Source: Epithemia pelagica
Lineage: Eukaryota > Protista > Bacillariophyta
Assembly: GCA_946965045.2 (NCBI GenBank)
Contig: OX337233.1
Location: 2,108,001-2,172,000 of the forward strand
DNA length: 64,000 bases
Direction of reading: 5' to 3'
Below the pieces are notes generated by a model that was given only the letters and a program-made list of their open reading frames with translations, was not told the origin of the DNA and searched no databases. Position numbers and translations under genes: made by a program. Positions 1 through 64,000 of this stretch are shown here, one piece after another (the first letter of the stretch is position 1; the number at the start of each line of letters is the position of its first letter).

Positions 1-444
1 GAGTGGAAGAAGGAGTGGACGCCGTAAACGAGAGCACCTTATCGAATCTTGACACTCTTACTGGATGGTGAAACAACAATAAACAAAGACAAAGACAAAT
101 GGATCGATGCAGGCAAAAGACAGGATGGTGAACGAGGATGGATGGACGAAACGATTGCCTACGAGTATGACATATACAAGTATGTACAAAGCTAACTAGT
201 ACATGCTCTCACTCAATTAGTCATGTTCATACAAGTAGAGGAGGCGGGTTGATTGCTGTTGTGTTAGAGCCTCCTCGCCATGGTGTGTGTGAGGATAGTT
301 TGCATATCTTGAGATTGAGCATCTCATTGATCGGTCGGTCCATGTGAGGGATGAGGGGCAATTCATCTTAGTTTTTTACTTCGGGAAAATGTATAAAGTG
401 AATCTCGTTGGGCCGAAATTCCCTCTAAAGTTGAAAGTTTATCC

Positions 445-483
445 GAAAGTCTGTCATGAAAGTCTGTCATGAAAGTCTGTCAT
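445..483. repeat. Perfect tandem repeat, 3 x 13 bp (GAAAGTCTGTCAT)
   Basis: Units at 445-457, 458-470 and 471-483, about 80 bp upstream of the ATG at 563. Confidence 0.9.
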
Positions 484-562
484 TTCACTCCCCTCACGAA
501 TTAAAGCATATCTTTCGACTCGAGGTTCGAAGTGTCAAAGTGCAAGAAGACAATCGGCAACC

Positions 563-3500
563 ATGGGTAATGCTTCTGTCTCTGAACTTAATGGTACCAT
601 GCAAGAAGAATCCTCGGGAACCCCAAACGACCGTGATGGAGAAAGTATGGCTACGAAAACCACAACCGCTGCAGCTATGGAGCATGCTTCGTTCTCATCA
701 AATACTGGGGCGACCGAGAAGTCGGAAGCTCTCAATGGCGAGGCAATGGGGGAAAATGCGGGAGGACCATTAATCACGAAAAATGGCTCTCAGTCCATCG
801 ATAATGTTACCGTGGACGACAAGGTAGAAACAATGGCAACAGCAGAAGATGTTGTCACTGAAAAATCCCAGGACAAAGCCCCCGAATCTTCTTATCCAAC
901 GGAAGCACAGACTGAATCCAACAGTGCAATGGAATTGGATAAAGGAGAGCACTTGGTAAAATCGTCTGAAGAAAATTCCAATGGAAAGGCATTCAGTAGT
1001 GGCACTGAGGGGGGAACCGCAGATCAATCGGCTTCTCAAGATCCAACGGATACTCGTTGCAAGTCTTACGATCCACAAAAGATGGAAGTGCATGCGGAAC
1101 AAAACCCAGGACCATCGTGTGAAGGCATACTCAATGGAGAACCGGGTGTTATTGCAGATCAAGAAAAGAAGTCAGACGAGTCTTCGTCGCAAAATCCATC
1201 CCAGGACGGGAAGTACGAAGTGAATAACAATCAGTCGAAGGATCTTCCATCCAATGAAGCGATGGATATCGACGAGACAGAACTGAAAGAAAAGACTCCA
1301 AATTCGCCGGAAGATAAAGGATCACCTCGCACTTCTGGTGACAACGGTGGCTCAGAGAATCAGGCGAATTCAGGTGACGCCGACTGCAATCCTACCATGA
1401 AGTATCCCGTTTTCACAGTCGTGTACAAGGTCAGTAGTCTTGGTTTTCTGCCTATCTCTGTATTGCTCCGATAGGTCTTGTTAATCGTTTGGTTTTGATA
1501 CAGGCCTTTGGTGATGAACACTATTTTGGCTTCGTGGAAACTATTTTAGATGAAGAAAAATGGTATAGCGTTCGGTATGAAGACAATGATGTTGAAGATC
1601 TCGACGAAGATGAGATGGATAAGATTGCGGTGACGTTTGAAGAGGGGGAAATTGCACTCATCTCGCCTCTTGATGAAGAAAACACGAAAACCAGACTAGT
1701 TGACCGTTTGACCAAAGGGACAGCGGACATTGTCAACTATGACAAACGCTTCAAGAATTTGAATTACGATTCTTTGGCTCGATACATTGAAAAACGTAAA
1801 GCGCAAGAGCTTGGGGCTCAAGAACAGGACGCAGAGCCCGAAAAGCACGAAAGCGAGGCTTGGTCCCCTGCGTGGGAACTCGGGGATGTAGTTTGTAAGG
1901 TACGTGGGTCATGTGGTTTGGAGCAGCATTGACGAAAGCTGGAGTTCTCTGATTGCTTCGATTTTCTTTCTATCAGTTTTTCCCTCCCAACTGGTTCTTT
2001 GGTTACATAGGTAGGATCGATAGGTCCGAAAAGCTGTATGGGATACTCTATCAGGACGGAGACAAGGAAGAACTCTTGGAAAAAGATGTAACCGACATAT
2101 TGGTCAGGACAGACAACGGTATTGTTGTCACGACATCTCAGAAACCAGAAGAGGTGTCGGCGGAGGAATGGAAGAAAGAGGTAATGCTTAACGATTCAGC
2201 ACAGGAAACCTTCTCGATTCTGTCGGACGAAATGTATAGTCATCTTGACCGCGATTTTCTTCGCAGGTTCCTCCGGAACAAAGAGGGAGAATCGGGACGA
2301 AGAAAAAGCCGGCGACGCACAACCTCAGTATCACCTCAACGACCAAAAAATCGGCGCCGGCAAAGTGCAACCTCGCTTTCACCCAAACCATCGAAACGAA
2401 CGAGAATTCCTCCCCCAGCCTTTCGTCGAACAAGTTACATGCCAATCACAAAGTCGTTTTTTGACAAGACTGGGAAAATCAATCAACAAGTTTGTGAGTT
2501 TTTCAAGTTTATGCACGAGCGACAATCCATGTGGGTGCGGATCAACGGCAATAATCTCCTTCCTGGGGCACCGGGAAGTGGGCGAGAATATGTCACTACT
2601 CATGACGAAGTTTTGTCAACATACAGCTTTTGCAATGTTTACCGAGAACTTGATCGGGGAACGGCTTATTTTCATGCCCACATCTTGAAGCTGAGAGAAG
2701 GCAAAAAAGAATGGACCGATCTTGAATGGTTAGAACAGGTGCTTTGGGCTGCGCTTGTGTACCGGCCCTTGAACAAAATTGAAACATTCTCCGAGATTGG
2801 AGTTCCAACAATCGAGGAGGCGGACGCATTCGTCGAGAGAGCAGAGACATATAAGCAGAGTGGAAGAACATTTTTTACGAGTGCGCACCAAACAGGGCCG
2901 TTTCAAAATTACTTGCAACATGTCAAATCTTTATCGCAAGAGAACAGAATACACGACAAGGCGGTCGAACTCATTGAAGCTCGGGATACTATGCATTGCA
3001 TAAATATCCTGAAATCAATTCAATCGATTGGTTCCTTCTTTGCGTGGCAGATCTATTGCGATTTACGCGAATCCGGTTGCCTTGTTCAACATAGAGATGA
3101 TCAGTTTTGCTGTTTGGGCCCAGGGGCGATAAGTAAGTTCTTTCTATATGGGAAGGGCTCATCCATGAGATTTTAACATGACTCATATCTTATTTCATGG
3201 CATTTACAGAAGGTCTTGATATTATTTTTCCAGGGGCAACGGACTACATGGAAGCGGCAAGTTCCATAGTTGAACATCAAATTGAGGCATTTGCTCAAGA
3301 GAACTTGAATTTCCCGTTTTGGAATGGGCGGAAGTTGACGATCAAAGAGATTGAACATAGCCTGTGCGAGTATTCCAAGTATACCGCATGCAAAAAGAGC
3401 AAAATGACACACTTCCGTTATTACGAGACACGTTCTTATCTCGACAACGAGAAGCCTTGTCATATCTGCAAAGAAGAAAAAGAAGACGGGCAGTTGTGTG

Positions 3501-3928
3501 AAACTTGTCTCTGTTTCTATTGCACAGATTGTGTTCCCGTCGTATCTTCTTCGATCTCATGGATATGCAGCCGCTGTGTTGCTTTTGATGCTCAGTTTTG
3601 TGCTCCCATGGCAACTCTATCGTCCAACGACCAAATGACAGTGGGTGGAGAAGTCAAAATGGCATCATGCGTCGACGCTAACACAGAGCTTCAACCTACA
3701 CTGTCCCATGCGTCCGGCGATAGCCAGCCCCTTGGTGAAGAGGACCCTGTCATCTTGGATGTCACAGAAAATGAAGAGGAATTGGCTCCAAAATCTCGTG
3801 AAAAGAAGAATCCTACGGACGATATCAGCGCCAGCATTTCAAAGACCGAAACGGAAAGCAAATCCCTTCTAATGGGAAATTATGGCATCGGAAATGCTGG
3901 TGACGAAGAGATCGACGCATGCGTTTAA
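563..3928 (+). CDS. Four-exon chromatin protein: acidic disordered N-terminus, 2 Tudor-like domains, basic region, aGPT-Pplase1 (5-hmdU DNA kinase helical-domain family) domain, PHD/ADD-like finger
   Basis: Exons 563-1429, 1504-1899, 1977-3132 and 3210-3928, joined by GT-AG introns of 74, 77 and 77 nt that keep the frame (VYK|AFG, VCK|FFP, GAI-K|GL). Motifs: FFKFMHERQ, DEVLSTYSFCNVYRELDRGT, YRPLNKIETF, GSFFAWQIYCDL, GPGAIKGL, EHSLCEYSKY. Tudor-like: YSVRYEDNDVEDL, YGILYQDGDKEEL. Finger: CHIC-CETC-FYCTDC-WICSRC. Confidence 0.8.
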
Positions 3929-4383
3929 ACTATGAGACGCAAATCATTATTATCATGTTGGGGGAAACCTTTCTCGGAGCCGTTTGTTTCCGTGATAGAA
4001 AACTAGTAGTTGAACGAACTGTGAAATGAAACGTACCGCTTCCACAGCGAAGCATTTGTAATCTTAGTCAGAAATGGTTACGCAATGTGGTTTGGAGGTT
4101 CAATTATGTTGAATAGTTGCTCCACTAGACTACCCTTCTCCTCTAGAGGACCTCTTTTAGGCAACGAGAGTTCGTAGGTAGTCGGAAGACCTGGGTCATC
4201 GACCGATGTGCGACCGCCATTAATCGGATTTATGTCCCCCCTCATCTTCTCTCCTCACTCTGTGTCCCTGCTTTTATCCAAAAAAGACTCTCTCGGTCGT
4301 GGGATCACACCGGTGCAAGAGCGTCATTGAGAGCCGACACCATTGGTACAGTGGACTGACGGCCGTTGAGAGAACGAGGTAGA

Positions 4384-5894
4384 ATGATGTCCCCAACGAA
4401 TGGACACGGAGATGATGACAAGGGCCCTCGTATCAACGATACGAATGCCAACGAAATGTTAGCCATGGAAATGGAATCCTTACACCCTGGATCCACAACT
4501 GTCCGGAAGCAACAAACAAAACAGGCCCATGTTTTATCCCAACTATGGATATTGATTAAACTCCACATTGAGAGTTATCCAAAGATATTTTCCGTCGTGG
4601 GCTTGGTTGGACTGGCCCTCTTTATGTACATTGTCGTGGAGTGGAGCAAACCACCACTCGCTCGGCACAAGTTTACGGAAGATTATTCCACCGTTCAAGC
4701 GGATTATGATTTCAAAGCAACCCAAATTGATAAGTGGTGCCTTTTTGTAAGTTACCGCCAGCTTCATTTCAATGTAGAGTTTTTTCTTTCGTTTCTGATA
4801 CTTCATCTGTCAACCGGATTGCTCGCATCGGAACTTTCTTCGTTCCATTTCTTGCCTCAAACCAGGGTAACGACGACGCATGTTCTTGTGAAGACTTTTC
4901 AGAACCGATATCGAGAGAAGAGATTCCGGGGTGGATGGCGTCTCATGAAGCCAATAAAGCACGCTTTAAACCTGGTGTTGAATATGATGTTGTTTTTCTG
5001 GGGGACGATGTGATCGAAGAAATGAACGGAACCTGGCTCAACCGTCCAGCTCCATCAGGGTCTACGATTGCGGATGATTTTAAGAAAGTATTTAGTAGTG
5101 ACCTAGGTGGAGATCTCGAGGGAGTGGCCCTCGGTATTGTGGGTGATTCGGTACGTTTAGCTCTTTCGACACATTAACGAAATTCCACCCGGTGCCTCTC
5201 ACATCGAACATTTTGGCTCATTTGATCATGGCTAAAGAGTGCTAACTTGCTTTGGCGTATCAATCATGGAGAGGTCCCAGACGATGTAACTGCAAAAGTT
5301 TGGTGGATTTCCATTGGTTCCAACGATTTTGCTCGTGGAGGGTGTTCCGAGGAGGCCACAGTTCTTGGAATTTTGCACGTTGCAGAGACTATTGCAGGTC
5401 GCTTTCCAGAGGATCGAGTGGTAATTCAAGGAATACTACCACGTTCCATGAATGGTGATGGGTACCTATCACCTGTGTATACGAGCTCTTCGGGTGGGAA
5501 GCATTTCTTCGGCAAGCGCCAGAAGGACAGCTTCTATGCAGATGAGGCACGAAAGAACCAGCAACTGTGGCCCTCAATTCAACACGTCAACCGCGAGTTG
5601 ATGGAGTTCTGCAAAAAACATGCCACAATCGTGTATGTGGATGTGAACGCTTTGTTTGTCGGCAGTGTGGCCAATGCCCTGTACAAGAGCAAATCAGTAC
5701 AGATTGTATCAGAGCTCATGCCTCGGTACGATGGGCGATTGAGCCTTCAAGGACACAAAAAACTACATAAGGTCATACTTGACGAACTTTATGAAATCAT
5801 TGAGGAGGAAAATGATGCCAACGATGTTGTGGATAAAGATGGCAACGATATGGTCAACCAAGACACGAATGAGATTGACGAGGGAGCAACATAA
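4384..5894 (+). CDS. Type II membrane SGNH/GDSL-fold protein (PAF-acetylhydrolase-Ib-like), probably catalytically degenerate
   Basis: Predicted exons 4384-4746, 4866-5150 and 5238-5894. TM segment IFSVVGLVGLALFMYIVV. Blocks VVFLGDD, GIVGDS-SANLLWRI, ISIGSNDF, VIQGILPR. Confidence 0.7.
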
Positions 5895-6116
5895 TGAGAA
5901 TTTCTTTCTCAGACTTATGCAAATTTTATTGTGATGAGATATGTTGCTTGGCACGCTTCGACAAAAAATGCAAGAAATAACGAGAAAATGGAACTTAACA
6001 AACCCCATTGGATGTCCGATAACGATCTAGGCAAGAAAATGACCGATAGGCCAAATGAAGGCAAGGAAGGGCAACCACATACTCAGTAGATCAAGTATTT
6101 CTGGTTTGGTTACATA

Positions 6117-6844
6117 TTACACATCTTTGTATTCCGGATACCTGGCCTTGAAAGTCTCTTCCGTTACGTTGCTAACGGGCTTTTCGTTCTCATCCCAGTT
6201 TTTCTTGTTCATCTCGCAATACTGACCATATCCAATTCCTGTCATTAAGATGCCCAGAGCTGCGCCAACTGCGCAAGCGTAATCAATACGTCGAGTCAAA
6301 CCTCCAATCATGGTGCCCGCTACAAGTCCACCAGCTCCATTGTTCCACCAGGGGTTCTCTTTACCTTCAACTCCACGGATAGTTTCCGTAATAAGTTCCA
6401 CACCAGCGTACGTTGCTGATATTCCTGCGCAAACTGCCATGGGACGCATGAAAAAACGAAAAGTCCAACTCCAATTCTCAATACGTTCAACATGGGGCAC
6501 CACCACGCCCTTGTGGCCAAACAAATACATATCTTGGTAGAAATAAAGGTAAGCTCCCGCATAGGCCGCTCCATAAATAGCTCCTTGCGACTGGATGGTG
6601 AATGAAGGGATCTGCGGTGAGGAATCCATCAGTGTATCCACAAGGCACTACTAAACCATGCACTCACCGCAGCCGACCCAACGCGTACAAAGGGTGTCTG
6701 ACTGAATCGATCTATGCCACTCCACAAAGTAAGACGAAGATGTGGATCAGGCTCTTTGTTGAAGGGATCTCCAGGCACTCGTTGAACAGGCCTGTCAACC
6801 GACTGAGCTCTCATTACATCGATATCATCGCCGGGTTTCGCCAT
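6117..6844 (-). CDS. Tim17/Tim22-family membrane protein, NDUFA11 (complex I B14.7)-like
   Basis: Exons 6844-6668 and 6590-6117 with a 77-nt GTGAGT...CCAG intron. Glycine-rich TM helices (GAIYGAAYAG, AGISATYAGVE, NNGAGGLVAGTMIGG). Confidence 0.65.
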
Positions 6845-8699
6845 GGTTGATGTCTTCTGATCGGTGTCCCCGATCTCTGATCTCCCATGCGTGTGCGAGT
6901 ACTGATGGTTACAGTGTTGCAGTCTGTACAATCTCTCGCTATCCCTCGGTATCAGTGTCCACTGCTTAGCTGTTTTTTGTCTGTGCCACCTTCACAGGTT
7001 CCCAAGTGGACACAGCCAGCATTTTATGTTTTTCGTCTGTCTGTCTACCCAATAAAATTCCTCAGGGTTGGAGCAAGGCCAGCGTGCATGTGACAGTTGA
7101 CGGTTGGTGGTTGTCCTCTGGTCACCACGATTCAAATTTTTTGGGCAACCCTCCCGTCCTCGTCTGTCACAAAACACCAAAAACCGAGCCAAATGCTTGA
7201 CCATGACGTGAGGTGAGAACAATGGATGCAACATGCTGGGCTGAACCTGAACTGCTTCTCACTTCTCACTACTGTGGCTTATTTCTAATCTTCTTGTTTC
7301 TTTTTCTTTCTTCTCACTCATCACTGCTGCAATCTTTCCTCTTGTTCATGCATGATCCTTTGGCTTGTCTCTTGTTGAACGAGTAGACTAGGAACAAGCC
7401 GCTTGATGTCAACTGGAGTATCTTACCCGTCTCATTTGTTGATGTAGGAGTAATTGTTTTGTTGTTTGATTGTTGGTTGGTTGCTTTCATGTCTTCTGTA
7501 GGATAGATGATTCACTATCGTCACAGGTTGTAGCATCATCTCATTTCTCAATGACCGAACACTTTGTTGTTTTTGCTTCAAATAGATGGGAAGCCCTCTT
7601 GCTCTTGCCACACCCTACTTTCCATGTCTATCAGTTCATAGAGTCAAAAGATGTAGCTGTAGCGTGTGAGAGCTGCTTGTGTTCATGGTGAAACTGAGAG
7701 TCATTGCCATGCTCAAAACAGAAAAGAGATCTGCAACGAATTCAGAATGCACTGAACTCTACGAATGAATAGCACTTGAGTTCTATTTCTACTCCTAGTA
7801 TATAAAGAAAACAATGTCTGCAGTCTGTTTATGAATCGAATGAAAGTTATCAAAAATCCGTCATTTCGACATGTAGAATGGCACGTAATGAGCTACCCAG
7901 AGACACAACAGATGATCGCCTCTCTTCCCATGAGCAGAGCAAACAAAAGTGACAAGTGTCAGTGATCAGTGAGCATGAGCTATGTAATTGTCATGGCAAT
8001 TGGCAACGGATCACACTCACCTGGAATGCCATTCGTACGACGTGCTTCGGCAACAAGAGAAAAGAATTGTGTGCTTGTCATTATGAATTATGGAGCAACC
8101 AGCAGTTATCCACGCACGGCCGCTTGCTGGGCATGCGTCTGTTTCAAACTGTGAAAACTCCAGCTGGGTATGCGTGCCAATTTGCCATTTGATCATTTCT
8201 ATTTGTCTCAAAAGCAAAAAATGATGTCTGTGTCCACCTGGGAACCTAAAATGATGGCACAGACAAAAAACAGCTAAGCAGTGGACACTGATACCGAGGG
8301 TTCATTTGGATAGTTTGACGATGGGTCGTTAATCGTTTACATGACATGTGTTTGCAACCACCGCTGGGGCACAGATTCCGGTTTCAATGGATGTTGATGG
8401 ATAGTCCACATAGCTGCCGTACCTCCATTACTAGCTAGGAGTAGAGAGGAGTAGGAGTACTCCTAGTAGAAGTAATACATTGGTAATGCGATAGATACAA
8501 TGTCGGAGGCTCCCATGTAGTTTTTTTCTGGTACATTGCTTTGATCGCTTTCGGTATCGGGGGTTGCGGCCTGTAAACCTGCGTCAAGGTGCTTAACGTC
8601 AGGCTATGCGAGCAATAAACATGTTTCAGAAACATCTAAGACACAACGTAGATACGAAATTACAAATTACGCTGTTTCCAATACTTTTGGGATAGGGAG

Positions 8700-10040
8700 T
8701 TAGTCTATTCTCAAAGACTGTAATGCCTCAATGTAGGCCTTGTCAATACTCTCGCTGTCGATAATATCTCCATTTAAACCTGAAGTATCGTCCTCCAGCC
8801 ATGAGGAACCTGTCACGATTGGATCAAAGACACGATGTGGCTTGTACGGCGGTACCTTGCTGTTCCAAAAGGCTTTATCTACAGGTCGACTGTATTCGTC
8901 CCAGGGGATGACAACCAATATATCGCGCAAACTCCGTTCCACAACATCCAAACAAAACAAAGCTTCGTATGGCTCCAAGACTCCTACCAACGAATCAAGT
9001 TCATCGAGAGCCTCTTGGGCATCGGCCAAGGCATTGCATTGACCGGCTCCCCCTCTCCACGCACAGGAGCCCCAATCAAAGCCCACAGCCTCATCAATGG
9101 ATCGTAATCGACTGGCCGCTAATTCTAAATTGGACCATGGTGCGGAGGACAAGGTACTTTGAACGGCTTCCCATTGGTAGCTTTGTACCTTATCCTTGAG
9201 TGTGAACAATAGCGAGTCCAAACATTCACACAGGGTATGAATGGCATCTGCAAGATCAACTTTAGATGCCTCTGACATGACGGACACATCAACTTTATGA
9301 TCGGTTCGCCATTGCGGTACACGAATGGAACGGTGATAGAGCAGGACTTCGTTGTAGGAAGGACGAGGAGGCAGTTGCAGTTGCAGTTGCTGTGACTCTG
9401 GAAGATGTTTCTTCTTGGCGTTCGATTCAGCCAAGATGGGGGACTTACCCTCCATCAGCAGCCGATCTTCTCGTCCAAACCCCATACCTCGCACTGTGAC
9501 TTGGCCCCATCCATTCCACAATGCTTGTCCTGGACCAGAGTCCGCTTCTCCTTCCCTTTTTTGATCCTGTTCTAGCTGCATGACCATGGTGCGTGTCTGC
9601 CTCGAAGGTAAGACCATATCACATTGTGTTTCTTCCCATGCGATAAGCATCAGAGCCAAAAGAAACGAGTGTAAGGCAAATCGAATAACGGATACAAGAG
9701 AGTTTGTCGAAAGCCACTTTTCGGCCGAGGATGGAGAAGATGATGACGACAATGGAGATGGAAGGTCATGAATGCGGACTTGACCCTCAGATTCAGGGAA
9801 TGTCTTGCTGCTTTCCAATCGACCTTGTCGATAGTTTCCGGTAGCATCAAAAATTCGTATCCGCGTCAGGGTCGACCTTGTGCCACAGCAAAAACCAGAA
9901 ATGCCCCTCCTGGACTGGTGGTGCTTCCATGATGAATGGCCGTGAGAAAATGACCCGAGACAATACTTGAGCTGGAAATATAACACAACGATAATAATGC
10001 CTGACACAAGACTTTTCGTAGATGTTCCCGTTTGGTTCAT
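8700..10040 (-). CDS. Hypothetical protein with an N-terminal signal/transit-like segment (possibly plastid)
   Basis: Uninterrupted 446-aa ATG ORF with a hydrophobic N-terminus. Conserved-looking C-terminal block GFDWGSCAWR...ALADAQEALDEL. No family assigned. Confidence 0.6.
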   Translation of the reverse strand: MNQTGTSTKSLVSGIIIVVLYFQLKYCLGSFSHGHSSWKHHQSRRGISGFCCGTRSTLTRIRIFDATGNYRQGRLESSKTFPESEGQVRIHDLPSPLSSSSSPSSAEKWLSTNSLVSVIRFALHSFLLALMLIAWEETQCDMVLPSRQTRTMVMQLEQDQKREGEADSGPGQALWNGWGQVTVRGMGFGREDRLLMEGKSPILAESNAKKKHLPESQQLQLQLPPRPSYNEVLLYHRSIRVPQWRTDHKVDVSVMSEASKVDLADAIHTLCECLDSLLFTLKDKVQSYQWEAVQSTLSSAPWSNLELAASRLRSIDEAVGFDWGSCAWRGGAGQCNALADAQEALDELDSLVGVLEPYEALFCLDVVERSLRDILVVIPWDEYSRPVDKAFWNSKVPPYKPHRVFDPIVTGSSWLEDDTSGLNGDIIDSESIDKAYIEALQSLRID

Positions 10041-10371
10041 GGTGATGAATAAGGTTCTCCGAGAGCACTATGAGATCTGATAAGATCTTTGTGACATCAC
10101 TCTGATGCGTGATTGACATGCCGGAGTCACGAATACTCAGCTTGAACATTTGCTTTTTCCAGAACTTTTATAAGAATTCGTTCTTGAAAAGAGAGAACTT
10201 CCAAACGTACAGAACCGATGGGAAAAGAAGAAGATACGTGGCGGGACAGAATCTCCATTCGGATTTGTGATCACATGGTCGACTTCGAAGTCAATCAACT
10301 TCTTGCTGTCATTTGTACGACGAAACAGATTCTTTCGACCCATTTGAATACATCCTTCCATCTATTGAAAT

Positions 10372-11310
10372 ATGAGGGGCACTTATTTGCTGATAGTGGC
10401 GTTTTGGTGGAGCTTGAGCTACGGTTTCAGGACTATTCTTGCTTTCAACAACGTCGTGCCTCAACTCACCATGCCTCATTCATTTTCCGATTCTCGTCAC
10501 ATGAAATTTCCAAAGGTCCATTTCTCTTTGCGGTCACAAATGGATGCTGACAACGAGGAGACCGAAACTGATGGCTATATGGTGGCGAAAAGGGAAAATA
10601 CCATTCCCATGAAACGGTTGTTGCTTCTCTTGTCGGAAACACCTCCAAACCAAGCCACTCCAAAGCCGCTGACCGAGCAAATTCTGACACAAGTTCGGGT
10701 GTTGGAAAAGTCTTGTCCCACAGAGTCCAGTCAAGTCATACGTAAGCTAGCCGGGACGTGGGAACTTGTGTGGACATCTCAGGATGACTCGACGAAGGAA
10801 GCCAATCGAGGACCTTTCTCCTGGATCAATCCACTCGAAAATCAATCCTATTCCATCAACAACAGCAAAAACATTATGGGCCAGTCCAACCCAGTTTTAC
10901 CCCTTGTAATTCAGCAAGGCCTGGAAGCGGCAGGTGTTTTGGACACTCCAACCACGAGCAGTGCATCGTCGCGACCTCGGAGTTTGAATCGTCCAGTCAG
11001 CACACAATCGATTGATCTCAAGAAGCAACTGGCCACCAATGTGGTGTCACTCCGTGTTTGGGACAAGTTTACCATGTCCTTGGCTGTCAAGATTGGTATT
11101 CGCCCCAATGCGAACGATGCACGGCGTATTGATGTCCAGTTTTTGAGTTGTCGGGTCAATGTTCCATCGGCCAATGTGGACTGGGACATACCCCTCGGAT
11201 TTGGCCTGGAGGGATGGTTGCGAACCACATACATTGATGACACTCTCCGAATCACACGAGGACACAAGGGATCGGTCTTTGTCTTGACCAGACCCGGACG
11301 CTTGACATGA
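10372..11310 (+). CDS. Plastid lipid-associated protein / fibrillin (PAP_fibrillin)
   Basis: Signal peptide ending SYG-F, LAGTWELVWTS, and C-terminal GWLRTTYIDDTLRITRGHKGSVFVL. Confidence 0.85.
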   Translation: MRGTYLLIVAFWWSLSYGFRTILAFNNVVPQLTMPHSFSDSRHMKFPKVHFSLRSQMDADNEETETDGYMVAKRENTIPMKRLLLLLSETPPNQATPKPLTEQILTQVRVLEKSCPTESSQVIRKLAGTWELVWTSQDDSTKEANRGPFSWINPLENQSYSINNSKNIMGQSNPVLPLVIQQGLEAAGVLDTPTTSSASSRPRSLNRPVSTQSIDLKKQLATNVVSLRVWDKFTMSLAVKIGIRPNANDARRIDVQFLSCRVNVPSANVDWDIPLGFGLEGWLRTTYIDDTLRITRGHKGSVFVLTRPGRLT

Positions 11311-11333
11311 AAAACCCGTTCATGACGGAACCA

Positions 11334-11825
11334 CTATACTTTCTGTTGATCATTCTCTTTCCCCTCATCCTTCAATACATGTACAAGACAATCGACGACT
11401 GACCTGTCACAGTCAGTCATTCCTTTCATTGATTTCTCCTGCATGTATTTTGCACAAATTTCTGCGTTCCCTTTGGGGCGCTTCCATGTACAAAAATCAC
11501 TACGACCTACAACGTAAGATACTGAACCATCACAGTGAGGTATCCTCATCAGTAACAAGACATTTCTTTTCATCATTTCAATAGCCTGTTGAACCTTACT
11601 ACTGTTCCACCATATGTACAGATCGCCGGGTAGAAGTTGCCAAGTTTCGTCCTTGTCTGAGGTCCAATGTGGTTGATTGTTACACCCGACGTCGTCAATT
11701 GATTTCAAGGACGGACAATGGGGCAAGTCTATCCGTAGACAACATTGTTTCTTGCAGAAGCCGCAGTTTGCTGGCTTGAAACAGTCGTTCTCTGTGCAAG
11801 TTTCTTCGTTCAACAGCGCTATCAT
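11334..11825 (-). CDS. Small Cys-rich hypothetical protein (5' end uncertain)
   Basis: 163-aa ORF with clustered Cys (CFKPANCGFCKKQCC). No recognised family. Confidence 0.3.
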   Translation of the reverse strand: MIALLNEETCTENDCFKPANCGFCKKQCCLRIDLPHCPSLKSIDDVGCNNQPHWTSDKDETWQLLPGDLYIWWNSSKVQQAIEMMKRNVLLLMRIPHCDGSVSYVVGRSDFCTWKRPKGNAEICAKYMQEKSMKGMTDCDRSVVDCLVHVLKDEGKENDQQKV

Positions 11826-12344
11826 CGATTCCTGTAAGACATCAGTTGCTTGATCAAGAGCGATAGATCCCTATCCAGGTCGAGACACATTGGCGTGATC
11901 GTCACTTCACCAGTGTCAAGAATTGAGAGCTTCGGTGTGCTCATAGCTACGTGTATCCGTAATCCGTATTCGTTTTGGCAATATGGTACGGTTACATGTG
12001 ACCAAAAAGCATTCCCGTCGTCGAGAGGCGCCGAGGACGGCGTGCGAGCCGGCCGACATTGCTGGAAGCAAATGAATACGAGTAGGAGACGAAAGATTCA
12101 TTCTTCCTTTTTTCATTTCAAAAAGCCACTGTCAAAGCGAAAAGCAAGGAAGGTCGAAGCTCCATTGCTCCACTTTCATCTTGCTCTGTGCGATCAAACC
12201 AATCCCAGTACCTTTCACTTCTCTCTCCTCATGACGGCGTTGTAATCAAACGGTAGGAATTTAAAACCCGGTCGTCCATTCATGATTTCTTCTTTTCTTC
12301 CATCTCACCCGCATGGTTTGTGATTCCTGGAACGCAAAGGAATC

Positions 12345-13607
12345 ATGTTCATCAAGCATATCTTTACCTTCTTGTCTGCCATTCCTGTTCTGGTTTTCGC
12401 TGGTCCCATCGTGACATGTGAATCCCAGTGGCCATGTCTGCGGTTCACTTATGATTCCCTTCCGACCCAGGAATGTGGTGGAGAATGCTGCGAATACCAA
12501 GTCTGCATGATCCTAGACTACAGCGGAAGCTGTACCAAAAGTGGAACTGTTGCCCACACTTGTCAGAAGCCCGATAGCGGTGTCTGTTTGGACGGAGGTT
12601 GCTTTGATGGCGTATCCACAGCAGTCAAGCACATTGGAGACGGCTACACGAGTTGTCAGACTGTCCGACCAGGTGGACTGGCAGAGTTCCTCGTCAAAGA
12701 TGGAGATGCCTTTGGTGCTTGTGGAAACATGGCGTTTTCTCTCTTGGGTGGAGTCCCAATTACCTGCGGGACCCTCTTCTTCAAGTCATGCACTGGTTTC
12801 GCTAATTTTGGGAAGGAATGTGTGTGGAAGATCAGAGTCCCACAGAGTTGCGGTAAGAACGGAGGAGGTGGTGGTGATCCTCACTTCAAACTTTGGAATC
12901 GCGATCGATACATGTTCCACGGTGAATGTGATTTGGTGCTGCTCAAGAGTAACGACTTTGCGCTTGGCCTTGGATTTGATCTTCATATTCGAACAACCAT
13001 CCACCATTCATACAGTTACATTGAGGCTGCTGCGCTTCAGATCGGCGATTCTATCTTGGTGGTTTCTGGTGGACGTTTCTGGGTTGACAGTAAGGAAGGA
13101 TCAGACGACGTCCTCCCAATTTCGTTTTCAGGCTTCTCGCTGAATCCTCCTTATACACATGGTACTGCAAAAATATACCAACTCGACCTAAATCAGGGCG
13201 ACAAGATTCTCTTTCGTAACTACAAGCATTTCCTCACCGTTGATGTTTCCGGTAACGAAGAGGATTTTGGAACTAGCGTTGGACTTCTCGGAGACTACGA
13301 AACAGGATCCATGATTGCACGTGATGGGGAAACGGTCATCACCGACGCAGATATGTTTGGTCTTGAGTGGCAGGTCCGAAATGATGAGCCCACACTCTCT
13401 TTAGAGACTCGTGAGCCACAGCATCCTGTAGAAACGTGTAAGATGCCCACAGAGGCCTTCAAAAGTCGAAACCTTCGAGAGAGCAAGGACGCAGAATTGG
13501 TCAAGGCTGCTGAAGAAGCGTGCGCTGGAAAAGGCTTGGAAGATATTGAGTACTGTATCTTTGATGTGCTGGCAACCGCAGATACAGGCTTGGCTGGAAT
13601 TTGGTAA
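12345..13607 (+). CDS. Secreted Cys-rich protein with a von Willebrand factor type D domain
   Basis: Signal peptide, Cys-rich N-terminal domain, GGGGGDPHFKLW...FHGECDLVLL VWD motif, and GLLGDY. Confidence 0.85.
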   Translation: MFIKHIFTFLSAIPVLVFAGPIVTCESQWPCLRFTYDSLPTQECGGECCEYQVCMILDYSGSCTKSGTVAHTCQKPDSGVCLDGGCFDGVSTAVKHIGDGYTSCQTVRPGGLAEFLVKDGDAFGACGNMAFSLLGGVPITCGTLFFKSCTGFANFGKECVWKIRVPQSCGKNGGGGGDPHFKLWNRDRYMFHGECDLVLLKSNDFALGLGFDLHIRTTIHHSYSYIEAAALQIGDSILVVSGGRFWVDSKEGSDDVLPISFSGFSLNPPYTHGTAKIYQLDLNQGDKILFRNYKHFLTVDVSGNEEDFGTSVGLLGDYETGSMIARDGETVITDADMFGLEWQVRNDEPTLSLETREPQHPVETCKMPTEAFKSRNLRESKDAELVKAAEEACAGKGLEDIEYCIFDVLATADTGLAGIW

Positions 13608-13807
13608 TGTTCTCATATATTGTGAATTGTGAGAAGACGAAAAAACTGTACATGAAGCAGTCACGCACATATTCCCAGAAAGAAGCCGCGTCTCGTCATA
13701 GTAATCAAAGTTTTTCGCATGACTCTTCCGTATGTTGCCTCACTGGCCCAAGGATTGCATTGGAATCAAAGTCGTGTATTATGAGAACAGCTATTGTTGT
13801 ACGGGTA

Positions 13808-16138
13808 TCAGGCCCAATGCTCCTTGAGCACTCTTTGTAATCTGCAAACGCCGTGACCAGGTCCCCATTGACAGTCCGCGTCCGTTGTTGCGACCTCATC
13901 TGATTCGTTGCACATCCCGGTCGGCCAAGCATCATATTGACCGGAGGGACTGTCCGTGGTAACAAATCCTGAGGAACAACGCGTTACCTGGGATGCTGCG
14001 GTTTCTCTGTTCACACAGAGTTGTGTCAGGAGCAATGCTTCCCAATCGACTAAGCATAGGGCCAAGGTATGAAACCCTTCCATACCGGCCAAATCAGAGG
14101 GTGTACATCCTTCCCCGTCTGGTGCAATGAGATCGAGCAGGCGTTTTGCTCCCACTCCCTCGTTCTTGGTTGAAATTAGACAATCGTCTTGAAGAGAATC
14201 TTCAGTTGCCTCCTCCTTTGGATCTCCCTGTAATCCCAATTTATGTGTGACGAACCATTGAACCACCGAATGGGCATTTCGTTGAGCGGCCTTGTGTAAA
14301 ACCCCATGTCCATTGTGATTTTTGTGATACAAATCACACCCCACGGAATCGAGCCATTCCAACGTTTGTACATCCAGTGTTTGTTCTGCCTCCTCTACAA
14401 CAGTTGTCGCTGGTTTCTTTTCTATCACAACTGGAGCTGGATTTCCGTCACTCGGCTTGACCTTGATCTTTTCGGTGGAGCTGCCACCCGTCCTTCCTCC
14501 CTGTGCAGCCCACAAGGCGGCATTGCATCCATAGTGATTGACCGTATGAACGTCACATCCGTGGCGATACAAAATACGCAAGACGTCCAAGTGTCCTTGC
14601 CACGCCGCCCATCCCAATGCGGTTGTCCCATCCGCCGTCTTGGCTTCCAACAAGACTGACAAAGGACCAGTCTCATGTTCCCGAGTCGTAGCGGACGACC
14701 CACAAGTTGGTAATGTGTGGTTGCTGGTCGCGGCCGTTTGTGTTTGGGACAGCAAGTATTCGACAATATGTCCATGTCCGTTTCGTGCGGCCCAATGAAG
14801 GGCCGTGCGACCTCCAAAACCACCCTGTTTGCGTTGTTGCTGAACATGGTCCAATGGATTACACTGACACTGGTGTACCAAGTATTGAACCATGGCCAAA
14901 TGTCCACCCCCGGCGGCCCACAACAAGACCGACGCCCCATGACGATCCATGTCGCGATTGGGATCAAACTGACCCGTGGAGATCCAATAGTGTCTCAAGG
15001 CCTGGACATGGCCACCAGAAGCCAATTCATAGGGCGACAACAAGGATAAGGGGTCAACACTGCTGTCGAGGTCCTCTGGTTCATCCTGAGGACTTCGGTT
15101 GCCATTGGCGCCGTTGCTGACGCCGTTTTGGTCCATGTTGGAAACATGAGTTGTGGGGTATGTGTTGGTTGGTTGTCCTTGATAAACGACAAGGGCATGA
15201 TTGCCAAGCAATTGGTGTTGTTGAGACTGAACATTGTTTGTGGCTGTGCCATGTGAGTTGCCATGAACTTGTTGTTGATGCCACCACAATCCCTTACTGG
15301 AAAACCATTGGCTGCAAAAAGGACAGGGCCACTTTTGCGCCAAGGTGTACAAGGCCTGTCGACGACGAGGCGACACCAGCATTATGAATCCGGATTGGGT
15401 ATTGACCGTCATGTAAAAGCCTTCCAAGATCAACAACCGTGATGATGATGATGATGAACCAGAAAACGAGAACCCGGTTCTTTCCATGTCATTGCCCTCC
15501 ATCCTCTCGTCGTCCGGATCCAAATCCACATGATACGGTTCCTGTTCGTCATGATCAAATCGTTGTTGTTGCATCCAATCGGCCAGCAACGAGGCTAGTT
15601 CGGAAGGAGACTGGACGGTTCGTGTCAAGCCCCACCGCGACGTGACCTGTACAGAATCATGGTGTGGTGAAGCATGTTTGGGTGACTGAGACGACATGTC
15701 GTCGTGCTTGTGATCCCGAAGTTGTCGTTTCAAAACGTGAAAGAGAGAGGTGGCCGTTCGAACTTCAATATCCCATGGTTTACCGTTCAAATTGTGAGAG
15801 GCATTCGGCGTGGTAATGGTAATGGTTCGGCAAACCCACTCAAAAAACGCTCGTCGTTCCGCTCTTTGTTGTTGATGATGAGGAAGAGTTCCTGTTGGGG
15901 TGATATTTCTGGGATTGCGGATATCCTCTTGTTTCTTGTCGTCATTGTTGATATTCCGTCTTGTTACTCCTGGTTCAACCTCTTGTGAATCAGCAACGGG
16001 GAGAGAGGACGATGACGAGCAAAAGGATGGAGGTTGTCCACCGCACAAATCTACAACTGCCCTCCAAACACTTTGACGAACTTGCCGTTGCACCAAATCA
16101 GTCGACGCTTCCTCTCTCTTCCCACCCTTTTTCACCAT
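13808..16138 (-). CDS. Ankyrin-repeat protein with a C2H2 zinc finger
   Basis: CPFCSQWFSSKGLWWHQQQVH. Ankyrin repeats GASVLLWAAGGGHL, GRTALHWAARNGH, GTTALGWAAWQGH, GHGVLHKAAQR. First ATG at 16138; an upstream exon is possible. Confidence 0.8.
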   Translation of the reverse strand: MVKKGGKREEASTDLVQRQVRQSVWRAVVDLCGGQPPSFCSSSSSLPVADSQEVEPGVTRRNINNDDKKQEDIRNPRNITPTGTLPHHQQQRAERRAFFEWVCRTITITTPNASHNLNGKPWDIEVRTATSLFHVLKRQLRDHKHDDMSSQSPKHASPHHDSVQVTSRWGLTRTVQSPSELASLLADWMQQQRFDHDEQEPYHVDLDPDDERMEGNDMERTGFSFSGSSSSSSRLLILEGFYMTVNTQSGFIMLVSPRRRQALYTLAQKWPCPFCSQWFSSKGLWWHQQQVHGNSHGTATNNVQSQQHQLLGNHALVVYQGQPTNTYPTTHVSNMDQNGVSNGANGNRSPQDEPEDLDSSVDPLSLLSPYELASGGHVQALRHYWISTGQFDPNRDMDRHGASVLLWAAGGGHLAMVQYLVHQCQCNPLDHVQQQRKQGGFGGRTALHWAARNGHGHIVEYLLSQTQTAATSNHTLPTCGSSATTREHETGPLSVLLEAKTADGTTALGWAAWQGHLDVLRILYRHGCDVHTVNHYGCNAALWAAQGGRTGGSSTEKIKVKPSDGNPAPVVIEKKPATTVVEEAEQTLDVQTLEWLDSVGCDLYHKNHNGHGVLHKAAQRNAHSVVQWFVTHKLGLQGDPKEEATEDSLQDDCLISTKNEGVGAKRLLDLIAPDGEGCTPSDLAGMEGFHTLALCLVDWEALLLTQLCVNRETAASQVTRCSSGFVTTDSPSGQYDAWPTGMCNESDEVATTDADCQWGPGHGVCRLQRVLKEHWA

Positions 16139-16427
16139 CTCCTTCACTGTGAGTTGCTAGACATGAGTGAGAATGAGACAAAGAGCAGCAGGGGGTGACA
16201 CAACAGAGCTCTCTATTGCCATGGTGTGATTGGTGATGGGGTTCTTGGTGTGAGAGCTTTGGCGTGGTCCCGTCTGTCCTTCTCCCCATCATGCTTTCGC
16301 TCGGCGGTCGGACGTCGTATTACTCATCTAAAAATCTATTCCCCTACTCCCAGAGGCCCATAGATTTTGAAAATCTTGTTCTATCATAGAGTAGTAATGT
16401 GTAAGACTCTATGTGTCTACGTTTGGA

Positions 16428-18185
16428 TTAGATACGACGAAAGCGTTCCGCCGAGTTCAGAAGGACCCAAAAGAGGGAATCCAATCCAGCCTCCGCCTTG
16501 GCGGCATCCAACAATCGGATCCACGAATTCAGGTCGTCGCGGAGCGCCTTGGCCATTGCTCCGTCGTGGTCCCTACCCGACGGAGAACGCCGACTACTCG
16601 TACTACTACGGGAGCATTCCAATGGCGTTTGTGGAATGGCTGGTCGCAAGAGTCTCCGTCCGGCACGGTTCAAGACTTGACAAAATTCAATCTCCTTCCA
16701 AAGGCGTTGTTCCTCACGGTTTTTGAAAAAGTCAAAGCTGAGGTGTTCCATTTCATAATTTTCCGGCATGGCATTGGCAATGTCTCGCATTTGACTTGCC
16801 GACAAGTACTTGCGGTCATTCTTATCGTCGTCTACTCCCAAGGAACGGAGGGGTGGTACATTTTGGCGCAACAAGGCGACGAGCAAATCCGTCGCATTGG
16901 TTCCTCGGATCCGACACCCGTGTACTTCCAAATGTTGCAATTCCGTACCCTCTGACCGCCACCCTGAGGATGATGAATTGGTAGTAATCGAACGATTGGT
17001 CAAGAGCGTCTTTTGGCCAATCTCAACAAGAGTTTGAAAAATGTAAATTGTCATATCTTCCGACAAATCACAGTAGGACAGATCTAGAGACTGTACCACA
17101 AAAGGACACACTCGAAACACGTGTTCCAGGCCCTCCAACCCCATGCGGTAGTTGCCTCGCAAGAGGAGTTGTTGAAGAGGTGTCGAAAGTTCTTGTAGTG
17201 CTGTGGCCATGATTTGGAAATCGTGGGGATCAAAATTACACAGCGACAAATCCAAGGAAGAGGCCTTTTCGGCGCGTATCAAGGCAGCCGCACCCTCGCC
17301 CGTCATGAAGCGATTGCCTCGAACCGACAAGAACGTGGTGGGGATGATTTCATTGGCGAGATGAACGATATCGTCATCCTTCAAATCGCAATCCACCAAA
17401 CGCAATTCGCTAAGACAATGGTAGTTGTGTGAATTGGGACCATGGGCGCTCAGGACAACTGGTACAACAGTGGTTTGGTTCGGTACAGATGGTTTGAATA
17501 AAGAGTGTCGATCCTTGTAGACTCGCTGGGAAAAGTTATTGGAATCGTTGGTTTTGCTGCTGCGCTTGCTAGAACCAGAGTTGGGACTCGAGCGCAAGCT
17601 GCTAGATTCCGTCGCAGAAAATAATGTAGTGGAGCCACTGCTTCGAGCCGACGCCGTCATGTCTGATCTCTTATTATGATGAAACGAACCACTGTTGTTG
17701 TGGACCGACATGGTTTGCAAATTGAGCGACGACAGGGATACTTGAGACTGCAAGAATTTCGCCAAAACATTGGCAGGAATGCAGTCGTTGGTCAACACCA
17801 GATGAATGGATTGGAGTTGATGGGGTCGGATCGACTCGGCCAGTGTGACCAAAAGATACACGAGGACATCTTGTCGCTTTTGCCAATTCCAACCAATACT
17901 TACGCGGCGCAGGGAGGTGTTCTCTCGAAGCGCCTTGGCCAGAGACGACGAAAGGGAACGGATTCCTGGAACATGGGCAGAATCATGCCACCCCAACCGA
18001 AGTTCCACCAACTTGTTGTGCTTCAACTGGTAAATGATCTCTTCCCACTGATCGGCCACTGGCATGGAGGATCCATCGCCTTCGTGGGTACTGTTGTTAC
18101 TCTGTTGTTTCTGTTGATGCCGTCGCTTCTGGGCCGCAATCGAGGATGCTAGTTTCTCCGCGCCGTATGATAAAAAGAAGGACAT
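16428..18185 (-). CDS. RNI-like leucine-rich-repeat protein
   Basis: LRR units (LSELRLVDCDL, SLDLSLCNF, LQQLLLRGN, LDLSYCDL) and a C-terminal LNRAGRRLL block. First ATG at 18185. Confidence 0.8.
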   Translation of the reverse strand: MSFFLSYGAEKLASSIAAQKRRHQQKQQSNNSTHEGDGSSMPVADQWEEIIYQLKHNKLVELRLGWHDSAHVPGIRSLSSSLAKALRENTSLRRVSIGWNWQKRQDVLVYLLVTLAESIRPHQLQSIHLVLTNDCIPANVLAKFLQSQVSLSSLNLQTMSVHNNSGSFHHNKRSDMTASARSSGSTTLFSATESSSLRSSPNSGSSKRSSKTNDSNNFSQRVYKDRHSLFKPSVPNQTTVVPVVLSAHGPNSHNYHCLSELRLVDCDLKDDDIVHLANEIIPTTFLSVRGNRFMTGEGAAALIRAEKASSLDLSLCNFDPHDFQIMATALQELSTPLQQLLLRGNYRMGLEGLEHVFRVCPFVVQSLDLSYCDLSEDMTIYIFQTLVEIGQKTLLTNRSITTNSSSSGWRSEGTELQHLEVHGCRIRGTNATDLLVALLRQNVPPLRSLGVDDDKNDRKYLSASQMRDIANAMPENYEMEHLSFDFFKNREEQRLWKEIEFCQVLNRAGRRLLRPAIPQTPLECSRSSTSSRRSPSGRDHDGAMAKALRDDLNSWIRLLDAAKAEAGLDSLFWVLLNSAERFRRI

Positions 18186-18754
18186 GATGCTCACGACACT
18201 TACGATATGAAACAGTGCTTAGCGTATCTTGTGCCTACAACGTGCCGAATCTTGTTTGTTCTCGTTGGTGGACGACGAAAGAACGGAAAGAATGGGAAAG
18301 AATGATGTGTTCACAGTTCACAGTCCGTTCCGTTGCGAAAATGGATCTGTTACCCAACTTTTAGCACTAAAAACAAATAGCGCACCGAAAAATACAAATG
18401 CACGCACCAAAAAAAAATTCCTTGCGTTTTCCTTAGCGTTACAATATTCATCGTTTTTTCACAACCCATCGTTTGTATCCATTATTTCTTTTGTTTTGCG
18501 GCTCCGTCTTCATTCCTATTCCTTTTCCCTTCTCCACCATCACCATCCGGCATATCATCATCCAATCCATCCCTTGTTTCATGGAGAGCACTTCCATTGC
18601 CGCAGTGCCATCCTTTCACCTTATTATCATTGTTTTTAAATGATCATCTGTCGTACCTCATCGGGTCACCATTGTCCATTCTGTGGTCCCCAATCTCTCA
18701 TTTCTTTCCCCCAACCCAGATAAAGAGACATTGAGTCCCGGTAACCCTTGGTCT

Positions 18755-18911
18755 TATTTGTCGAGTGTTTTGTTTCCAAATGTCGCAACATTTGCCTACA
18801 AATAAGTGCATATTTGTGACAAATACAATAACGTGAGTTTTTTTCTATCATATGTGGTCTACAAATACGTGCACTGCATCTATTTGTCGATCCGGTCGAC
18901 AAATAGATGCA
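18755..18911. repeat. Cluster of inverted repeats built on TATTTGT/ACAAATA, including a perfect 16-bp hairpin
   Basis: TGCATCTATTTGTCGA-TCCGG-TCGACAAATAGATGCA (18875-18911), CAAATGT-CGCA-ACATTTG (18777-18794), TATTTGT-G-ACAAATA (18811-18825). Confidence 0.8.
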
Positions 18912-19394
18912 AATCTCATGACGTCATCTCCACTTATGCCTTTATTTTTCCAGATCTTTGTGACAGCATTGTCGCACACGTGACAAACTCATCTGCCAAA
19001 CGCACCTTTGCTTCTGTTCCAACCATTCTTCCTTGTCGACCTGGTCCTGCTTGTATCCCTTTGACTTCCTGGTACGTTCATTACATGATTCCAATGGATT
19101 GTGCTATATGATCTAACAACGACACAAATCTTTTGCTCCAACGCCATTGATTCCCTTCGTTTATTTTTGTTTCGGAACTACCACCCTCTGCCATCAGAGT
19201 TGATCATTGGCTTTGGTTCCTTTCTTTTTGATCTACCTTTTTGAGATCGACACAGAATTTGTCCGGCGCAAGCGACACTGTGGTAGCTTGGCTGGCTGGT
19301 GGTGTGAGTGACACTGTGGTAACTCGACCAGCAAATTCTGTTCCTCAAGACGTATCCCCAAGACAATTTCCCATCCTTGAATGCTGAACCAAGA

Positions 19395-20860
19395 ATGTCT
19401 CTCAGGAAGAAGAAGGGCAAGGATACCGGAAAGGAAGAACAGATCTCTGCTGAAGATTTCAACCTACTCCGTTGTTTTATCAATTTGATCAAGCCCCTAA
19501 CAAATGATTCTGCAAATGTCTCAAATCAGAGAGAAGACAACTCTGGTTCTGACAGTGATTTTACAGATTCCAACCCTGATGACGAGTTATCTGACGATTC
19601 GAACAATACAACACCTACACCCACACGTGTTACAAGATCTACAACCGGTGCATCTTCCCACAACAACCGTACCTCTCAAAATTTGAAAAGGAGAGGCTCT
19701 ACTACGTCTCTTTCACGCTCAAGAAAGGAACGTCCTAGAAAGTATCAGAAGTCTGAGAAGAAGGGCAGAGTTCAAGCTAATGCAGAAGAAGAAATGCATG
19801 TAGATGAAGATGTTGGGTCAGATGAAGAAAATCTTGTCAGTCATGTCGACCCTCAGGATCTCCCTGAGACGTTCGATGGAAATTTAGACGAAGAGCATCG
19901 TCATAGATTTAACCTTGAAGTTTTTGGTAACTCATTTGCTGATGTTGCGAATCTTTCACCCGAAAGTGGGGTTGCTGGTGCAAATACCAAGTTCATGTCC
20001 AGGTCCCAAATGGATCATGAAATATATATCAAAAGATTCTGGAGTACTGGCGACCCAAGAGCCAAGGGTCCTGCATACGAGGGTGCACCTGACCCTAGAA
20101 CACCTATAGGATTTCGTAAACTGTATCCTCAAGGACGAAATGCAAAGCTTGTGCGAAGAGAGATTCGATCAATTACGTTACCTGATGGTACAGTGGAATA
20201 TTTATTGTACGACAGAGACTTACGGGTTGTTGCCGTTGAGGACGTGTTTGATACAATAAGAGAGAAGCATATTCAAACTGGACATAAGCTTTCAGAAGAG
20301 ACGACTTACAACCTCATCAAGAATGAGTACCATAACATCACTATTCGCCAAGTCAAAAGTTTCATCAAGGGTTGTCCTCAGTGCATGTTGCAACGCAAGA
20401 AAACAGCACCACACAAGGGAGCATCGAAACCTATTCGTTCCTTTGGTTTTCGAGACCGCTTCCAGGCAGACCTTATCCTAATGGATGAAGAAGGAAAGAC
20501 AGGTGCCAAAGATATCTACGGGGTCGAAATGCATTACATTTTGTCTTGTAAAGACCATTTTTCACAGTTCGTAATGCTCGCTGCGATACCAAGCAAGAGT
20601 CCCACCTACATAGCTCATCAATTGGGAAATATGTTTGGTATTGTTGGTTTTCCAGCTATATACCAGAGTGATAATGGGTCTGAAGTATGTGGAAATGAAG
20701 TGATTTCCATGCTACTCATTAACAATCCCTACATCCACACATGTACTGGGAGGCCCCGTACTCCACGTGAACAAGGTTCTGTTGAAAACGCAAATAGGGG
20801 GATCAGGAATGCAGTGCAGTCAATTGTTGCAGAGGAATGGGCAAAAGGTAACAACACATT
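19395..20860 (+). pseudogene. 3'-truncated Ginger/KRBA2-type DDE integrase (transposase)
   Basis: H2C2 zinc-binding region (H-IQTGH...CPQC) and integrase core RFQADLI, KDHFSQF, YQSDNGSE, GRPRTPREQGSVENAN. Homology stops near 20855; the rest of the ORF is out-of-frame copia sequence. Confidence 0.75.
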
Positions 20861-23800
20861 CATGGCCCCGATACACCTTCCTTCTTTTCCATCTATGCTG
20901 ATCAAGATGGCAACGACCCCACACTTCATGCGTCTGTCCACAAACTCTACAAGGAACAATACGACTGGAAGAAATTTCGCCCTTTCTTTGGGTGGCAATC
21001 GGAAGACGTAATCGCCGATACGTTCAAGCATGCAACTCGTCATGGACACATTTCCTTTGACCAGGATACCTTGAAGAAACACTTTAAGGCCCGGAATCCT
21101 ATCCTTAACCTCCCACGACGGCATGAACCCGTTGCCACTGACTCCATCTTCTCCGACACCCCGGCTGTTAACCATGGTGGCAAGATTGCTCAGATTTTTG
21201 TTGGTCGTGATACTTTGGTTACTGACATTTATGGTATCAAGTCTACCAAGCAATTCGTCAATACCCTCCAGGATAACATTCGTACACGTGGTGTCATGGA
21301 GACTTTGATCAGTGATGGTGGTTCGTCACTTATTTCCCACAAGGTCAAGGATATTCTTCGCACCCTTCTGATTGGTGAATACCGTTCCGAGCCCTATCAT
21401 CAACACCAGAACAAAGCTGAGAACCGCTATCAGACCGTTAAGCGTATGACCAATGCTATCATGAATGCATCTGGTTGCCCTGCTTCTGCATGGTTACTTT
21501 GTTTAGAATATGTGTGTGACCTCCTCAATCACACTTCCTCTCCCACCCACTCTGGCCGCACCCCTCTTGAGGCTCTTACCGGTACCCCACCCGACATTAC
21601 CCATCTCCTTTTCTTTCCTTTCTGGGATGAGGTCTACTATCGTGTCGACCCTTCTGAACCTACCTCCGGTTCTTACCCTTCGTCTCCCGACGAGAAGATT
21701 GGCCACTGGGTTGGTTTTGCCCACAATGTTGGTGATGCCTTTACTTGGAAGATCCTCACTGCCGACAACGTCATCATCTACCGTTCCGCTGTCCGTCGCG
21801 TTGCCTCCACTACCCCCAACCTTCGTGTGGATATCTCTTCAGGGGAGGAGTCGCCGCATAAACCCACTGACAAGCAAGGTGACACTGTCTTTATTCGCAG
21901 CAGAAGTGAAGACCCATCCACACCTATGCCAACAATTGACTACGACGATTTAGTTGGACGCACATTCCTTTGTGACATTGAAGAAAATGGGGAGCGCCAC
22001 CGAGCACGAGTAATCAAACGAGTTGTCGACCTGGAACAAGATGCAACCAAACAAGAAGATCGACTCAAATATATCTTTCGCAAGTCTAACTCCAATGTTG
22101 ATGAGATGATCTCCTACAACCAGCTCATGGAATACATTGAAAGGGATAATCAAGCCCAAACGACAGGGGATAGTCTCTTCCGATTCAGAGACGTTATTGC
22201 ACACCAAGGACCTCTGAACTCAAGCGACCCAGACTATAAAGGGAGTAAATATAATGTCCTTGTTGATTGGGAGACTGGGGAGACGACATACGAACCTCTA
22301 TCTCTTATTGCAAATGATGACCCCATCACAGTCGCCATCTATGCCAAGAAAAATGGTTTGCTGGATCTACCTGGATGGAAACATCTCAAGCGATACGTCA
22401 AGACAAGCAAAAGACTCATTCGAGCAGCTAAACAATCCAGGATCAAACAAGTTCGTCGTTCTATCAAGTACAAGTTTGGTTTCCAAGTACCTCGCACCTA
22501 TGAAGAAGCAGTGGAACTAGACAAGCAATTTGGGAACACGAAATGGCAAGACGCAACAGAATTGGAACTCTCACAGATCCAATCGTATAACACTTTCAAG
22601 GACCATGGAAAAGCCAAGCTCATTAATGGAAAATTGGCCAATGCACCAGAAGGATATCATAAGATAAGAGTACATCTGGTCTTTGATGTCAAGCATGACG
22701 GAAGGCATAAGGCACGACTTGTCGCAGATGGACATCTCACCAAGGAACCCGTTGAGACCATCTATTCAGGGGTTGTCTCCATTCGCAACCTTCGCATTGC
22801 CATATTTCTTGGAACCATGAACGACATGGAAATATGGGGAGCAGATATTGGGAACGCATACCTAGAAGCATTGACAGGAGAGAAGATTTTCATCATTGCA
22901 GGACCAGAGTTCAAGGAGTTAGAAGGACATATCTTGATCATCTACAAGGCATTATATGGTCTCAAATCCTCAGGTGCTCGCTGGCATGACAAACTGTTTG
23001 ATGTTCTCATTGATATGGGATTTTCTCCAAGCAAGGCTGACCCTGATATTTGGATGAAGAAGGCTCCTGGAGAAGACTGTTATGAATATATCGCTGTATA
23101 TGTTGATGACTTAGCTATCGTTGCCATGGACCCTGAAGCTGTCTGCAAGATCTTTACAGAAAAATACAACTTCAAACTCAAAGGAGTCGGACCTATTGAG
23201 TATCACTTGGGGTGTCGTTATACCAAAGATCCAGACGGTACACTTGTGTCTGACCCACGAAGGTACATCGAGAAGATGATGGATACCTATGAACGATTGT
23301 TCAATGAGAAACCCAAGAAAGCAAAGCCGCCAGTCATTGCTAACGATCATCCTGAACTCGATGACTCTGAGCTCTTAGATGAAGAAGGGACCCAGCATTT
23401 CCAGACTCTTATTGGACAACTGCAATGGCTAATTACCATTGGCCGTTTTGATGTCTTTCCTGCTACCATGACTCTATCAAGGTTCAGAGCTGCTCCAAGG
23501 ATTGGTCATTTGAAGCGAGCTAAGCGCATCTATGGATACCTCATGTCATTTCCTGATGGGTCTATCAGATTCCGCACTGGGGAGCCAGATTTATCAGCTT
23601 TACCTATCCAAGAATACGATTGGAGTCGTACCGTATACATGGACGCCAAGGAACGTATCCCTGAGGACTGTCCAACCCCACTTGGGCGTTTTGTGACAAC
23701 TATACATTATGTCGACGCAAATCTCATGCATGATATGGTTACTGGGAAAGCAGTTACAGCCATCCTGCATTTTGTAAATGGTACACCCGTGGACTGGTAC

Positions 23801-24226
23801 AGTAAGCGACAAGCCACAGTGGAGACAGCCACGTATGGATCTGAATTTGTTGCCGCAAGGACTGCAGTTGATCAGATCACGGAGCTACGCCTTACACTCC
23901 GATACTTGGGAGTCCCTCTACGAGAGAAGAGTTATATGTTTGGAGATAACCGCTCTGTCGTTATCAATAGCACCGCACCACACTCAATCATCTCCAAGAG
24001 GCACCATCTCCTATCCTATCACCGAGTCCGTGAAGCTATCGCTGCAAAGTACGTCGCATTCTACTGGAAAGATGGAAAGACAAACCCAGCCGATATCCTC
24101 AGTAAACATTGGGAATTCGCCGCAGTTTGGCCCATGCTCAGATCTTTGTTATTCTGGAGAGGAAAAATCCAGGAAAGTGATGAGGGAATTGACAATCCTC
24201 ATTCGACGAATTGTGGGGAGTGTTAG
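20852..24226 (+). CDS. Copia Pol fragment (IN, chromo-like segment, RT, RNase H)
   Basis: FRPFFGW, VATDSIFSDTP, ISDGG, NKAENRY (integrase). VFDVKHDGRHKARLVADG, ADIGNAYLEA, ALYGLKSSG, YVDDL (RT). YVDAN, TYGSEF, GDN, NPADILSK (RNase H). Confidence 0.92.
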   Translation, partial: QHIHGPDTPSFFSIYADQDGNDPTLHASVHKLYKEQYDWKKFRPFFGWQSEDVIADTFKHATRHGHISFDQDTLKKHFKARNPILNLPRRHEPVATDSIFSDTPAVNHGGKIAQIFVGRDTLVTDIYGIKSTKQFVNTLQDNIRTRGVMETLISDGGSSLISHKVKDILRTLLIGEYRSEPYHQHQNKAENRYQTVKRMTNAIMNASGCPASAWLLCLEYVCDLLNHTSSPTHSGRTPLEALTGTPPDITHLLFFPFWDEVYYRVDPSEPTSGSYPSSPDEKIGHWVGFAHNVGDAFTWKILTADNVIIYRSAVRRVASTTPNLRVDISSGEESPHKPTDKQGDTVFIRSRSEDPSTPMPTIDYDDLVGRTFLCDIEENGERHRARVIKRVVDLEQDATKQEDRLKYIFRKSNSNVDEMISYNQLMEYIERDNQAQTTGDSLFRFRDVIAHQGPLNSSDPDYKGSKYNVLVDWETGETTYEPLSLIANDDPITVAIYAKKNGLLDLPGWKHLKRYVKTSKRLIRAAKQSRIKQVRRSIKYKFGFQVPRTYEEAVELDKQFGNTKWQDATELELSQIQSYNTFKDHGKAKLINGKLANAPEGYHKIRVHLVFDVKHDGRHKARLVADGHLTKEPVETIYSGVVSIRNLRIAIFLGTMNDMEIWGADIGNAYLEALTGEKIFIIAGPEFKELEGHILIIYKALYGLKSSGARWHDKLFDVLIDMGFSPSKADPDIWMKKAPGEDCYEYIAVYVDDLAIVAMDPEAVCKIFTEKYNFKLKGVGPIEYHLGCRYTKDPDGTLVSDPRRYIEKMMDTYERLFNEKPKKAKPPVIANDHPELDDSELLDEEGTQHFQTLIGQLQWLITIGRFDVFPATMTLSRFRAAPRIGHLKRAKRIYGYLMSFPDGSIRFRTGEPDLSALPIQEYDWSRTVYMDAKERIPEDCPTPLGRFVTTIHYVDANLMHDMVTGKAVTAILHFVNGTPVDWYSKRQATVETATYGSEFVAARTAVDQITELRLTLRYLGVPLREKSYMFGDNRSVVINSTAPHSIISKRHHLLSYHRVREAIAAKYVAFYWKDGKTNPADILSKHWEFAAVWPMLRSLLFWRGKIQESDEGIDNPHSTNCGEC

Positions 24227-24817
24227 GATTCTCACCGAAAACTAGGTGGCGAAACCTACAACTCATCGAATGATGCTAGTATTTTATGGCATCCGATGAC
24301 ATTTTCCTAAAAGTGAGAAAAGAATGTCGGCATGCTCGCGAAACTATAAATTTGGCCACGGCATTCTCGCAGTGCACGCGTTATCGGCGACCGCTCGGAT
24401 ATTAACTATGGCCCAACACGTGCGCGCCCAAAACTATCAAGTGCGCGCCTCTACTATCCGAGTACGCGCATCCACGATTCGACCTAACGGTCTATGTAAT
24501 CAAAGCACGAATCACGATCACGCGAGACCATATCTCTGTTCCCACAAATCCAAGAATGCAAACAGCAACGCGCCCAGGACAAGACTTATACCACAACAAA
24601 GCAAGAGCTGTTGCATCCCATACATGTTATCCATCACCCTATACATTCAATATACACCAATGCCGGTCTACTCCAACCAGTGAGGACCTATCACATCAGA
24701 TCCATGGCCGTATACAAGAGCCAGGACTTCGGCACCATCAACCACCTTAGTTAGTAATCTTCTCACAATCATTAATATCACCATTTTAACACTCATCTTA
24801 AGACTAACCTCTTATCA
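24221..24817 (+). repeat. 3' LTR of the truncated copia
   Basis: Starts TGTTAG directly after the PPT. The right end is ambiguous: TTAACA at 24791 or TTATCA at 24817. Contains three imperfect 21-bp repeats at 24420-24482. Confidence 0.65.
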
Positions 24818-24938
24818 GTGGACCGACTGCCCCCACCCACGGCGGACTTCGACTTGCAACTCTTCTCTGACCCGTGGAGGATTGTTGTATCGGTTGGTGA
24901 TTCGATTGTCGGCTCAGCGAGCCTTTTACCTATCCTAC

Positions 24939-26141
24939 CTATCTATCTAACCCCTGTTGAATCGAGAGAAGTTTATCAACAACATCAAGTGAAGCATGGA
25001 CTAAATCCTGGTACAACTTATTCGATGATGGTATGTACGATACAACAATATTTGATTGACCACATGGCCTCTTGTCAGGATCCAATGTAGTTGTTTGGAA
25101 CACGTAGCAGTTTCTCTCGTGTGCTCTAGGATCATGGACATAAGCAGTTGAGTCTTGAAGGTTTTGATATAAAGCTTGCGTGACATACCGGCGACAGCCA
25201 TGTCTATTTGATGCAGATTGAGCAAACAAAGCACGGTAGAATAGTCTTCGATCTTGCACATCTTGGATCACGTTTTTGCCAAAACAATCAGGTGGAAGCA
25301 GTGGAGTGTCCGGATCAGCATCATGAAATTGTATGCTGTGAACAGTCTTCGGGATTTCCGAAGATGTGGTATAGTTGACAGTCCAGACATGGTTGATGGT
25401 TTTGATGAAACTGCCTTTAGCTGGAAGGCCAGTCTTGTATACCAAGCGCAACCACGAAAGGGGTAGTGGTACAAGAGGTGATGTCGTAATTGAACACCCA
25501 ATCCCACTCTATACATCGCTGAAAAGTTTCGTTGGATCCGATATGAAGGCAGACGTCCAGAACACAGAAGAATAAGGAAAAATAATAATGGTGGTGCGGA
25601 ATATGTCATCGTGTTGGTCAGAACACAATTCTTTGGAGGTACGAATTCTGTGGACGACTTCGTAGTATGGGGTCTGTTCCGGAATACGTGGTTTCTGGTG
25701 TGAACGTGACAGAACACAATCCACTAAAAAGGCCCCATGCAACTCATGGGTCATCTGCAGAGGTACAGCATCTTGGATGACCCATTTATGACTTGAAGGA
25801 ATAGAAAGAGACGTTTGCAAACTTGAGAAACCACGCATGAGAATATGACGAATTAGACTTGGAATATCTGGCACAGACATTCTGCTCTTGGTGAAAGGGA
25901 GACCGTCTGTAAAATGTAGCTTGCACTGGCGAATGAAGATGGCTTGGAAGGAGGAGGGGAGAGACAGAGAGAGCATTTCGGTCAGAAATAGCTTGAAGTC
26001 ATCTGTGTCAAAGCAGAAACGTTCGTGCTTCACAGGATTGCGAACAGACTGATAGACGTGGATGATTCCTGGAGGACGGTGGCATTTAGAATTGCTCTTC
26101 TGTTTGGCTAATGGGCGGTTCTTTTTCTTACGGGGAGACAT
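24939..26141 (-). pseudogene. About 400-codon ORF of unknown function interrupted by one in-frame TAG
   Basis: ORFs 25509-26141 and 24939-25451 are in the same frame. Only TAG at 25511-25509 separates them, and the 19 intervening codons are open. Starts MSPRKKK. Confidence 0.5.
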
Positions 26142-26261
26142 GGTGGATGGTATGTGTCGAAAAGGAAAGTGAGGTGGTACGAAGCAACAGAAATTAATGG
26201 TGGAGGAACGATGAGGAAGCTACGCTAAGATATGAGGAGTTTATCAATCCGTGACTGACTT

Positions 26262-26356
26262 CGACAAATCACGTAGGTGCAAACTGTGCACTCATTTGTT
26301 CGGACAAATGACCGCAATGCAACCATTTGTCGTTTGCACTCAAATGTTGTGTAACA
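26262..26356. repeat. Second ATTTGT/ACAAAT inverted-repeat cluster (candidate right end of a DNA element)
   Basis: CATTTGT-TCGG-ACAAATG (26293-26310), plus CGACAAAT, CATTTGTCG and CAAATGTTG within about 95 bp. Confidence 0.5.
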
Positions 26357-27043
26357 GATCTCCAAACGGGACCGCAAGCTAGAGAGGGGTAAGGTTAGGT
26401 GCTCAAGCTAGCTAGCTAGAGTGTACCCGTCGCTGCGAAATTTAAGATTTTTGTGAGAAGGCTGCAGACTTGTTCAATAAGAACAACATCTTTCATTGCG
26501 GACGACCATGAGCACTGGTAGGAACCAATCATCATTGCACAGAGAGGAAAAGTGAAGAAGCAGAAGCATGAGCGATTCTGACGATGAACTTTACACGCGG
26601 CTCAAATTTTCGTCGGAGCCCTTTTGCTAGAGGGATGCATTGGCGACCACGACGAACCTAACAGAATTGAGTTACGGACAACAAGGGCGCGCGCAAAGTA
26701 GCCTCGAACTAAGGAGACATGGTGAGGGTAGAATGGAAAGTGGACATTTCTAGGTTGTGACTTTTGTTGCCTAATGGTGGAATGAATCCATCAATTTCTC
26801 TACTACTACGGAGCAATCCATTGAACTAACTAAAACATGCTTGTATAGCTTGTGTACTTCCCGACATCCATCCACCACACAACAGTAGGATTCGTCGGAT
26901 TCGGTGTTTGCGCGTCTTGTGTGTGATCGTTTGTGTGGGTGGACTCTGAACGAGCATCCGCGAAATCATTGTGTCCATTTTTTCTATCTTGCCAAAAGTC
27001 AAGGTCCTGGACCACAATGCTCGTCACATTCTGGTACTCTTTT

Positions 27044-27931
27044 TCAAAAGTCTCCCATGCCCATCCCGGTGGGGTCCATCCCTCCCATTCCATTGCCAAG
27101 TTCGCCACGTTGTTGCTTCATCATGGTTTCTCCAATGACCTTTCTCATATTGTCGTCACCGGAATCATACATGTCTTTCATGAGCTCCATAATGGAAGCT
27201 TGCGGGTTACTTTCAGTTGCCTTCTTTTCCTTTTTGGACTTTTTCGCCGTGAGTTGGGACCAATAATCATAGCCTCCGTATTCACCCTGTTTCACCTTGG
27301 CCAATTTGACCAAGAGACGGTCCTTCTTGACCACAATCTTGCTTTTTTCGGGATCAATGTCCTTTTCCAAATTGTCCTTCCACAAACGATAAGATTTCGA
27401 ATTCAAGTCCTTGATAATCAAATCAAAGGAATCGGACGTAAACTGGCAGATAATTTGGTCACGGGGAATGGAACCCACCCCCATAAGTTCAATGTACAGC
27501 GTAACAAAGGGAGCATTGTAACCACCCGCATCAAAGGCAAACTTATCAATCGAAACATATTTGACCGACGACGATGACGACGGGACAAAAGGAGTTGCAG
27601 GAGTCGTGGTCGTTGCTACGGGAGCAGGGGAAGGCGTGGTTGTGGTTTGCGTTTCTTCTTTTAATGACGGCTCTTGTGCTTGTTCAAGTCGCTGCTTGGA
27701 TTGTTCCACTCTCGCCAATGCTTCACTTTCTTTCCGTAGCCGTTTGGCCAACGATTCCAGTTGCATTCGGGCCGAAACCCGCGTTATGGTTGCTGCTACT
27801 TTTTCAATCTCTTCTGCATCTAATCGACGTTCTTCCGACACCGAAACTGCTGGTTCTTCCTTGGATGGGCCTTCTTCTTCTTCCTTGGTGGCAGTTGGCG
27901 TTGTGGAAGAAATTTCTTCAATGGCGACCAT
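27044..27931 (-). CDS. CACYBP: Calcyclin-binding protein / Siah-interacting protein (CS and SGS domains)
   Basis: VSIDKFAFD...FVTLYI, SFDLIIKDL, IDPEKSKIVVK, NPQASIMELMKDMYDSGDDNMRKVIGE. Confidence 0.9.
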   Translation of the reverse strand: MVAIEEISSTTPTATKEEEEGPSKEEPAVSVSEERRLDAEEIEKVAATITRVSARMQLESLAKRLRKESEALARVEQSKQRLEQAQEPSLKEETQTTTTPSPAPVATTTTPATPFVPSSSSSVKYVSIDKFAFDAGGYNAPFVTLYIELMGVGSIPRDQIICQFTSDSFDLIIKDLNSKSYRLWKDNLEKDIDPEKSKIVVKKDRLLVKLAKVKQGEYGGYDYWSQLTAKKSKKEKKATESNPQASIMELMKDMYDSGDDNMRKVIGETMMKQQRGELGNGMGGMDPTGMGMGDF

Positions 27932-28334
27932 GGTGGTATTTGATTGATTCGTACAAAGGCGTCTACCTAGTGCGGCACGGCAACTTCAGAAAGAAACGGT
28001 ATCTCGGTTCCGAAGTCAATCAAGACAATGAAACAACTGCAGTTGGCAAACGCAACGAGGAACTTCGTATGTGAGCAGTAGCGAAAACAATTTTCTCGAT
28101 CCGCCACCTTCCACCATTTTCGGTAGGTTTCCGAAGCTTAAAAGCGATCCATGTGCGGCAATATTTAAGCGACCTGAAAGCGGTTTTGGACTCTCGCTAC
28201 TACCTAGAGTGAGGAAGAGATAGAGAGAGCCTCCTCTCTCCTCTTGCACCCAATCGGTTAAAGTGTTCTCATGATACGTGACTCATTCTTTCACGAGTCC
28301 CACATTATTCTCACAAATTACAACACGCCACACT

Positions 28335-29975
28335 ATGCACACCAGAACTATCATCATCATGAAAATCAAAGTCGGGGACGATAACATCATCCTTTCCAGC
28401 AGAGAAGAGTACAAGGATTTCTTGGCTGAAGAAGGTGTAAAGTTTCTACGAGACTGGGGCGGCAACAGGGTCGGAGGCTTCGAATCCCTCGTGAACGGCG
28501 GCACGTATTCATTGGGTCCGCCAATAGCAGCTGATAGGGGCGGAGGAGGGGGGGTTGACGTGAGTCTGGCCTGGACTAGGTCGGTGTCAACAGCTATCCG
28601 TACCATGAGCGATGTTGGCACGAATCTTCAACAACTTGGTGCCTTTCTTCTGGAGCCACCGCAAGTTCGAGCCCGTGTCGACCATGCTGCGTTTGGCAGT
28701 TGGAAGACGCTCGTTCCTGAAGAGACCCTCCTGCGATACTTCGAACCAGTTCATGGCGGAGACTTCTGTCGTGCATTATCCATACAGATATCCCATCTTC
28801 TTTTCAATCCCTCGATTGTTGTTGGTGAAAGCAAAGACGGATGCCACAGCCGACTTGATCAGTGCATTACGGCGTTCTTAAACAACTTTGCTCCTGAATT
28901 CACTCTTCGTCGCAATTCTTCGAGAGACTCCAGTAGCTCCCCATTGCTTCAACCCGACTTCAGTGCCACTTTACCTGGGCATGGATGCTTCTTCCGGGGT
29001 GAGGAGAAGAAGATTGGCTCTGATGAAAATCCTCAAGCAGAACTGTACGAGAAGCTACAAAGAGTCTGGCCATTTCCTGGCTTAAGTTATGTACTTGGCT
29101 ACCATTCTGTGGGCACGGTGGTCACCTTCAGCAGGGTCCAAGTTGGTTCCGCAGATAATGTTACACTCCCGATGCGTTTGGATGACGCATCTGTCAGACT
29201 AGAGTGTTGGAATGTTGTTCGGAACGTAGCAAGAATCATCAAATTTATGGCGCTGTATTCCACATCAATTTCGCCTCAAGACTTGCAGGATATAGAGAAT
29301 GGATCTACTGCCGGGCGTGATTGGACCCGGATCATCAGCTTCAGCGGTGGTCATGTTCAGAAACAGATAAATCTGCGGGGCAATGAGACACATGAAAGGA
29401 TGAAACGTGTTCTCGCTGTTTTGGCAAGAATCAAGGACGGCGTTCCAGGTGTCCAACCTATCGTGTCATTCAACTTTTCCTCCTCTGTGGTAGATTCAAG
29501 GAAGCGTCGGAGGGTTCCACCGAGATTTTACTTGATGACAACGCTTGGTGAAAAAATACCAATGATAAAGAACACAGACCACCTGCGACAGGTTGTTCGG
29601 TTTCTGCTTCAAACAATTGAAGAATTGCACCACCGTGGTGTAACACATAGGGACATTCGCCTACCCAATATTGTGAAAAGCCCAGTTGATGGAAGCTACG
29701 GACTCATCGACTGGGATGATAGTGTAAACGCCCTTCATGGCCTTCCGAATGCTGACGTTTCGCATTTGGAGAGGCAGTCCCATGCCCCGGAAATGTTTAT
29801 CGAGGGCGGCAACCACGACCGAACAGTTGATCTATGGTCGGTCGGGTACCTTATCGACCAAAATAGCGAACACGCTGACGCTGGCCTTAATGTTCTTAAG
29901 ACAGAGCTCCTCAAAGCTGCTCCCGAACGTCCTCAATGTCGCACGGCGCTGGGGCTCCTAGATGCAACGCATTGA
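28335..29975 (+). CDS. Crinkler (CR)-type protein: short Ubl-like header, PD-(D/E)xK nuclease-like domain, Ser/Thr kinase
   Basis: Intronless. Header ending GFESLVNGGTYSLGPP. QPDF...FRGEEK. HRDIRLPNIV, IDWD, HAPE, VDLWSVG. Start is ATG 28335 or 28359. Confidence 0.7.
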   Translation: MHTRTIIIMKIKVGDDNIILSSREEYKDFLAEEGVKFLRDWGGNRVGGFESLVNGGTYSLGPPIAADRGGGGGVDVSLAWTRSVSTAIRTMSDVGTNLQQLGAFLLEPPQVRARVDHAAFGSWKTLVPEETLLRYFEPVHGGDFCRALSIQISHLLFNPSIVVGESKDGCHSRLDQCITAFLNNFAPEFTLRRNSSRDSSSSPLLQPDFSATLPGHGCFFRGEEKKIGSDENPQAELYEKLQRVWPFPGLSYVLGYHSVGTVVTFSRVQVGSADNVTLPMRLDDASVRLECWNVVRNVARIIKFMALYSTSISPQDLQDIENGSTAGRDWTRIISFSGGHVQKQINLRGNETHERMKRVLAVLARIKDGVPGVQPIVSFNFSSSVVDSRKRRRVPPRFYLMTTLGEKIPMIKNTDHLRQVVRFLLQTIEELHHRGVTHRDIRLPNIVKSPVDGSYGLIDWDDSVNALHGLPNADVSHLERQSHAPEMFIEGGNHDRTVDLWSVGYLIDQNSEHADAGLNVLKTELLKAAPERPQCRTALGLLDATH

Positions 29976-30393
29976 TGCAGCAATTCGCTACGAAAAAATA
30001 TAGGAGAAGGAACTCAACCGAATCGAAAAATCGCAACTGAAAAGACAACAATACAAACTCGGGGATAGACACAACTGCGTTGCCCAAGACCCTTACTCCG
30101 AAACCGTGTCCGTAGTTCAGAGCAACAACGGAAGGGAAGAAACTAAGGCCATTGCTTACAAGTAGCCAATCCAATCCGTGAGCGTTGGACGTCATCGAAA
30201 ACGTCATCTTTACGTCACGAATCAGGGTAATTTTGGCTCTCCGGACTCCGGATTGGTCCAGGTCCTGTACTACCGACACTACTATAGAGATACACGTACA
30301 GTATCGCTGGCGTTCGACTTCGACGGTCCCCCTAACTCTAATGAGAGTAGACAATTCAAACAGATTTAGTAGTCAATTTCAAAGCGTAGATTT

Positions 30394-30433
30394 GGGGGGG
30401 AGTGTTGGGGGTCTTGGGGGGGGGCAGCGCGGG
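30394..30433 (+). other. Potential G-quadruplex motif
   Basis: G7-AGTGTT-G5-TCTT-G9-CAGCGC-G3 matches the G3+N1-7 pattern. Confidence 0.5.
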
Positions 30434-30739
30434 TTCTTGTTTTGGATTGGTAAGCGGTAAGCTTGCCAATAGGCGCGATGTCAGCAATCCGGATTGGATT
30501 GGCAACGTGTAAGCATTGGCCTAAGTCCTGTGGCATATTCACTATTCACAAATACGGGGAACACTTCTTGTAACAGCAAGGAGGGGCCAGAGCGGAAGTG
30601 AATGTTTATAGTTTATAGTGGCACATGCATAAAGTTGCACTTGGCAACAAAGCCATTCAAAACAACAACGAAGGGGTAATCTGAAGTAAACGATAAACAG
30701 AAAAGTAGAGGAAACAAGTCAAGCGAGAACCTGCCAATC

Positions 30740-33436
30740 ATGGACGACTCATCGAGCAGTCTCAACCGGCGGCGCCATCATCACAGTCACCACCGTTCGT
30801 CGCACCGTCCGGACGGCCCCGCGGCAGCGGTATCCACTCGAGAGCAGCAAGATCACATGTCACAAGCTCGAGCAGCGCGAGAACACATTGCAGTGGCCAA
30901 TCTGTTGCAACGCCAGCACGATGCCATGTTGATGCGTCATGGTCCATCCGTAGCGGCACATCAATTACGGGCGTCCTTGCATGCTCGAGAAGTGGCAGCC
31001 GCCGCAGCGGCCCATGGAACAACGCGATTGAGAGCTGACGCTGCAGCCACCACGGCTGCTCCCAATCCGGCAGCAGCCATTGTCTTGGCACAACAGCAAG
31101 CGCAAGCGGCACCCTCCGCAGTTACCGCAGGTCCGGCCGCCACTGCGGCACAACAACATGTCTTGGTGCAAGTCGTTCCGACCGCCGATGGTCGACTCGT
31201 CGCCCTGCCTGCCACATCCATTGGACAAGTGCCGAACCAACAATTGGTAATTAGTCATGCAAATGGCATGTTGGAAGTAGTGGAACAAGTTCCTTCTAGT
31301 TCGGTAGCACCAGCGGGTCGAGTGGTTCAGCATCATCCTCACCTTGCAACGACGGCAGCCGCATCCTCAACCTCGTCGACCTTGGATATCAATCGAGCCT
31401 TGGCCGGATTGTTGTCGACCGAACAACAGCAGCTGGCCGCTGCGCAAGAACAACAACAGCAACAACAACAAGCCTTGTTGTTGCAAGCTCGAATGGCTTC
31501 TTCTGCAGCTTCGCGTCTCATGATTCACCAAAACCAACAACGCGACAGCAGTAGGAGTAGCACGCACAGCAACATTGGTATGCCAGCTAGGACCAGAGAC
31601 CGTCGTCATGGGTCCTCTTCTCGACCTTCGGCAATGCGAGATAAGGAGGAAGAGGACAACGAAGAAGACGACCAACGGCAACCACAAGAAGAGGACGAGG
31701 AAGAAGAAGAAGACGGCCAACATGGACAAGAGGAGGGCGAGGAGGAGGAAGAAGAAGAGGAACTGGTGCTAGCGTCTCGTCGCCACCGCAGGATACAAAA
31801 GGTTGCTCCGACAGAAGGATCGTCCAACGAGGACGACGAAGAAGATGTTGTTGTCGGCAATAATGAGGACGATGATGCCGATTGTGGGGGCAGTCAAAGT
31901 AGCAGCTGTCGAAGAATAGCGCACAGCAGTAGTGACGAATCAGTGGTGTTTGTGGGAAGTTCTCGACCGTCAACAACCAATGATACGAAGAATGACCACA
32001 GCAGCGATGCAAAAAGTGACAAGACGAACGACGATAAGAACGATGAACCCAATGCAGTTGCAGCAACCAACAGGAAATCGAGTCACACAGAGCCGAGACG
32101 TCCGAAAATTTCCCATCGTAGACCGGACGATGATGACACTACAATCGAGGACGATGACCAGACGGAAGTGGTGCGTGTCGATGACGATAAAGCAAGTGGT
32201 GACACAGCCATGGATGATTCGCAACGTAATGGTAGTGACGACGACATTGTCGTCTTGGATCAAGCTGATTATCGTCATAGTGACGCCAAAACATCCATGA
32301 ATCAGCAATCTTCCATCCAAAAATCATCCGACAGAAACAGGGAGGCCGATCTCTCGCGGATGGAAACCAATCGAGCACTGGCGGAAGCTGCTCGTACCGC
32401 CTTTTTGGCACGCGAGGAAGAACGGAGGGAACATAAGCAGACTTTGGCGCCGCATGAAGAAAAAAAGAGAAAAAGGAAGAGAATACCAGCTACAACCACC
32501 GTAGTTAACGACCGCGATGAATTGGGAGAGTCGGAGCAATCGGCCAGAAAACGAAGCTGGAACACGCTTCGTGATTCCAATCGGGAATACGCCCACCCAA
32601 ACGAGCAAGAAGATGGAGAAGATGATTCCGAAAATGACGAGGTCCACGTGGTGGATCGAGTAGTAAGAAGTCCATCGCAACCTCCACCAAACAAGAAACC
32701 CATCCGTCGAGTAGAACAAGATGATCACGCTGATGGTAAACAACAACATCAGCGATCCCGCACGGGTTCTGATGTAGCAGCATCGCCAGTGGGCACGGCA
32801 GCGGAAACACGGGCTTCCCCGAGTACGAACCGTCGAACTCACGATGCGATTCACGAAGCGCGAGCGGCGGCACAACGGCATCGTGAGGGGACGGGCGCAG
32901 AAAGACGGGCCAAACCACCCTCCTCCTCACGGAAAAGCCGTGTTCAACCGGAAGACGTGGATGAACGAATTGTTCGCGCACTTTCTGGTGATCCCTATTT
33001 CACAATGGATATGGTATGCCAAAATCAAGTCACCTTGACCAAAGAGCAACTCATGAGCATTCACGCCAAGTTCAATTTGCGACAGTCGAAACAAAAAGTA
33101 TACGCCGCCTATCAACAGGCGCAACCCTCCTATAGAGAGCATGAATTGCAGAAAGAAGTCCAAAGATTACGCAAACGGGTGAACGAGTTGCAAGAAGATC
33201 GGATGAAACAAGAGCAAAAACATAAACAAGTCTTGGAACAAGAAGTTCGCCGACAACAGCAGAGGTTGTTGGCACATCATGAGGAAGAAAAGCAACAATT
33301 TGCGGACAAACTAAGACTCATCAAGGTGAAACATGCAGAAGCGCTCAAGACACGAAAGACTGAGTATGAAGGAGCCGTACAATCCTACATGAAGAGTGCT
33401 GTCCATACTCTGAAACGCATACGAAAAAAGAAGTAG
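30740..33436 (+). CDS. Low-complexity (A/Q/D/E-rich) protein with a C-terminal coiled coil, function unknown
   Basis: Uninterrupted 898-aa ATG ORF with a heptad-rich, basic C-terminus. Confidence 0.7.
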   Translation: MDDSSSSLNRRRHHHSHHRSSHRPDGPAAAVSTREQQDHMSQARAAREHIAVANLLQRQHDAMLMRHGPSVAAHQLRASLHAREVAAAAAAHGTTRLRADAAATTAAPNPAAAIVLAQQQAQAAPSAVTAGPAATAAQQHVLVQVVPTADGRLVALPATSIGQVPNQQLVISHANGMLEVVEQVPSSSVAPAGRVVQHHPHLATTAAASSTSSTLDINRALAGLLSTEQQQLAAAQEQQQQQQQALLLQARMASSAASRLMIHQNQQRDSSRSSTHSNIGMPARTRDRRHGSSSRPSAMRDKEEEDNEEDDQRQPQEEDEEEEEDGQHGQEEGEEEEEEEELVLASRRHRRIQKVAPTEGSSNEDDEEDVVVGNNEDDDADCGGSQSSSCRRIAHSSSDESVVFVGSSRPSTTNDTKNDHSSDAKSDKTNDDKNDEPNAVAATNRKSSHTEPRRPKISHRRPDDDDTTIEDDDQTEVVRVDDDKASGDTAMDDSQRNGSDDDIVVLDQADYRHSDAKTSMNQQSSIQKSSDRNREADLSRMETNRALAEAARTAFLAREEERREHKQTLAPHEEKKRKRKRIPATTTVVNDRDELGESEQSARKRSWNTLRDSNREYAHPNEQEDGEDDSENDEVHVVDRVVRSPSQPPPNKKPIRRVEQDDHADGKQQHQRSRTGSDVAASPVGTAAETRASPSTNRRTHDAIHEARAAAQRHREGTGAERRAKPPSSSRKSRVQPEDVDERIVRALSGDPYFTMDMVCQNQVTLTKEQLMSIHAKFNLRQSKQKVYAAYQQAQPSYREHELQKEVQRLRKRVNELQEDRMKQEQKHKQVLEQEVRRQQQRLLAHHEEEKQQFADKLRLIKVKHAEALKTRKTEYEGAVQSYMKSAVHTLKRIRKKK

Positions 33437-33590
33437 TGCTTCATGTTAATTAGAACGATCCCCTGTGGTAATAATGATATTAGAGGGCTATGAAAGGGAT
33501 GTTTACTAGGAGTAGAGTTCAAATTTAATTAGGTCTTCTATTATGCGAGCACACAGTCGTTATAACAGTAATGATAAAAGTACAACGAGA

Positions 33591-34586
33591 CTAAAACCCG
33601 TCAAAATCGTCGTCGTCCTCCTCTTGGGACGGTGGTGGGGGTTTTCGTTTCTTGTTACTATTTTCTCTTACGGACGAATCGCCCGTGCCATCTTCCTCCC
33701 GATACCGTTTCTTAATCTCGTCGACACTCATTCCGGCATCCTGATGAAGAGCAATCAGTTCGTTGTAATCCACGTCTTCATCGGCCTCTTCGTATTCATC
33801 ATCGTCGTCTTCATCATCAATACGAGCCGCGGCACTAGAGGGAGCTGCCGCGGCGGCTGCTGCGACAGCGGGAGAAGCGGCGGCCGCCGACGCTCCTCCC
33901 ATCGCAGCTGCTGGTTTCGCGGATACCGAGGAGGCCGGTATCATGCGTGCTTGACACAACAATCCTACCTTTTCATCCTTCGTCGAAGAAGGATAATATC
34001 CTCCCAAAAATTCCATCAAGTCTCCCCCGTTGGATTCAATTTGCGAACCAAATACTTTGTAATAGACACCCCCTGCTTTGGAATCGTGCTTGCCATCATC
34101 GTCGCCACCCTGTATCGATGGTGACTCTGTTGACTTTCCCCGTGTACTACTTCTAGAAATAGGAGAGTCTAGGTGATTTCCATTGGTTGATGTTGCGTTT
34201 GCGTTTGTGGGAGGTTCACTGACGGTAAAGGTAACCTTGAGTTTTCGTGGAGTGGCCTTGGCACCGGCTGTTTCAAAGTCACAGGGACCCGTCATGATAA
34301 ATTCACATTGATCGGCTTTCGGTTTGACTTTGGAATCCAGAATATCCCATGGAGCAGCTTCTGATGACGCTAAATGAAAGCCTTCGCCTTGATAATGCAA
34401 GGCATGTTGGGCTCCGTAGTATAGGATTCCGTCCAGTAAGGGAACGACTGTGGAAGACGCATCGTCATCGTCGTCCTCCTCCTCAACGCCGGGCACAAAG
34501 TCATCTTCGTCGTCTTCATCATCATCGTCTTCGCCAATGTAGTCAAAACCTTCGGCTGGTTCTTCGGTTGCCGGTGGAGAGCTCAT
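33591..34586 (-). CDS. Acidic nuclear-type protein of unknown function
   Basis: 331-aa ATG ORF with D/E tracts, a globular middle, and a KKRK NLS-like motif near the C-terminus. Confidence 0.7.
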   Translation of the reverse strand: MSSPPATEEPAEGFDYIGEDDDDEDDEDDFVPGVEEEDDDDDASSTVVPLLDGILYYGAQHALHYQGEGFHLASSEAAPWDILDSKVKPKADQCEFIMTGPCDFETAGAKATPRKLKVTFTVSEPPTNANATSTNGNHLDSPISRSSTRGKSTESPSIQGGDDDGKHDSKAGGVYYKVFGSQIESNGGDLMEFLGGYYPSSTKDEKVGLLCQARMIPASSVSAKPAAAMGGASAAAASPAVAAAAAAAPSSAAARIDDEDDDDEYEEADEDVDYNELIALHQDAGMSVDEIKKRYREEDGTGDSSVRENSNKKRKPPPPSQEEDDDDFDGF

Positions 34587-35039
34587 GGTCGTTGGTTTTG
34601 TGTTGCTTCACGAGTTTGGAAATTCTTTTCCTCTAGAGAGAATAAGCGAACCGGCGATTCAAATACAGTCGTAGCTATACAGCTACACTAACGGCTATAG
34701 AGTTTGAGGAGTCGGGCTTGACTGTAAAAGTGAGTACGTCTTTGTTTTTGTGGGCCGACATCTTTGTGTGGGGGAGAGATGCCACAGATTTGGGGGCATC
34801 GCTCAAAGATATCAAAAAGATTCTGCGCGAACCCTGTAAAAAGATACCGACAAACACAACAACAATTGTTGTTTGGATACATTTTAATATTTCGTACTCG
34901 TAAAGAGACAAGCTTGCCATATTTGTCGGGACGGTGGAGAGGGTGGCTTTGTATTACGCAGAGACCAAGCACGGGAGAGAGAAAAAAAGCTGACCAGCCA
35001 GTGACCGAGAGAGAACACGCATCCACACACACATAGATA

Positions 35040-35912
35040 ATGTCGTCCTCCTCGGTGTTTTTGCCCAAAATTTTGTTGCAAGGCGATTCCTTGACCCAAT
35101 TGTGTTGGGAAGGATGGGGTGCTCATTTGGCCAATGTGTATCAACGACGTGCCGATGTTGTGAGCCGGGGGTATGGTGGATACAATACACGGTTTTACCT
35201 TCGCTTGCCCATTGACACAACCTTGGCCAATCCTCAAACGACAATCGTCTTGACCATTTTGTTTTTGGGTGCCAATGACCAAGCCATGCCTGGATTGGAC
35301 GACCACAAACACGTGCCTGTACAAGAATATCAAAGTAACTTGAAAATTCTAGTTGACCGAATTCGATCCAAGTACGGTTGTTCCAAGATATTACTCATTG
35401 GCCCACCACCGGTCCATCATGGACAACGATTGGCCTATCAAATTCAACGATATGGCAAAGAGGGTGCCACGGGGAAGTTGGAACGTACCTTGGAAACGGC
35501 CAAAACATATTCCGATGCTTGTCAAGCCGTTGCGAAAGCCGCCGAGTTGCCCTTTCTCAATTTGTATCAAGGCATGTTGGATGAAGGTGGGGACGATTAT
35601 GGAAAATATTTTTATGATGGATTACACTTTTCGTCGACAGGTCATGACTTTGTCGGTCATGCGGTAGTAGAGGCCATTGCCAAGGCTTATCCAGAGTTGT
35701 CCGTCCAACCGGATGGAAAGACGGGACAATATTGCAATTCGTCATCGCACTGTCCGGCCTTGACCAGGTATGCACCCTATCATGATGAAATCAATGTCCC
35801 TGACATTGACAAGGCCTTTGAAACCATGATTGCAGAAGGCGACGACAAGGACGAAACCGACCAGAAGAATACTGCTACGGCAAGCAAGAAACGCAAAGAG
35901 CTGGAGGAATAA
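35040..35912 (+). CDS. IAH1: Isoamyl acetate-hydrolysing esterase (SGNH hydrolase)
   Basis: ILLQGDSLTQ, RRADVVSRGYGGYN, GAND, DGLHFS; catalytic S, D and H are present. Confidence 0.9.
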   Translation: MSSSSVFLPKILLQGDSLTQLCWEGWGAHLANVYQRRADVVSRGYGGYNTRFYLRLPIDTTLANPQTTIVLTILFLGANDQAMPGLDDHKHVPVQEYQSNLKILVDRIRSKYGCSKILLIGPPPVHHGQRLAYQIQRYGKEGATGKLERTLETAKTYSDACQAVAKAAELPFLNLYQGMLDEGGDDYGKYFYDGLHFSSTGHDFVGHAVVEAIAKAYPELSVQPDGKTGQYCNSSSHCPALTRYAPYHDEINVPDIDKAFETMIAEGDDKDETDQKNTATASKKRKELEE

Positions 35913-36319
35913 AAAGTTGGGGTAGCAGCATCGCGATTCGCGTTAGCATCGGCGACCACACGAGTCGCAGGTCGATTCTGTACTATTTGGACGTAGAGTG
36001 GGGATAAAAATAGTACAGTTGATCACTATACACCTCAACCACAAAAAGATCCCAGATTCCGACGTCTCCACGGTCTACGCCCATCATCCAAAAGCATTTT
36101 AGATATCGAGAACCTCACAAACAATGAGAGGAGGATCGACAAACACCACCAACAACTGAAGGTTCTATCGTCCAATCATTCTCGAAAGTCTCTTTGTGCC
36201 CATTTCTCTCTCTGTCTCCTATCGTTTGTTTGGTTCAAGATTGTGGTGGCGAGTTTGATTGGGTCAAGCACCACCAACCACCACCTCCCAATCTTCCACC
36301 ACCACCACACACATGAACC

Positions 36320-39300
36320 ATGTCATCCCACAAATTACAGCCCATTTATGCGGCCTTGGACAACCATCAATTTAGCCGTGCCATCAAATTGTGTCTAGCC
36401 CTTCCACCATCCTTTACGATTGGACAAGCCCTGTTGGCGCATGCCTATGCCAAGTCCACCCAACGATACAAGGCCTTGCGAGTACTACAAAGTATATTGG
36501 GTACACAGGGCTTTCCGGAATTGCAATTGGAAGTCAAATATGCCTTGGAACGACGACAAGATGTGACTGGTACCACCGGTACCACGATGTCCACTACTGG
36601 AGTGGCATCCAGCAGCACCAACAACTCTGCTTCGTCTGCATCCGCTAGTACAAGTGCTACTACCAGCAAGGGTGGAAAAAAGGGAAAAAAGAAACCTACT
36701 GCCAAACCATCCTCTCCTACCTCACCCTCAGGTCCATCCAATAGCACTAGCAGTGGTTCTTCTGCCGCGGCAACGGCATCAGCAACCAGTGTGGATCAGG
36801 ACCTCCACGATTTTGACTGGATGGATCAACTCGAGTGCCCACCCCTGGTACCAGACAATTGGGAGGAGGCTATACCACCCGCCAGTGGTCCTCCTCCTCC
36901 TTCCGATCATACCTTGTTGGGGACTCTCAGTATGACCTTATCGTCCCTGCGACTTCAACTGACTGCCTACCAATTGTATACGTGGGTCATTGCCACTCAT
37001 TCCAATGACGTGGTGTTGGTCAAGAAAACCTACCTCTTGGGATTGACCGTGTGGATTGCGCCCCATTACCAATCGTTGGCCGTCAAGTTGTTGGGACAAT
37101 TGCAAGTTACAGCCTTGCAATTGGCACGCTTGCAACATGGAGCCATGGGCACCAGTCCGGCCACTGCCTGGGCTGCACAAACGGCACTCTGGCAATTGGA
37201 TCCTTCCCTCTCCATGACAATACCCATGGACGAAAAGAAACGTGCTACCTTGCTTCGATTGGCCGAATCCTTGGCGGCCAAGTGTTTGACCATGACATCG
37301 CAAGATCATGTTTTGGAAACCGAACACTTTATGTTGTACATGAAAACCTTGGATGGACAAGCCAAGTGGGAGGGAAAACTAGAGGTGCTGCAACAACGTT
37401 TGGACCAGCAAGAGAGCGTACCGCATCCACGCCCAACCGTCTTGCGAGAACTCAAGGTATCCTGCCTTGCTGCCTTGGGTCGATATGAAGAGGCACAGGA
37501 GGAACTCGCACAATTGTTGCACAGTCAGCCAGATCATTGGGAGTATTGGAAATTGTATCTTCACAATCGAAATCGCTCTTGGAACTCAGACAAGGACAAC
37601 GACAATGCCTTGGAATCACTCGTGGAACAAGTCACTCAACCACCACCAATGCCAAACGAGGAAACAGCAGAGGGCGAAATCGCGGAGACGTCATCCTCCT
37701 CGTATCCATTAAGAGGACCGCATTTGGCTAAAATCGAATGGGAACGAATGCAATGGCAAAACCACTCCGAAAACCCTTCGAGTGGGTCGTCTTCGACGAG
37801 TGCCATTGTGGACGAAATCATCCAATACGGAACCCTTTTCGCTCAGCGAACCTTGTGTACCTTCACTGATATTTCCACCTACTTGGACAGTGTGTTCGAA
37901 AAACGAGACAATGAAGAAGCTGACAGTCGTATGCGAGACGATGCAATTCGCATTTTGACATGGATTCGTTCCTCGTTCCGACCTGTACCAGATAGTTCCG
38001 ATCCCAGTGAACGAAGAAAGCAACTACGAGGGTATACCTTTGGAGTACAAGTATCGTACAAGGTTCTGCACCAATTCCCCGATTTGGAAGAAGAATGGCT
38101 GCCACATTGGCACGAAATTGTCACTGTTTGGAAAGATTTTCAAGCATTTGAAGATATACAACAAGCGCAAAAGGAAAATCGGGCGGCCGATGACTTGATC
38201 TTATTGGCCGTGCAACAAATTGCACGCAGCAGCAAGGACGACAGTACTATCGCCCAGGTTCCTCGGGACCGACTGTTTTTGGCCGCCGCCATTCTAGAGG
38301 TGGCCATTGCGTATTCGCCACACAATGCCTACCTGAAAATTGCGGGGATTGATATTTACCGGTCGCTTCATTCAGTCAGGCGAGCGTTTGACTTGTTTCG
38401 ACAAATCTACGTCAAACACATTCAACACGAGTCTTGTGCCTACATTATTCTGCCTGTCCTTCGTGAAGGAGGTTTCTACCAAGAAACCATCTCAGTATGT
38501 CAAGAAATCCTCCGACTCCAAACGTCGTCCATACGGGATACGGCAGAGTTTACTGGCCGAGCCATGGACTTTGGTACATTGGAAAAAGCTAGTGAATTCA
38601 TAATGTTTCAAAGAGAACGAATGAACAAGAGTTTAACCACGTTGGAAGCAAAAGGCTTGATTTTGGACTGCGCCCCCATGTTTCAATTTGAAGAGGATCA
38701 GGGACTTGGGGCAGTCCATGGTATTGTGGGAGGACCGGAGGATCACGGTCGCGTCTGCAAAATGATTGCCGAAGCACACAATCCACATGCGGCCTTTAGT
38801 CTCTTGAGATTGCGAGGGAGTGCCGAGGACAATATCGAGCTCTTTACAGAAAATCGCGATTTTGATATCTTATCCTTTAATATATTATCGCCACCCAAGC
38901 TACCGTCGCGACAAGAAATTTTGGGAGAAGCCATCCGAAGGCGGCACCACCACAGCATGTTGATTCGGGCATCACTTTGTCTCGAAGCGACCAAGGGACC
39001 AAAAAAAGGAAAGGTCACCAAGCCATCAGACATTATGTCCAAACGGTGCTCTAGTTTGCTTGCTTGTGTTCAAGATTCACAGGAGTATATCAGCAGCGGG
39101 TGTTTGCAATCTGAACTTGCCCAAACGTCCATGAGTACCATGGTTTGGTTGTGCCGTACCATTCTCGCTGTCAGTGCGGGTGTTGGGGATGACGAAAAGA
39201 AGAGCGGGACGCCCGATAGCTTAGAATCTCGTGAAGCAGCCGCCACCCGGTTCCTCGAGAAGGCTGTAGAAGCCACCAAGCAAAGCCAGTCGGTTTTTCT

Positions 39301-39697
39301 CGCCACATTCACAGAAAACCCCGTGCCAGTAGTGAGTCGTTATGTGGCCGACTGCCTTGTATCTATCTTTGCCCTCTTCCAGATGTGTGCAACGGTGTTC
39401 GAGCTTTATGGATGGGGGAAACGAAAACGGAGCACACGACAATCGGCAGCTGCTCTCGCTACCCTGGCACTGGCACTAAAGGACATGATTGAGCAAATGC
39501 GGTCCAGTATGGATGTCCTTCCCACCGAACTTGATCCAGGTGTTCACCAGGGAAAGATCGACCATGTATTGGACCAAGCCGAGTTAGAAACTCTTGTGGC
39601 GAGAATCACCACCGACCAGATGGAATCAAAAGGACGGATCGTTTCAATTCTGTCAAGCATGATGGTTAAGTTTTACAGTTTTGATGTTGCGGTTTAA
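36320..39697 (+). CDS. NAA25: NatB N-terminal acetyltransferase auxiliary subunit (MDM20)
   Basis: LQPIYAALDNHQFSRAIK, a TPR-like helical body, SPHNAYLKI, VKHIQHES. Intronless, 1125 aa. Confidence 0.85.
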   Translation: MSSHKLQPIYAALDNHQFSRAIKLCLALPPSFTIGQALLAHAYAKSTQRYKALRVLQSILGTQGFPELQLEVKYALERRQDVTGTTGTTMSTTGVASSSTNNSASSASASTSATTSKGGKKGKKKPTAKPSSPTSPSGPSNSTSSGSSAAATASATSVDQDLHDFDWMDQLECPPLVPDNWEEAIPPASGPPPPSDHTLLGTLSMTLSSLRLQLTAYQLYTWVIATHSNDVVLVKKTYLLGLTVWIAPHYQSLAVKLLGQLQVTALQLARLQHGAMGTSPATAWAAQTALWQLDPSLSMTIPMDEKKRATLLRLAESLAAKCLTMTSQDHVLETEHFMLYMKTLDGQAKWEGKLEVLQQRLDQQESVPHPRPTVLRELKVSCLAALGRYEEAQEELAQLLHSQPDHWEYWKLYLHNRNRSWNSDKDNDNALESLVEQVTQPPPMPNEETAEGEIAETSSSSYPLRGPHLAKIEWERMQWQNHSENPSSGSSSTSAIVDEIIQYGTLFAQRTLCTFTDISTYLDSVFEKRDNEEADSRMRDDAIRILTWIRSSFRPVPDSSDPSERRKQLRGYTFGVQVSYKVLHQFPDLEEEWLPHWHEIVTVWKDFQAFEDIQQAQKENRAADDLILLAVQQIARSSKDDSTIAQVPRDRLFLAAAILEVAIAYSPHNAYLKIAGIDIYRSLHSVRRAFDLFRQIYVKHIQHESCAYIILPVLREGGFYQETISVCQEILRLQTSSIRDTAEFTGRAMDFGTLEKASEFIMFQRERMNKSLTTLEAKGLILDCAPMFQFEEDQGLGAVHGIVGGPEDHGRVCKMIAEAHNPHAAFSLLRLRGSAEDNIELFTENRDFDILSFNILSPPKLPSRQEILGEAIRRRHHHSMLIRASLCLEATKGPKKGKVTKPSDIMSKRCSSLLACVQDSQEYISSGCLQSELAQTSMSTMVWLCRTILAVSAGVGDDEKKSGTPDSLESREAAATRFLEKAVEATKQSQSVFLATFTENPVPVVSRYVADCLVSIFALFQMCATVFELYGWGKRKRSTRQSAAALATLALALKDMIEQMRSSMDVLPTELDPGVHQGKIDHVLDQAELETLVARITTDQMESKGRIVSILSSMMVKFYSFDVAV

Positions 39698-40071
39698 GAG
39701 TACCAACGTACCTACTCGTTGTTTCGGAAGAAGCTTGACAGGTAATATGACTTAACAGCATCATATCATCCACATCATTGGATATAGCTTTGTACTGCCA
39801 TTTCAATTCCAATGTTACTGTTTTCGATGCATTGACAAGCTTGCTGTTGCCTTTCTTTTGAGTATCATTTTGATTCTTGATGCGATAAACTTCTCTACAA
39901 GATGATAGGCATGTCGGTCGAGTTGCGAAATTTAAGATAAAGAATAAGAAACGACAAACTCATGGTCATATCGACTTTGCACCGATTCTAGACATGTTAT
40001 GTAATGGTTGTTTTGGCCGATGGAGACCTAGCCAGACCGAAGAAACAATTCCGAAATATACGAAGCTCTCG

Positions 40072-41077
40072 TTAGTGAAATGGCTCAAAGTCATTGACTT
40101 GAGGCGCACTGCAGGTTTTAGTTGGATCTGTGGCCGACCAATGAATTCGATGCATGAGTGCGTCACGTAAATTCTCAACGGGATACGGCGGATCTTCCCA
40201 ATCACTGACGTATTCATCAACAGAAAGCTATCTTTGAAGTCTCCCATGTAAATTGAAGCGACAATACGGATTTCATCGTTACGGTAATCAGTTGGTGCCG
40301 TCCCGTGAAAGCCATCCTGGCCCAGAATTACAGCGTGTCTCGTGTCATAACGAATCGGAACAGCAGACAAACGAGTCTCGTAGTCCTCCTTGTCGCCCAA
40401 GTTTAATTCCGAATCTTGTGTACCGTTCCCAGCTTGTACCAAAGGGAAAATGACGTTCCACACCGTTTCATGGTTGGAATCGCTGTGGATGTAAGAGTAT
40501 GAAGCGTGCGAAACGCCAATGAGCGACAGATAGAAACATGATAGCATGTCCAGCTTGAAATGTTTCCCCATGGCCTGTAACACGTGATCAAAGCCAGCCT
40601 CTCCGAGTGCCACCATGAATTGTTCGTTCTACAGGAAACAAAATCTCCATGTGAGACTTGAATGGTTGATGTCTGTGTCGGGTCGTTTCTGTACAATCAT
40701 ACGTACGCTTTCGTCATCATCTGGGGTAATGTAGTGCCTGCAGTCGACCGACGGCGAAAATAACAGCAAAATACAAAATGTAAGTAGAGAGATCTGCATG
40801 AACAGCATGGCAGGTACATGGTGCTTACATATCACTGGCCCAGGATGAATCGAAGCGCTTGATCCACCATGTGCCGCCATTGAGACGGACCCTACTTTCT
40901 CCATTCACATTGAGCTGATCCCTCAAAACGGCATCAGTCAAGACCCTGATCAAGCCCAAGTCCTCAGCCCAGGCGAGCAATTTGTCTGTCAAGTCAATGG
41001 GAAGACCGATGCGATGCAAAAACGGTGCCAGAGGTGTGCTCGTAGTCCCATCGCTGCCCCCGTTGGCGATGCGCACG
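40072..41077 (-). pseudogene. 3' part of a SET plus 2OG-Fe(II)-dioxygenase-like gene, downstream of the copia insertion
   Basis: Exons 41077-40829, 40737-40707 and 40628-40072, with introns of 91 and 78 nt giving WASDM|HYITPDDDES|NEQFMVAL. Motifs YIHSD, GFHGTAP, IRIVASIY. A frameshift near 40225 restores ...DWEDPPYP...HW...*. Confidence 0.65.
41073..41077. other. 5-bp target-site duplication GCACG (second copy at 47332-47336)
   Basis: The same pentamer flanks both outer LTR ends. Confidence 0.95.
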
Positions 41078-41524
41078 TGTTGTTTTTCACTACTGTCGAG
41101 TAACGAAAAAGAGCTCTTTTGCAAAATTGTGTGTTTCTAGATTATCGTGTGCAAGCTATGAATCGCTCCTACTCATGCGTTGAGCGTTGACTCGTAGATT
41201 GGTGCGTTGATCGACCAAATTGGCGGTCCCAATTGTTTATGGACGACCTTGCTGAGATTCGTGGCTCCCTAAGTGGCGTCCGCTTACTTAGGAGCCAGTA
41301 CCGTTATTGCTCTGGCCATGGGAGTCGTTGTTTAGAGCGGCATGAGTGTTACATAGCCGTCGTCCAAATCCCATGTTGAGATGCGTCGTTCGTCTTTGTT
41401 GATTTGTGATTTGTGAGAGGCGGCAGTTCACTGATGCGTTGGGCGTGTTGTGTCATGGGAATTCTGTCTCTGTCCCCCATTGTCCCCCACGTGTAGTTAT
41501 GCCCTTGCGTACAGTATTTGAACA
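41078..41524 (-). repeat. 3' LTR (447 bp)
   Basis: TGTTCAAATAC...AACAACA in element sense; no difference from 46885-47331 found by eye. Confidence 0.95.
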
Positions 41525-41531
41525 CTCCCTC
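41525..41531 (-). other. Polypurine tract GAGGGAG
   Basis: Directly abuts the 3' LTR start in element sense. Confidence 0.85.
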
Positions 41532-41560
41532 ACAGAGCGGTATTGTCAGGACTACCAGGA

Positions 41561-44500
41561 CTACCATCCCATGATAGATTTGCGATGTCGCTCGAAAGTA
41601 TCCTTGTCCAAGGCTTTGGTGAAGATGTCGGCAGTTTGTAGCTCAGTATCACATGGTAGTATTGTGATCAGTTTCTGTTCCACATATTCTTTGAAGTGGA
41701 AGAGTTTTGTACACAGATAGCGTGTTCGAGGACGATATTTGTGGACGGTTGCTAATTCGAACGCTCCATTGTTGCCCTCAAACGCTCGGCAATGCACTCT
41801 TGGTTGCGTCGATATGACCTTGTATCCCCGCGTTTTCATTTCCTTGGTGATATGCATCAGTGGGATAACCGTCCGTAGTGACGTCGACAGACTAATGATC
41901 TCGGCCTCGGTTGTGGAAAGAGCAATCTCAGTCTGTAATTTAGAAGCCCACACAATAGGGCAGCCCCCGTAGAAGATGATATAGCCGGTACGAGATCGTG
42001 CCATATCCGTCCTGGGCATATCAGTTTTGTTGAAGTTCCCACAAAAATCCGCATCGGCATAGACATCGAAGTTGGCATCTTCTTGTGGATTCAGTAGTAT
42101 GCCGAGAGTACGAGTCGACGCCAGATAGCGTCCGATTTGCTTGACTGCTCTTCCGTGTATTTGCTTTGGATTTGCTGCAAATCTCGCGCATTGATGCACG
42201 GCATACGAAATGTCCGGTCGTGTACTCTTCTCGAGGAAGTTCAATTTCCCAATCACAGAGCGATAATGGAAGTGTCCGTCGAATGGGTCACCGTCGTCGT
42301 CTGAGCGCATCTTTACTGTACTTGCTGCTGGTATGTCTTTTCCTTGGGCGTCCTCCGGCAATCGTAAGTCATCGAGAATCGAATCAATTAGTCGTGTCTG
42401 GGATAGATGCATCTGACCCGATTCCTGTTTTGTGATATGGACCCCTAAGAAATCTTCAACCCCGTCTTCATATGTCATCTTAAGCCCGATCTCTTCTAAC
42501 TTGGCGATGATGCGATTCAGTTCTTCTGGATCCGGCCCTGTAAGAATTGAGTCATCTGTATACAATATGTATATGCTTTGGCCGTGATAAAACAGGCATT
42601 CGTCATGAGAGCTTTGTGTGAATCCTGCCTTCTCGAGCTGTTGTACCAGATGTTTGTTCCATACACGTGCTGCTTGCTTCTGTCCGTAGTAATTTCGCCA
42701 AATTTTGAGTACATAGTCTTCAGCCTTTTGTTCACCCTTAGTGTCGAAGGTAAAAGCCTTTGGAGCCTCCATGTACATATCCGTCTCGGCCATTGCTTGG
42801 GTGTACGCTAGGACGTAGTCGACCTGTTTAATAGCCCATCCTTGCGCCAGAGCGGTAGTTAGAACATATCGTACAACAGGCCATTGGACAACAGGGGCAT
42901 AGGTCTCCCAATAGTTGACCCCCTTTGTTTGTCCGGACCCATCAAAAGCTAGTCGTGATTTCCACTTGTAAATTTCCCCGGTCTCTAGCCTGCGCTTCCG
43001 CATGCAGCTCCAGACAGCGCGAGTAATATAGCTACCAGGAGGAATGTCTTTTCGGCGTACGATCTCCCACAATCCATTTTCCGTGTGATCTCTGACTTCC
43101 TTTTGTGCGGCCTTGATAAATTCGTGGCGATCTGGTTGCTGCATGGCTTCGTGCCAATACATAACGTCAGGATTCTTCTGTGCTTGCGCCGTCATGCTCA
43201 CGATGCCTGGGAGAGCAATAGCTAGTTCCCCCAATGGATTTATGTCGTCGCCGAGTTCTGCCATGTATTCTTGATATCGTGTTGTCGGTCTTGGCTCCCT
43301 TTGTGACCGTCGGAGACCAGCTCCCTCATGCACGGGGATATTTGGTACGGCATCTCCCTCATCGTCTCTTGTCGGTGTAGCCTGATCTTGGTCCACTATC
43401 TCCTCATTATTGTCTACCTCCCTCATGGGTGCGTCTAGATTGATAGCTTTTGCTCGTTTGGGTCGTGCTGTTCCGCTCGTCCGTTTGCTGAATCCCGCGC
43501 GCTGTTGCCAATAAGAGATTGGTTGGGCTTCTCCAAAACTACGACGGATAGTCTCAAAGTTGTCGTCATAGTGCACATGGAACTGTGGTGACGATAGGCC
43601 CGATGAAAGGGACAAAATAAGCCCAACCGTCCTTGCATGTTGCGCCGAGTAACCCAGGAAGATACCAACCCGCGATCGTTCGGACCACTTCGGTAGGCCC
43701 TTTCCAGCTTGAAGTTCATTATCTAGCACATAACTTGGGCATCCGAAGGTATGTGCATTTCGGACGTTGAATCGCACAGGGGAACCGGAGAAGAGTTCAA
43801 TCGGTGTCTTGTCTTTATGTTTCTTCAACGGAGCTTCGTTAAACATGTCTGATGCATACCGAACGGCATACGGCCATAGGTTCGTTGTGATTGCTGTGGG
43901 CCATCGTCGGTGTGCATGCAATAGCATAGTTCTTGCCGAGTCTTGTAGATCGCGTATCCGACGTTCGGCCATGCCACTCTGGAAATGAGCGTTGACGCCA
44001 CTGAAAGTCAGTCGCTGGCCTTTGCTCGCGACTGCTTTTCTAAACTCGTTGTCTGCGAAAATCCCATTGTCGGCATGATAATGCTGAATAGCTACCCCAG
44101 ACTCGAATCTCTCCTTAGCTTCAATAGTATCAGTAGCTGAGGTAGACCGCTGTAGATGTACATAGCCGATTCCCGAGAAGTGATCCACGAAAACAGTTGC
44201 AACGCGATATCGTTCTCGCGTCGGAGTACCGCGCATGTGTGCGATATAGCCAGGCGTATTCGAGATGAGCTGGTCCACTGACACGCATTGACCGGGGCGC
44301 GTCATTGTATCTAAAGTTCCTTGCGATCCCTTGACTCGCCATGGTTTCTTCGTCGCTTTGCCGTACAGGCATGCGGTGCATGCTGGAACTGCACATGATC
44401 CCAGTCGCCTTGGTAATGCTCCTTGGCGTGCCATGGTTTGGATCTTTGCCATTGATAAATGTCCGAGTCGATGGTGAATGCGAAGGAGTTCAGCTGTTGG

Positions 44501-45583
44501 ACTTTCATGCGGCACTTCTTCTTCGTTTGGTATCACATGCACCATTTTTTCCGTATCGAATAAAAAATCTGTCGTCAATGGCGTGTCTCGATGTGGAAAG
44601 TATTGCTCGTTGTGTTCGTCATCCATGTCCGTCCGGTCCTCGAGACTCCCTTCGTCGTCACTTGTTCTTGGTACGTTGCCTTCCTGTGTGGCGTCGTCAT
44701 CATCTTCGATCACATTTGCCTCACTAACAATTGGTGGATTGTTGTCATCTTCACAGATTTTACAACAAAAGCTTTGGTAGTGGGTCATTCCGGTGGCCGT
44801 GGAGAACTCTCCCACATTGGTGCCTCGCCGATTCAACGGAATCGTTCGTTTGCTCGTTCCTTGGTTCCATTCCAGGGTAATTGTGTCGTCAGTGGTGATA
44901 CATCGGGTGCCATGCGGCTTCGGTCGGTGATCTCGTGCCACTTGTGCCCAGTGTTGCGGGGAAAGGAGTCGATGTGACGTGGATGGAATATAGAATGACC
45001 CGGGGAGCACAATGCGGTATACTTGCCCATCGTCGTCTTCAATGTCCCATTTGATCGTCGTGGAGTACACCTCGGTCTTGTATAATCCAGCAATTCCCTT
45101 TATTTTGCGTTGAATTGGTGTTGGAGATGTTAGGCAATCGGTGATATCGTGGGTGATTGATGCTGTGGCACAGTTGTCGATGAAGAGAGGTTTACTGTCC
45201 GAGTCAAATCGGACCGAATGCGCCTTGACCAGTTTGCTTGCCACCGGAGCTGCAAGTATCGTGGTCATGCATAGTCCTTTCATGAGGCTCGAGTTCCACT
45301 GTTTTCGTCGTCTCCTGGTTGCTGGCGATCTTGGCCTTGGTCTATATCTGGGTGGTGGAATGGCTGCATCAAGTATTGCCAGGCTGTTGGCCATCATGGT
45401 CGCTATCGTGGTCCATAAATAGTCGATCCATCTTGCATTCGTGGCTGGAGCAGTAGTAGTTGGAGCTTCATCATCATAACCTACTAGGACATACAAGTAA
45501 AGAGTTGTAGTCGCTAGTAAGATATAGATGAGCTGTTCGAAAGTCTTGGTGAACAGCCCGAGGAGTGACCTCGGGTCTGGTTG
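41561..45583 (-). CDS. Copia Pol (protease, integrase, RT, RNase H), in frame with gag behind a single UGA
   Basis: FIDNCAT (protease). HHRLGH...CTAC, VSVDQL, HADNG, MAERR (integrase). WKSRLAFDG, YTDD (RT). YADAD, TEAE, TADIFTK (RNase H). The listed start at 45496 is TTG, and the frame is open back to the gag stop. Confidence 0.93.
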   Translation of the reverse strand, partial: QPDPRSLLGLFTKTFEQLIYILLATTTLYLYVLVGYDDEAPTTTAPATNARWIDYLWTTIATMMANSLAILDAAIPPPRYRPRPRSPATRRRRKQWNSSLMKGLCMTTILAAPVASKLVKAHSVRFDSDSKPLFIDNCATASITHDITDCLTSPTPIQRKIKGIAGLYKTEVYSTTIKWDIEDDDGQVYRIVLPGSFYIPSTSHRLLSPQHWAQVARDHRPKPHGTRCITTDDTITLEWNQGTSKRTIPLNRRGTNVGEFSTATGMTHYQSFCCKICEDDNNPPIVSEANVIEDDDDATQEGNVPRTSDDEGSLEDRTDMDDEHNEQYFPHRDTPLTTDFLFDTEKMVHVIPNEEEVPHESPTAELLRIHHRLGHLSMAKIQTMARQGALPRRLGSCAVPACTACLYGKATKKPWRVKGSQGTLDTMTRPGQCVSVDQLISNTPGYIAHMRGTPTRERYRVATVFVDHFSGIGYVHLQRSTSATDTIEAKERFESGVAIQHYHADNGIFADNEFRKAVASKGQRLTFSGVNAHFQSGMAERRIRDLQDSARTMLLHAHRRWPTAITTNLWPYAVRYASDMFNEAPLKKHKDKTPIELFSGSPVRFNVRNAHTFGCPSYVLDNELQAGKGLPKWSERSRVGIFLGYSAQHARTVGLILSLSSGLSSPQFHVHYDDNFETIRRSFGEAQPISYWQQRAGFSKRTSGTARPKRAKAINLDAPMREVDNNEEIVDQDQATPTRDDEGDAVPNIPVHEGAGLRRSQREPRPTTRYQEYMAELGDDINPLGELAIALPGIVSMTAQAQKNPDVMYWHEAMQQPDRHEFIKAAQKEVRDHTENGLWEIVRRKDIPPGSYITRAVWSCMRKRRLETGEIYKWKSRLAFDGSGQTKGVNYWETYAPVVQWPVVRYVLTTALAQGWAIKQVDYVLAYTQAMAETDMYMEAPKAFTFDTKGEQKAEDYVLKIWRNYYGQKQAARVWNKHLVQQLEKAGFTQSSHDECLFYHGQSIYILYTDDSILTGPDPEELNRIIAKLEEIGLKMTYEDGVEDFLGVHITKQESGQMHLSQTRLIDSILDDLRLPEDAQGKDIPAASTVKMRSDDDGDPFDGHFHYRSVIGKLNFLEKSTRPDISYAVHQCARFAANPKQIHGRAVKQIGRYLASTRTLGILLNPQEDANFDVYADADFCGNFNKTDMPRTDMARSRTGYIIFYGGCPIVWASKLQTEIALSTTEAEIISLSTSLRTVIPLMHITKEMKTRGYKVISTQPRVHCRAFEGNNGAFELATVHKYRPRTRYLCTKLFHFKEYVEQKLITILPCDTELQTADIFTKALDKDTFERHRKSIMGW

Positions 45584-46843
45584 TCATTCTTCATCCGAGG
45601 ACTCTTCTTGGGCAGGGAGATCAGCCAAGGCATTTGCCAAACGGAGTGCCGGGGTGGTTCCTTCTTTTCCCGTATCCGGGTGCGCTGCGTCATATGCTTT
45701 CTTCTTGTCTCCAGTCAATCCGCGTCCGTTGCATGTGGCTGAGGTATGGTTCTTGTTGAGAGACCATTTCTCGTGCCACTTGCACCAATAGTAGGTCTTG
45801 CCGTTCACTTCTTTCACTTCTGGACCTCCCTCAGGCGGACCAGTGGTTTGCCAAGCTTCTTTGAGTCCCTCTTTGTCCTTAGTCTGTTTAGCCTTGCCGG
45901 TCTTGTTGTTGCTACCAGTGCTACCTTCATTGCTTTGTGCAGAACGTCCCTTCGCCATGCGTTTCACCTGTGCCTCAAGGGCAATAATCTTCTGGTCGCG
46001 CTCCGATAGGGACTGCCATTTCTTGGCTTCCACTAGTGCCTGGTACTTAAGCCGTGCCCAATCCATGAGTTGCGTGGGAGTTAGGTTCGGCGAATCTCCT
46101 TCTTCGTATGCGTTCTTGCGACGCCTGATCATTTCCAGAAAGTTCTCGTCGTTCACCGTTTCATATGCCTTGAATAGGTTCGGGAGGAGGTCGAGGGTCC
46201 GTTCCCCACGTGCACTTAGGCCCTGCAATGTTTCTTTCACGTACGAGTTGAACTTGATAATGTCTCCGTTGAAGTCTGCGATATGGATGTGAAGGTCCGA
46301 CAGACGCTGGCGTAGCACCATTACGGTCGCTTCGGTATCCACATAAGCCAAGGAAATGATGACCTTGAGGAGCAACGGCCCGACACCCTTGTTATCCACT
46401 ATGAATTCGTCGCGTCGGAGATTGACTTGTGCCCTCGCTTCTTCGTTTAACGATGCCATGAGGCACATGTAGGACATGTAGGAGTTCTGCGTGATGCGAT
46501 TCTGTCCGAGGAAGCTGTCCACGTAGTCGCGCACTTGTCGAAGGGAAACTCGTCCGTAGGCTTGAGTAAGGAGATGAGTAGGAGCAGCTGGAGGAGCTGG
46601 TCCTGCTGCAGGAGGGACCACGATATGTTCCGGAATGGAGAATGTGCTAGTCCAAGATTGCTCGACGATGCGATCTTGAAACGAATCGAGGAAAAGCTTG
46701 AGTCCCTCCGCATGAAGATCGTAGAGATCTCCGCCCTCAAAAAGTCCTGTCGTCGCTTGCTTGTATAACTTCGAGCCTGCCGCGGTCGTAAAGTTGATTA
46801 CGTTGTTCGCATTGGCGTTGGCGGGAGAGATTGCAAAAGCCAT
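45584..46843 (-). CDS. Copia Gag
   Basis: ATG 41 nt after the 5' LTR. DIIKFNSYV...DLLPNLFKAY block and a Cys/His knuckle-like YWCKWH...H...C. Confidence 0.88.
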   Translation of the reverse strand: MAFAISPANANANNVINFTTAAGSKLYKQATTGLFEGGDLYDLHAEGLKLFLDSFQDRIVEQSWTSTFSIPEHIVVPPAAGPAPPAAPTHLLTQAYGRVSLRQVRDYVDSFLGQNRITQNSYMSYMCLMASLNEEARAQVNLRRDEFIVDNKGVGPLLLKVIISLAYVDTEATVMVLRQRLSDLHIHIADFNGDIIKFNSYVKETLQGLSARGERTLDLLPNLFKAYETVNDENFLEMIRRRKNAYEEGDSPNLTPTQLMDWARLKYQALVEAKKWQSLSERDQKIIALEAQVKRMAKGRSAQSNEGSTGSNNKTGKAKQTKDKEGLKEAWQTTGPPEGGPEVKEVNGKTYYWCKWHEKWSLNKNHTSATCNGRGLTGDKKKAYDAAHPDTGKEGTTPALRLANALADLPAQEESSDEE

Positions 46844-46870
46844 GGTCGACGATCAGAGATGCTGTTTACA

Positions 46871-46884
46871 GCGCAGAGGAAGCG
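46871..46884 (-). other. Candidate non-canonical primer-binding site CGCTTCCTCTGCGC
   Basis: Abuts the 5' LTR, lacks the usual TGG, and is complementary to the D-arm of eukaryotic initiator tRNA-Met as recalled from human and yeast sequences. Confidence 0.6.
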
Positions 46885-47331
46885 TGTTGTTTTTCACTAC
46901 TGTCGAGTAACGAAAAAGAGCTCTTTTGCAAAATTGTGTGTTTCTAGATTATCGTGTGCAAGCTATGAATCGCTCCTACTCATGCGTTGAGCGTTGACTC
47001 GTAGATTGGTGCGTTGATCGACCAAATTGGCGGTCCCAATTGTTTATGGACGACCTTGCTGAGATTCGTGGCTCCCTAAGTGGCGTCCGCTTACTTAGGA
47101 GCCAGTACCGTTATTGCTCTGGCCATGGGAGTCGTTGTTTAGAGCGGCATGAGTGTTACATAGCCGTCGTCCAAATCCCATGTTGAGATGCGTCGTTCGT
47201 CTTTGTTGATTTGTGATTTGTGAGAGGCGGCAGTTCACTGATGCGTTGGGCGTGTTGTGTCATGGGAATTCTGTCTCTGTCCCCCATTGTCCCCCACGTG
47301 TAGTTATGCCCTTGCGTACAGTATTTGAACA
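46885..47331 (-). repeat. 5' LTR (447 bp)
   Basis: Direct repeat of 41078-41524. Confidence 0.95.
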
Positions 47332-47997
47332 GCACGTGATCGATTTCTCCCACTTGCAAAGTCGTTGTGTCAACAACTGGCAGAGGATAGTTGCGATGCT
47401 GTGAGTGAATCCAGCTCGGTACGAAAAATTCGTCGGAAAGTTCAATTCCATTTGGAGCTGTTGTTCCATAGTCAATCACCATCTCATCGCCCGGATGAAT
47501 GTCCCGCAATACAACGTAATCCACCCACATTTTGGGTTCTTCGCTATGCGCAAAGGCAGTGTGTCCAGGCATGTCCCAGTCAACTCTACTGGAAGTACCA
47601 TTTCGCTTGCGAATGGCGATATTCGGGGCATTGTGATGGTTCATGTTATTGACAAAAGGGAACTGAGGCAACAACAGCACGTCAGTATTCCTGTTTGAAT
47701 AGCAGTATCCCAAAGATCTTCAAACGTTCCGTCTTCCCGTCGCAGTTCGGTTCTGTGCAAATGTAACAGGGGAACCTTTTCGAATATGATTTCATCCTTG
47801 GAAAAATGCCAATTAGCAAAAAGCCCGTTCCCATGAAAAGATAAGTCTTTCACGTGAAAGATGTTAATGCATACTCCCTCGTTTTGCACCATTTTCCAGT
47901 CATTGGCATCCACAGTAATGTCATCGTCATGGTCAAATTCCTGGAGTTCTGGTTTTCGACAGGGCACAAAGAGTGGATCACCAGCCTTGATTTTCAT
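47332..47997 (-). pseudogene. 5' part (SET domain) of the gene interrupted by the copia
   Basis: HGNGLFA, VNNMNHHNAPN, VVLRDIHPGDEMVIDYG. One-base frameshift near 47713 (TFEDL / LGYCYS). The start is uncertain; nearest in-frame ATG is 47997. Removing the element gives EIDHV|RIANG. Confidence 0.7.
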
Positions 47998-48341
47998 CCG
48001 TGCAATCCAGGGGGCTACGTCGTCTGTGTTCACCCCCTGCCTACTCCAAGAACATGCCTTAACCTTGACCCATGACTTTGACTGTTATCTTCTCAAAATT
48101 TGATACATACATCTCATCGACGATGATAATCACGCTTAACTGTAGAAGTTACTTTTTTTAGGTGCTAGTGTACTTTCAACGATTGCGTTGTGAAGGTTAA
48201 ATGGAAAACCTCTGGAACTACGGATATACAAACAAAAGATGCGGTCAATGAAATCCATCATGGATATGTGCATTCATGGAACGTTGTCGAGTAAGAGCGC
48301 AACATGTGCAGAAGACTCATGAACTTGATGATTCAATAATC

Positions 48342-51300
48342 TTAGACGGGAGATGTCTTGAGGAGGCGGTCCCGTTTCGTCAATCCCTCTCCACCTTCGG
48401 CGAACTTTCGCCGAACCGCCGCACTTCCACTGCTGAGGCGTGCCACTGGAACGCGGAATGGAGAGCAGGAAACGTAGTCGAGTCCGACCTTGTCAAAGAA
48501 TTCAATCGATTTGGGGTCACCTCCATGTTCTCCGCACACTGAAAGCGACAAATTAGGATTGACAGATCGTCCCTTGGCAGCGGACAAGTGGAGAAGCCAT
48601 CCTACACCTTCCGTGTCGATTGTTTTGAAAGGATCGACTTCAAAGATACCTAGCTCTTTGTACTTCGGAATGAATTCTCCCGCGTCGTCTCGCGAAATTC
48701 CCAAAGTCATTTGAGTCATGTCGTTGGTTCCATAGGAAAAGAATTGGCACAAGAGCGAACCATCTTCGGGGTCCTTCACTGCGGCAATCTTGTCCGACAC
48801 AAGAGCTGCACGTGGGACTTCAATCATGGTTCCAACCTCAAAGGTAACATCGACACCGCGCTCCTTCTTGACACGTTGGGCTGTGCGCTTCACCAACAAG
48901 GCCTGGTTTTCAAACTCAGGAACGCCACCACTGTAAATTATGAGAAGAGTCAGAAGTCAGAACATTAACAACAACATGTACAAGGCAAAATCATGGGATG
49001 AATAAAACTTACACAAGAGGAACCATGATACGGGGGAATGGCTTGGCGTCGGCATTGGCTTCCATGAGGTCGGCCGCTGCATTGATGATGGCCTCCACCT
49101 GCATGACGGTCAACTCGGATCGGCAGATTCCCAAACGACATCCACGAAGGCCAAGCATGGGGTTTTCTTCGTGCATTTCTTCAATGTCCTTCTTGAGTTC
49201 GTGTGCGTCGGTGTAGTTGAGCGTCTTGGCAAATTCTTCATCCACTTCGGAAAGCTTGGGAAGGAACTCATGGAGGGGAGGGTCCAAGAGACGAATGGTC
49301 ACTGGTAGGCCATCCATTTCGTGGAGAATTTCTCGAAAGTCGTCGCGTTGGAATTGACCAATGTACTCCAATCCAGTTCCCTGCAGAATCCACGAGCGAA
49401 CAATGGGAAGACGTTTGGGATCAAAGAACATGTGCTCAGTACGGGTCAATCCAATTCCCTTGGCTCCAAGTTCTCGTGCCTTCTTGGCATCTGGACCGGA
49501 ATCAGCATTGGCCAAGACCTTGAGACTGTCGGGGACGTCATCCGCCCATTGCAAGACCCTTCCGAAGGATCCCTTCAATTCCGGAACGGTGGTCGGAACC
49601 TTTCCTCGAATGACTTCACCCGTACTTCCGTTCAAAGAAATGATATCTCCTTCCTTGAACACTTCTCCGGTTTCCTTGATCACCATTGTCTTGGCTTCTT
49701 CGTCAATGAGAATATCATCACAGCCACAGACACATGGTTTGCCCCATCCTCGAGCCACAACGGCCGCATGGGAAGTGACACCTCCTCGGCTGGTCAAGAT
49801 TCCTTTCGAGGCCCACATGCCACCCACATCTTCGGGCGAAGTGTTTTCTCGAACCAAAATGACTCCCTCGGCAGTTTGTTCTTCGGCCGTGTGTGTCGAA
49901 AAGACAATCTTTCCCACTGCGGCCCCAGGACCACCCGCCAAACCGACGGCCACAATATTGTCTTTGTATACAGGGGAGGAGAAAACATCCGAGGCAAATG
50001 CCGGATGAAGGTTCTGTTGGACATGATCAGGTTCCACCTTGAGCAGAGCTTCCTCCGAAGTCAAAAGTCCTTCGTCGACCATGTCGTTGGCAATCAAGAA
50101 GGCGGCCTGTCCCGTACGCTTTCCCGATCGGCACTGAAGCATCCATAGCTTTTCGTTCTCGACAGTGAATTCGACATCTTGCATGTCTTTGAAATGATGC
50201 TCCAGTTTGTAAACATTCTTGATAAATTGGTCATAGGCACCGGGGAAGCCCTCTTCCATTGCCTTGATTGGCAATGGGGTACGAATTCCAGCAACCACAT
50301 CTTCTCCTTGGGCATTGACAAGGTATTCTCCCTTGAGTTCGTTCTTTCCAGTGCCAGGGTCTCGCGAGAAGGCCACACCGGTACCCGAGGATGGTCCAAG
50401 ATTTCCAAAGACCCTGTTACATTTAGAATAATGGACATGAGTCAAAATAATGCCCATTGATCACGCAAGGACAAATATGGTATTCAAACACGAGAAACTT
50501 ACATGGCTTGAATGTTGCAGGCTGTTCCAAGCAAGGCGGTGATTTGATTGATTTCTCGATACTTGATGGCTCGGTCCGAATTCCAGGAACCAAAGACGGC
50601 TCCAATGCATGCCCGTACTTGAGCCTTGGCATCTTGTGGAAAGGCCTTGTTGTGTTCTTCGTACACCTTGTAGTAGGACTCGCATAGTTCTTCCAAATGT
50701 TCGGCACTAAGTTCCACGTCGTTGAGAACCCCCACTCGGTTCTTAAAGGATTCCAACTTGTCTTCAAATGCTTCGTGTGGGATACCAAGGACGACCTGTT
50801 TTACAAAGAAGAATCAAGGCATGATAGTTGTCAGTGAAGATTCAAAGACAGAACCGTCAAATAAGATTGTGAAGAGAATCAGAACTTACATCTCCAAACA
50901 TGTCCAACAAGCGACGGTAGGCATCGTAGGCAAATCGTCGATTGCCAGTGGACTTGGCCAAGCCTTCGACCGTCTCTTTGGTGAGTCCGACATTGAGGAC
51001 TGTGTCCATCATGCCAGGCATGGAGATTTTGGCTCCCGATCGACAGGAAAACAAGAGAGGATTTTCCGCGTCTCCAAACTTGCGTCCCAAATCCTCTTCG
51101 ACTCGAGCAATGGCCTTATCGACTTGGTCCCAAAGTGCTTCAGGCAAGTCTCCATTCTTTTCGTAGACTTGGCAAAGAGGAGTTGTGAGAGTGAATCCAG
51201 GAGGCACGTCAATGCCAATAGAGCTCATCTCCTGCAGACCAAGTCCCTTGCCACCCAAGATATCTCGATCCGGATTGGCGACCGAACGAGCAGATCCTCC

Positions 51301-51705
51301 AAAGGGGACAATGGCCATTACCTTATCTTCTCCTCCAACCTCACTGAGCGTGGAGGTATCTTGTTCCAACGCCATAGTTGAGGACATGTACGTTGTGGTC
51401 ATCTTTTCGTTGTTCTTTGGTTTGATGGTAAATAGTTTACTTTGTTTTAGATTGTGAGCATATCCAATTTTGTGTGTGGTGGTGGACCAAATCTTGCTGT
51501 TCTCATTAATGGTTGTCGACGAGAAGGAGGATCTTTCGTCCTCGTACGTTCTGGCTGTGGTGCTACTGGACGTTCCATCGGCAGCAAGCCTTCCAGCCAA
51601 GATATACGGCTGTAAGGGAAATGCGAAGCTCCAGACGTTGGTAGGTGTCAAGAGGATCCAAAAGATTGCTGGAAAGGTTCCCATTATTGACAATGAAGAA
51701 ACCAT
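48342..51705 (-). CDS. PPDK: Pyruvate, phosphate dikinase with a bipartite plastid-targeting presequence
   Basis: Exons 51705-50890, 50795-50503, 50413-49013 and 48930-48342. LGGKG, RSGAKISMPGMMDT, TSHAAVVARG (phospho-His), GIGLTRTEHMF, CGEHGGDP. Confidence 0.96.
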
Positions 51706-52475
51706 TCTGGAGCGAGTTGTGTTGAGTGATGATCGCAGAGAGCAATTCTCTTTGTTCGTTTGATTGCGCGTGTGAGTTGACAACTCTATTCTCTCCTTTT
51801 TTCGTTTGACGGTTTTGCGCTTTCGCTTGACACTTTGGCCTTGAGAATATCGGAAGGCTTCGTTTTTGGAAAGAGCGAAAAGCAAGAGGTATCAGGGTTG
51901 TCACGGACGCACCAATGCCATGATGGAATGTCTCTGTGTCCTTTTTCCGTTTGCCTTCTCCCATCACCTGTCAACCGTCAAAGAACAGCAACGAAGGCCA
52001 CGTATACGTGGATCCACGTCTCGACAGCTGATCTGACGTGGCGAAAAAAGAGAAACTCCCGATCTGGTGATTGAAATTGTAATTGCGGCAAAAATTCGAC
52101 ACATCATATGCCATTTCACTTATGAACGTGACATAGTAGCGAGGGGTATTGGGCAAGAAGAGCATCTGATGGTTCGCTTTGAGGCCAATGAGAACTCACT
52201 ATTATCAACTGATTGAAGTCACTTTGGTGTCGTCAGACATGGTCAAAGATTGCTGTGCTGTCCCCCCATAGAAATAATAGAATAGGTAGTCTCCCTCTAT
52301 TTCTATTCCATCTCTCCATTGAGCCTTGACAGGGACTCACAGAGGGAGCGTAATGGATTCATCTCTTTCCGTGCTCCGCTAATGTCGCAGAATGATGACC
52401 TTGCGAACAAACTACAAATTGCAGAAGACATGAACGTCGCGGTTTCTTGTTTCTATGATTGCTTTTTCAAGGATT

Positions 52476-55400
52476 CTAGGCTTCCGACTGTTGTTTCGCC
52501 ATCCATGCCGGGAGTGTACGACCGCGACCACGTCCTACACTGGGTTGTGAAGCGCCGGTGGAGGCGAATGCAGGAGGTGGTCCCGCCGGTCGACTCGGAG
52601 GCGGTGGAGGTTGTCCATAACCAGGACCTGGAGGTGGTGGGGCCGGAGGTCGTTGTTGTTGTTGTTGTTGCGGAGGGGCTGCCATGGGAGGGGGTGGCCC
52701 AGCATTTGGCTGTGGAGGAATCATGGGACGGGGAGCATTCGGTGGAGGAACGTACGCAGGAGGAGGCGGCAGGTCTTGCACCGGAGGTCGTGGTGGAGGG
52801 GGTCGTGGAGGTGGAGGAGCTGGTTGCTGTTGTTGTTGGTTCGTCGAGGACCATCCAGCTGGACCACCAGGAGCCGGCCGTGCTCCCCATCCAGACGATG
52901 CGGATGGCGGTGCAGGTCGTGCTCCCCATCCAGGTGATGCCGCTGGCACAGAAGTACCTGTAGATGAAGGTGGGGCTGGTCTGGCGCTCCATCCAGAAGA
53001 CGACGCCGCAGGAACTGAAGCAGCAGGTGGCGCAGGCCTGGCGGCCCATCCAGAGGATGCCCCGGGCGTGGTCGCGGGGGGAGCGGGTCTTGCGGCCCAT
53101 CCCGAAGCAGCCGCAGGCACAGGAGGAGGAGGAGGAGGAGGGGGTGGTTGTTGTTGCTGCTGCTGCCATTGAGATACCGTTTCGGCCACCGAAGTAGCAG
53201 TGGTGGTACCCGCTGCATTGGACTTGTCTCCCCAACGGTTGGGTTTCGGTGGCGGTGGTCTCGGAGGTGCCACAGATACTGGTGCACTCGGTTTGGTTGC
53301 ACGAGAAGCATCGTTGCTGCTGCTACTGGTGCGGCTGCCACGGGGATTTCTCTTAAAATCGTTCACAAGCTGGTCCAGCGTCATGAACACCTTTGATGAA
53401 AAGGTAAAACCCTTTGGAGTGATACCAATGGGATGGCTGTAGGGATTGGCATTGATAATGAACCGTAGGCTGGCATAACCAGGATTGACATCCATCCAGC
53501 ACAAAGCATAGGGAATACCACTTGGGTTCTTCTTTTTCTCTGCTCGGAGTTTGTCATCCACATCATCTTCCGCCAAAGTCATGAATTTGCGATGATTTTG
53601 AAGCTCATCGACAAGATCATTGAGCGGTTCAATGTATCGACCCAACAACTCATCAATACTACCATATGTTTCGTCTTTGATTTTCAAAATGTTTCCAATT
53701 GCAGCATCTGTTTCCTTGTCCTCCTCAAGTACTTCAATAACCTTGATACAGCCTTCTTTGACAACCCAATGAACTGCCAACGAGTCGCTTTGTTTCGTAC
53801 TTGGCCGAATAAGTGCTTGTCCAACCATGCCGGCCCCAGCTTCGCGAAGTTCTCGGTCAACCTCGTCCTGCCTGGCATTGCGAAAGGCAGGATGTGTACA
53901 TGCGCGACGGGCGACACGTTTCTTACGCTTCGTCTCAGCGACACCGTCACCGCTGGCCGAATTTCGATTAAGGGCGATTTGAAGTGCCTCTAGATGAGCC
54001 TCCCTTTTCTTGTTGTTGTCTTCCTCAATCCGAGAGGCAGTTGCCAAATCAAAGTATTGATCGAACGCTGCTAAAGATAGAGGACGTTCCCACGAGCTTG
54101 GATTCTTTCGAAAGTCTTCCATGCGCAAACTCATGTCGACGGTCATGTGGTCCTTCTTGACTTCGGTAACAATAGCGGTGACGACTTGGCCTGGAGCAAC
54201 AATGTCTTCGGGTGCCTCGACATGATCATCCGACAACAATCGCAAGGGAATAAAAGCTGGAATATCGCCCTCGAGCTTAACACGCGATCCAAACTCTCCA
54301 TTGCTTACCACTTTACCAGTCACTTCTTTCCCCGGCCGCAATGATTGGTCACTTTCACCCGTAATCAAACGGAAGAGTTTTTCTCCTTCTAGTGGTTCCA
54401 TTGGCTTTCGTGGGTCGAAAAAGGGCAAACGAAACTCCCATAACAGCATTTCAAAATGAGAGTTCCATCGCCCATGACCCTTCCCTTCAATGGCCTTGGC
54501 AAAGGCGTCCAAGTCCAAATTGCCAATTTCATCTGACCAATGCTCTGCTGGCACGTTAACTCGGGGATCCCATTCTTTGAATCGAAAGGGAGACTGGAAA
54601 TTCCGTTCCCATTCCGCTTGTGTTGCCTCCAACAGACGCGCAACTTCTTGTTGGGAATTGGTCATGGCATCCGTAAGTGCCTTTATGGCTTTAATTTTAA
54701 TGTTTTCACGTTCGAGCGCATCAAAAGAGATTTTGACGGCCCAGTCATGCTGAACATAAATTGCAGGATGCAATCTAGTACTGTCCAACGGGTGCAAATG
54801 TTGGTCAATCAACTGATCTGTCTGTTGGATTCTGAGAAAGGCAACGGAGTTGTTGTACACAACCGGTCCCATCAGCCGATCTTCGAGCAAATCGCGTCTT
54901 CGGGCGACTACACCATTGCGATCGGCCACCATTTGTTTCAGATTGGCTGCCTTTCGCGGTCCTAACCCAGGAGTGAACATGAGTAACCCACACAGGTGAT
55001 CATGGGCGCAAGTCGCATTGACATCAGAGCCTACGTCGGCTGTCACATCACATAGGACGCGCTCGTACTCCCGCAGTAAAAGAGAGCGAGGTAACAATTG
55101 CTGCAAGGGGTGGACGTTGAAGTACAACATCTCCGTCCCAAATACTCCTGCGTCACTGGCCACACTCCACGTGTACGTAAGTTCAGCCAAGGGATCCTTT
55201 GCATACCGAGCAGTAGCAATGGCCGTCTTGTGGTTCATCGGAAAGTCAGGGAACTCTTTCTTACTTCGAACACTGCGCCCAAACAACTGGGCAACCTTGT
55301 CATCAATCAGCTCCACGTCACACTTCCATTCCACATCATCGTCAAAGTCATTGTGCACCGATAATGCTGCCAAGTCGTCTTGTCGAGTTCGAAACGCCTC

Positions 55401-58400
55401 GTCGTCCTCATCGTCACCTTGAATGAACCGATTCGACCAGCGTTGTTTCGCTTCGTTGATCAAGTCACTTAAGCGACGATATACCATACGACTTTCGAAC
55501 CCTCCAGACGTTCCGACCACGACTACTGCGGGACGAGCCTTGATCAGAAATAAAATAACCTTATCTCGCATTTTGCCAGTCTCGATACGAGTTCCCGATG
55601 GAACGGCGAGAAAATCTTCGGCTTTTCCATGTTGGGAAACATGTGCAAAGTAAGAAGCATCTTTACTTCCTTCGGGACTGCAGCAATACCCCACAACAGA
55701 CAGATCGCCGGTTGGTACAACGAAGCGACTTTCGTTATAGTAAAGACCAGGGGGTTGCTGTCGGTCTGGTCGGTAAGGTCCTTCCATTGCCATTTCGCGC
55801 AAGTTGGAAGCGGCTGCTTGAACGCCGACGCGGCTTGCCACTTCCATCAAATCTCGTCGCAATTCAGCTTCTAGAGCGGGTAAAAGGAAGTTTGTCAACG
55901 CCATTCGCACAACTTGCTTACGCTCATTGTTCCACGCATCTGTATCACCATCCGGTGGCATGTAGACTCGTTCAAGAGGTTGCGCGAGGATATCCAGGCT
56001 TTGGAAGGCGGCTCGGTTGGAAGAAAAGGCTTTGTTGTCGGGATGGTACCAATCGTCCAATCCGCTGGAAATGTCGCTTGCCATGGGGAGATGAATGTGG
56101 GAGGTTAGGAACCCTGCTTGGGCGGCCTTGATAATGTTTAGATATTGTAAACAGCTATCAATTTGCCGCTGCTTTCTATTCGTATCCATCTCATTGCGTT
56201 CAATGGGTGACATAAGATTTCGTTGTCGGATCTGGTCAGGTGTATCAGTCAAAATGGCTGGGAAATGGTCTTGAGTTGGTTTATTACGAATCAAATGCAA
56301 GCCGTAATAATCGTGAAAGGCATCCAGTTCTTCTAATCCCTTGGCCGTTGGTTTGGTTGTCAAAAGAGCATACTGACGAAACAACTGGCGCATGTATTTG
56401 CGTACTCGTGGTTCACTGGCCAACTCGAGGGCAGCCACAAAGCGACACCCTCGCAATGGATCCTCGTCAGATGAAGAGGTCGCAGAATTACCACTGTTGG
56501 ACAAAAGGACCAATTCACCACTTCCAATCAATTCGTTGCAAAAATCCGTGGGCGATTTGGATATCTGCGGTGGCACCCATTGGAGAGGATCATGTTTATC
56601 TTCTTCTCCGGGCATGGTTCGGGTAAAGTCAAAGGCAGTTCCCTGGTTGTTTTGGAATTGGTCCTCCAGTTTGACTCCAACGCGGTTAGGCGACAGCAAA
56701 AACTTGTAACAAACGGCTCGCAATCCCTCGGCAACACAGGTTCGGTAGTAATCACGATCAAAGCGACGACTACGTCGATGGCGCGATTCTTTGCCACCCG
56801 TGGCGGCTAAAATGGGCATTTCTTTCTTTTTGATGGCTTCGTTGCCTTCTTGGATCAAATGCAGGTACCCATTCATATCTACAACTTCCTTGGCTTCTTC
56901 AACCTTGGACAAAAACTCTTCGCGATAGTCCTTGTCATTCCACAACGACTCACGGCGCATTTTCATCATGACGCGTTCCATTTGCGGTCCCTTCTCATTC
57001 AAGGCGCGATTTTGTGCTTCAGCCAAATCCAGTTGAGACTGAAACTGCGTGGCTCGTTCGGTATGCAAGGTCACCAATTGCTTCACGTCCTTCAACGAAG
57101 AATTGACACGTGCCTTTTCCTTGGCCTTTTCTGCTTCATCTTCTTCCTCTTCATCATCATCGTCAAAGAGTTGATCGTCATCGTCATCATCTCCCTTCTT
57201 TTTACTCAAGGCATCCAATTCTGTCTGAAGGGTCGAGGCACGTGCCTGTGAATCATCCAAGGCTTGTTTGGCTTCGTCCAGTTTTTGTCGCAGTTCGACC
57301 AGTCCATCACTATCCATACTAGCTTGAGCATCTCCATCGGCTTGACCGGTAATGGAGGACAAGAGCTCTTGCACTTTGGCGCGTGCCTTGATCATCCGAT
57401 CCCATTCCGTGTCTTCTTCTACAACCTGATGAAGATTCTCCCGTACTGCAGTGGATGTGATATAATCCTTGCGATATCGCTTGATAAAAGCCAACTCAAA
57501 TTTGTCCCTGTGAATGTACCGTAATGTGTAGGAAATCGATGTGACAATTTCTTCTTGATGTGGAGCAAGTGGTGTGCCGTTCTCAGCGCCACCCAAGTCC
57601 ATGGGCGTCACACCTCCTGTGGCGTGAAAAGCTTCCGCAACCGATGGAACTCGCTTGGCAATCCATTCCGCCTGTTTCCGTTCCATATCTGTAAGGGGAA
57701 TAGAATCGACATCACTTTCTCCTTTGCCCTTGTATTCGGCCGGTCCATAAAAGGTCACTCCGCCCTCGCCCTCGCCCCATCCAAACAATCGTTCGGGGAC
57801 GTCAGTCTGTCGGATCAAATCGTCTCGTTCGGTGCAAAAATTTTCAATCAATTGCACTGGTTCAAATACACGGCGTAATTGTGCCTTGCGCTTCTCCGTC
57901 TTGGCTTGTTGCGCCTTGCGTCGCCGTTCTTGTTTGGCCAACTTGGTCTTTTCTCGTTTGAGTTTCAAGGCTTCCGCCTTTTGCTGTGCCGTCAAACCAT
58001 CCAAGTTAATATCGTCGTCATCATCTTCTTCCTCTCCTCCAAACAAGGATCCCTCATCACTATCTTCCGCATCGTCGTATCCAAAATCAATGCCACGCTC
58101 TCTCCGACGTCCCATGAGGTCCTCTTCCTCATCGTCTCGACCTCCCGCATCGCGATTCATAAAATCCAAATAATCCGTTCCAAAAATTTCACTGGCCAAA
58201 CTCAATTGAGCTTCGCTTACTTCATTGCCCATATATCCATCATCATCCATCATTCCCCGTTGTTCCGAAGCACGGATATCATCTTGATCGTGCAAATCAT
58301 CTTCAATAAAGTCATCCATCCCATCTTCATCGTAGCGATCCAAGGCGGACGCCGGAGGTCGTCTCCGTTGTTGCTGTTGTTTGGCAGATTGTTTTGAAGA

Positions 58401-58973
58401 CAGTTCTTCCTCCTCCTCGTCGCCACCATCAAATAATGTTTTTTGCAATTCGGCTTCGTTGCGGGCCCGAATGTGTTGGACCGGACGATCTTCCAAGGCA
58501 TCCGCTACCGCATGGTCGGCGCCTGCCGTCGACGGCCCCAGTCCCTGCGCTTCTCGAATCAATTCCAAATCTTCTTCGGCCAATCGTTCCGTTTGTTTTA
58601 ATTTGGTCAAGCGTGACTTTTTGCGCACCATTTCCTTTTTGCCACGGTCCTCCTCCTCGTCGTCATCATCATCATCATCATCGTCGTCGGAATCTTCCAA
58701 ATCGTCTTTACTCTTGGACTTGGTTACTTCCTCATCCACCTCATCTTCATCGACCAAGAATCCATCCTTGACATATTCATTGTTGTCTTCTTCCTCTTCG
58801 TCGTCCTCGTCTTCATTGTCTTCTTCCCCACTTTCCACAGCGGCATCGTCCAAAAAAGCTCCCTTCTTTTTCTTTCGTTTCTTGCTCGATGCCGCTATTT
58901 CTTGCTCTTCGTCATCATCGTCATCGTCGTCCAAATCATCGTCTTCCTCACTGCGTTTTCGGCGTCGAGACAT
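52476..58973 (-). CDS. SPT6: Transcription elongation factor SPT6 with a Pro-rich, GW-repeat C-terminal extension
   Basis: Acidic N-terminus, YqgF-like region (AIATARYAKDPLAE), HhH (GLGPRKAA), S1, and tandem SH2 (HPAFRN, IRPS...WVV). ATG at 58973; the listed 59018 start is TTG. Confidence 0.93.
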   Translation of the reverse strand: MSRRRKRSEEDDDLDDDDDDDEEQEIAASSKKRKKKKGAFLDDAAVESGEEDNEDEDDEEEEDNNEYVKDGFLVDEDEVDEEVTKSKSKDDLEDSDDDDDDDDDDEEEDRGKKEMVRKKSRLTKLKQTERLAEEDLELIREAQGLGPSTAGADHAVADALEDRPVQHIRARNEAELQKTLFDGGDEEEEELSSKQSAKQQQQRRRPPASALDRYDEDGMDDFIEDDLHDQDDIRASEQRGMMDDDGYMGNEVSEAQLSLASEIFGTDYLDFMNRDAGGRDDEEEDLMGRRRERGIDFGYDDAEDSDEGSLFGGEEEDDDDDINLDGLTAQQKAEALKLKREKTKLAKQERRRKAQQAKTEKRKAQLRRVFEPVQLIENFCTERDDLIRQTDVPERLFGWGEGEGGVTFYGPAEYKGKGESDVDSIPLTDMERKQAEWIAKRVPSVAEAFHATGGVTPMDLGGAENGTPLAPHQEEIVTSISYTLRYIHRDKFELAFIKRYRKDYITSTAVRENLHQVVEEDTEWDRMIKARAKVQELLSSITGQADGDAQASMDSDGLVELRQKLDEAKQALDDSQARASTLQTELDALSKKKGDDDDDDQLFDDDDEEEEDEAEKAKEKARVNSSLKDVKQLVTLHTERATQFQSQLDLAEAQNRALNEKGPQMERVMMKMRRESLWNDKDYREEFLSKVEEAKEVVDMNGYLHLIQEGNEAIKKKEMPILAATGGKESRHRRSRRFDRDYYRTCVAEGLRAVCYKFLLSPNRVGVKLEDQFQNNQGTAFDFTRTMPGEEDKHDPLQWVPPQISKSPTDFCNELIGSGELVLLSNSGNSATSSSDEDPLRGCRFVAALELASEPRVRKYMRQLFRQYALLTTKPTAKGLEELDAFHDYYGLHLIRNKPTQDHFPAILTDTPDQIRQRNLMSPIERNEMDTNRKQRQIDSCLQYLNIIKAAQAGFLTSHIHLPMASDISSGLDDWYHPDNKAFSSNRAAFQSLDILAQPLERVYMPPDGDTDAWNNERKQVVRMALTNFLLPALEAELRRDLMEVASRVGVQAAASNLREMAMEGPYRPDRQQPPGLYYNESRFVVPTGDLSVVGYCCSPEGSKDASYFAHVSQHGKAEDFLAVPSGTRIETGKMRDKVILFLIKARPAVVVVGTSGGFESRMVYRRLSDLINEAKQRWSNRFIQGDDEDDEAFRTRQDDLAALSVHNDFDDDVEWKCDVELIDDKVAQLFGRSVRSKKEFPDFPMNHKTAIATARYAKDPLAELTYTWSVASDAGVFGTEMLYFNVHPLQQLLPRSLLLREYERVLCDVTADVGSDVNATCAHDHLCGLLMFTPGLGPRKAANLKQMVADRNGVVARRRDLLEDRLMGPVVYNNSVAFLRIQQTDQLIDQHLHPLDSTRLHPAIYVQHDWAVKISFDALERENIKIKAIKALTDAMTNSQQEVARLLEATQAEWERNFQSPFRFKEWDPRVNVPAEHWSDEIGNLDLDAFAKAIEGKGHGRWNSHFEMLLWEFRLPFFDPRKPMEPLEGEKLFRLITGESDQSLRPGKEVTGKVVSNGEFGSRVKLEGDIPAFIPLRLLSDDHVEAPEDIVAPGQVVTAIVTEVKKDHMTVDMSLRMEDFRKNPSSWERPLSLAAFDQYFDLATASRIEEDNNKKREAHLEALQIALNRNSASGDGVAETKRKKRVARRACTHPAFRNARQDEVDRELREAGAGMVGQALIRPSTKQSDSLAVHWVVKEGCIKVIEVLEEDKETDAAIGNILKIKDETYGSIDELLGRYIEPLNDLVDELQNHRKFMTLAEDDVDDKLRAEKKKNPSGIPYALCWMDVNPGYASLRFIINANPYSHPIGITPKGFTFSSKVFMTLDQLVNDFKRNPRGSRTSSSSNDASRATKPSAPVSVAPPRPPPPKPNRWGDKSNAAGTTTATSVAETVSQWQQQQQQPPPPPPPPPVPAAASGWAARPAPPATTPGASSGWAARPAPPAASVPAASSSGWSARPAPPSSTGTSVPAASPGWGARPAPPSASSGWGARPAPGGPAGWSSTNQQQQQPAPPPPRPPPPRPPVQDLPPPPAYVPPPNAPRPMIPPQPNAGPPPPMAAPPQQQQQQRPPAPPPPGPGYGQPPPPPSRPAGPPPAFASTGASQPSVGRGRGRTLPAWMAKQQSEA

Positions 58974-59291
58974 GGCCCTCTCGTCGTCTTTCTCGTTGGG
59001 CGCTTGGATTGTAGCCAAAGAGAGAGAGGAAATAAACAGGAGAGGAGTTGAGGGGGAGGGATACTCCTCCTCGGAAGGAAAAGATCAGAAACAATGAATA
59101 TATTAGAGACATTAATTTCCTTAAAACGCTGAAGAGTGATCGATATCGGCGACTCTCTCACCGCAACGCCCAAGACGCAGGGCGCAACAGCAACAGCGCA
59201 AACAAATCAAACACACAAAGACAAAACCGCAACCGCCGCAACGGTGCCAGAGCGAGTCGCTGTTGTGGATTCCAAAATCAGTCGCCCCAAG

Positions 59292-60967
59292 ATGGCCATG
59301 GATGCAAGTTCGACAACGTCTCATCCTCCGACGGCAACCACAGGAACGGAGGAGGCGAGAGTGGTGTCCACGACGACGAGCACCACCACCACCACGGCGG
59401 TGAGGAAGGAGGATGCTGCTACCACGACAACGACGACCGCCGCATTGGTTCGTCCAGTCGACCCGACGAGCCATGTGAGTGTGGAGCAAGCAGCCGTTGT
59501 TGCCAAGGACGGAGCGGCGAGTGCGACCACTGCTGCCACTCCCGTTGTTGTTGCTGCAGCAAATGCTGCAGGTGACGACCAGGAGGGAGCGCCCCGCAAC
59601 CCGAACCCCGACGATGACAGCAAGACAAGGTCCCAGATTCAGAAGAAGGAGGAGGAGACCAGCCACCGCATTGGAACAACGGGGACGGAGGACCAAGACA
59701 AAGCAACCACGCTCGAAACAGGCTCGGCCACCGTCGCCATGGCACCACCACCTCTGGGCATAACAACAACAACACCGATTGCAGTGGCCAACACTACTAC
59801 TACTCCAACCACCATTCTTCCTCTCACGGTTCAACAAGTTCCCACCACGACGACCCTGGTCGAGGATCCGATTGTGGCTGCGGCGGCAGCCGCAGCAGCG
59901 ACGGCCAATCTGCCAATTCTGCCCAATCCCATCTCCAACAACAATAACAACACCGTGGCGTTATCAGGAACCACTTCCACGGCTCCAGCATCAACCACAC
60001 AACAACATGTCCCTGCCGACACTGGCACGGATGCTGCAACGCATGGCACTCATCACAACAAGGACGTGGATTTGTCCTGTTTTCCCTATACGGTGCATTT
60101 GGGCAAAGATGTCGTGTCGGGCAAGGGAGGCAAAGTCCAACAAGTGAATCGACATTTTCGCAATTTGGTGGCGGCCGAATATCCCTTGTACGATTCCACC
60201 TCCAGCAAGATTTCCAAACGAAAAATTGGTTTGTCCATTTACCAACAAGTCATTGGGAGTGGTGGACGATTCCTCGATCATGATGGAAATCCCATGGATC
60301 AACCCAAGGCAGTCCTCAAGGTCATGAAAGGTACGACGAGCAACAACAATATGGACGACTTGTGGTGTTCTGGTGTGTGAATCTCGTTTCGAGGCAAATT
60401 TCTAACATTTACATCCTTTGTGGTTGTATTATTTGTTCCTCCACCCTACACACAGCTCTCAAAGATGCCAAGACATGGACGAGCGATGCCAAGAGAATTG
60501 CCAAGCGGCGAAGAGAAGAAGCCTCCAGTCGAAGCAAGGAAATCTTGAATGTCGTCATGCTCAACGAATCCGTCACGACCACCACCAATAACAACACCGC
60601 AAAGGACTCTGACTCTGCACAGCCCGCGCCAGTACCAAACCTTGTCGAGGGAGAAACTACCACGACGACAACGACGACGACCGATGTGATGCCGGAACGC
60701 AAAAAATTGCACTTGGATCCAACGGCCACTGAAAAGAAGGAGGAGAATGACACGAAAGAATCGAAACCATCAACGACAGTGACCACGACATCCTCAAAGC
60801 CGGAGGAGGCTACACCAAAGCCGCAACAAACCGACACCAAACCAACGACGACAAGTCAACAAGAAACCGGAGGAGGAGATGATTCTGGAGGGGACAATGG
60901 AAGTGGCCTCGCACTCTTGTATCAGGCCATGGATGAAGAGAAGGTTGTACAAGAGACTGAGATTTAG
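59292..60967 (+). CDS. DUF6824-domain protein with Thr/Ala-rich flanks
   Basis: Exons 59292-60330 and 60456-60967 (intron GTACGA...ACAG). DVVSGKGG...NRHFRNLV...KRKIGLSIY...GGRFL...KVMK|ALKD. Confidence 0.75.
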
Positions 60968-61265
60968 AAGCGGTGGAGGGGATGCAATTGGACAGCAACA
61001 GGGGGGTTTGTCGCTGCCCAAAGAACCGACATGTTTCGTATGATATGTGAAGTACCACCATCACGATTTGTGAGAAGGCTACTGAATGTTAATCCTATGG
61101 ATTCGAGTAAGCAAAAACATTTTTATTTTTGACATGGTTAATCAAGAACCTCCTTGTATGTCTTTGCGTGGAAAGAAGACCGAGGCTAGCGACGACCTCC
61201 ATGATTGAAATCATTGAGTCTCTTCCTATCCATGTTTGCGTTGCTCTCGAAAATAATGATTTGCA

Positions 61266-63254
61266 CTACGATTGCTTATTCCTTTTCACCAACAATTGTG
61301 ATGGATAGTCCTCTGGTGCAAGGCCTTTAACGGCCCACAACCGTTGAGCCCGTTCTTGTAGTGTCCCTCCACATTTGAGTCCCCGTATCCGCAGTGCTTC
61401 CTTGAGTCGATCGAGACCCAGTACTTCCAAATCCGAGACAGACTTCATTTGGTCCAAGTCAATGGGTTCTGGGGGATGAGTCGTGGTTGGTGGAACAGTA
61501 TTCGTAGCATCTGTATTGGTGGCGTTGGAGGATTCCTGTGGTGACGAGTACGAGACGGATGGGGTTTTTGCTTCCACGACATGATTGGTTGTGTCCTGCG
61601 CGACGACATCTTTTGAAGTATTGCTCTCAACGACATTTGTAGCTTCTTCCACTTCATTTGTCTCCTCCTGATCATTGTCGCCGTCATCCAATTGTACATG
61701 GTGTTCCGTGGCCAACAGGTCACCCACGGGAATCGCCCCATCCGGCAAATGTTTCATTTCAGAGTTTGAGAGAGAGAGTTCCACAATTTCTTTGGGGTTG
61801 CAACTGGCCGCTGGAAACAATACCGTTTCTGGAGTAAGGGTAAAGGCATTTCCCAGAGAGGAACCATTCAATGAAAAGGACAAGGTCCCCATTGTCCAAT
61901 TGTAGAGACAACCCACAATGTCACCCGCCTTCCAATCACCCTCCTTGCCGTATGCTTGGCTTTGACTTTCGTGCAACACAATGCCACGACTGCCATCGTA
62001 GGCATAACTTGCAGTGTCGTCCCCTACACCATCCCCTGTTTCACAATTCGGTTGAAATCGCTGTGCATTGGATTCGGCCCAACCAATCTGAACCAATCCA
62101 CCCGTGATCAACTTGACTTCCCAATAAAGTTGGTGTGGCTGATCTTGCTTCTGTGGCGACCGCGGCGACGACGACGACGACTGTTGGCTTGGTTGTCGTT
62201 GTGTTACACTGTCGTAACTAAGCACAATACCAAAGGTACCAAAATTGGACTGACATTGAACCTGCCATTTTCCCTCCTCGTATGCCAATACCAAGTCTCC
62301 TGACAATGTCAGCAAGGCTGTTGGGGGATCAGGTTGATGTTTGGAGCGTTTGGCGGGGACATCTGGCTGGATTGGCGACTGTGGCTTTGGATTCTGTGGG
62401 TTGAGCTTTTGTTTTTGTTGTTGTTGTTTGGCCAATCCTTGTTGCAAGGCCGATTGAAGGGAGGCCCGTACCGATTCCGACGCCTGTGTGGCTGTACTCA
62501 CGTAGTCTTGAACTCGAGCCTCGGATTGTCGCTTCTTTTCCTGTTTTTGCTCTTGTTCTTTTTCTTGCTGCTGTTTCCACAACCGAAATTGTCGTTGCCA
62601 TTTGCGATACTCTTTTTTGGACAAATCGGACCAGGCCGGCAATTCCAAATACCACCCGGGAATGCGCGAATCCGTTTCCATAATGCCACGAGCCCGATCA
62701 AGTGCCAGTTGGTGGTCGTCGGCCGTATTTCCCGCCCGTTTTTGGTCATGCCATTCCTTGGCTCGTGCCGCCGCCACGGCATCATTGACATGTCGCAATC
62801 GACGACCTTGCAAATCGCGACAGGCACCAAAATTGGTAGTGGCATTGGCACCAGCTTGACGTGATTGACTCTTGAGCAACGATCCAAAGCCTCCCTTGCC
62901 TCCCAAAATGCGAGATTTGGTTTTCACGACAACATACGGATCGAACCAGTGATTGTCGCTTGATTGTAACAGGTGCGCTTGTGACGATTGTGAGTGACAC
63001 GTTGTCAACAAATGGACAGGCCAATTGGAATGATCACTGTCGAAATGCAAGACGGATGCTATGGTCGGTGTTGTATTGTTGTGAACAGGAAGCAAATAGT
63101 GCCGATTTTGAAACACCACAATGAGATCACGGGGCTGGTCTTTCTTGTTTCTCGCTCCATCACGATCCCCGTCCCCACTACCGTCGTCAGAAGGGATAAG
63201 GCCTCTAGTAGAATGAGCAAAACGGGATGGCACTGCCGTCATCATACTCTCCAT
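61266..63254 (-). CDS. SDE2: SDE2-like splicing/replication-stress factor with an internal SPRY domain
   Basis: Ubl ending RILGG|KGGFGSLL, TNFGACRDLQGRRLRHVN, SPRY (YWEV...QIGWA...SYAYDG...GDIVGC), and C-terminal LGLDRLKEAL...GLKCGGTLQERAQRL. Confidence 0.85.
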   Translation of the reverse strand: MESMMTAVPSRFAHSTRGLIPSDDGSGDGDRDGARNKKDQPRDLIVVFQNRHYLLPVHNNTTPTIASVLHFDSDHSNWPVHLLTTCHSQSSQAHLLQSSDNHWFDPYVVVKTKSRILGGKGGFGSLLKSQSRQAGANATTNFGACRDLQGRRLRHVNDAVAAARAKEWHDQKRAGNTADDHQLALDRARGIMETDSRIPGWYLELPAWSDLSKKEYRKWQRQFRLWKQQQEKEQEQKQEKKRQSEARVQDYVSTATQASESVRASLQSALQQGLAKQQQQKQKLNPQNPKPQSPIQPDVPAKRSKHQPDPPTALLTLSGDLVLAYEEGKWQVQCQSNFGTFGIVLSYDSVTQRQPSQQSSSSSPRSPQKQDQPHQLYWEVKLITGGLVQIGWAESNAQRFQPNCETGDGVGDDTASYAYDGSRGIVLHESQSQAYGKEGDWKAGDIVGCLYNWTMGTLSFSLNGSSLGNAFTLTPETVLFPAASCNPKEIVELSLSNSEMKHLPDGAIPVGDLLATEHHVQLDDGDNDQEETNEVEEATNVVESNTSKDVVAQDTTNHVVEAKTPSVSYSSPQESSNATNTDATNTVPPTTTHPPEPIDLDQMKSVSDLEVLGLDRLKEALRIRGLKCGGTLQERAQRLWAVKGLAPEDYPSQLLVKRNKQS

Positions 63255-64000
63255 GGAAGGAAAAGAACAGAGCTTGTATCTCTTGAATGGTTTGAGAAGA
63301 AGTTAATACAGATGGGCCGTCGTCGTGCATGTGTTCAACGTTGTTAGAGTGAATAGTTGGAGGAGATCCGTATGTCGCTCCAAACCCTTTGCCATGTCTA
63401 CGATTGAGCAGCCTTCCACCTAGCCCTAAACCCTAACCAATATCTACTGGTGGTAATTGGTGCTAAGGTATGGGGAAGGCCTCTAGCTAGAAGAGCAAAG
63501 GTTGGTAGAGTGTAGAGCGTACAAGAGCTTCTCGACATGTTTGACCATGAGACTGAGACGAAACTATGAGAGAACTTCCGCACTCATCCTATCCTTTGGT
63601 GGATGGTTCACCGCATACGGAAAGAGCGGCTATCCCGATGCCCCATGTCGCCTCTTACATGTCTCGAACGCACGCACCTACTACAGACAAGTATTCCAGA
63701 TGATTCAGCTTCTAGGTATGGAAGCCATTCGTCATTAATAGGAAAAGAGACCATGGTAGCTCTTGTTACCGACCAAAATCAAAAGCCCATTGAGAATCCA
63801 TGTTGAGGCATCCACCGGCAACAGTTGAACTTCTAGCAATCCATTGAAACAACCCCTGTCGGTGTGGGTCGAAGACGAAGCTTGTTGCACTGCGAATGTA
63901 TGATTGTGTAAATCACTCTGCTTTTAACGACCCGAATTCTTGTTTTCTTGGTTGGCATCATCATGCTTGTTTGACTTTGACCAGCGATTGTTCCAGTCGA

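Follow-up and report, generated by a model that had tools for sequence, protein, structure and literature searches.

The locus described here raises the question of what a protein domain of phage type is doing between chromatin-reading modules in the product of a nuclear gene of the diatom Epithemia pelagica, and whether this protein acts on the bases of diatom DNA. The gene was examined within a 64-kb stretch of genomic DNA (64,000 nt, hereafter the window), to which all nucleotide coordinates refer. Taking the evidence below together, we favor, at slightly better than even confidence, the view that the gene encodes a chromatin-tethered DNA-base-modifying enzyme.

Structure and transcription of the gene

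Joining of exons 563-1429, 1504-1899, 1977-3132 and 3210-3928 gave a single open frame of 1045 codons. The 3270-nt transcript contig from the public run X5 lacked exactly the segments 1430-1503, 1900-1976 and 3133-3209, which are the predicted introns, and joined all four exons, as had been proposed in the preliminary description of a spliced four-exon gene. The same contig extended the transcript by a 5' UTR of at least 35 nt and a 3' UTR of at least 97 nt, and the unspliced form of the gene was present in runs X2 and X3. The Epithemia pelagica gene is a real, expressed nuclear gene. Its protein is composed, in order, of an acidic and disordered N-terminus, two Tudor units, an Arg/Lys/Ser-rich linker, the PF18723 domain, a PHD-type finger and an acidic tail; no entry for the full-length protein was found in the protein collection searched. 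The features are as follows.

563-3928, + strand: four-exon nuclear gene of Epithemia pelagica, 1045 aa
528-4025, + strand: minimum extent of the transcript, from the 3270-nt spliced contig of run X5
563-1429, + strand: exon 1, with the ATG; codes for the low-complexity N-terminus (acidic and Ser/Thr-rich, aa 1-279) and for the opening strand of Tudor unit 1; from the open reading frame, the donor AAG/GTCAGT and composition, the joint being confirmed by the X5 contig
1400-1791, + strand: Tudor unit 1, aa 280-385, a barrel with a conserved helical extension (GTADIV..Y..L....YIEKR); from PF21743 (E 1.3e-8), repeat alignment and ortholog model
1430-1503, + strand: intron 1, 74 nt, GT..AG, phase 0, within Tudor unit 1 after VVYK
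1870-2276, + strand: Tudor unit 2, aa 412-521; from PF21743 (E 1.4e-5 on the exon-3 piece) and a local HMM (E 3e-52)
1900-1976, + strand: intron 2, 77 nt, GT..AG, phase 0, within Tudor unit 2 after VVCK, at a position equivalent to intron 1; from repeat alignment and the X5 contig
2277-2453, + strand: Arg/Lys/Ser-rich linker, aa 522-580, resembling a nuclear localisation signal (32% K+R, 25% S+T)
2496-3397, + strand: PF18723 domain (aGPT-Pplase clade 1 / HMUDK_hel), HhH glycosylase-like, aa 595-869, with intron 3 inside; from Pfam on both exons, phrog_2396, motif conservation and ortholog model
3133-3209, + strand: intron 3, 77 nt, GT..AG, phase 1, lying within the codon for Lys in GPGAIKGL; from the X5 contig
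3353-3370, + strand: EHSLCE motif, aa 855-860, with the predicted nucleophile Cys859 (TGC at 3365-3367), Glu855/His856 and Glu860; read directly and aligned with ETILC of PUGT
3455-3574, + strand: PHD-type zinc finger, C4-C-C3, aa 889-928; from the Cys pattern, profile and ortholog model
3578-3928, + strand: acidic low-complexity C-terminal tail (20% D+E, no conservation with the ortholog) and stop codon

Identity, fold and conserved residues of the central domain

Against Pfam PF18723, exon 3 gave 82.4 bits (E 4.7e-23) over positions 6-208 of the 281 in the profile, and exon 4 gave 26.5 bits (E 5.3e-6) over positions 225-276 of 281, the cut-off being 25; with these two matches, the profile continues over the splice of intron 3. 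The domain was also matched by phrog_2396. The Pfam family was formerly designated aGPT-Pplase clade 1, as it still is in the annotation of phage records, and is now called "HMUDK_hel". The aGPT-Pplase clade 1 identity given to the central domain at the outset was therefore upheld, PF18723 being above the gathering score on both exons, and every member of the motif series listed for it was located in the spliced protein, including HERQ (601-604), YSFCNVYRELDRGT (637-650), YRPLNKIETF (683-692), GSFFAWQIYCDL (773-784), GPGAIKGL (802-809) and EHSLCEYSKY (about 855-865). In a set of 76 homologs, a total of 39 family positions are conserved at 85% or more, and all 39, EHxLCE included, are retained in the window protein. 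GPG, Asp783 and Glu786 are invariant, the latter two following a hairpin-like GxFxAWQ segment. The Cys-Glu pair of EHxLCE does not vary among six clade-1 proteins of phages, and E-H as the first pair of the motif is the rule across clade 1.

The fold was computed for the domain plus finger of the Epithemia ortholog P0002, which is 45% identical and also served for profile searches, and is extended from there to the window protein. The model (pLDDT 92) showed an HhH glycosylase-like fold, as anticipated, with the DNA-bound transferase PUGT (8z2n_B) as its top solved match. In Foldseek, PUGT was ranked first at E 0.026, no solved structure matching at E 0.001 or below, and a second aligner gave Z 11.2 with an rmsd of 3.8 over 224 residues. 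HhH DNA glycosylases (Ogg, AlkA-like, EndoIII, MutY) matched at Z 5-8.5, and QNG1/DUF2419, a queuosine-nucleotide hydrolase, at Z about 9. Sequence searches against solved structures gave nothing meaningful for exon 3 and PHD fingers only for the profile of 76 homologs, PUGT (8Z2M) being unreached; the window protein gave no match to PF18724 at E up to 1.

When the family profile was compared by hhalign with a single clade-2 sequence, 24 columns around the Cys motif were aligned at low probability. In this short local alignment, IKEIEHSLCEY of the window protein lies along IQEVETILCKW of PUGT and places E855 and C859 opposite E243 and C247, an equivalence that relies on this alignment (hhalign probability 6.5%) and on the overall collinear course of the structural match rather than on a coordinate superposition. 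The covalent nucleophile proposed for PUGT is Cys247; its Glu243 and Thr244 hold a metal that contacts O4 of the thymine, and the enzyme binds double-stranded DNA with the thymine flipped (PMC11472151). Mutation of the equivalent Cys or Glu in M6 gp51 and ViI gp247 abolished activity (PMC8989533). The place of the metal-binding Thr244 is occupied by His856 in the diatom protein, and because of this replacement the chemistry of clade 1 may differ from that of clade 2.

The likeness to Ogg, AlkA-like, EndoIII and MutY enzymes and to QNG1/DUF2419, together with invariant D783 and E786 after the hairpin-like segment, would fit a chromatin-targeted repair glycosylase, in which the HhH domain excises an oxidised or abnormal pyrimidine such as 5hmU, with the readers guiding repair to particular parts of the chromatin. 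We consider this unlikely, because the nearest structure is that of a transferase, the invariant Cys-Glu pair is common to transferases, and the phage members of the family adjoin genes for building 5hmU-DNA, not for its removal.

A lower probability still is given to a non-catalytic reader, that is, a domain limited to binding a base, modified or flipped, and to recruiting other factors through the Tudor and PHD modules. Activity has been demonstrated only for clade 2 (AADT, PF18724), and the in-vitro reaction did not require the clade-1 protein M6 gp55 (PMC8989533), a result that would suit a reader, as would the present Pfam description of the domain as the 'helical domain' of a kinase. In the literature searched, no activity was assigned to any clade-1 protein, phage or other, and the name 'hypermodification enzyme' is a prediction for clade 1, since demonstrated activity belongs to clade 2 alone. 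Against the reader stand the about 39 positions conserved at 85% or more and the Cys-Glu pair that is invariant from phages to diatoms, a pattern typical of an active site. Since the Cys/Glu/His motif is intact, an enzyme is favored over a mere reader, and the protein is probably active.

Predicted chromatin-reader modules, relatives and genomic context

Each Tudor unit is composed of about 105 residues and belongs to Pfam PF21743 (PTM/DIR17-like). Tudor unit 1 scored 34.9 bits and Tudor unit 2, as an intron-cut fragment, 25.2 bits (cut-off 27.2), and the two units of the ortholog P0002 together reached 72.8 bits. In the ortholog model, two barrels, each with four to five strands, match the Tudor domains of SETDB1, LBR, MTF2 and SMN, those of SETDB1 being the top structural matches. 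With regard to a putative aromatic cage for methyl-lysine or methyl-arginine, the pattern K.F....F.G.V ... Y.I.Y.DGD.EE is conserved, and its second Tyr and two Asp do not vary in 32 sequences. Both the pair of Tudor-like domains and the basic patch (residues 522-580) of the preliminary description were thus found again, while of its PHD/ADD-like finger a single PHD-type finger was retained and nothing specific to ADD was seen. The finger has eight conserved Cys at PHD spacing, one of them at the position where His is usual, and this pattern recurs in 33 rows of the tree in addition to the window protein. The family profile matched solved PHD fingers at E 7e-8, and the finger of the ortholog model matched those of DPF3 and MOZ at Z 5-6.7. 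Pfam PHD gave no match to the window protein and was passed by eight of the 76 homologs at E 0.001 or better.

Fusion of the domain to chromatin modules is frequent in the family: among the 76 homologs scanned, Tudor was detected in 17, PHD in 8, MBD in 2 and chromo in 1, and a separate search identified a BAH fusion in a homolog from Fragilaria crotonensis. The diatom gene is a further member of an architecture that Iyer et al. reportedly predicted computationally in 2013, when fusions of the domain to chromatin modules were proposed for eukaryotes. These Tudor, PHD, MBD, BAH and chromo fusions and the basic linker suggest chromatin as the site of action, and PUGT, the top structural match, engages double-stranded DNA in which a thymine is flipped (PMC11472151). 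Both points argue against action on a free nucleotide or RNA, for which the structural likeness to QNG1/DUF2419 (Z about 9), an enzyme acting on queuosine 5'-monophosphate, might speak; such a substrate is regarded as quite improbable.

An ortholog in collinear position occurs in Epithemia clementina, with at least five genes collinear in Epithemia, and paralogs are distributed in diatoms broadly and in a pelagophyte. In the tree, the PHD-type finger marks a clade from which the five phage proteins are absent. Although most members of the family in annotated collections are viral (270 phage records), a decaying viral insertion or mis-assembled gene without host function is very hard to reconcile with removal of three spliceosomal introns in the transcript contig, collinearity of at least five genes, paralogs throughout diatoms and an intact frame with all motifs retained, and was rejected.

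Phage clade-1 genes adjoin a 5-hmdU DNA kinase and/or a thymidylate-synthase-like dUMP hydroxymethylase, as observed in Ab19, M6, YungSlug, PhiJL001 and phages of Microbacterium and Glutamicibacter. Neither a 5-hmdU DNA kinase nor a dUMP hydroxymethylase gene was found in the 64-kb window. This adjacency is a trait of the phage context and not of the family, and clustering of such genes is not expected in eukaryotes. When the partner kinase PF18748 was sought by a shared-word search with a phage kinase query, the best 120 of 554 matches originated from metagenomes, run assemblies or bacterial genomes, with no eukaryote source among these 120. A literature text search for TET/JBP in diatoms gave nothing relevant. 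Within the portions of the literature covered by text search, no modified thymine or 5hmU was found for diatoms, and the 15 papers that mention both 5-hydroxymethyluracil and diatoms all dealt with dinoflagellates, judging by titles and abstracts, in agreement with the earlier remark that no such DNA base is known in diatoms.

Proposed function and comparison with known systems

In the working model of a chromatin-tethered base-modifying enzyme, the Tudor units and the PHD-type finger would dock the protein on histone tails by reading histone marks, and the basic linker would bring about its nuclear localisation and its contact with DNA. The PF18723 domain may then flip a pyrimidine out of the DNA, and Cys859 would attack C6 of this pyrimidine, as in the phage amino-acid:DNA transferases, making the C5 substituent reactive. 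The most likely substrate would be 5-hydroxymethyluracil, its phosphate ester or 5-hydroxymethylcytosine, of which the C5 group might be exchanged or removed.

Because a phage-type domain, with relatives that chemically remodel thymine in viral DNA, is joined to histone-reading modules, an as yet undiscovered modification of DNA bases may exist in diatom chromatin. The broader proposal, that ochrophyte nuclear DNA, including that of diatoms, carries an undescribed base, with the C5 group of thymine or cytosine rebuilt or removed by Cys-dependent PF18723 enzymes at histone-marked sites, is put forward tentatively and as doubtful on present evidence. If the clade-1 proteins of diatoms are active, a major group of the phytoplankton would possess a DNA modification pathway beyond 5mC/TET and base J, and the PF18723 enzyme class could serve for labelling or sequencing of oxidised pyrimidines. 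In diatoms, clade 1 is a conserved, expressed gene family fused to histone and methyl-DNA readers, with the catalytic cysteine retained, and the paralog and genetic tools of Phaeodactylum make the question directly testable.

The Phaeodactylum tricornutum protein XP_002182813 (UniProt B7G6Z2) belongs to the same subclade, carries the domain and the PHD-type finger, and is 43% identical to the exon-3 query, but is a short form without the Tudor units; its name, '5-hmdU DNA kinase helical domain-containing protein', is an automatic annotation only. The phage clade-1 proteins M6 gp55 and Ab19 gp13 share the Pfam family, the motif series and EHxLCE with the diatom protein, at 23-29% identity across the whole domain. 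They are single-domain proteins encoded beside the 5-hmdU DNA kinase and dUMP hydroxymethylase, whereas the diatom gene is interrupted by introns, encodes two Tudor units along with a PHD-type finger, lacks such neighbours and falls in a separate clade.

The amino-acid:DNA transferases of PF18724, or AADT (PaMx11 gp46/PUGT, PDB 8Z2M and 8Z2N; M6 gp51; ViI gp247), have the E-x-x-x-C motif in common with the diatom protein, and likely also base flipping and attack at C6, but differ by an identity of about 10%, the lack of a PF18724 match and the change of Thr244 to His. In addition, the AADT require kinase-phosphorylated DNA and an amine donor, neither of which is known for diatoms. The HhH-GPD glycosylases (Ogg, EndoIII, MutY) and QNG1/DUF2419 resemble the diatom protein in their general fold, which is helical and two-lobed and in the solved glycosylases includes a pocket for the flipped base, but are more distant (Z 5-9, 6-14% identity) and lack the Cys-Glu motif of the family.

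Base J of kinetoplastids, produced by JBP1/2 and a glucosyltransferase, gives a precedent for a hypermodified thymine made via 5hmU in eukaryotic chromatin (PMC13229309). The enzyme families of this pathway differ from PF18723, and in the literature covered by text search neither base J nor 5hmU was reported for diatoms. UHRF1 couples histone readers to a chromatin or DNA modifier. The catalytic partner in UHRF1- and SETDB1-type proteins is unrelated to PF18723, but the logic is the same as that of the diatom protein, with histone readers (Tudor, and PHD in UHRF1) joined to a modifier.

Gene model, transcript, and neighbors

The gene occupies positions 563-3928 of the forward strand, and these coordinates of the preliminary description proved to be its exact coding start and stop. 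Its four exons (563-1429, 1504-1899, 1977-3132, and 3210-3928) together give a reading frame that stays open for 1045 codons, and the introns of 74, 77, and 77 nt are all bounded by GT..AG. Contigs from four public sequencing runs were placed on positions 400-4100. A single 3270-nt contig of run X5 spans 528-4025 and skips exactly the three introns, so that the four exons are indeed joined in a transcript; X5 is recorded with no library type, but the absence of three canonical introns is characteristic of cDNA. The unspliced gene is present in runs X2 and X3 (same organism, same study). The 3' end of the gene (3805-4039) is also covered, with one letter different, by a 235-nt contig of a metatranscriptome RNA run. 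That run is labelled "subsurface metagenome," and the near-identical contig hints at E. pelagica or a very close relative in the sample.

Immediately 5' of the transcript start, GAAAGTCTGTCAT is found in three tandem copies at 446-484 (also 431-496). Read depth at 400-523 was 20-100 times that of the gene in the runs examined, and many contigs end at 470 or 495; the sequence at 446-484 looks like a dispersed repeat. The other genes in the window are ordinary nuclear ones (fibrillin, ankyrin, protein kinase, GDSL lipase, NatB subunit, PPDK, SPT6, and SDE2).

Features located elsewhere in the window
21071-24223, + strand: Ty1/copia-type element (RVT_2)
36320-39694, + strand: NatB non-catalytic subunit
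41564-46843, - strand: Ty1/copia-type element (RVT_2), separate gag and pol frames
49012-50457, - strand: pyruvate phosphate dikinase piece
52479-59018, - strand: SPT6 homolog, single 2180-aa frame
61269-63254, - strand: SDE2-SPRY protein

Domain organization and relatives

The Pfam family PF18723 ("5-hmdU DNA kinase, helical domain") matched over two exons, with profile positions 6-208 of 281 on exon 3 (E 4.7e-23) and 225-276 on exon 4 (E 5.3e-6), and thus the match runs on across intron 3. Because phage records of this family carry an aGPT-Pplase-type annotation, the name aGPT-Pplase1 proposed earlier and the current Pfam name denote one family (hereafter clade 1), which both exons match. 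In a phage family library, the protein matched phrog_2396, a family of unknown function. The flanking modules described before were likewise recovered: two Tudor-like domains (PF21743; E 1.3e-8 on exon 2 and E 1.4e-5 where exon 3 begins), a basic patch (linker residues 522-580, 32% Arg+Lys), and a PHD-type finger with eight conserved Cys at PHD spacing, Cys replacing the usual His, for which a 76-homolog profile matched PHD fingers of known structure, with PHF12 first (E 7e-8) and BRD1 and KMT2C/D among those that follow. Upon alignment, the Tudor region consists of a unit of about 105 aa present twice, each a Tudor barrel that leads into a conserved helical extension. Introns 1 (1430-1503) and 2 (1900-1976) lie at the same place in each unit, after VVYK and VVCK and both in phase 0, suggesting that the unit was probably duplicated along with its intron.

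When exon 3 was searched against 1.84 billion cluster representatives, 674 proteins matched at E <=0.001. The best full-length match, P0002 of Epithemia clementina (1090 aa), has the same architecture and 45% identity over residues 246-932; the acidic, low-complexity N-terminal 279 and C-terminal 116 residues of the window protein are not conserved with it. Since 1489-11295 of the window and 10676-22366 of the compared locus L002 (E. clementina contig JBGMNV010000408.1) share at least five genes in collinear order, P0002 is the positional ortholog; an upstream Metallophos gene is also common to both. Other named sources of homologs are Amphora, Fragilaria (BAH fusion), Cyclotella, Ditylum, and a pelagophyte, and XP_002182813 of Phaeodactylum tricornutum is a short paralog with only the PF18723 domain and finger. 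The BAH-containing homolog, P0206, is from Fragilaria crotonensis. Among 76 homologs scanned, Tudor was found in 17, Pfam PHD in eight, a methyl-CpG-binding domain in two, and chromo in one, and a local profile detected the Tudor unit in about 47 of the matches collected. One protein, P0109, has six Tudor units but lacks the PF18723 domain. A maximum-likelihood tree of 81 domains placed its five phage proteins outside a 73-row clade (support 100/92), within which the PHD-type finger is spread over two large subclades; the window protein and the Epithemia protein form a pair (100/97).

Clade 1 in phage hypermodification clusters

In phages, the clade-1 gene sits in a thymidine hypermodification cluster, in some cases together with a clade-2 gene (AADT, amino acid:DNA transferase, PF18724).

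Phage loci with PF18723; in the last three, the genes annotated close to it include thymidylate synthase or hydroxymethylase but no kinase or AADT
Ab19: AADT, FAD oxidoreductase, acetyltransferase, P-loop kinase, PF18723, thymidylate-synthase homolog
M6: gp51 AADT, gp54 kinase (PF18748), gp55 PF18723
YungSlug: kinase, PF18723, thymidylate-synthase homolog, all within 5 kb
PhiJL001 (L005): 3998-4864, PF18723
Microbacterium phage (L006): 3791-4660, PF18723
Glutamicibacter phage (L007): 3971-4948, PF18723

The same pairing of PF18723 with thymidylate synthase was described for pelagiphages (PMC9599517). This gene context strongly links clade 1 to 5hmU DNA, and the three loci with no annotated kinase or AADT suggest that it may act on such DNA without phosphorylation. 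The literature search found no activity assigned to clade 1, and product was still formed in the M6 reconstitution from lysates that lacked gp55 (PMC8989533). The P-loop 5-hmdU DNA kinases of Ab19 (L003, 11047-11616) and M6 (L008, 11686-12249) bear the RefSeq label "terminase small subunit," a likely mis-annotation.

Predicted fold and active site

Residues 515-880 of P0002, standing in for the window protein, were modelled with a 76-sequence alignment (pLDDT 92, pTM 0.91). Foldseek ranked PUGT (phage PaMx11 gp46, a solved AADT; 8z2n, 8z2m) first, followed by helix-hairpin-helix glycosylases and QNG1; a second structural aligner gave Z 11.2 for PUGT (rmsd 3.8, 224 residues), about 9 for QNG1, and 5-8.5 for Ogg, EndoIII, and MutY. 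The finger of the model resembles the PHD fingers of DPF3 and MOZ (Z 5-6.7), and the Tudor pair, modelled at pLDDT 86, forms two barrels resembling the Tudor domains of SETDB1, LBR, MTF2, SMN, and PHF20.

On the best-supported reading, the window protein is, somewhat more probably than otherwise, a chromatin-tethered enzyme, in which the PF18723 domain would flip out a pyrimidine and Cys859 would activate its C5 substituent. In the most specific version it would be a writer of hypermodified thymine, as in phages, requiring a 5hmU source and perhaps also a kinase; among the 120 matches listed for one phage PF18748 kinase, none was of eukaryotic source. The data fit equally well with an enzyme that erases or converts 5hmU or 5hmC. 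That the protein is a glycosylase is rather unlikely, and slightly more so is a non-catalytic reader. Action on nucleotides or RNA is improbable. A dead insertion can practically be dismissed: all 39 positions conserved at >=85% in the homolog alignment are kept in the window protein.

Iyer et al. reportedly predicted the PF18723 family, with its fusions to chromatin domains in eukaryotes, in 2013. This work is cited for homologs in cellular organisms (PMC5889632), and diatom paralogs already carry automatic database labels. Added here are the verified gene model with spliced transcript, the positional ortholog, the twofold Tudor unit, a PHD-type finger that is a fixture across the clade, a high-confidence predicted model of the ortholog's domain, and putative catalytic Cys and Glu residues mapped by alignment. 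A possible new eukaryotic DNA modification thereby becomes testable through this gene.

Alignment pairs the window motif IKEIEHSLCEY with IQEVETILCKW of the PUGT homolog. The flipped thymine in PUGT is clamped by Cys247, the proposed covalent nucleophile, while Glu243 and Thr244 bind a metal contacting O4 (PMC11472151). Mutation of the equivalent Cys or Glu abolished the activity of M6 gp51 and ViI gp247, for which trapping results speak in favor of an exocyclic methylene intermediate (PMC8989533), and the metal and E-T pair were essential in another clade-2 enzyme in a 2026 study (PMC13458397). All six aligned phage clade-1 proteins share an unvaried Cys-Glu pair, preceded by E-H in four and Q-N in two; the Microbacterium and Glutamicibacter phage proteins have QN instead of EH before the Cys. 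The aligned motif thus suggests that clade 1 retains the predicted nucleophile of clade 2, but with His in place of its metal-binding Thr.
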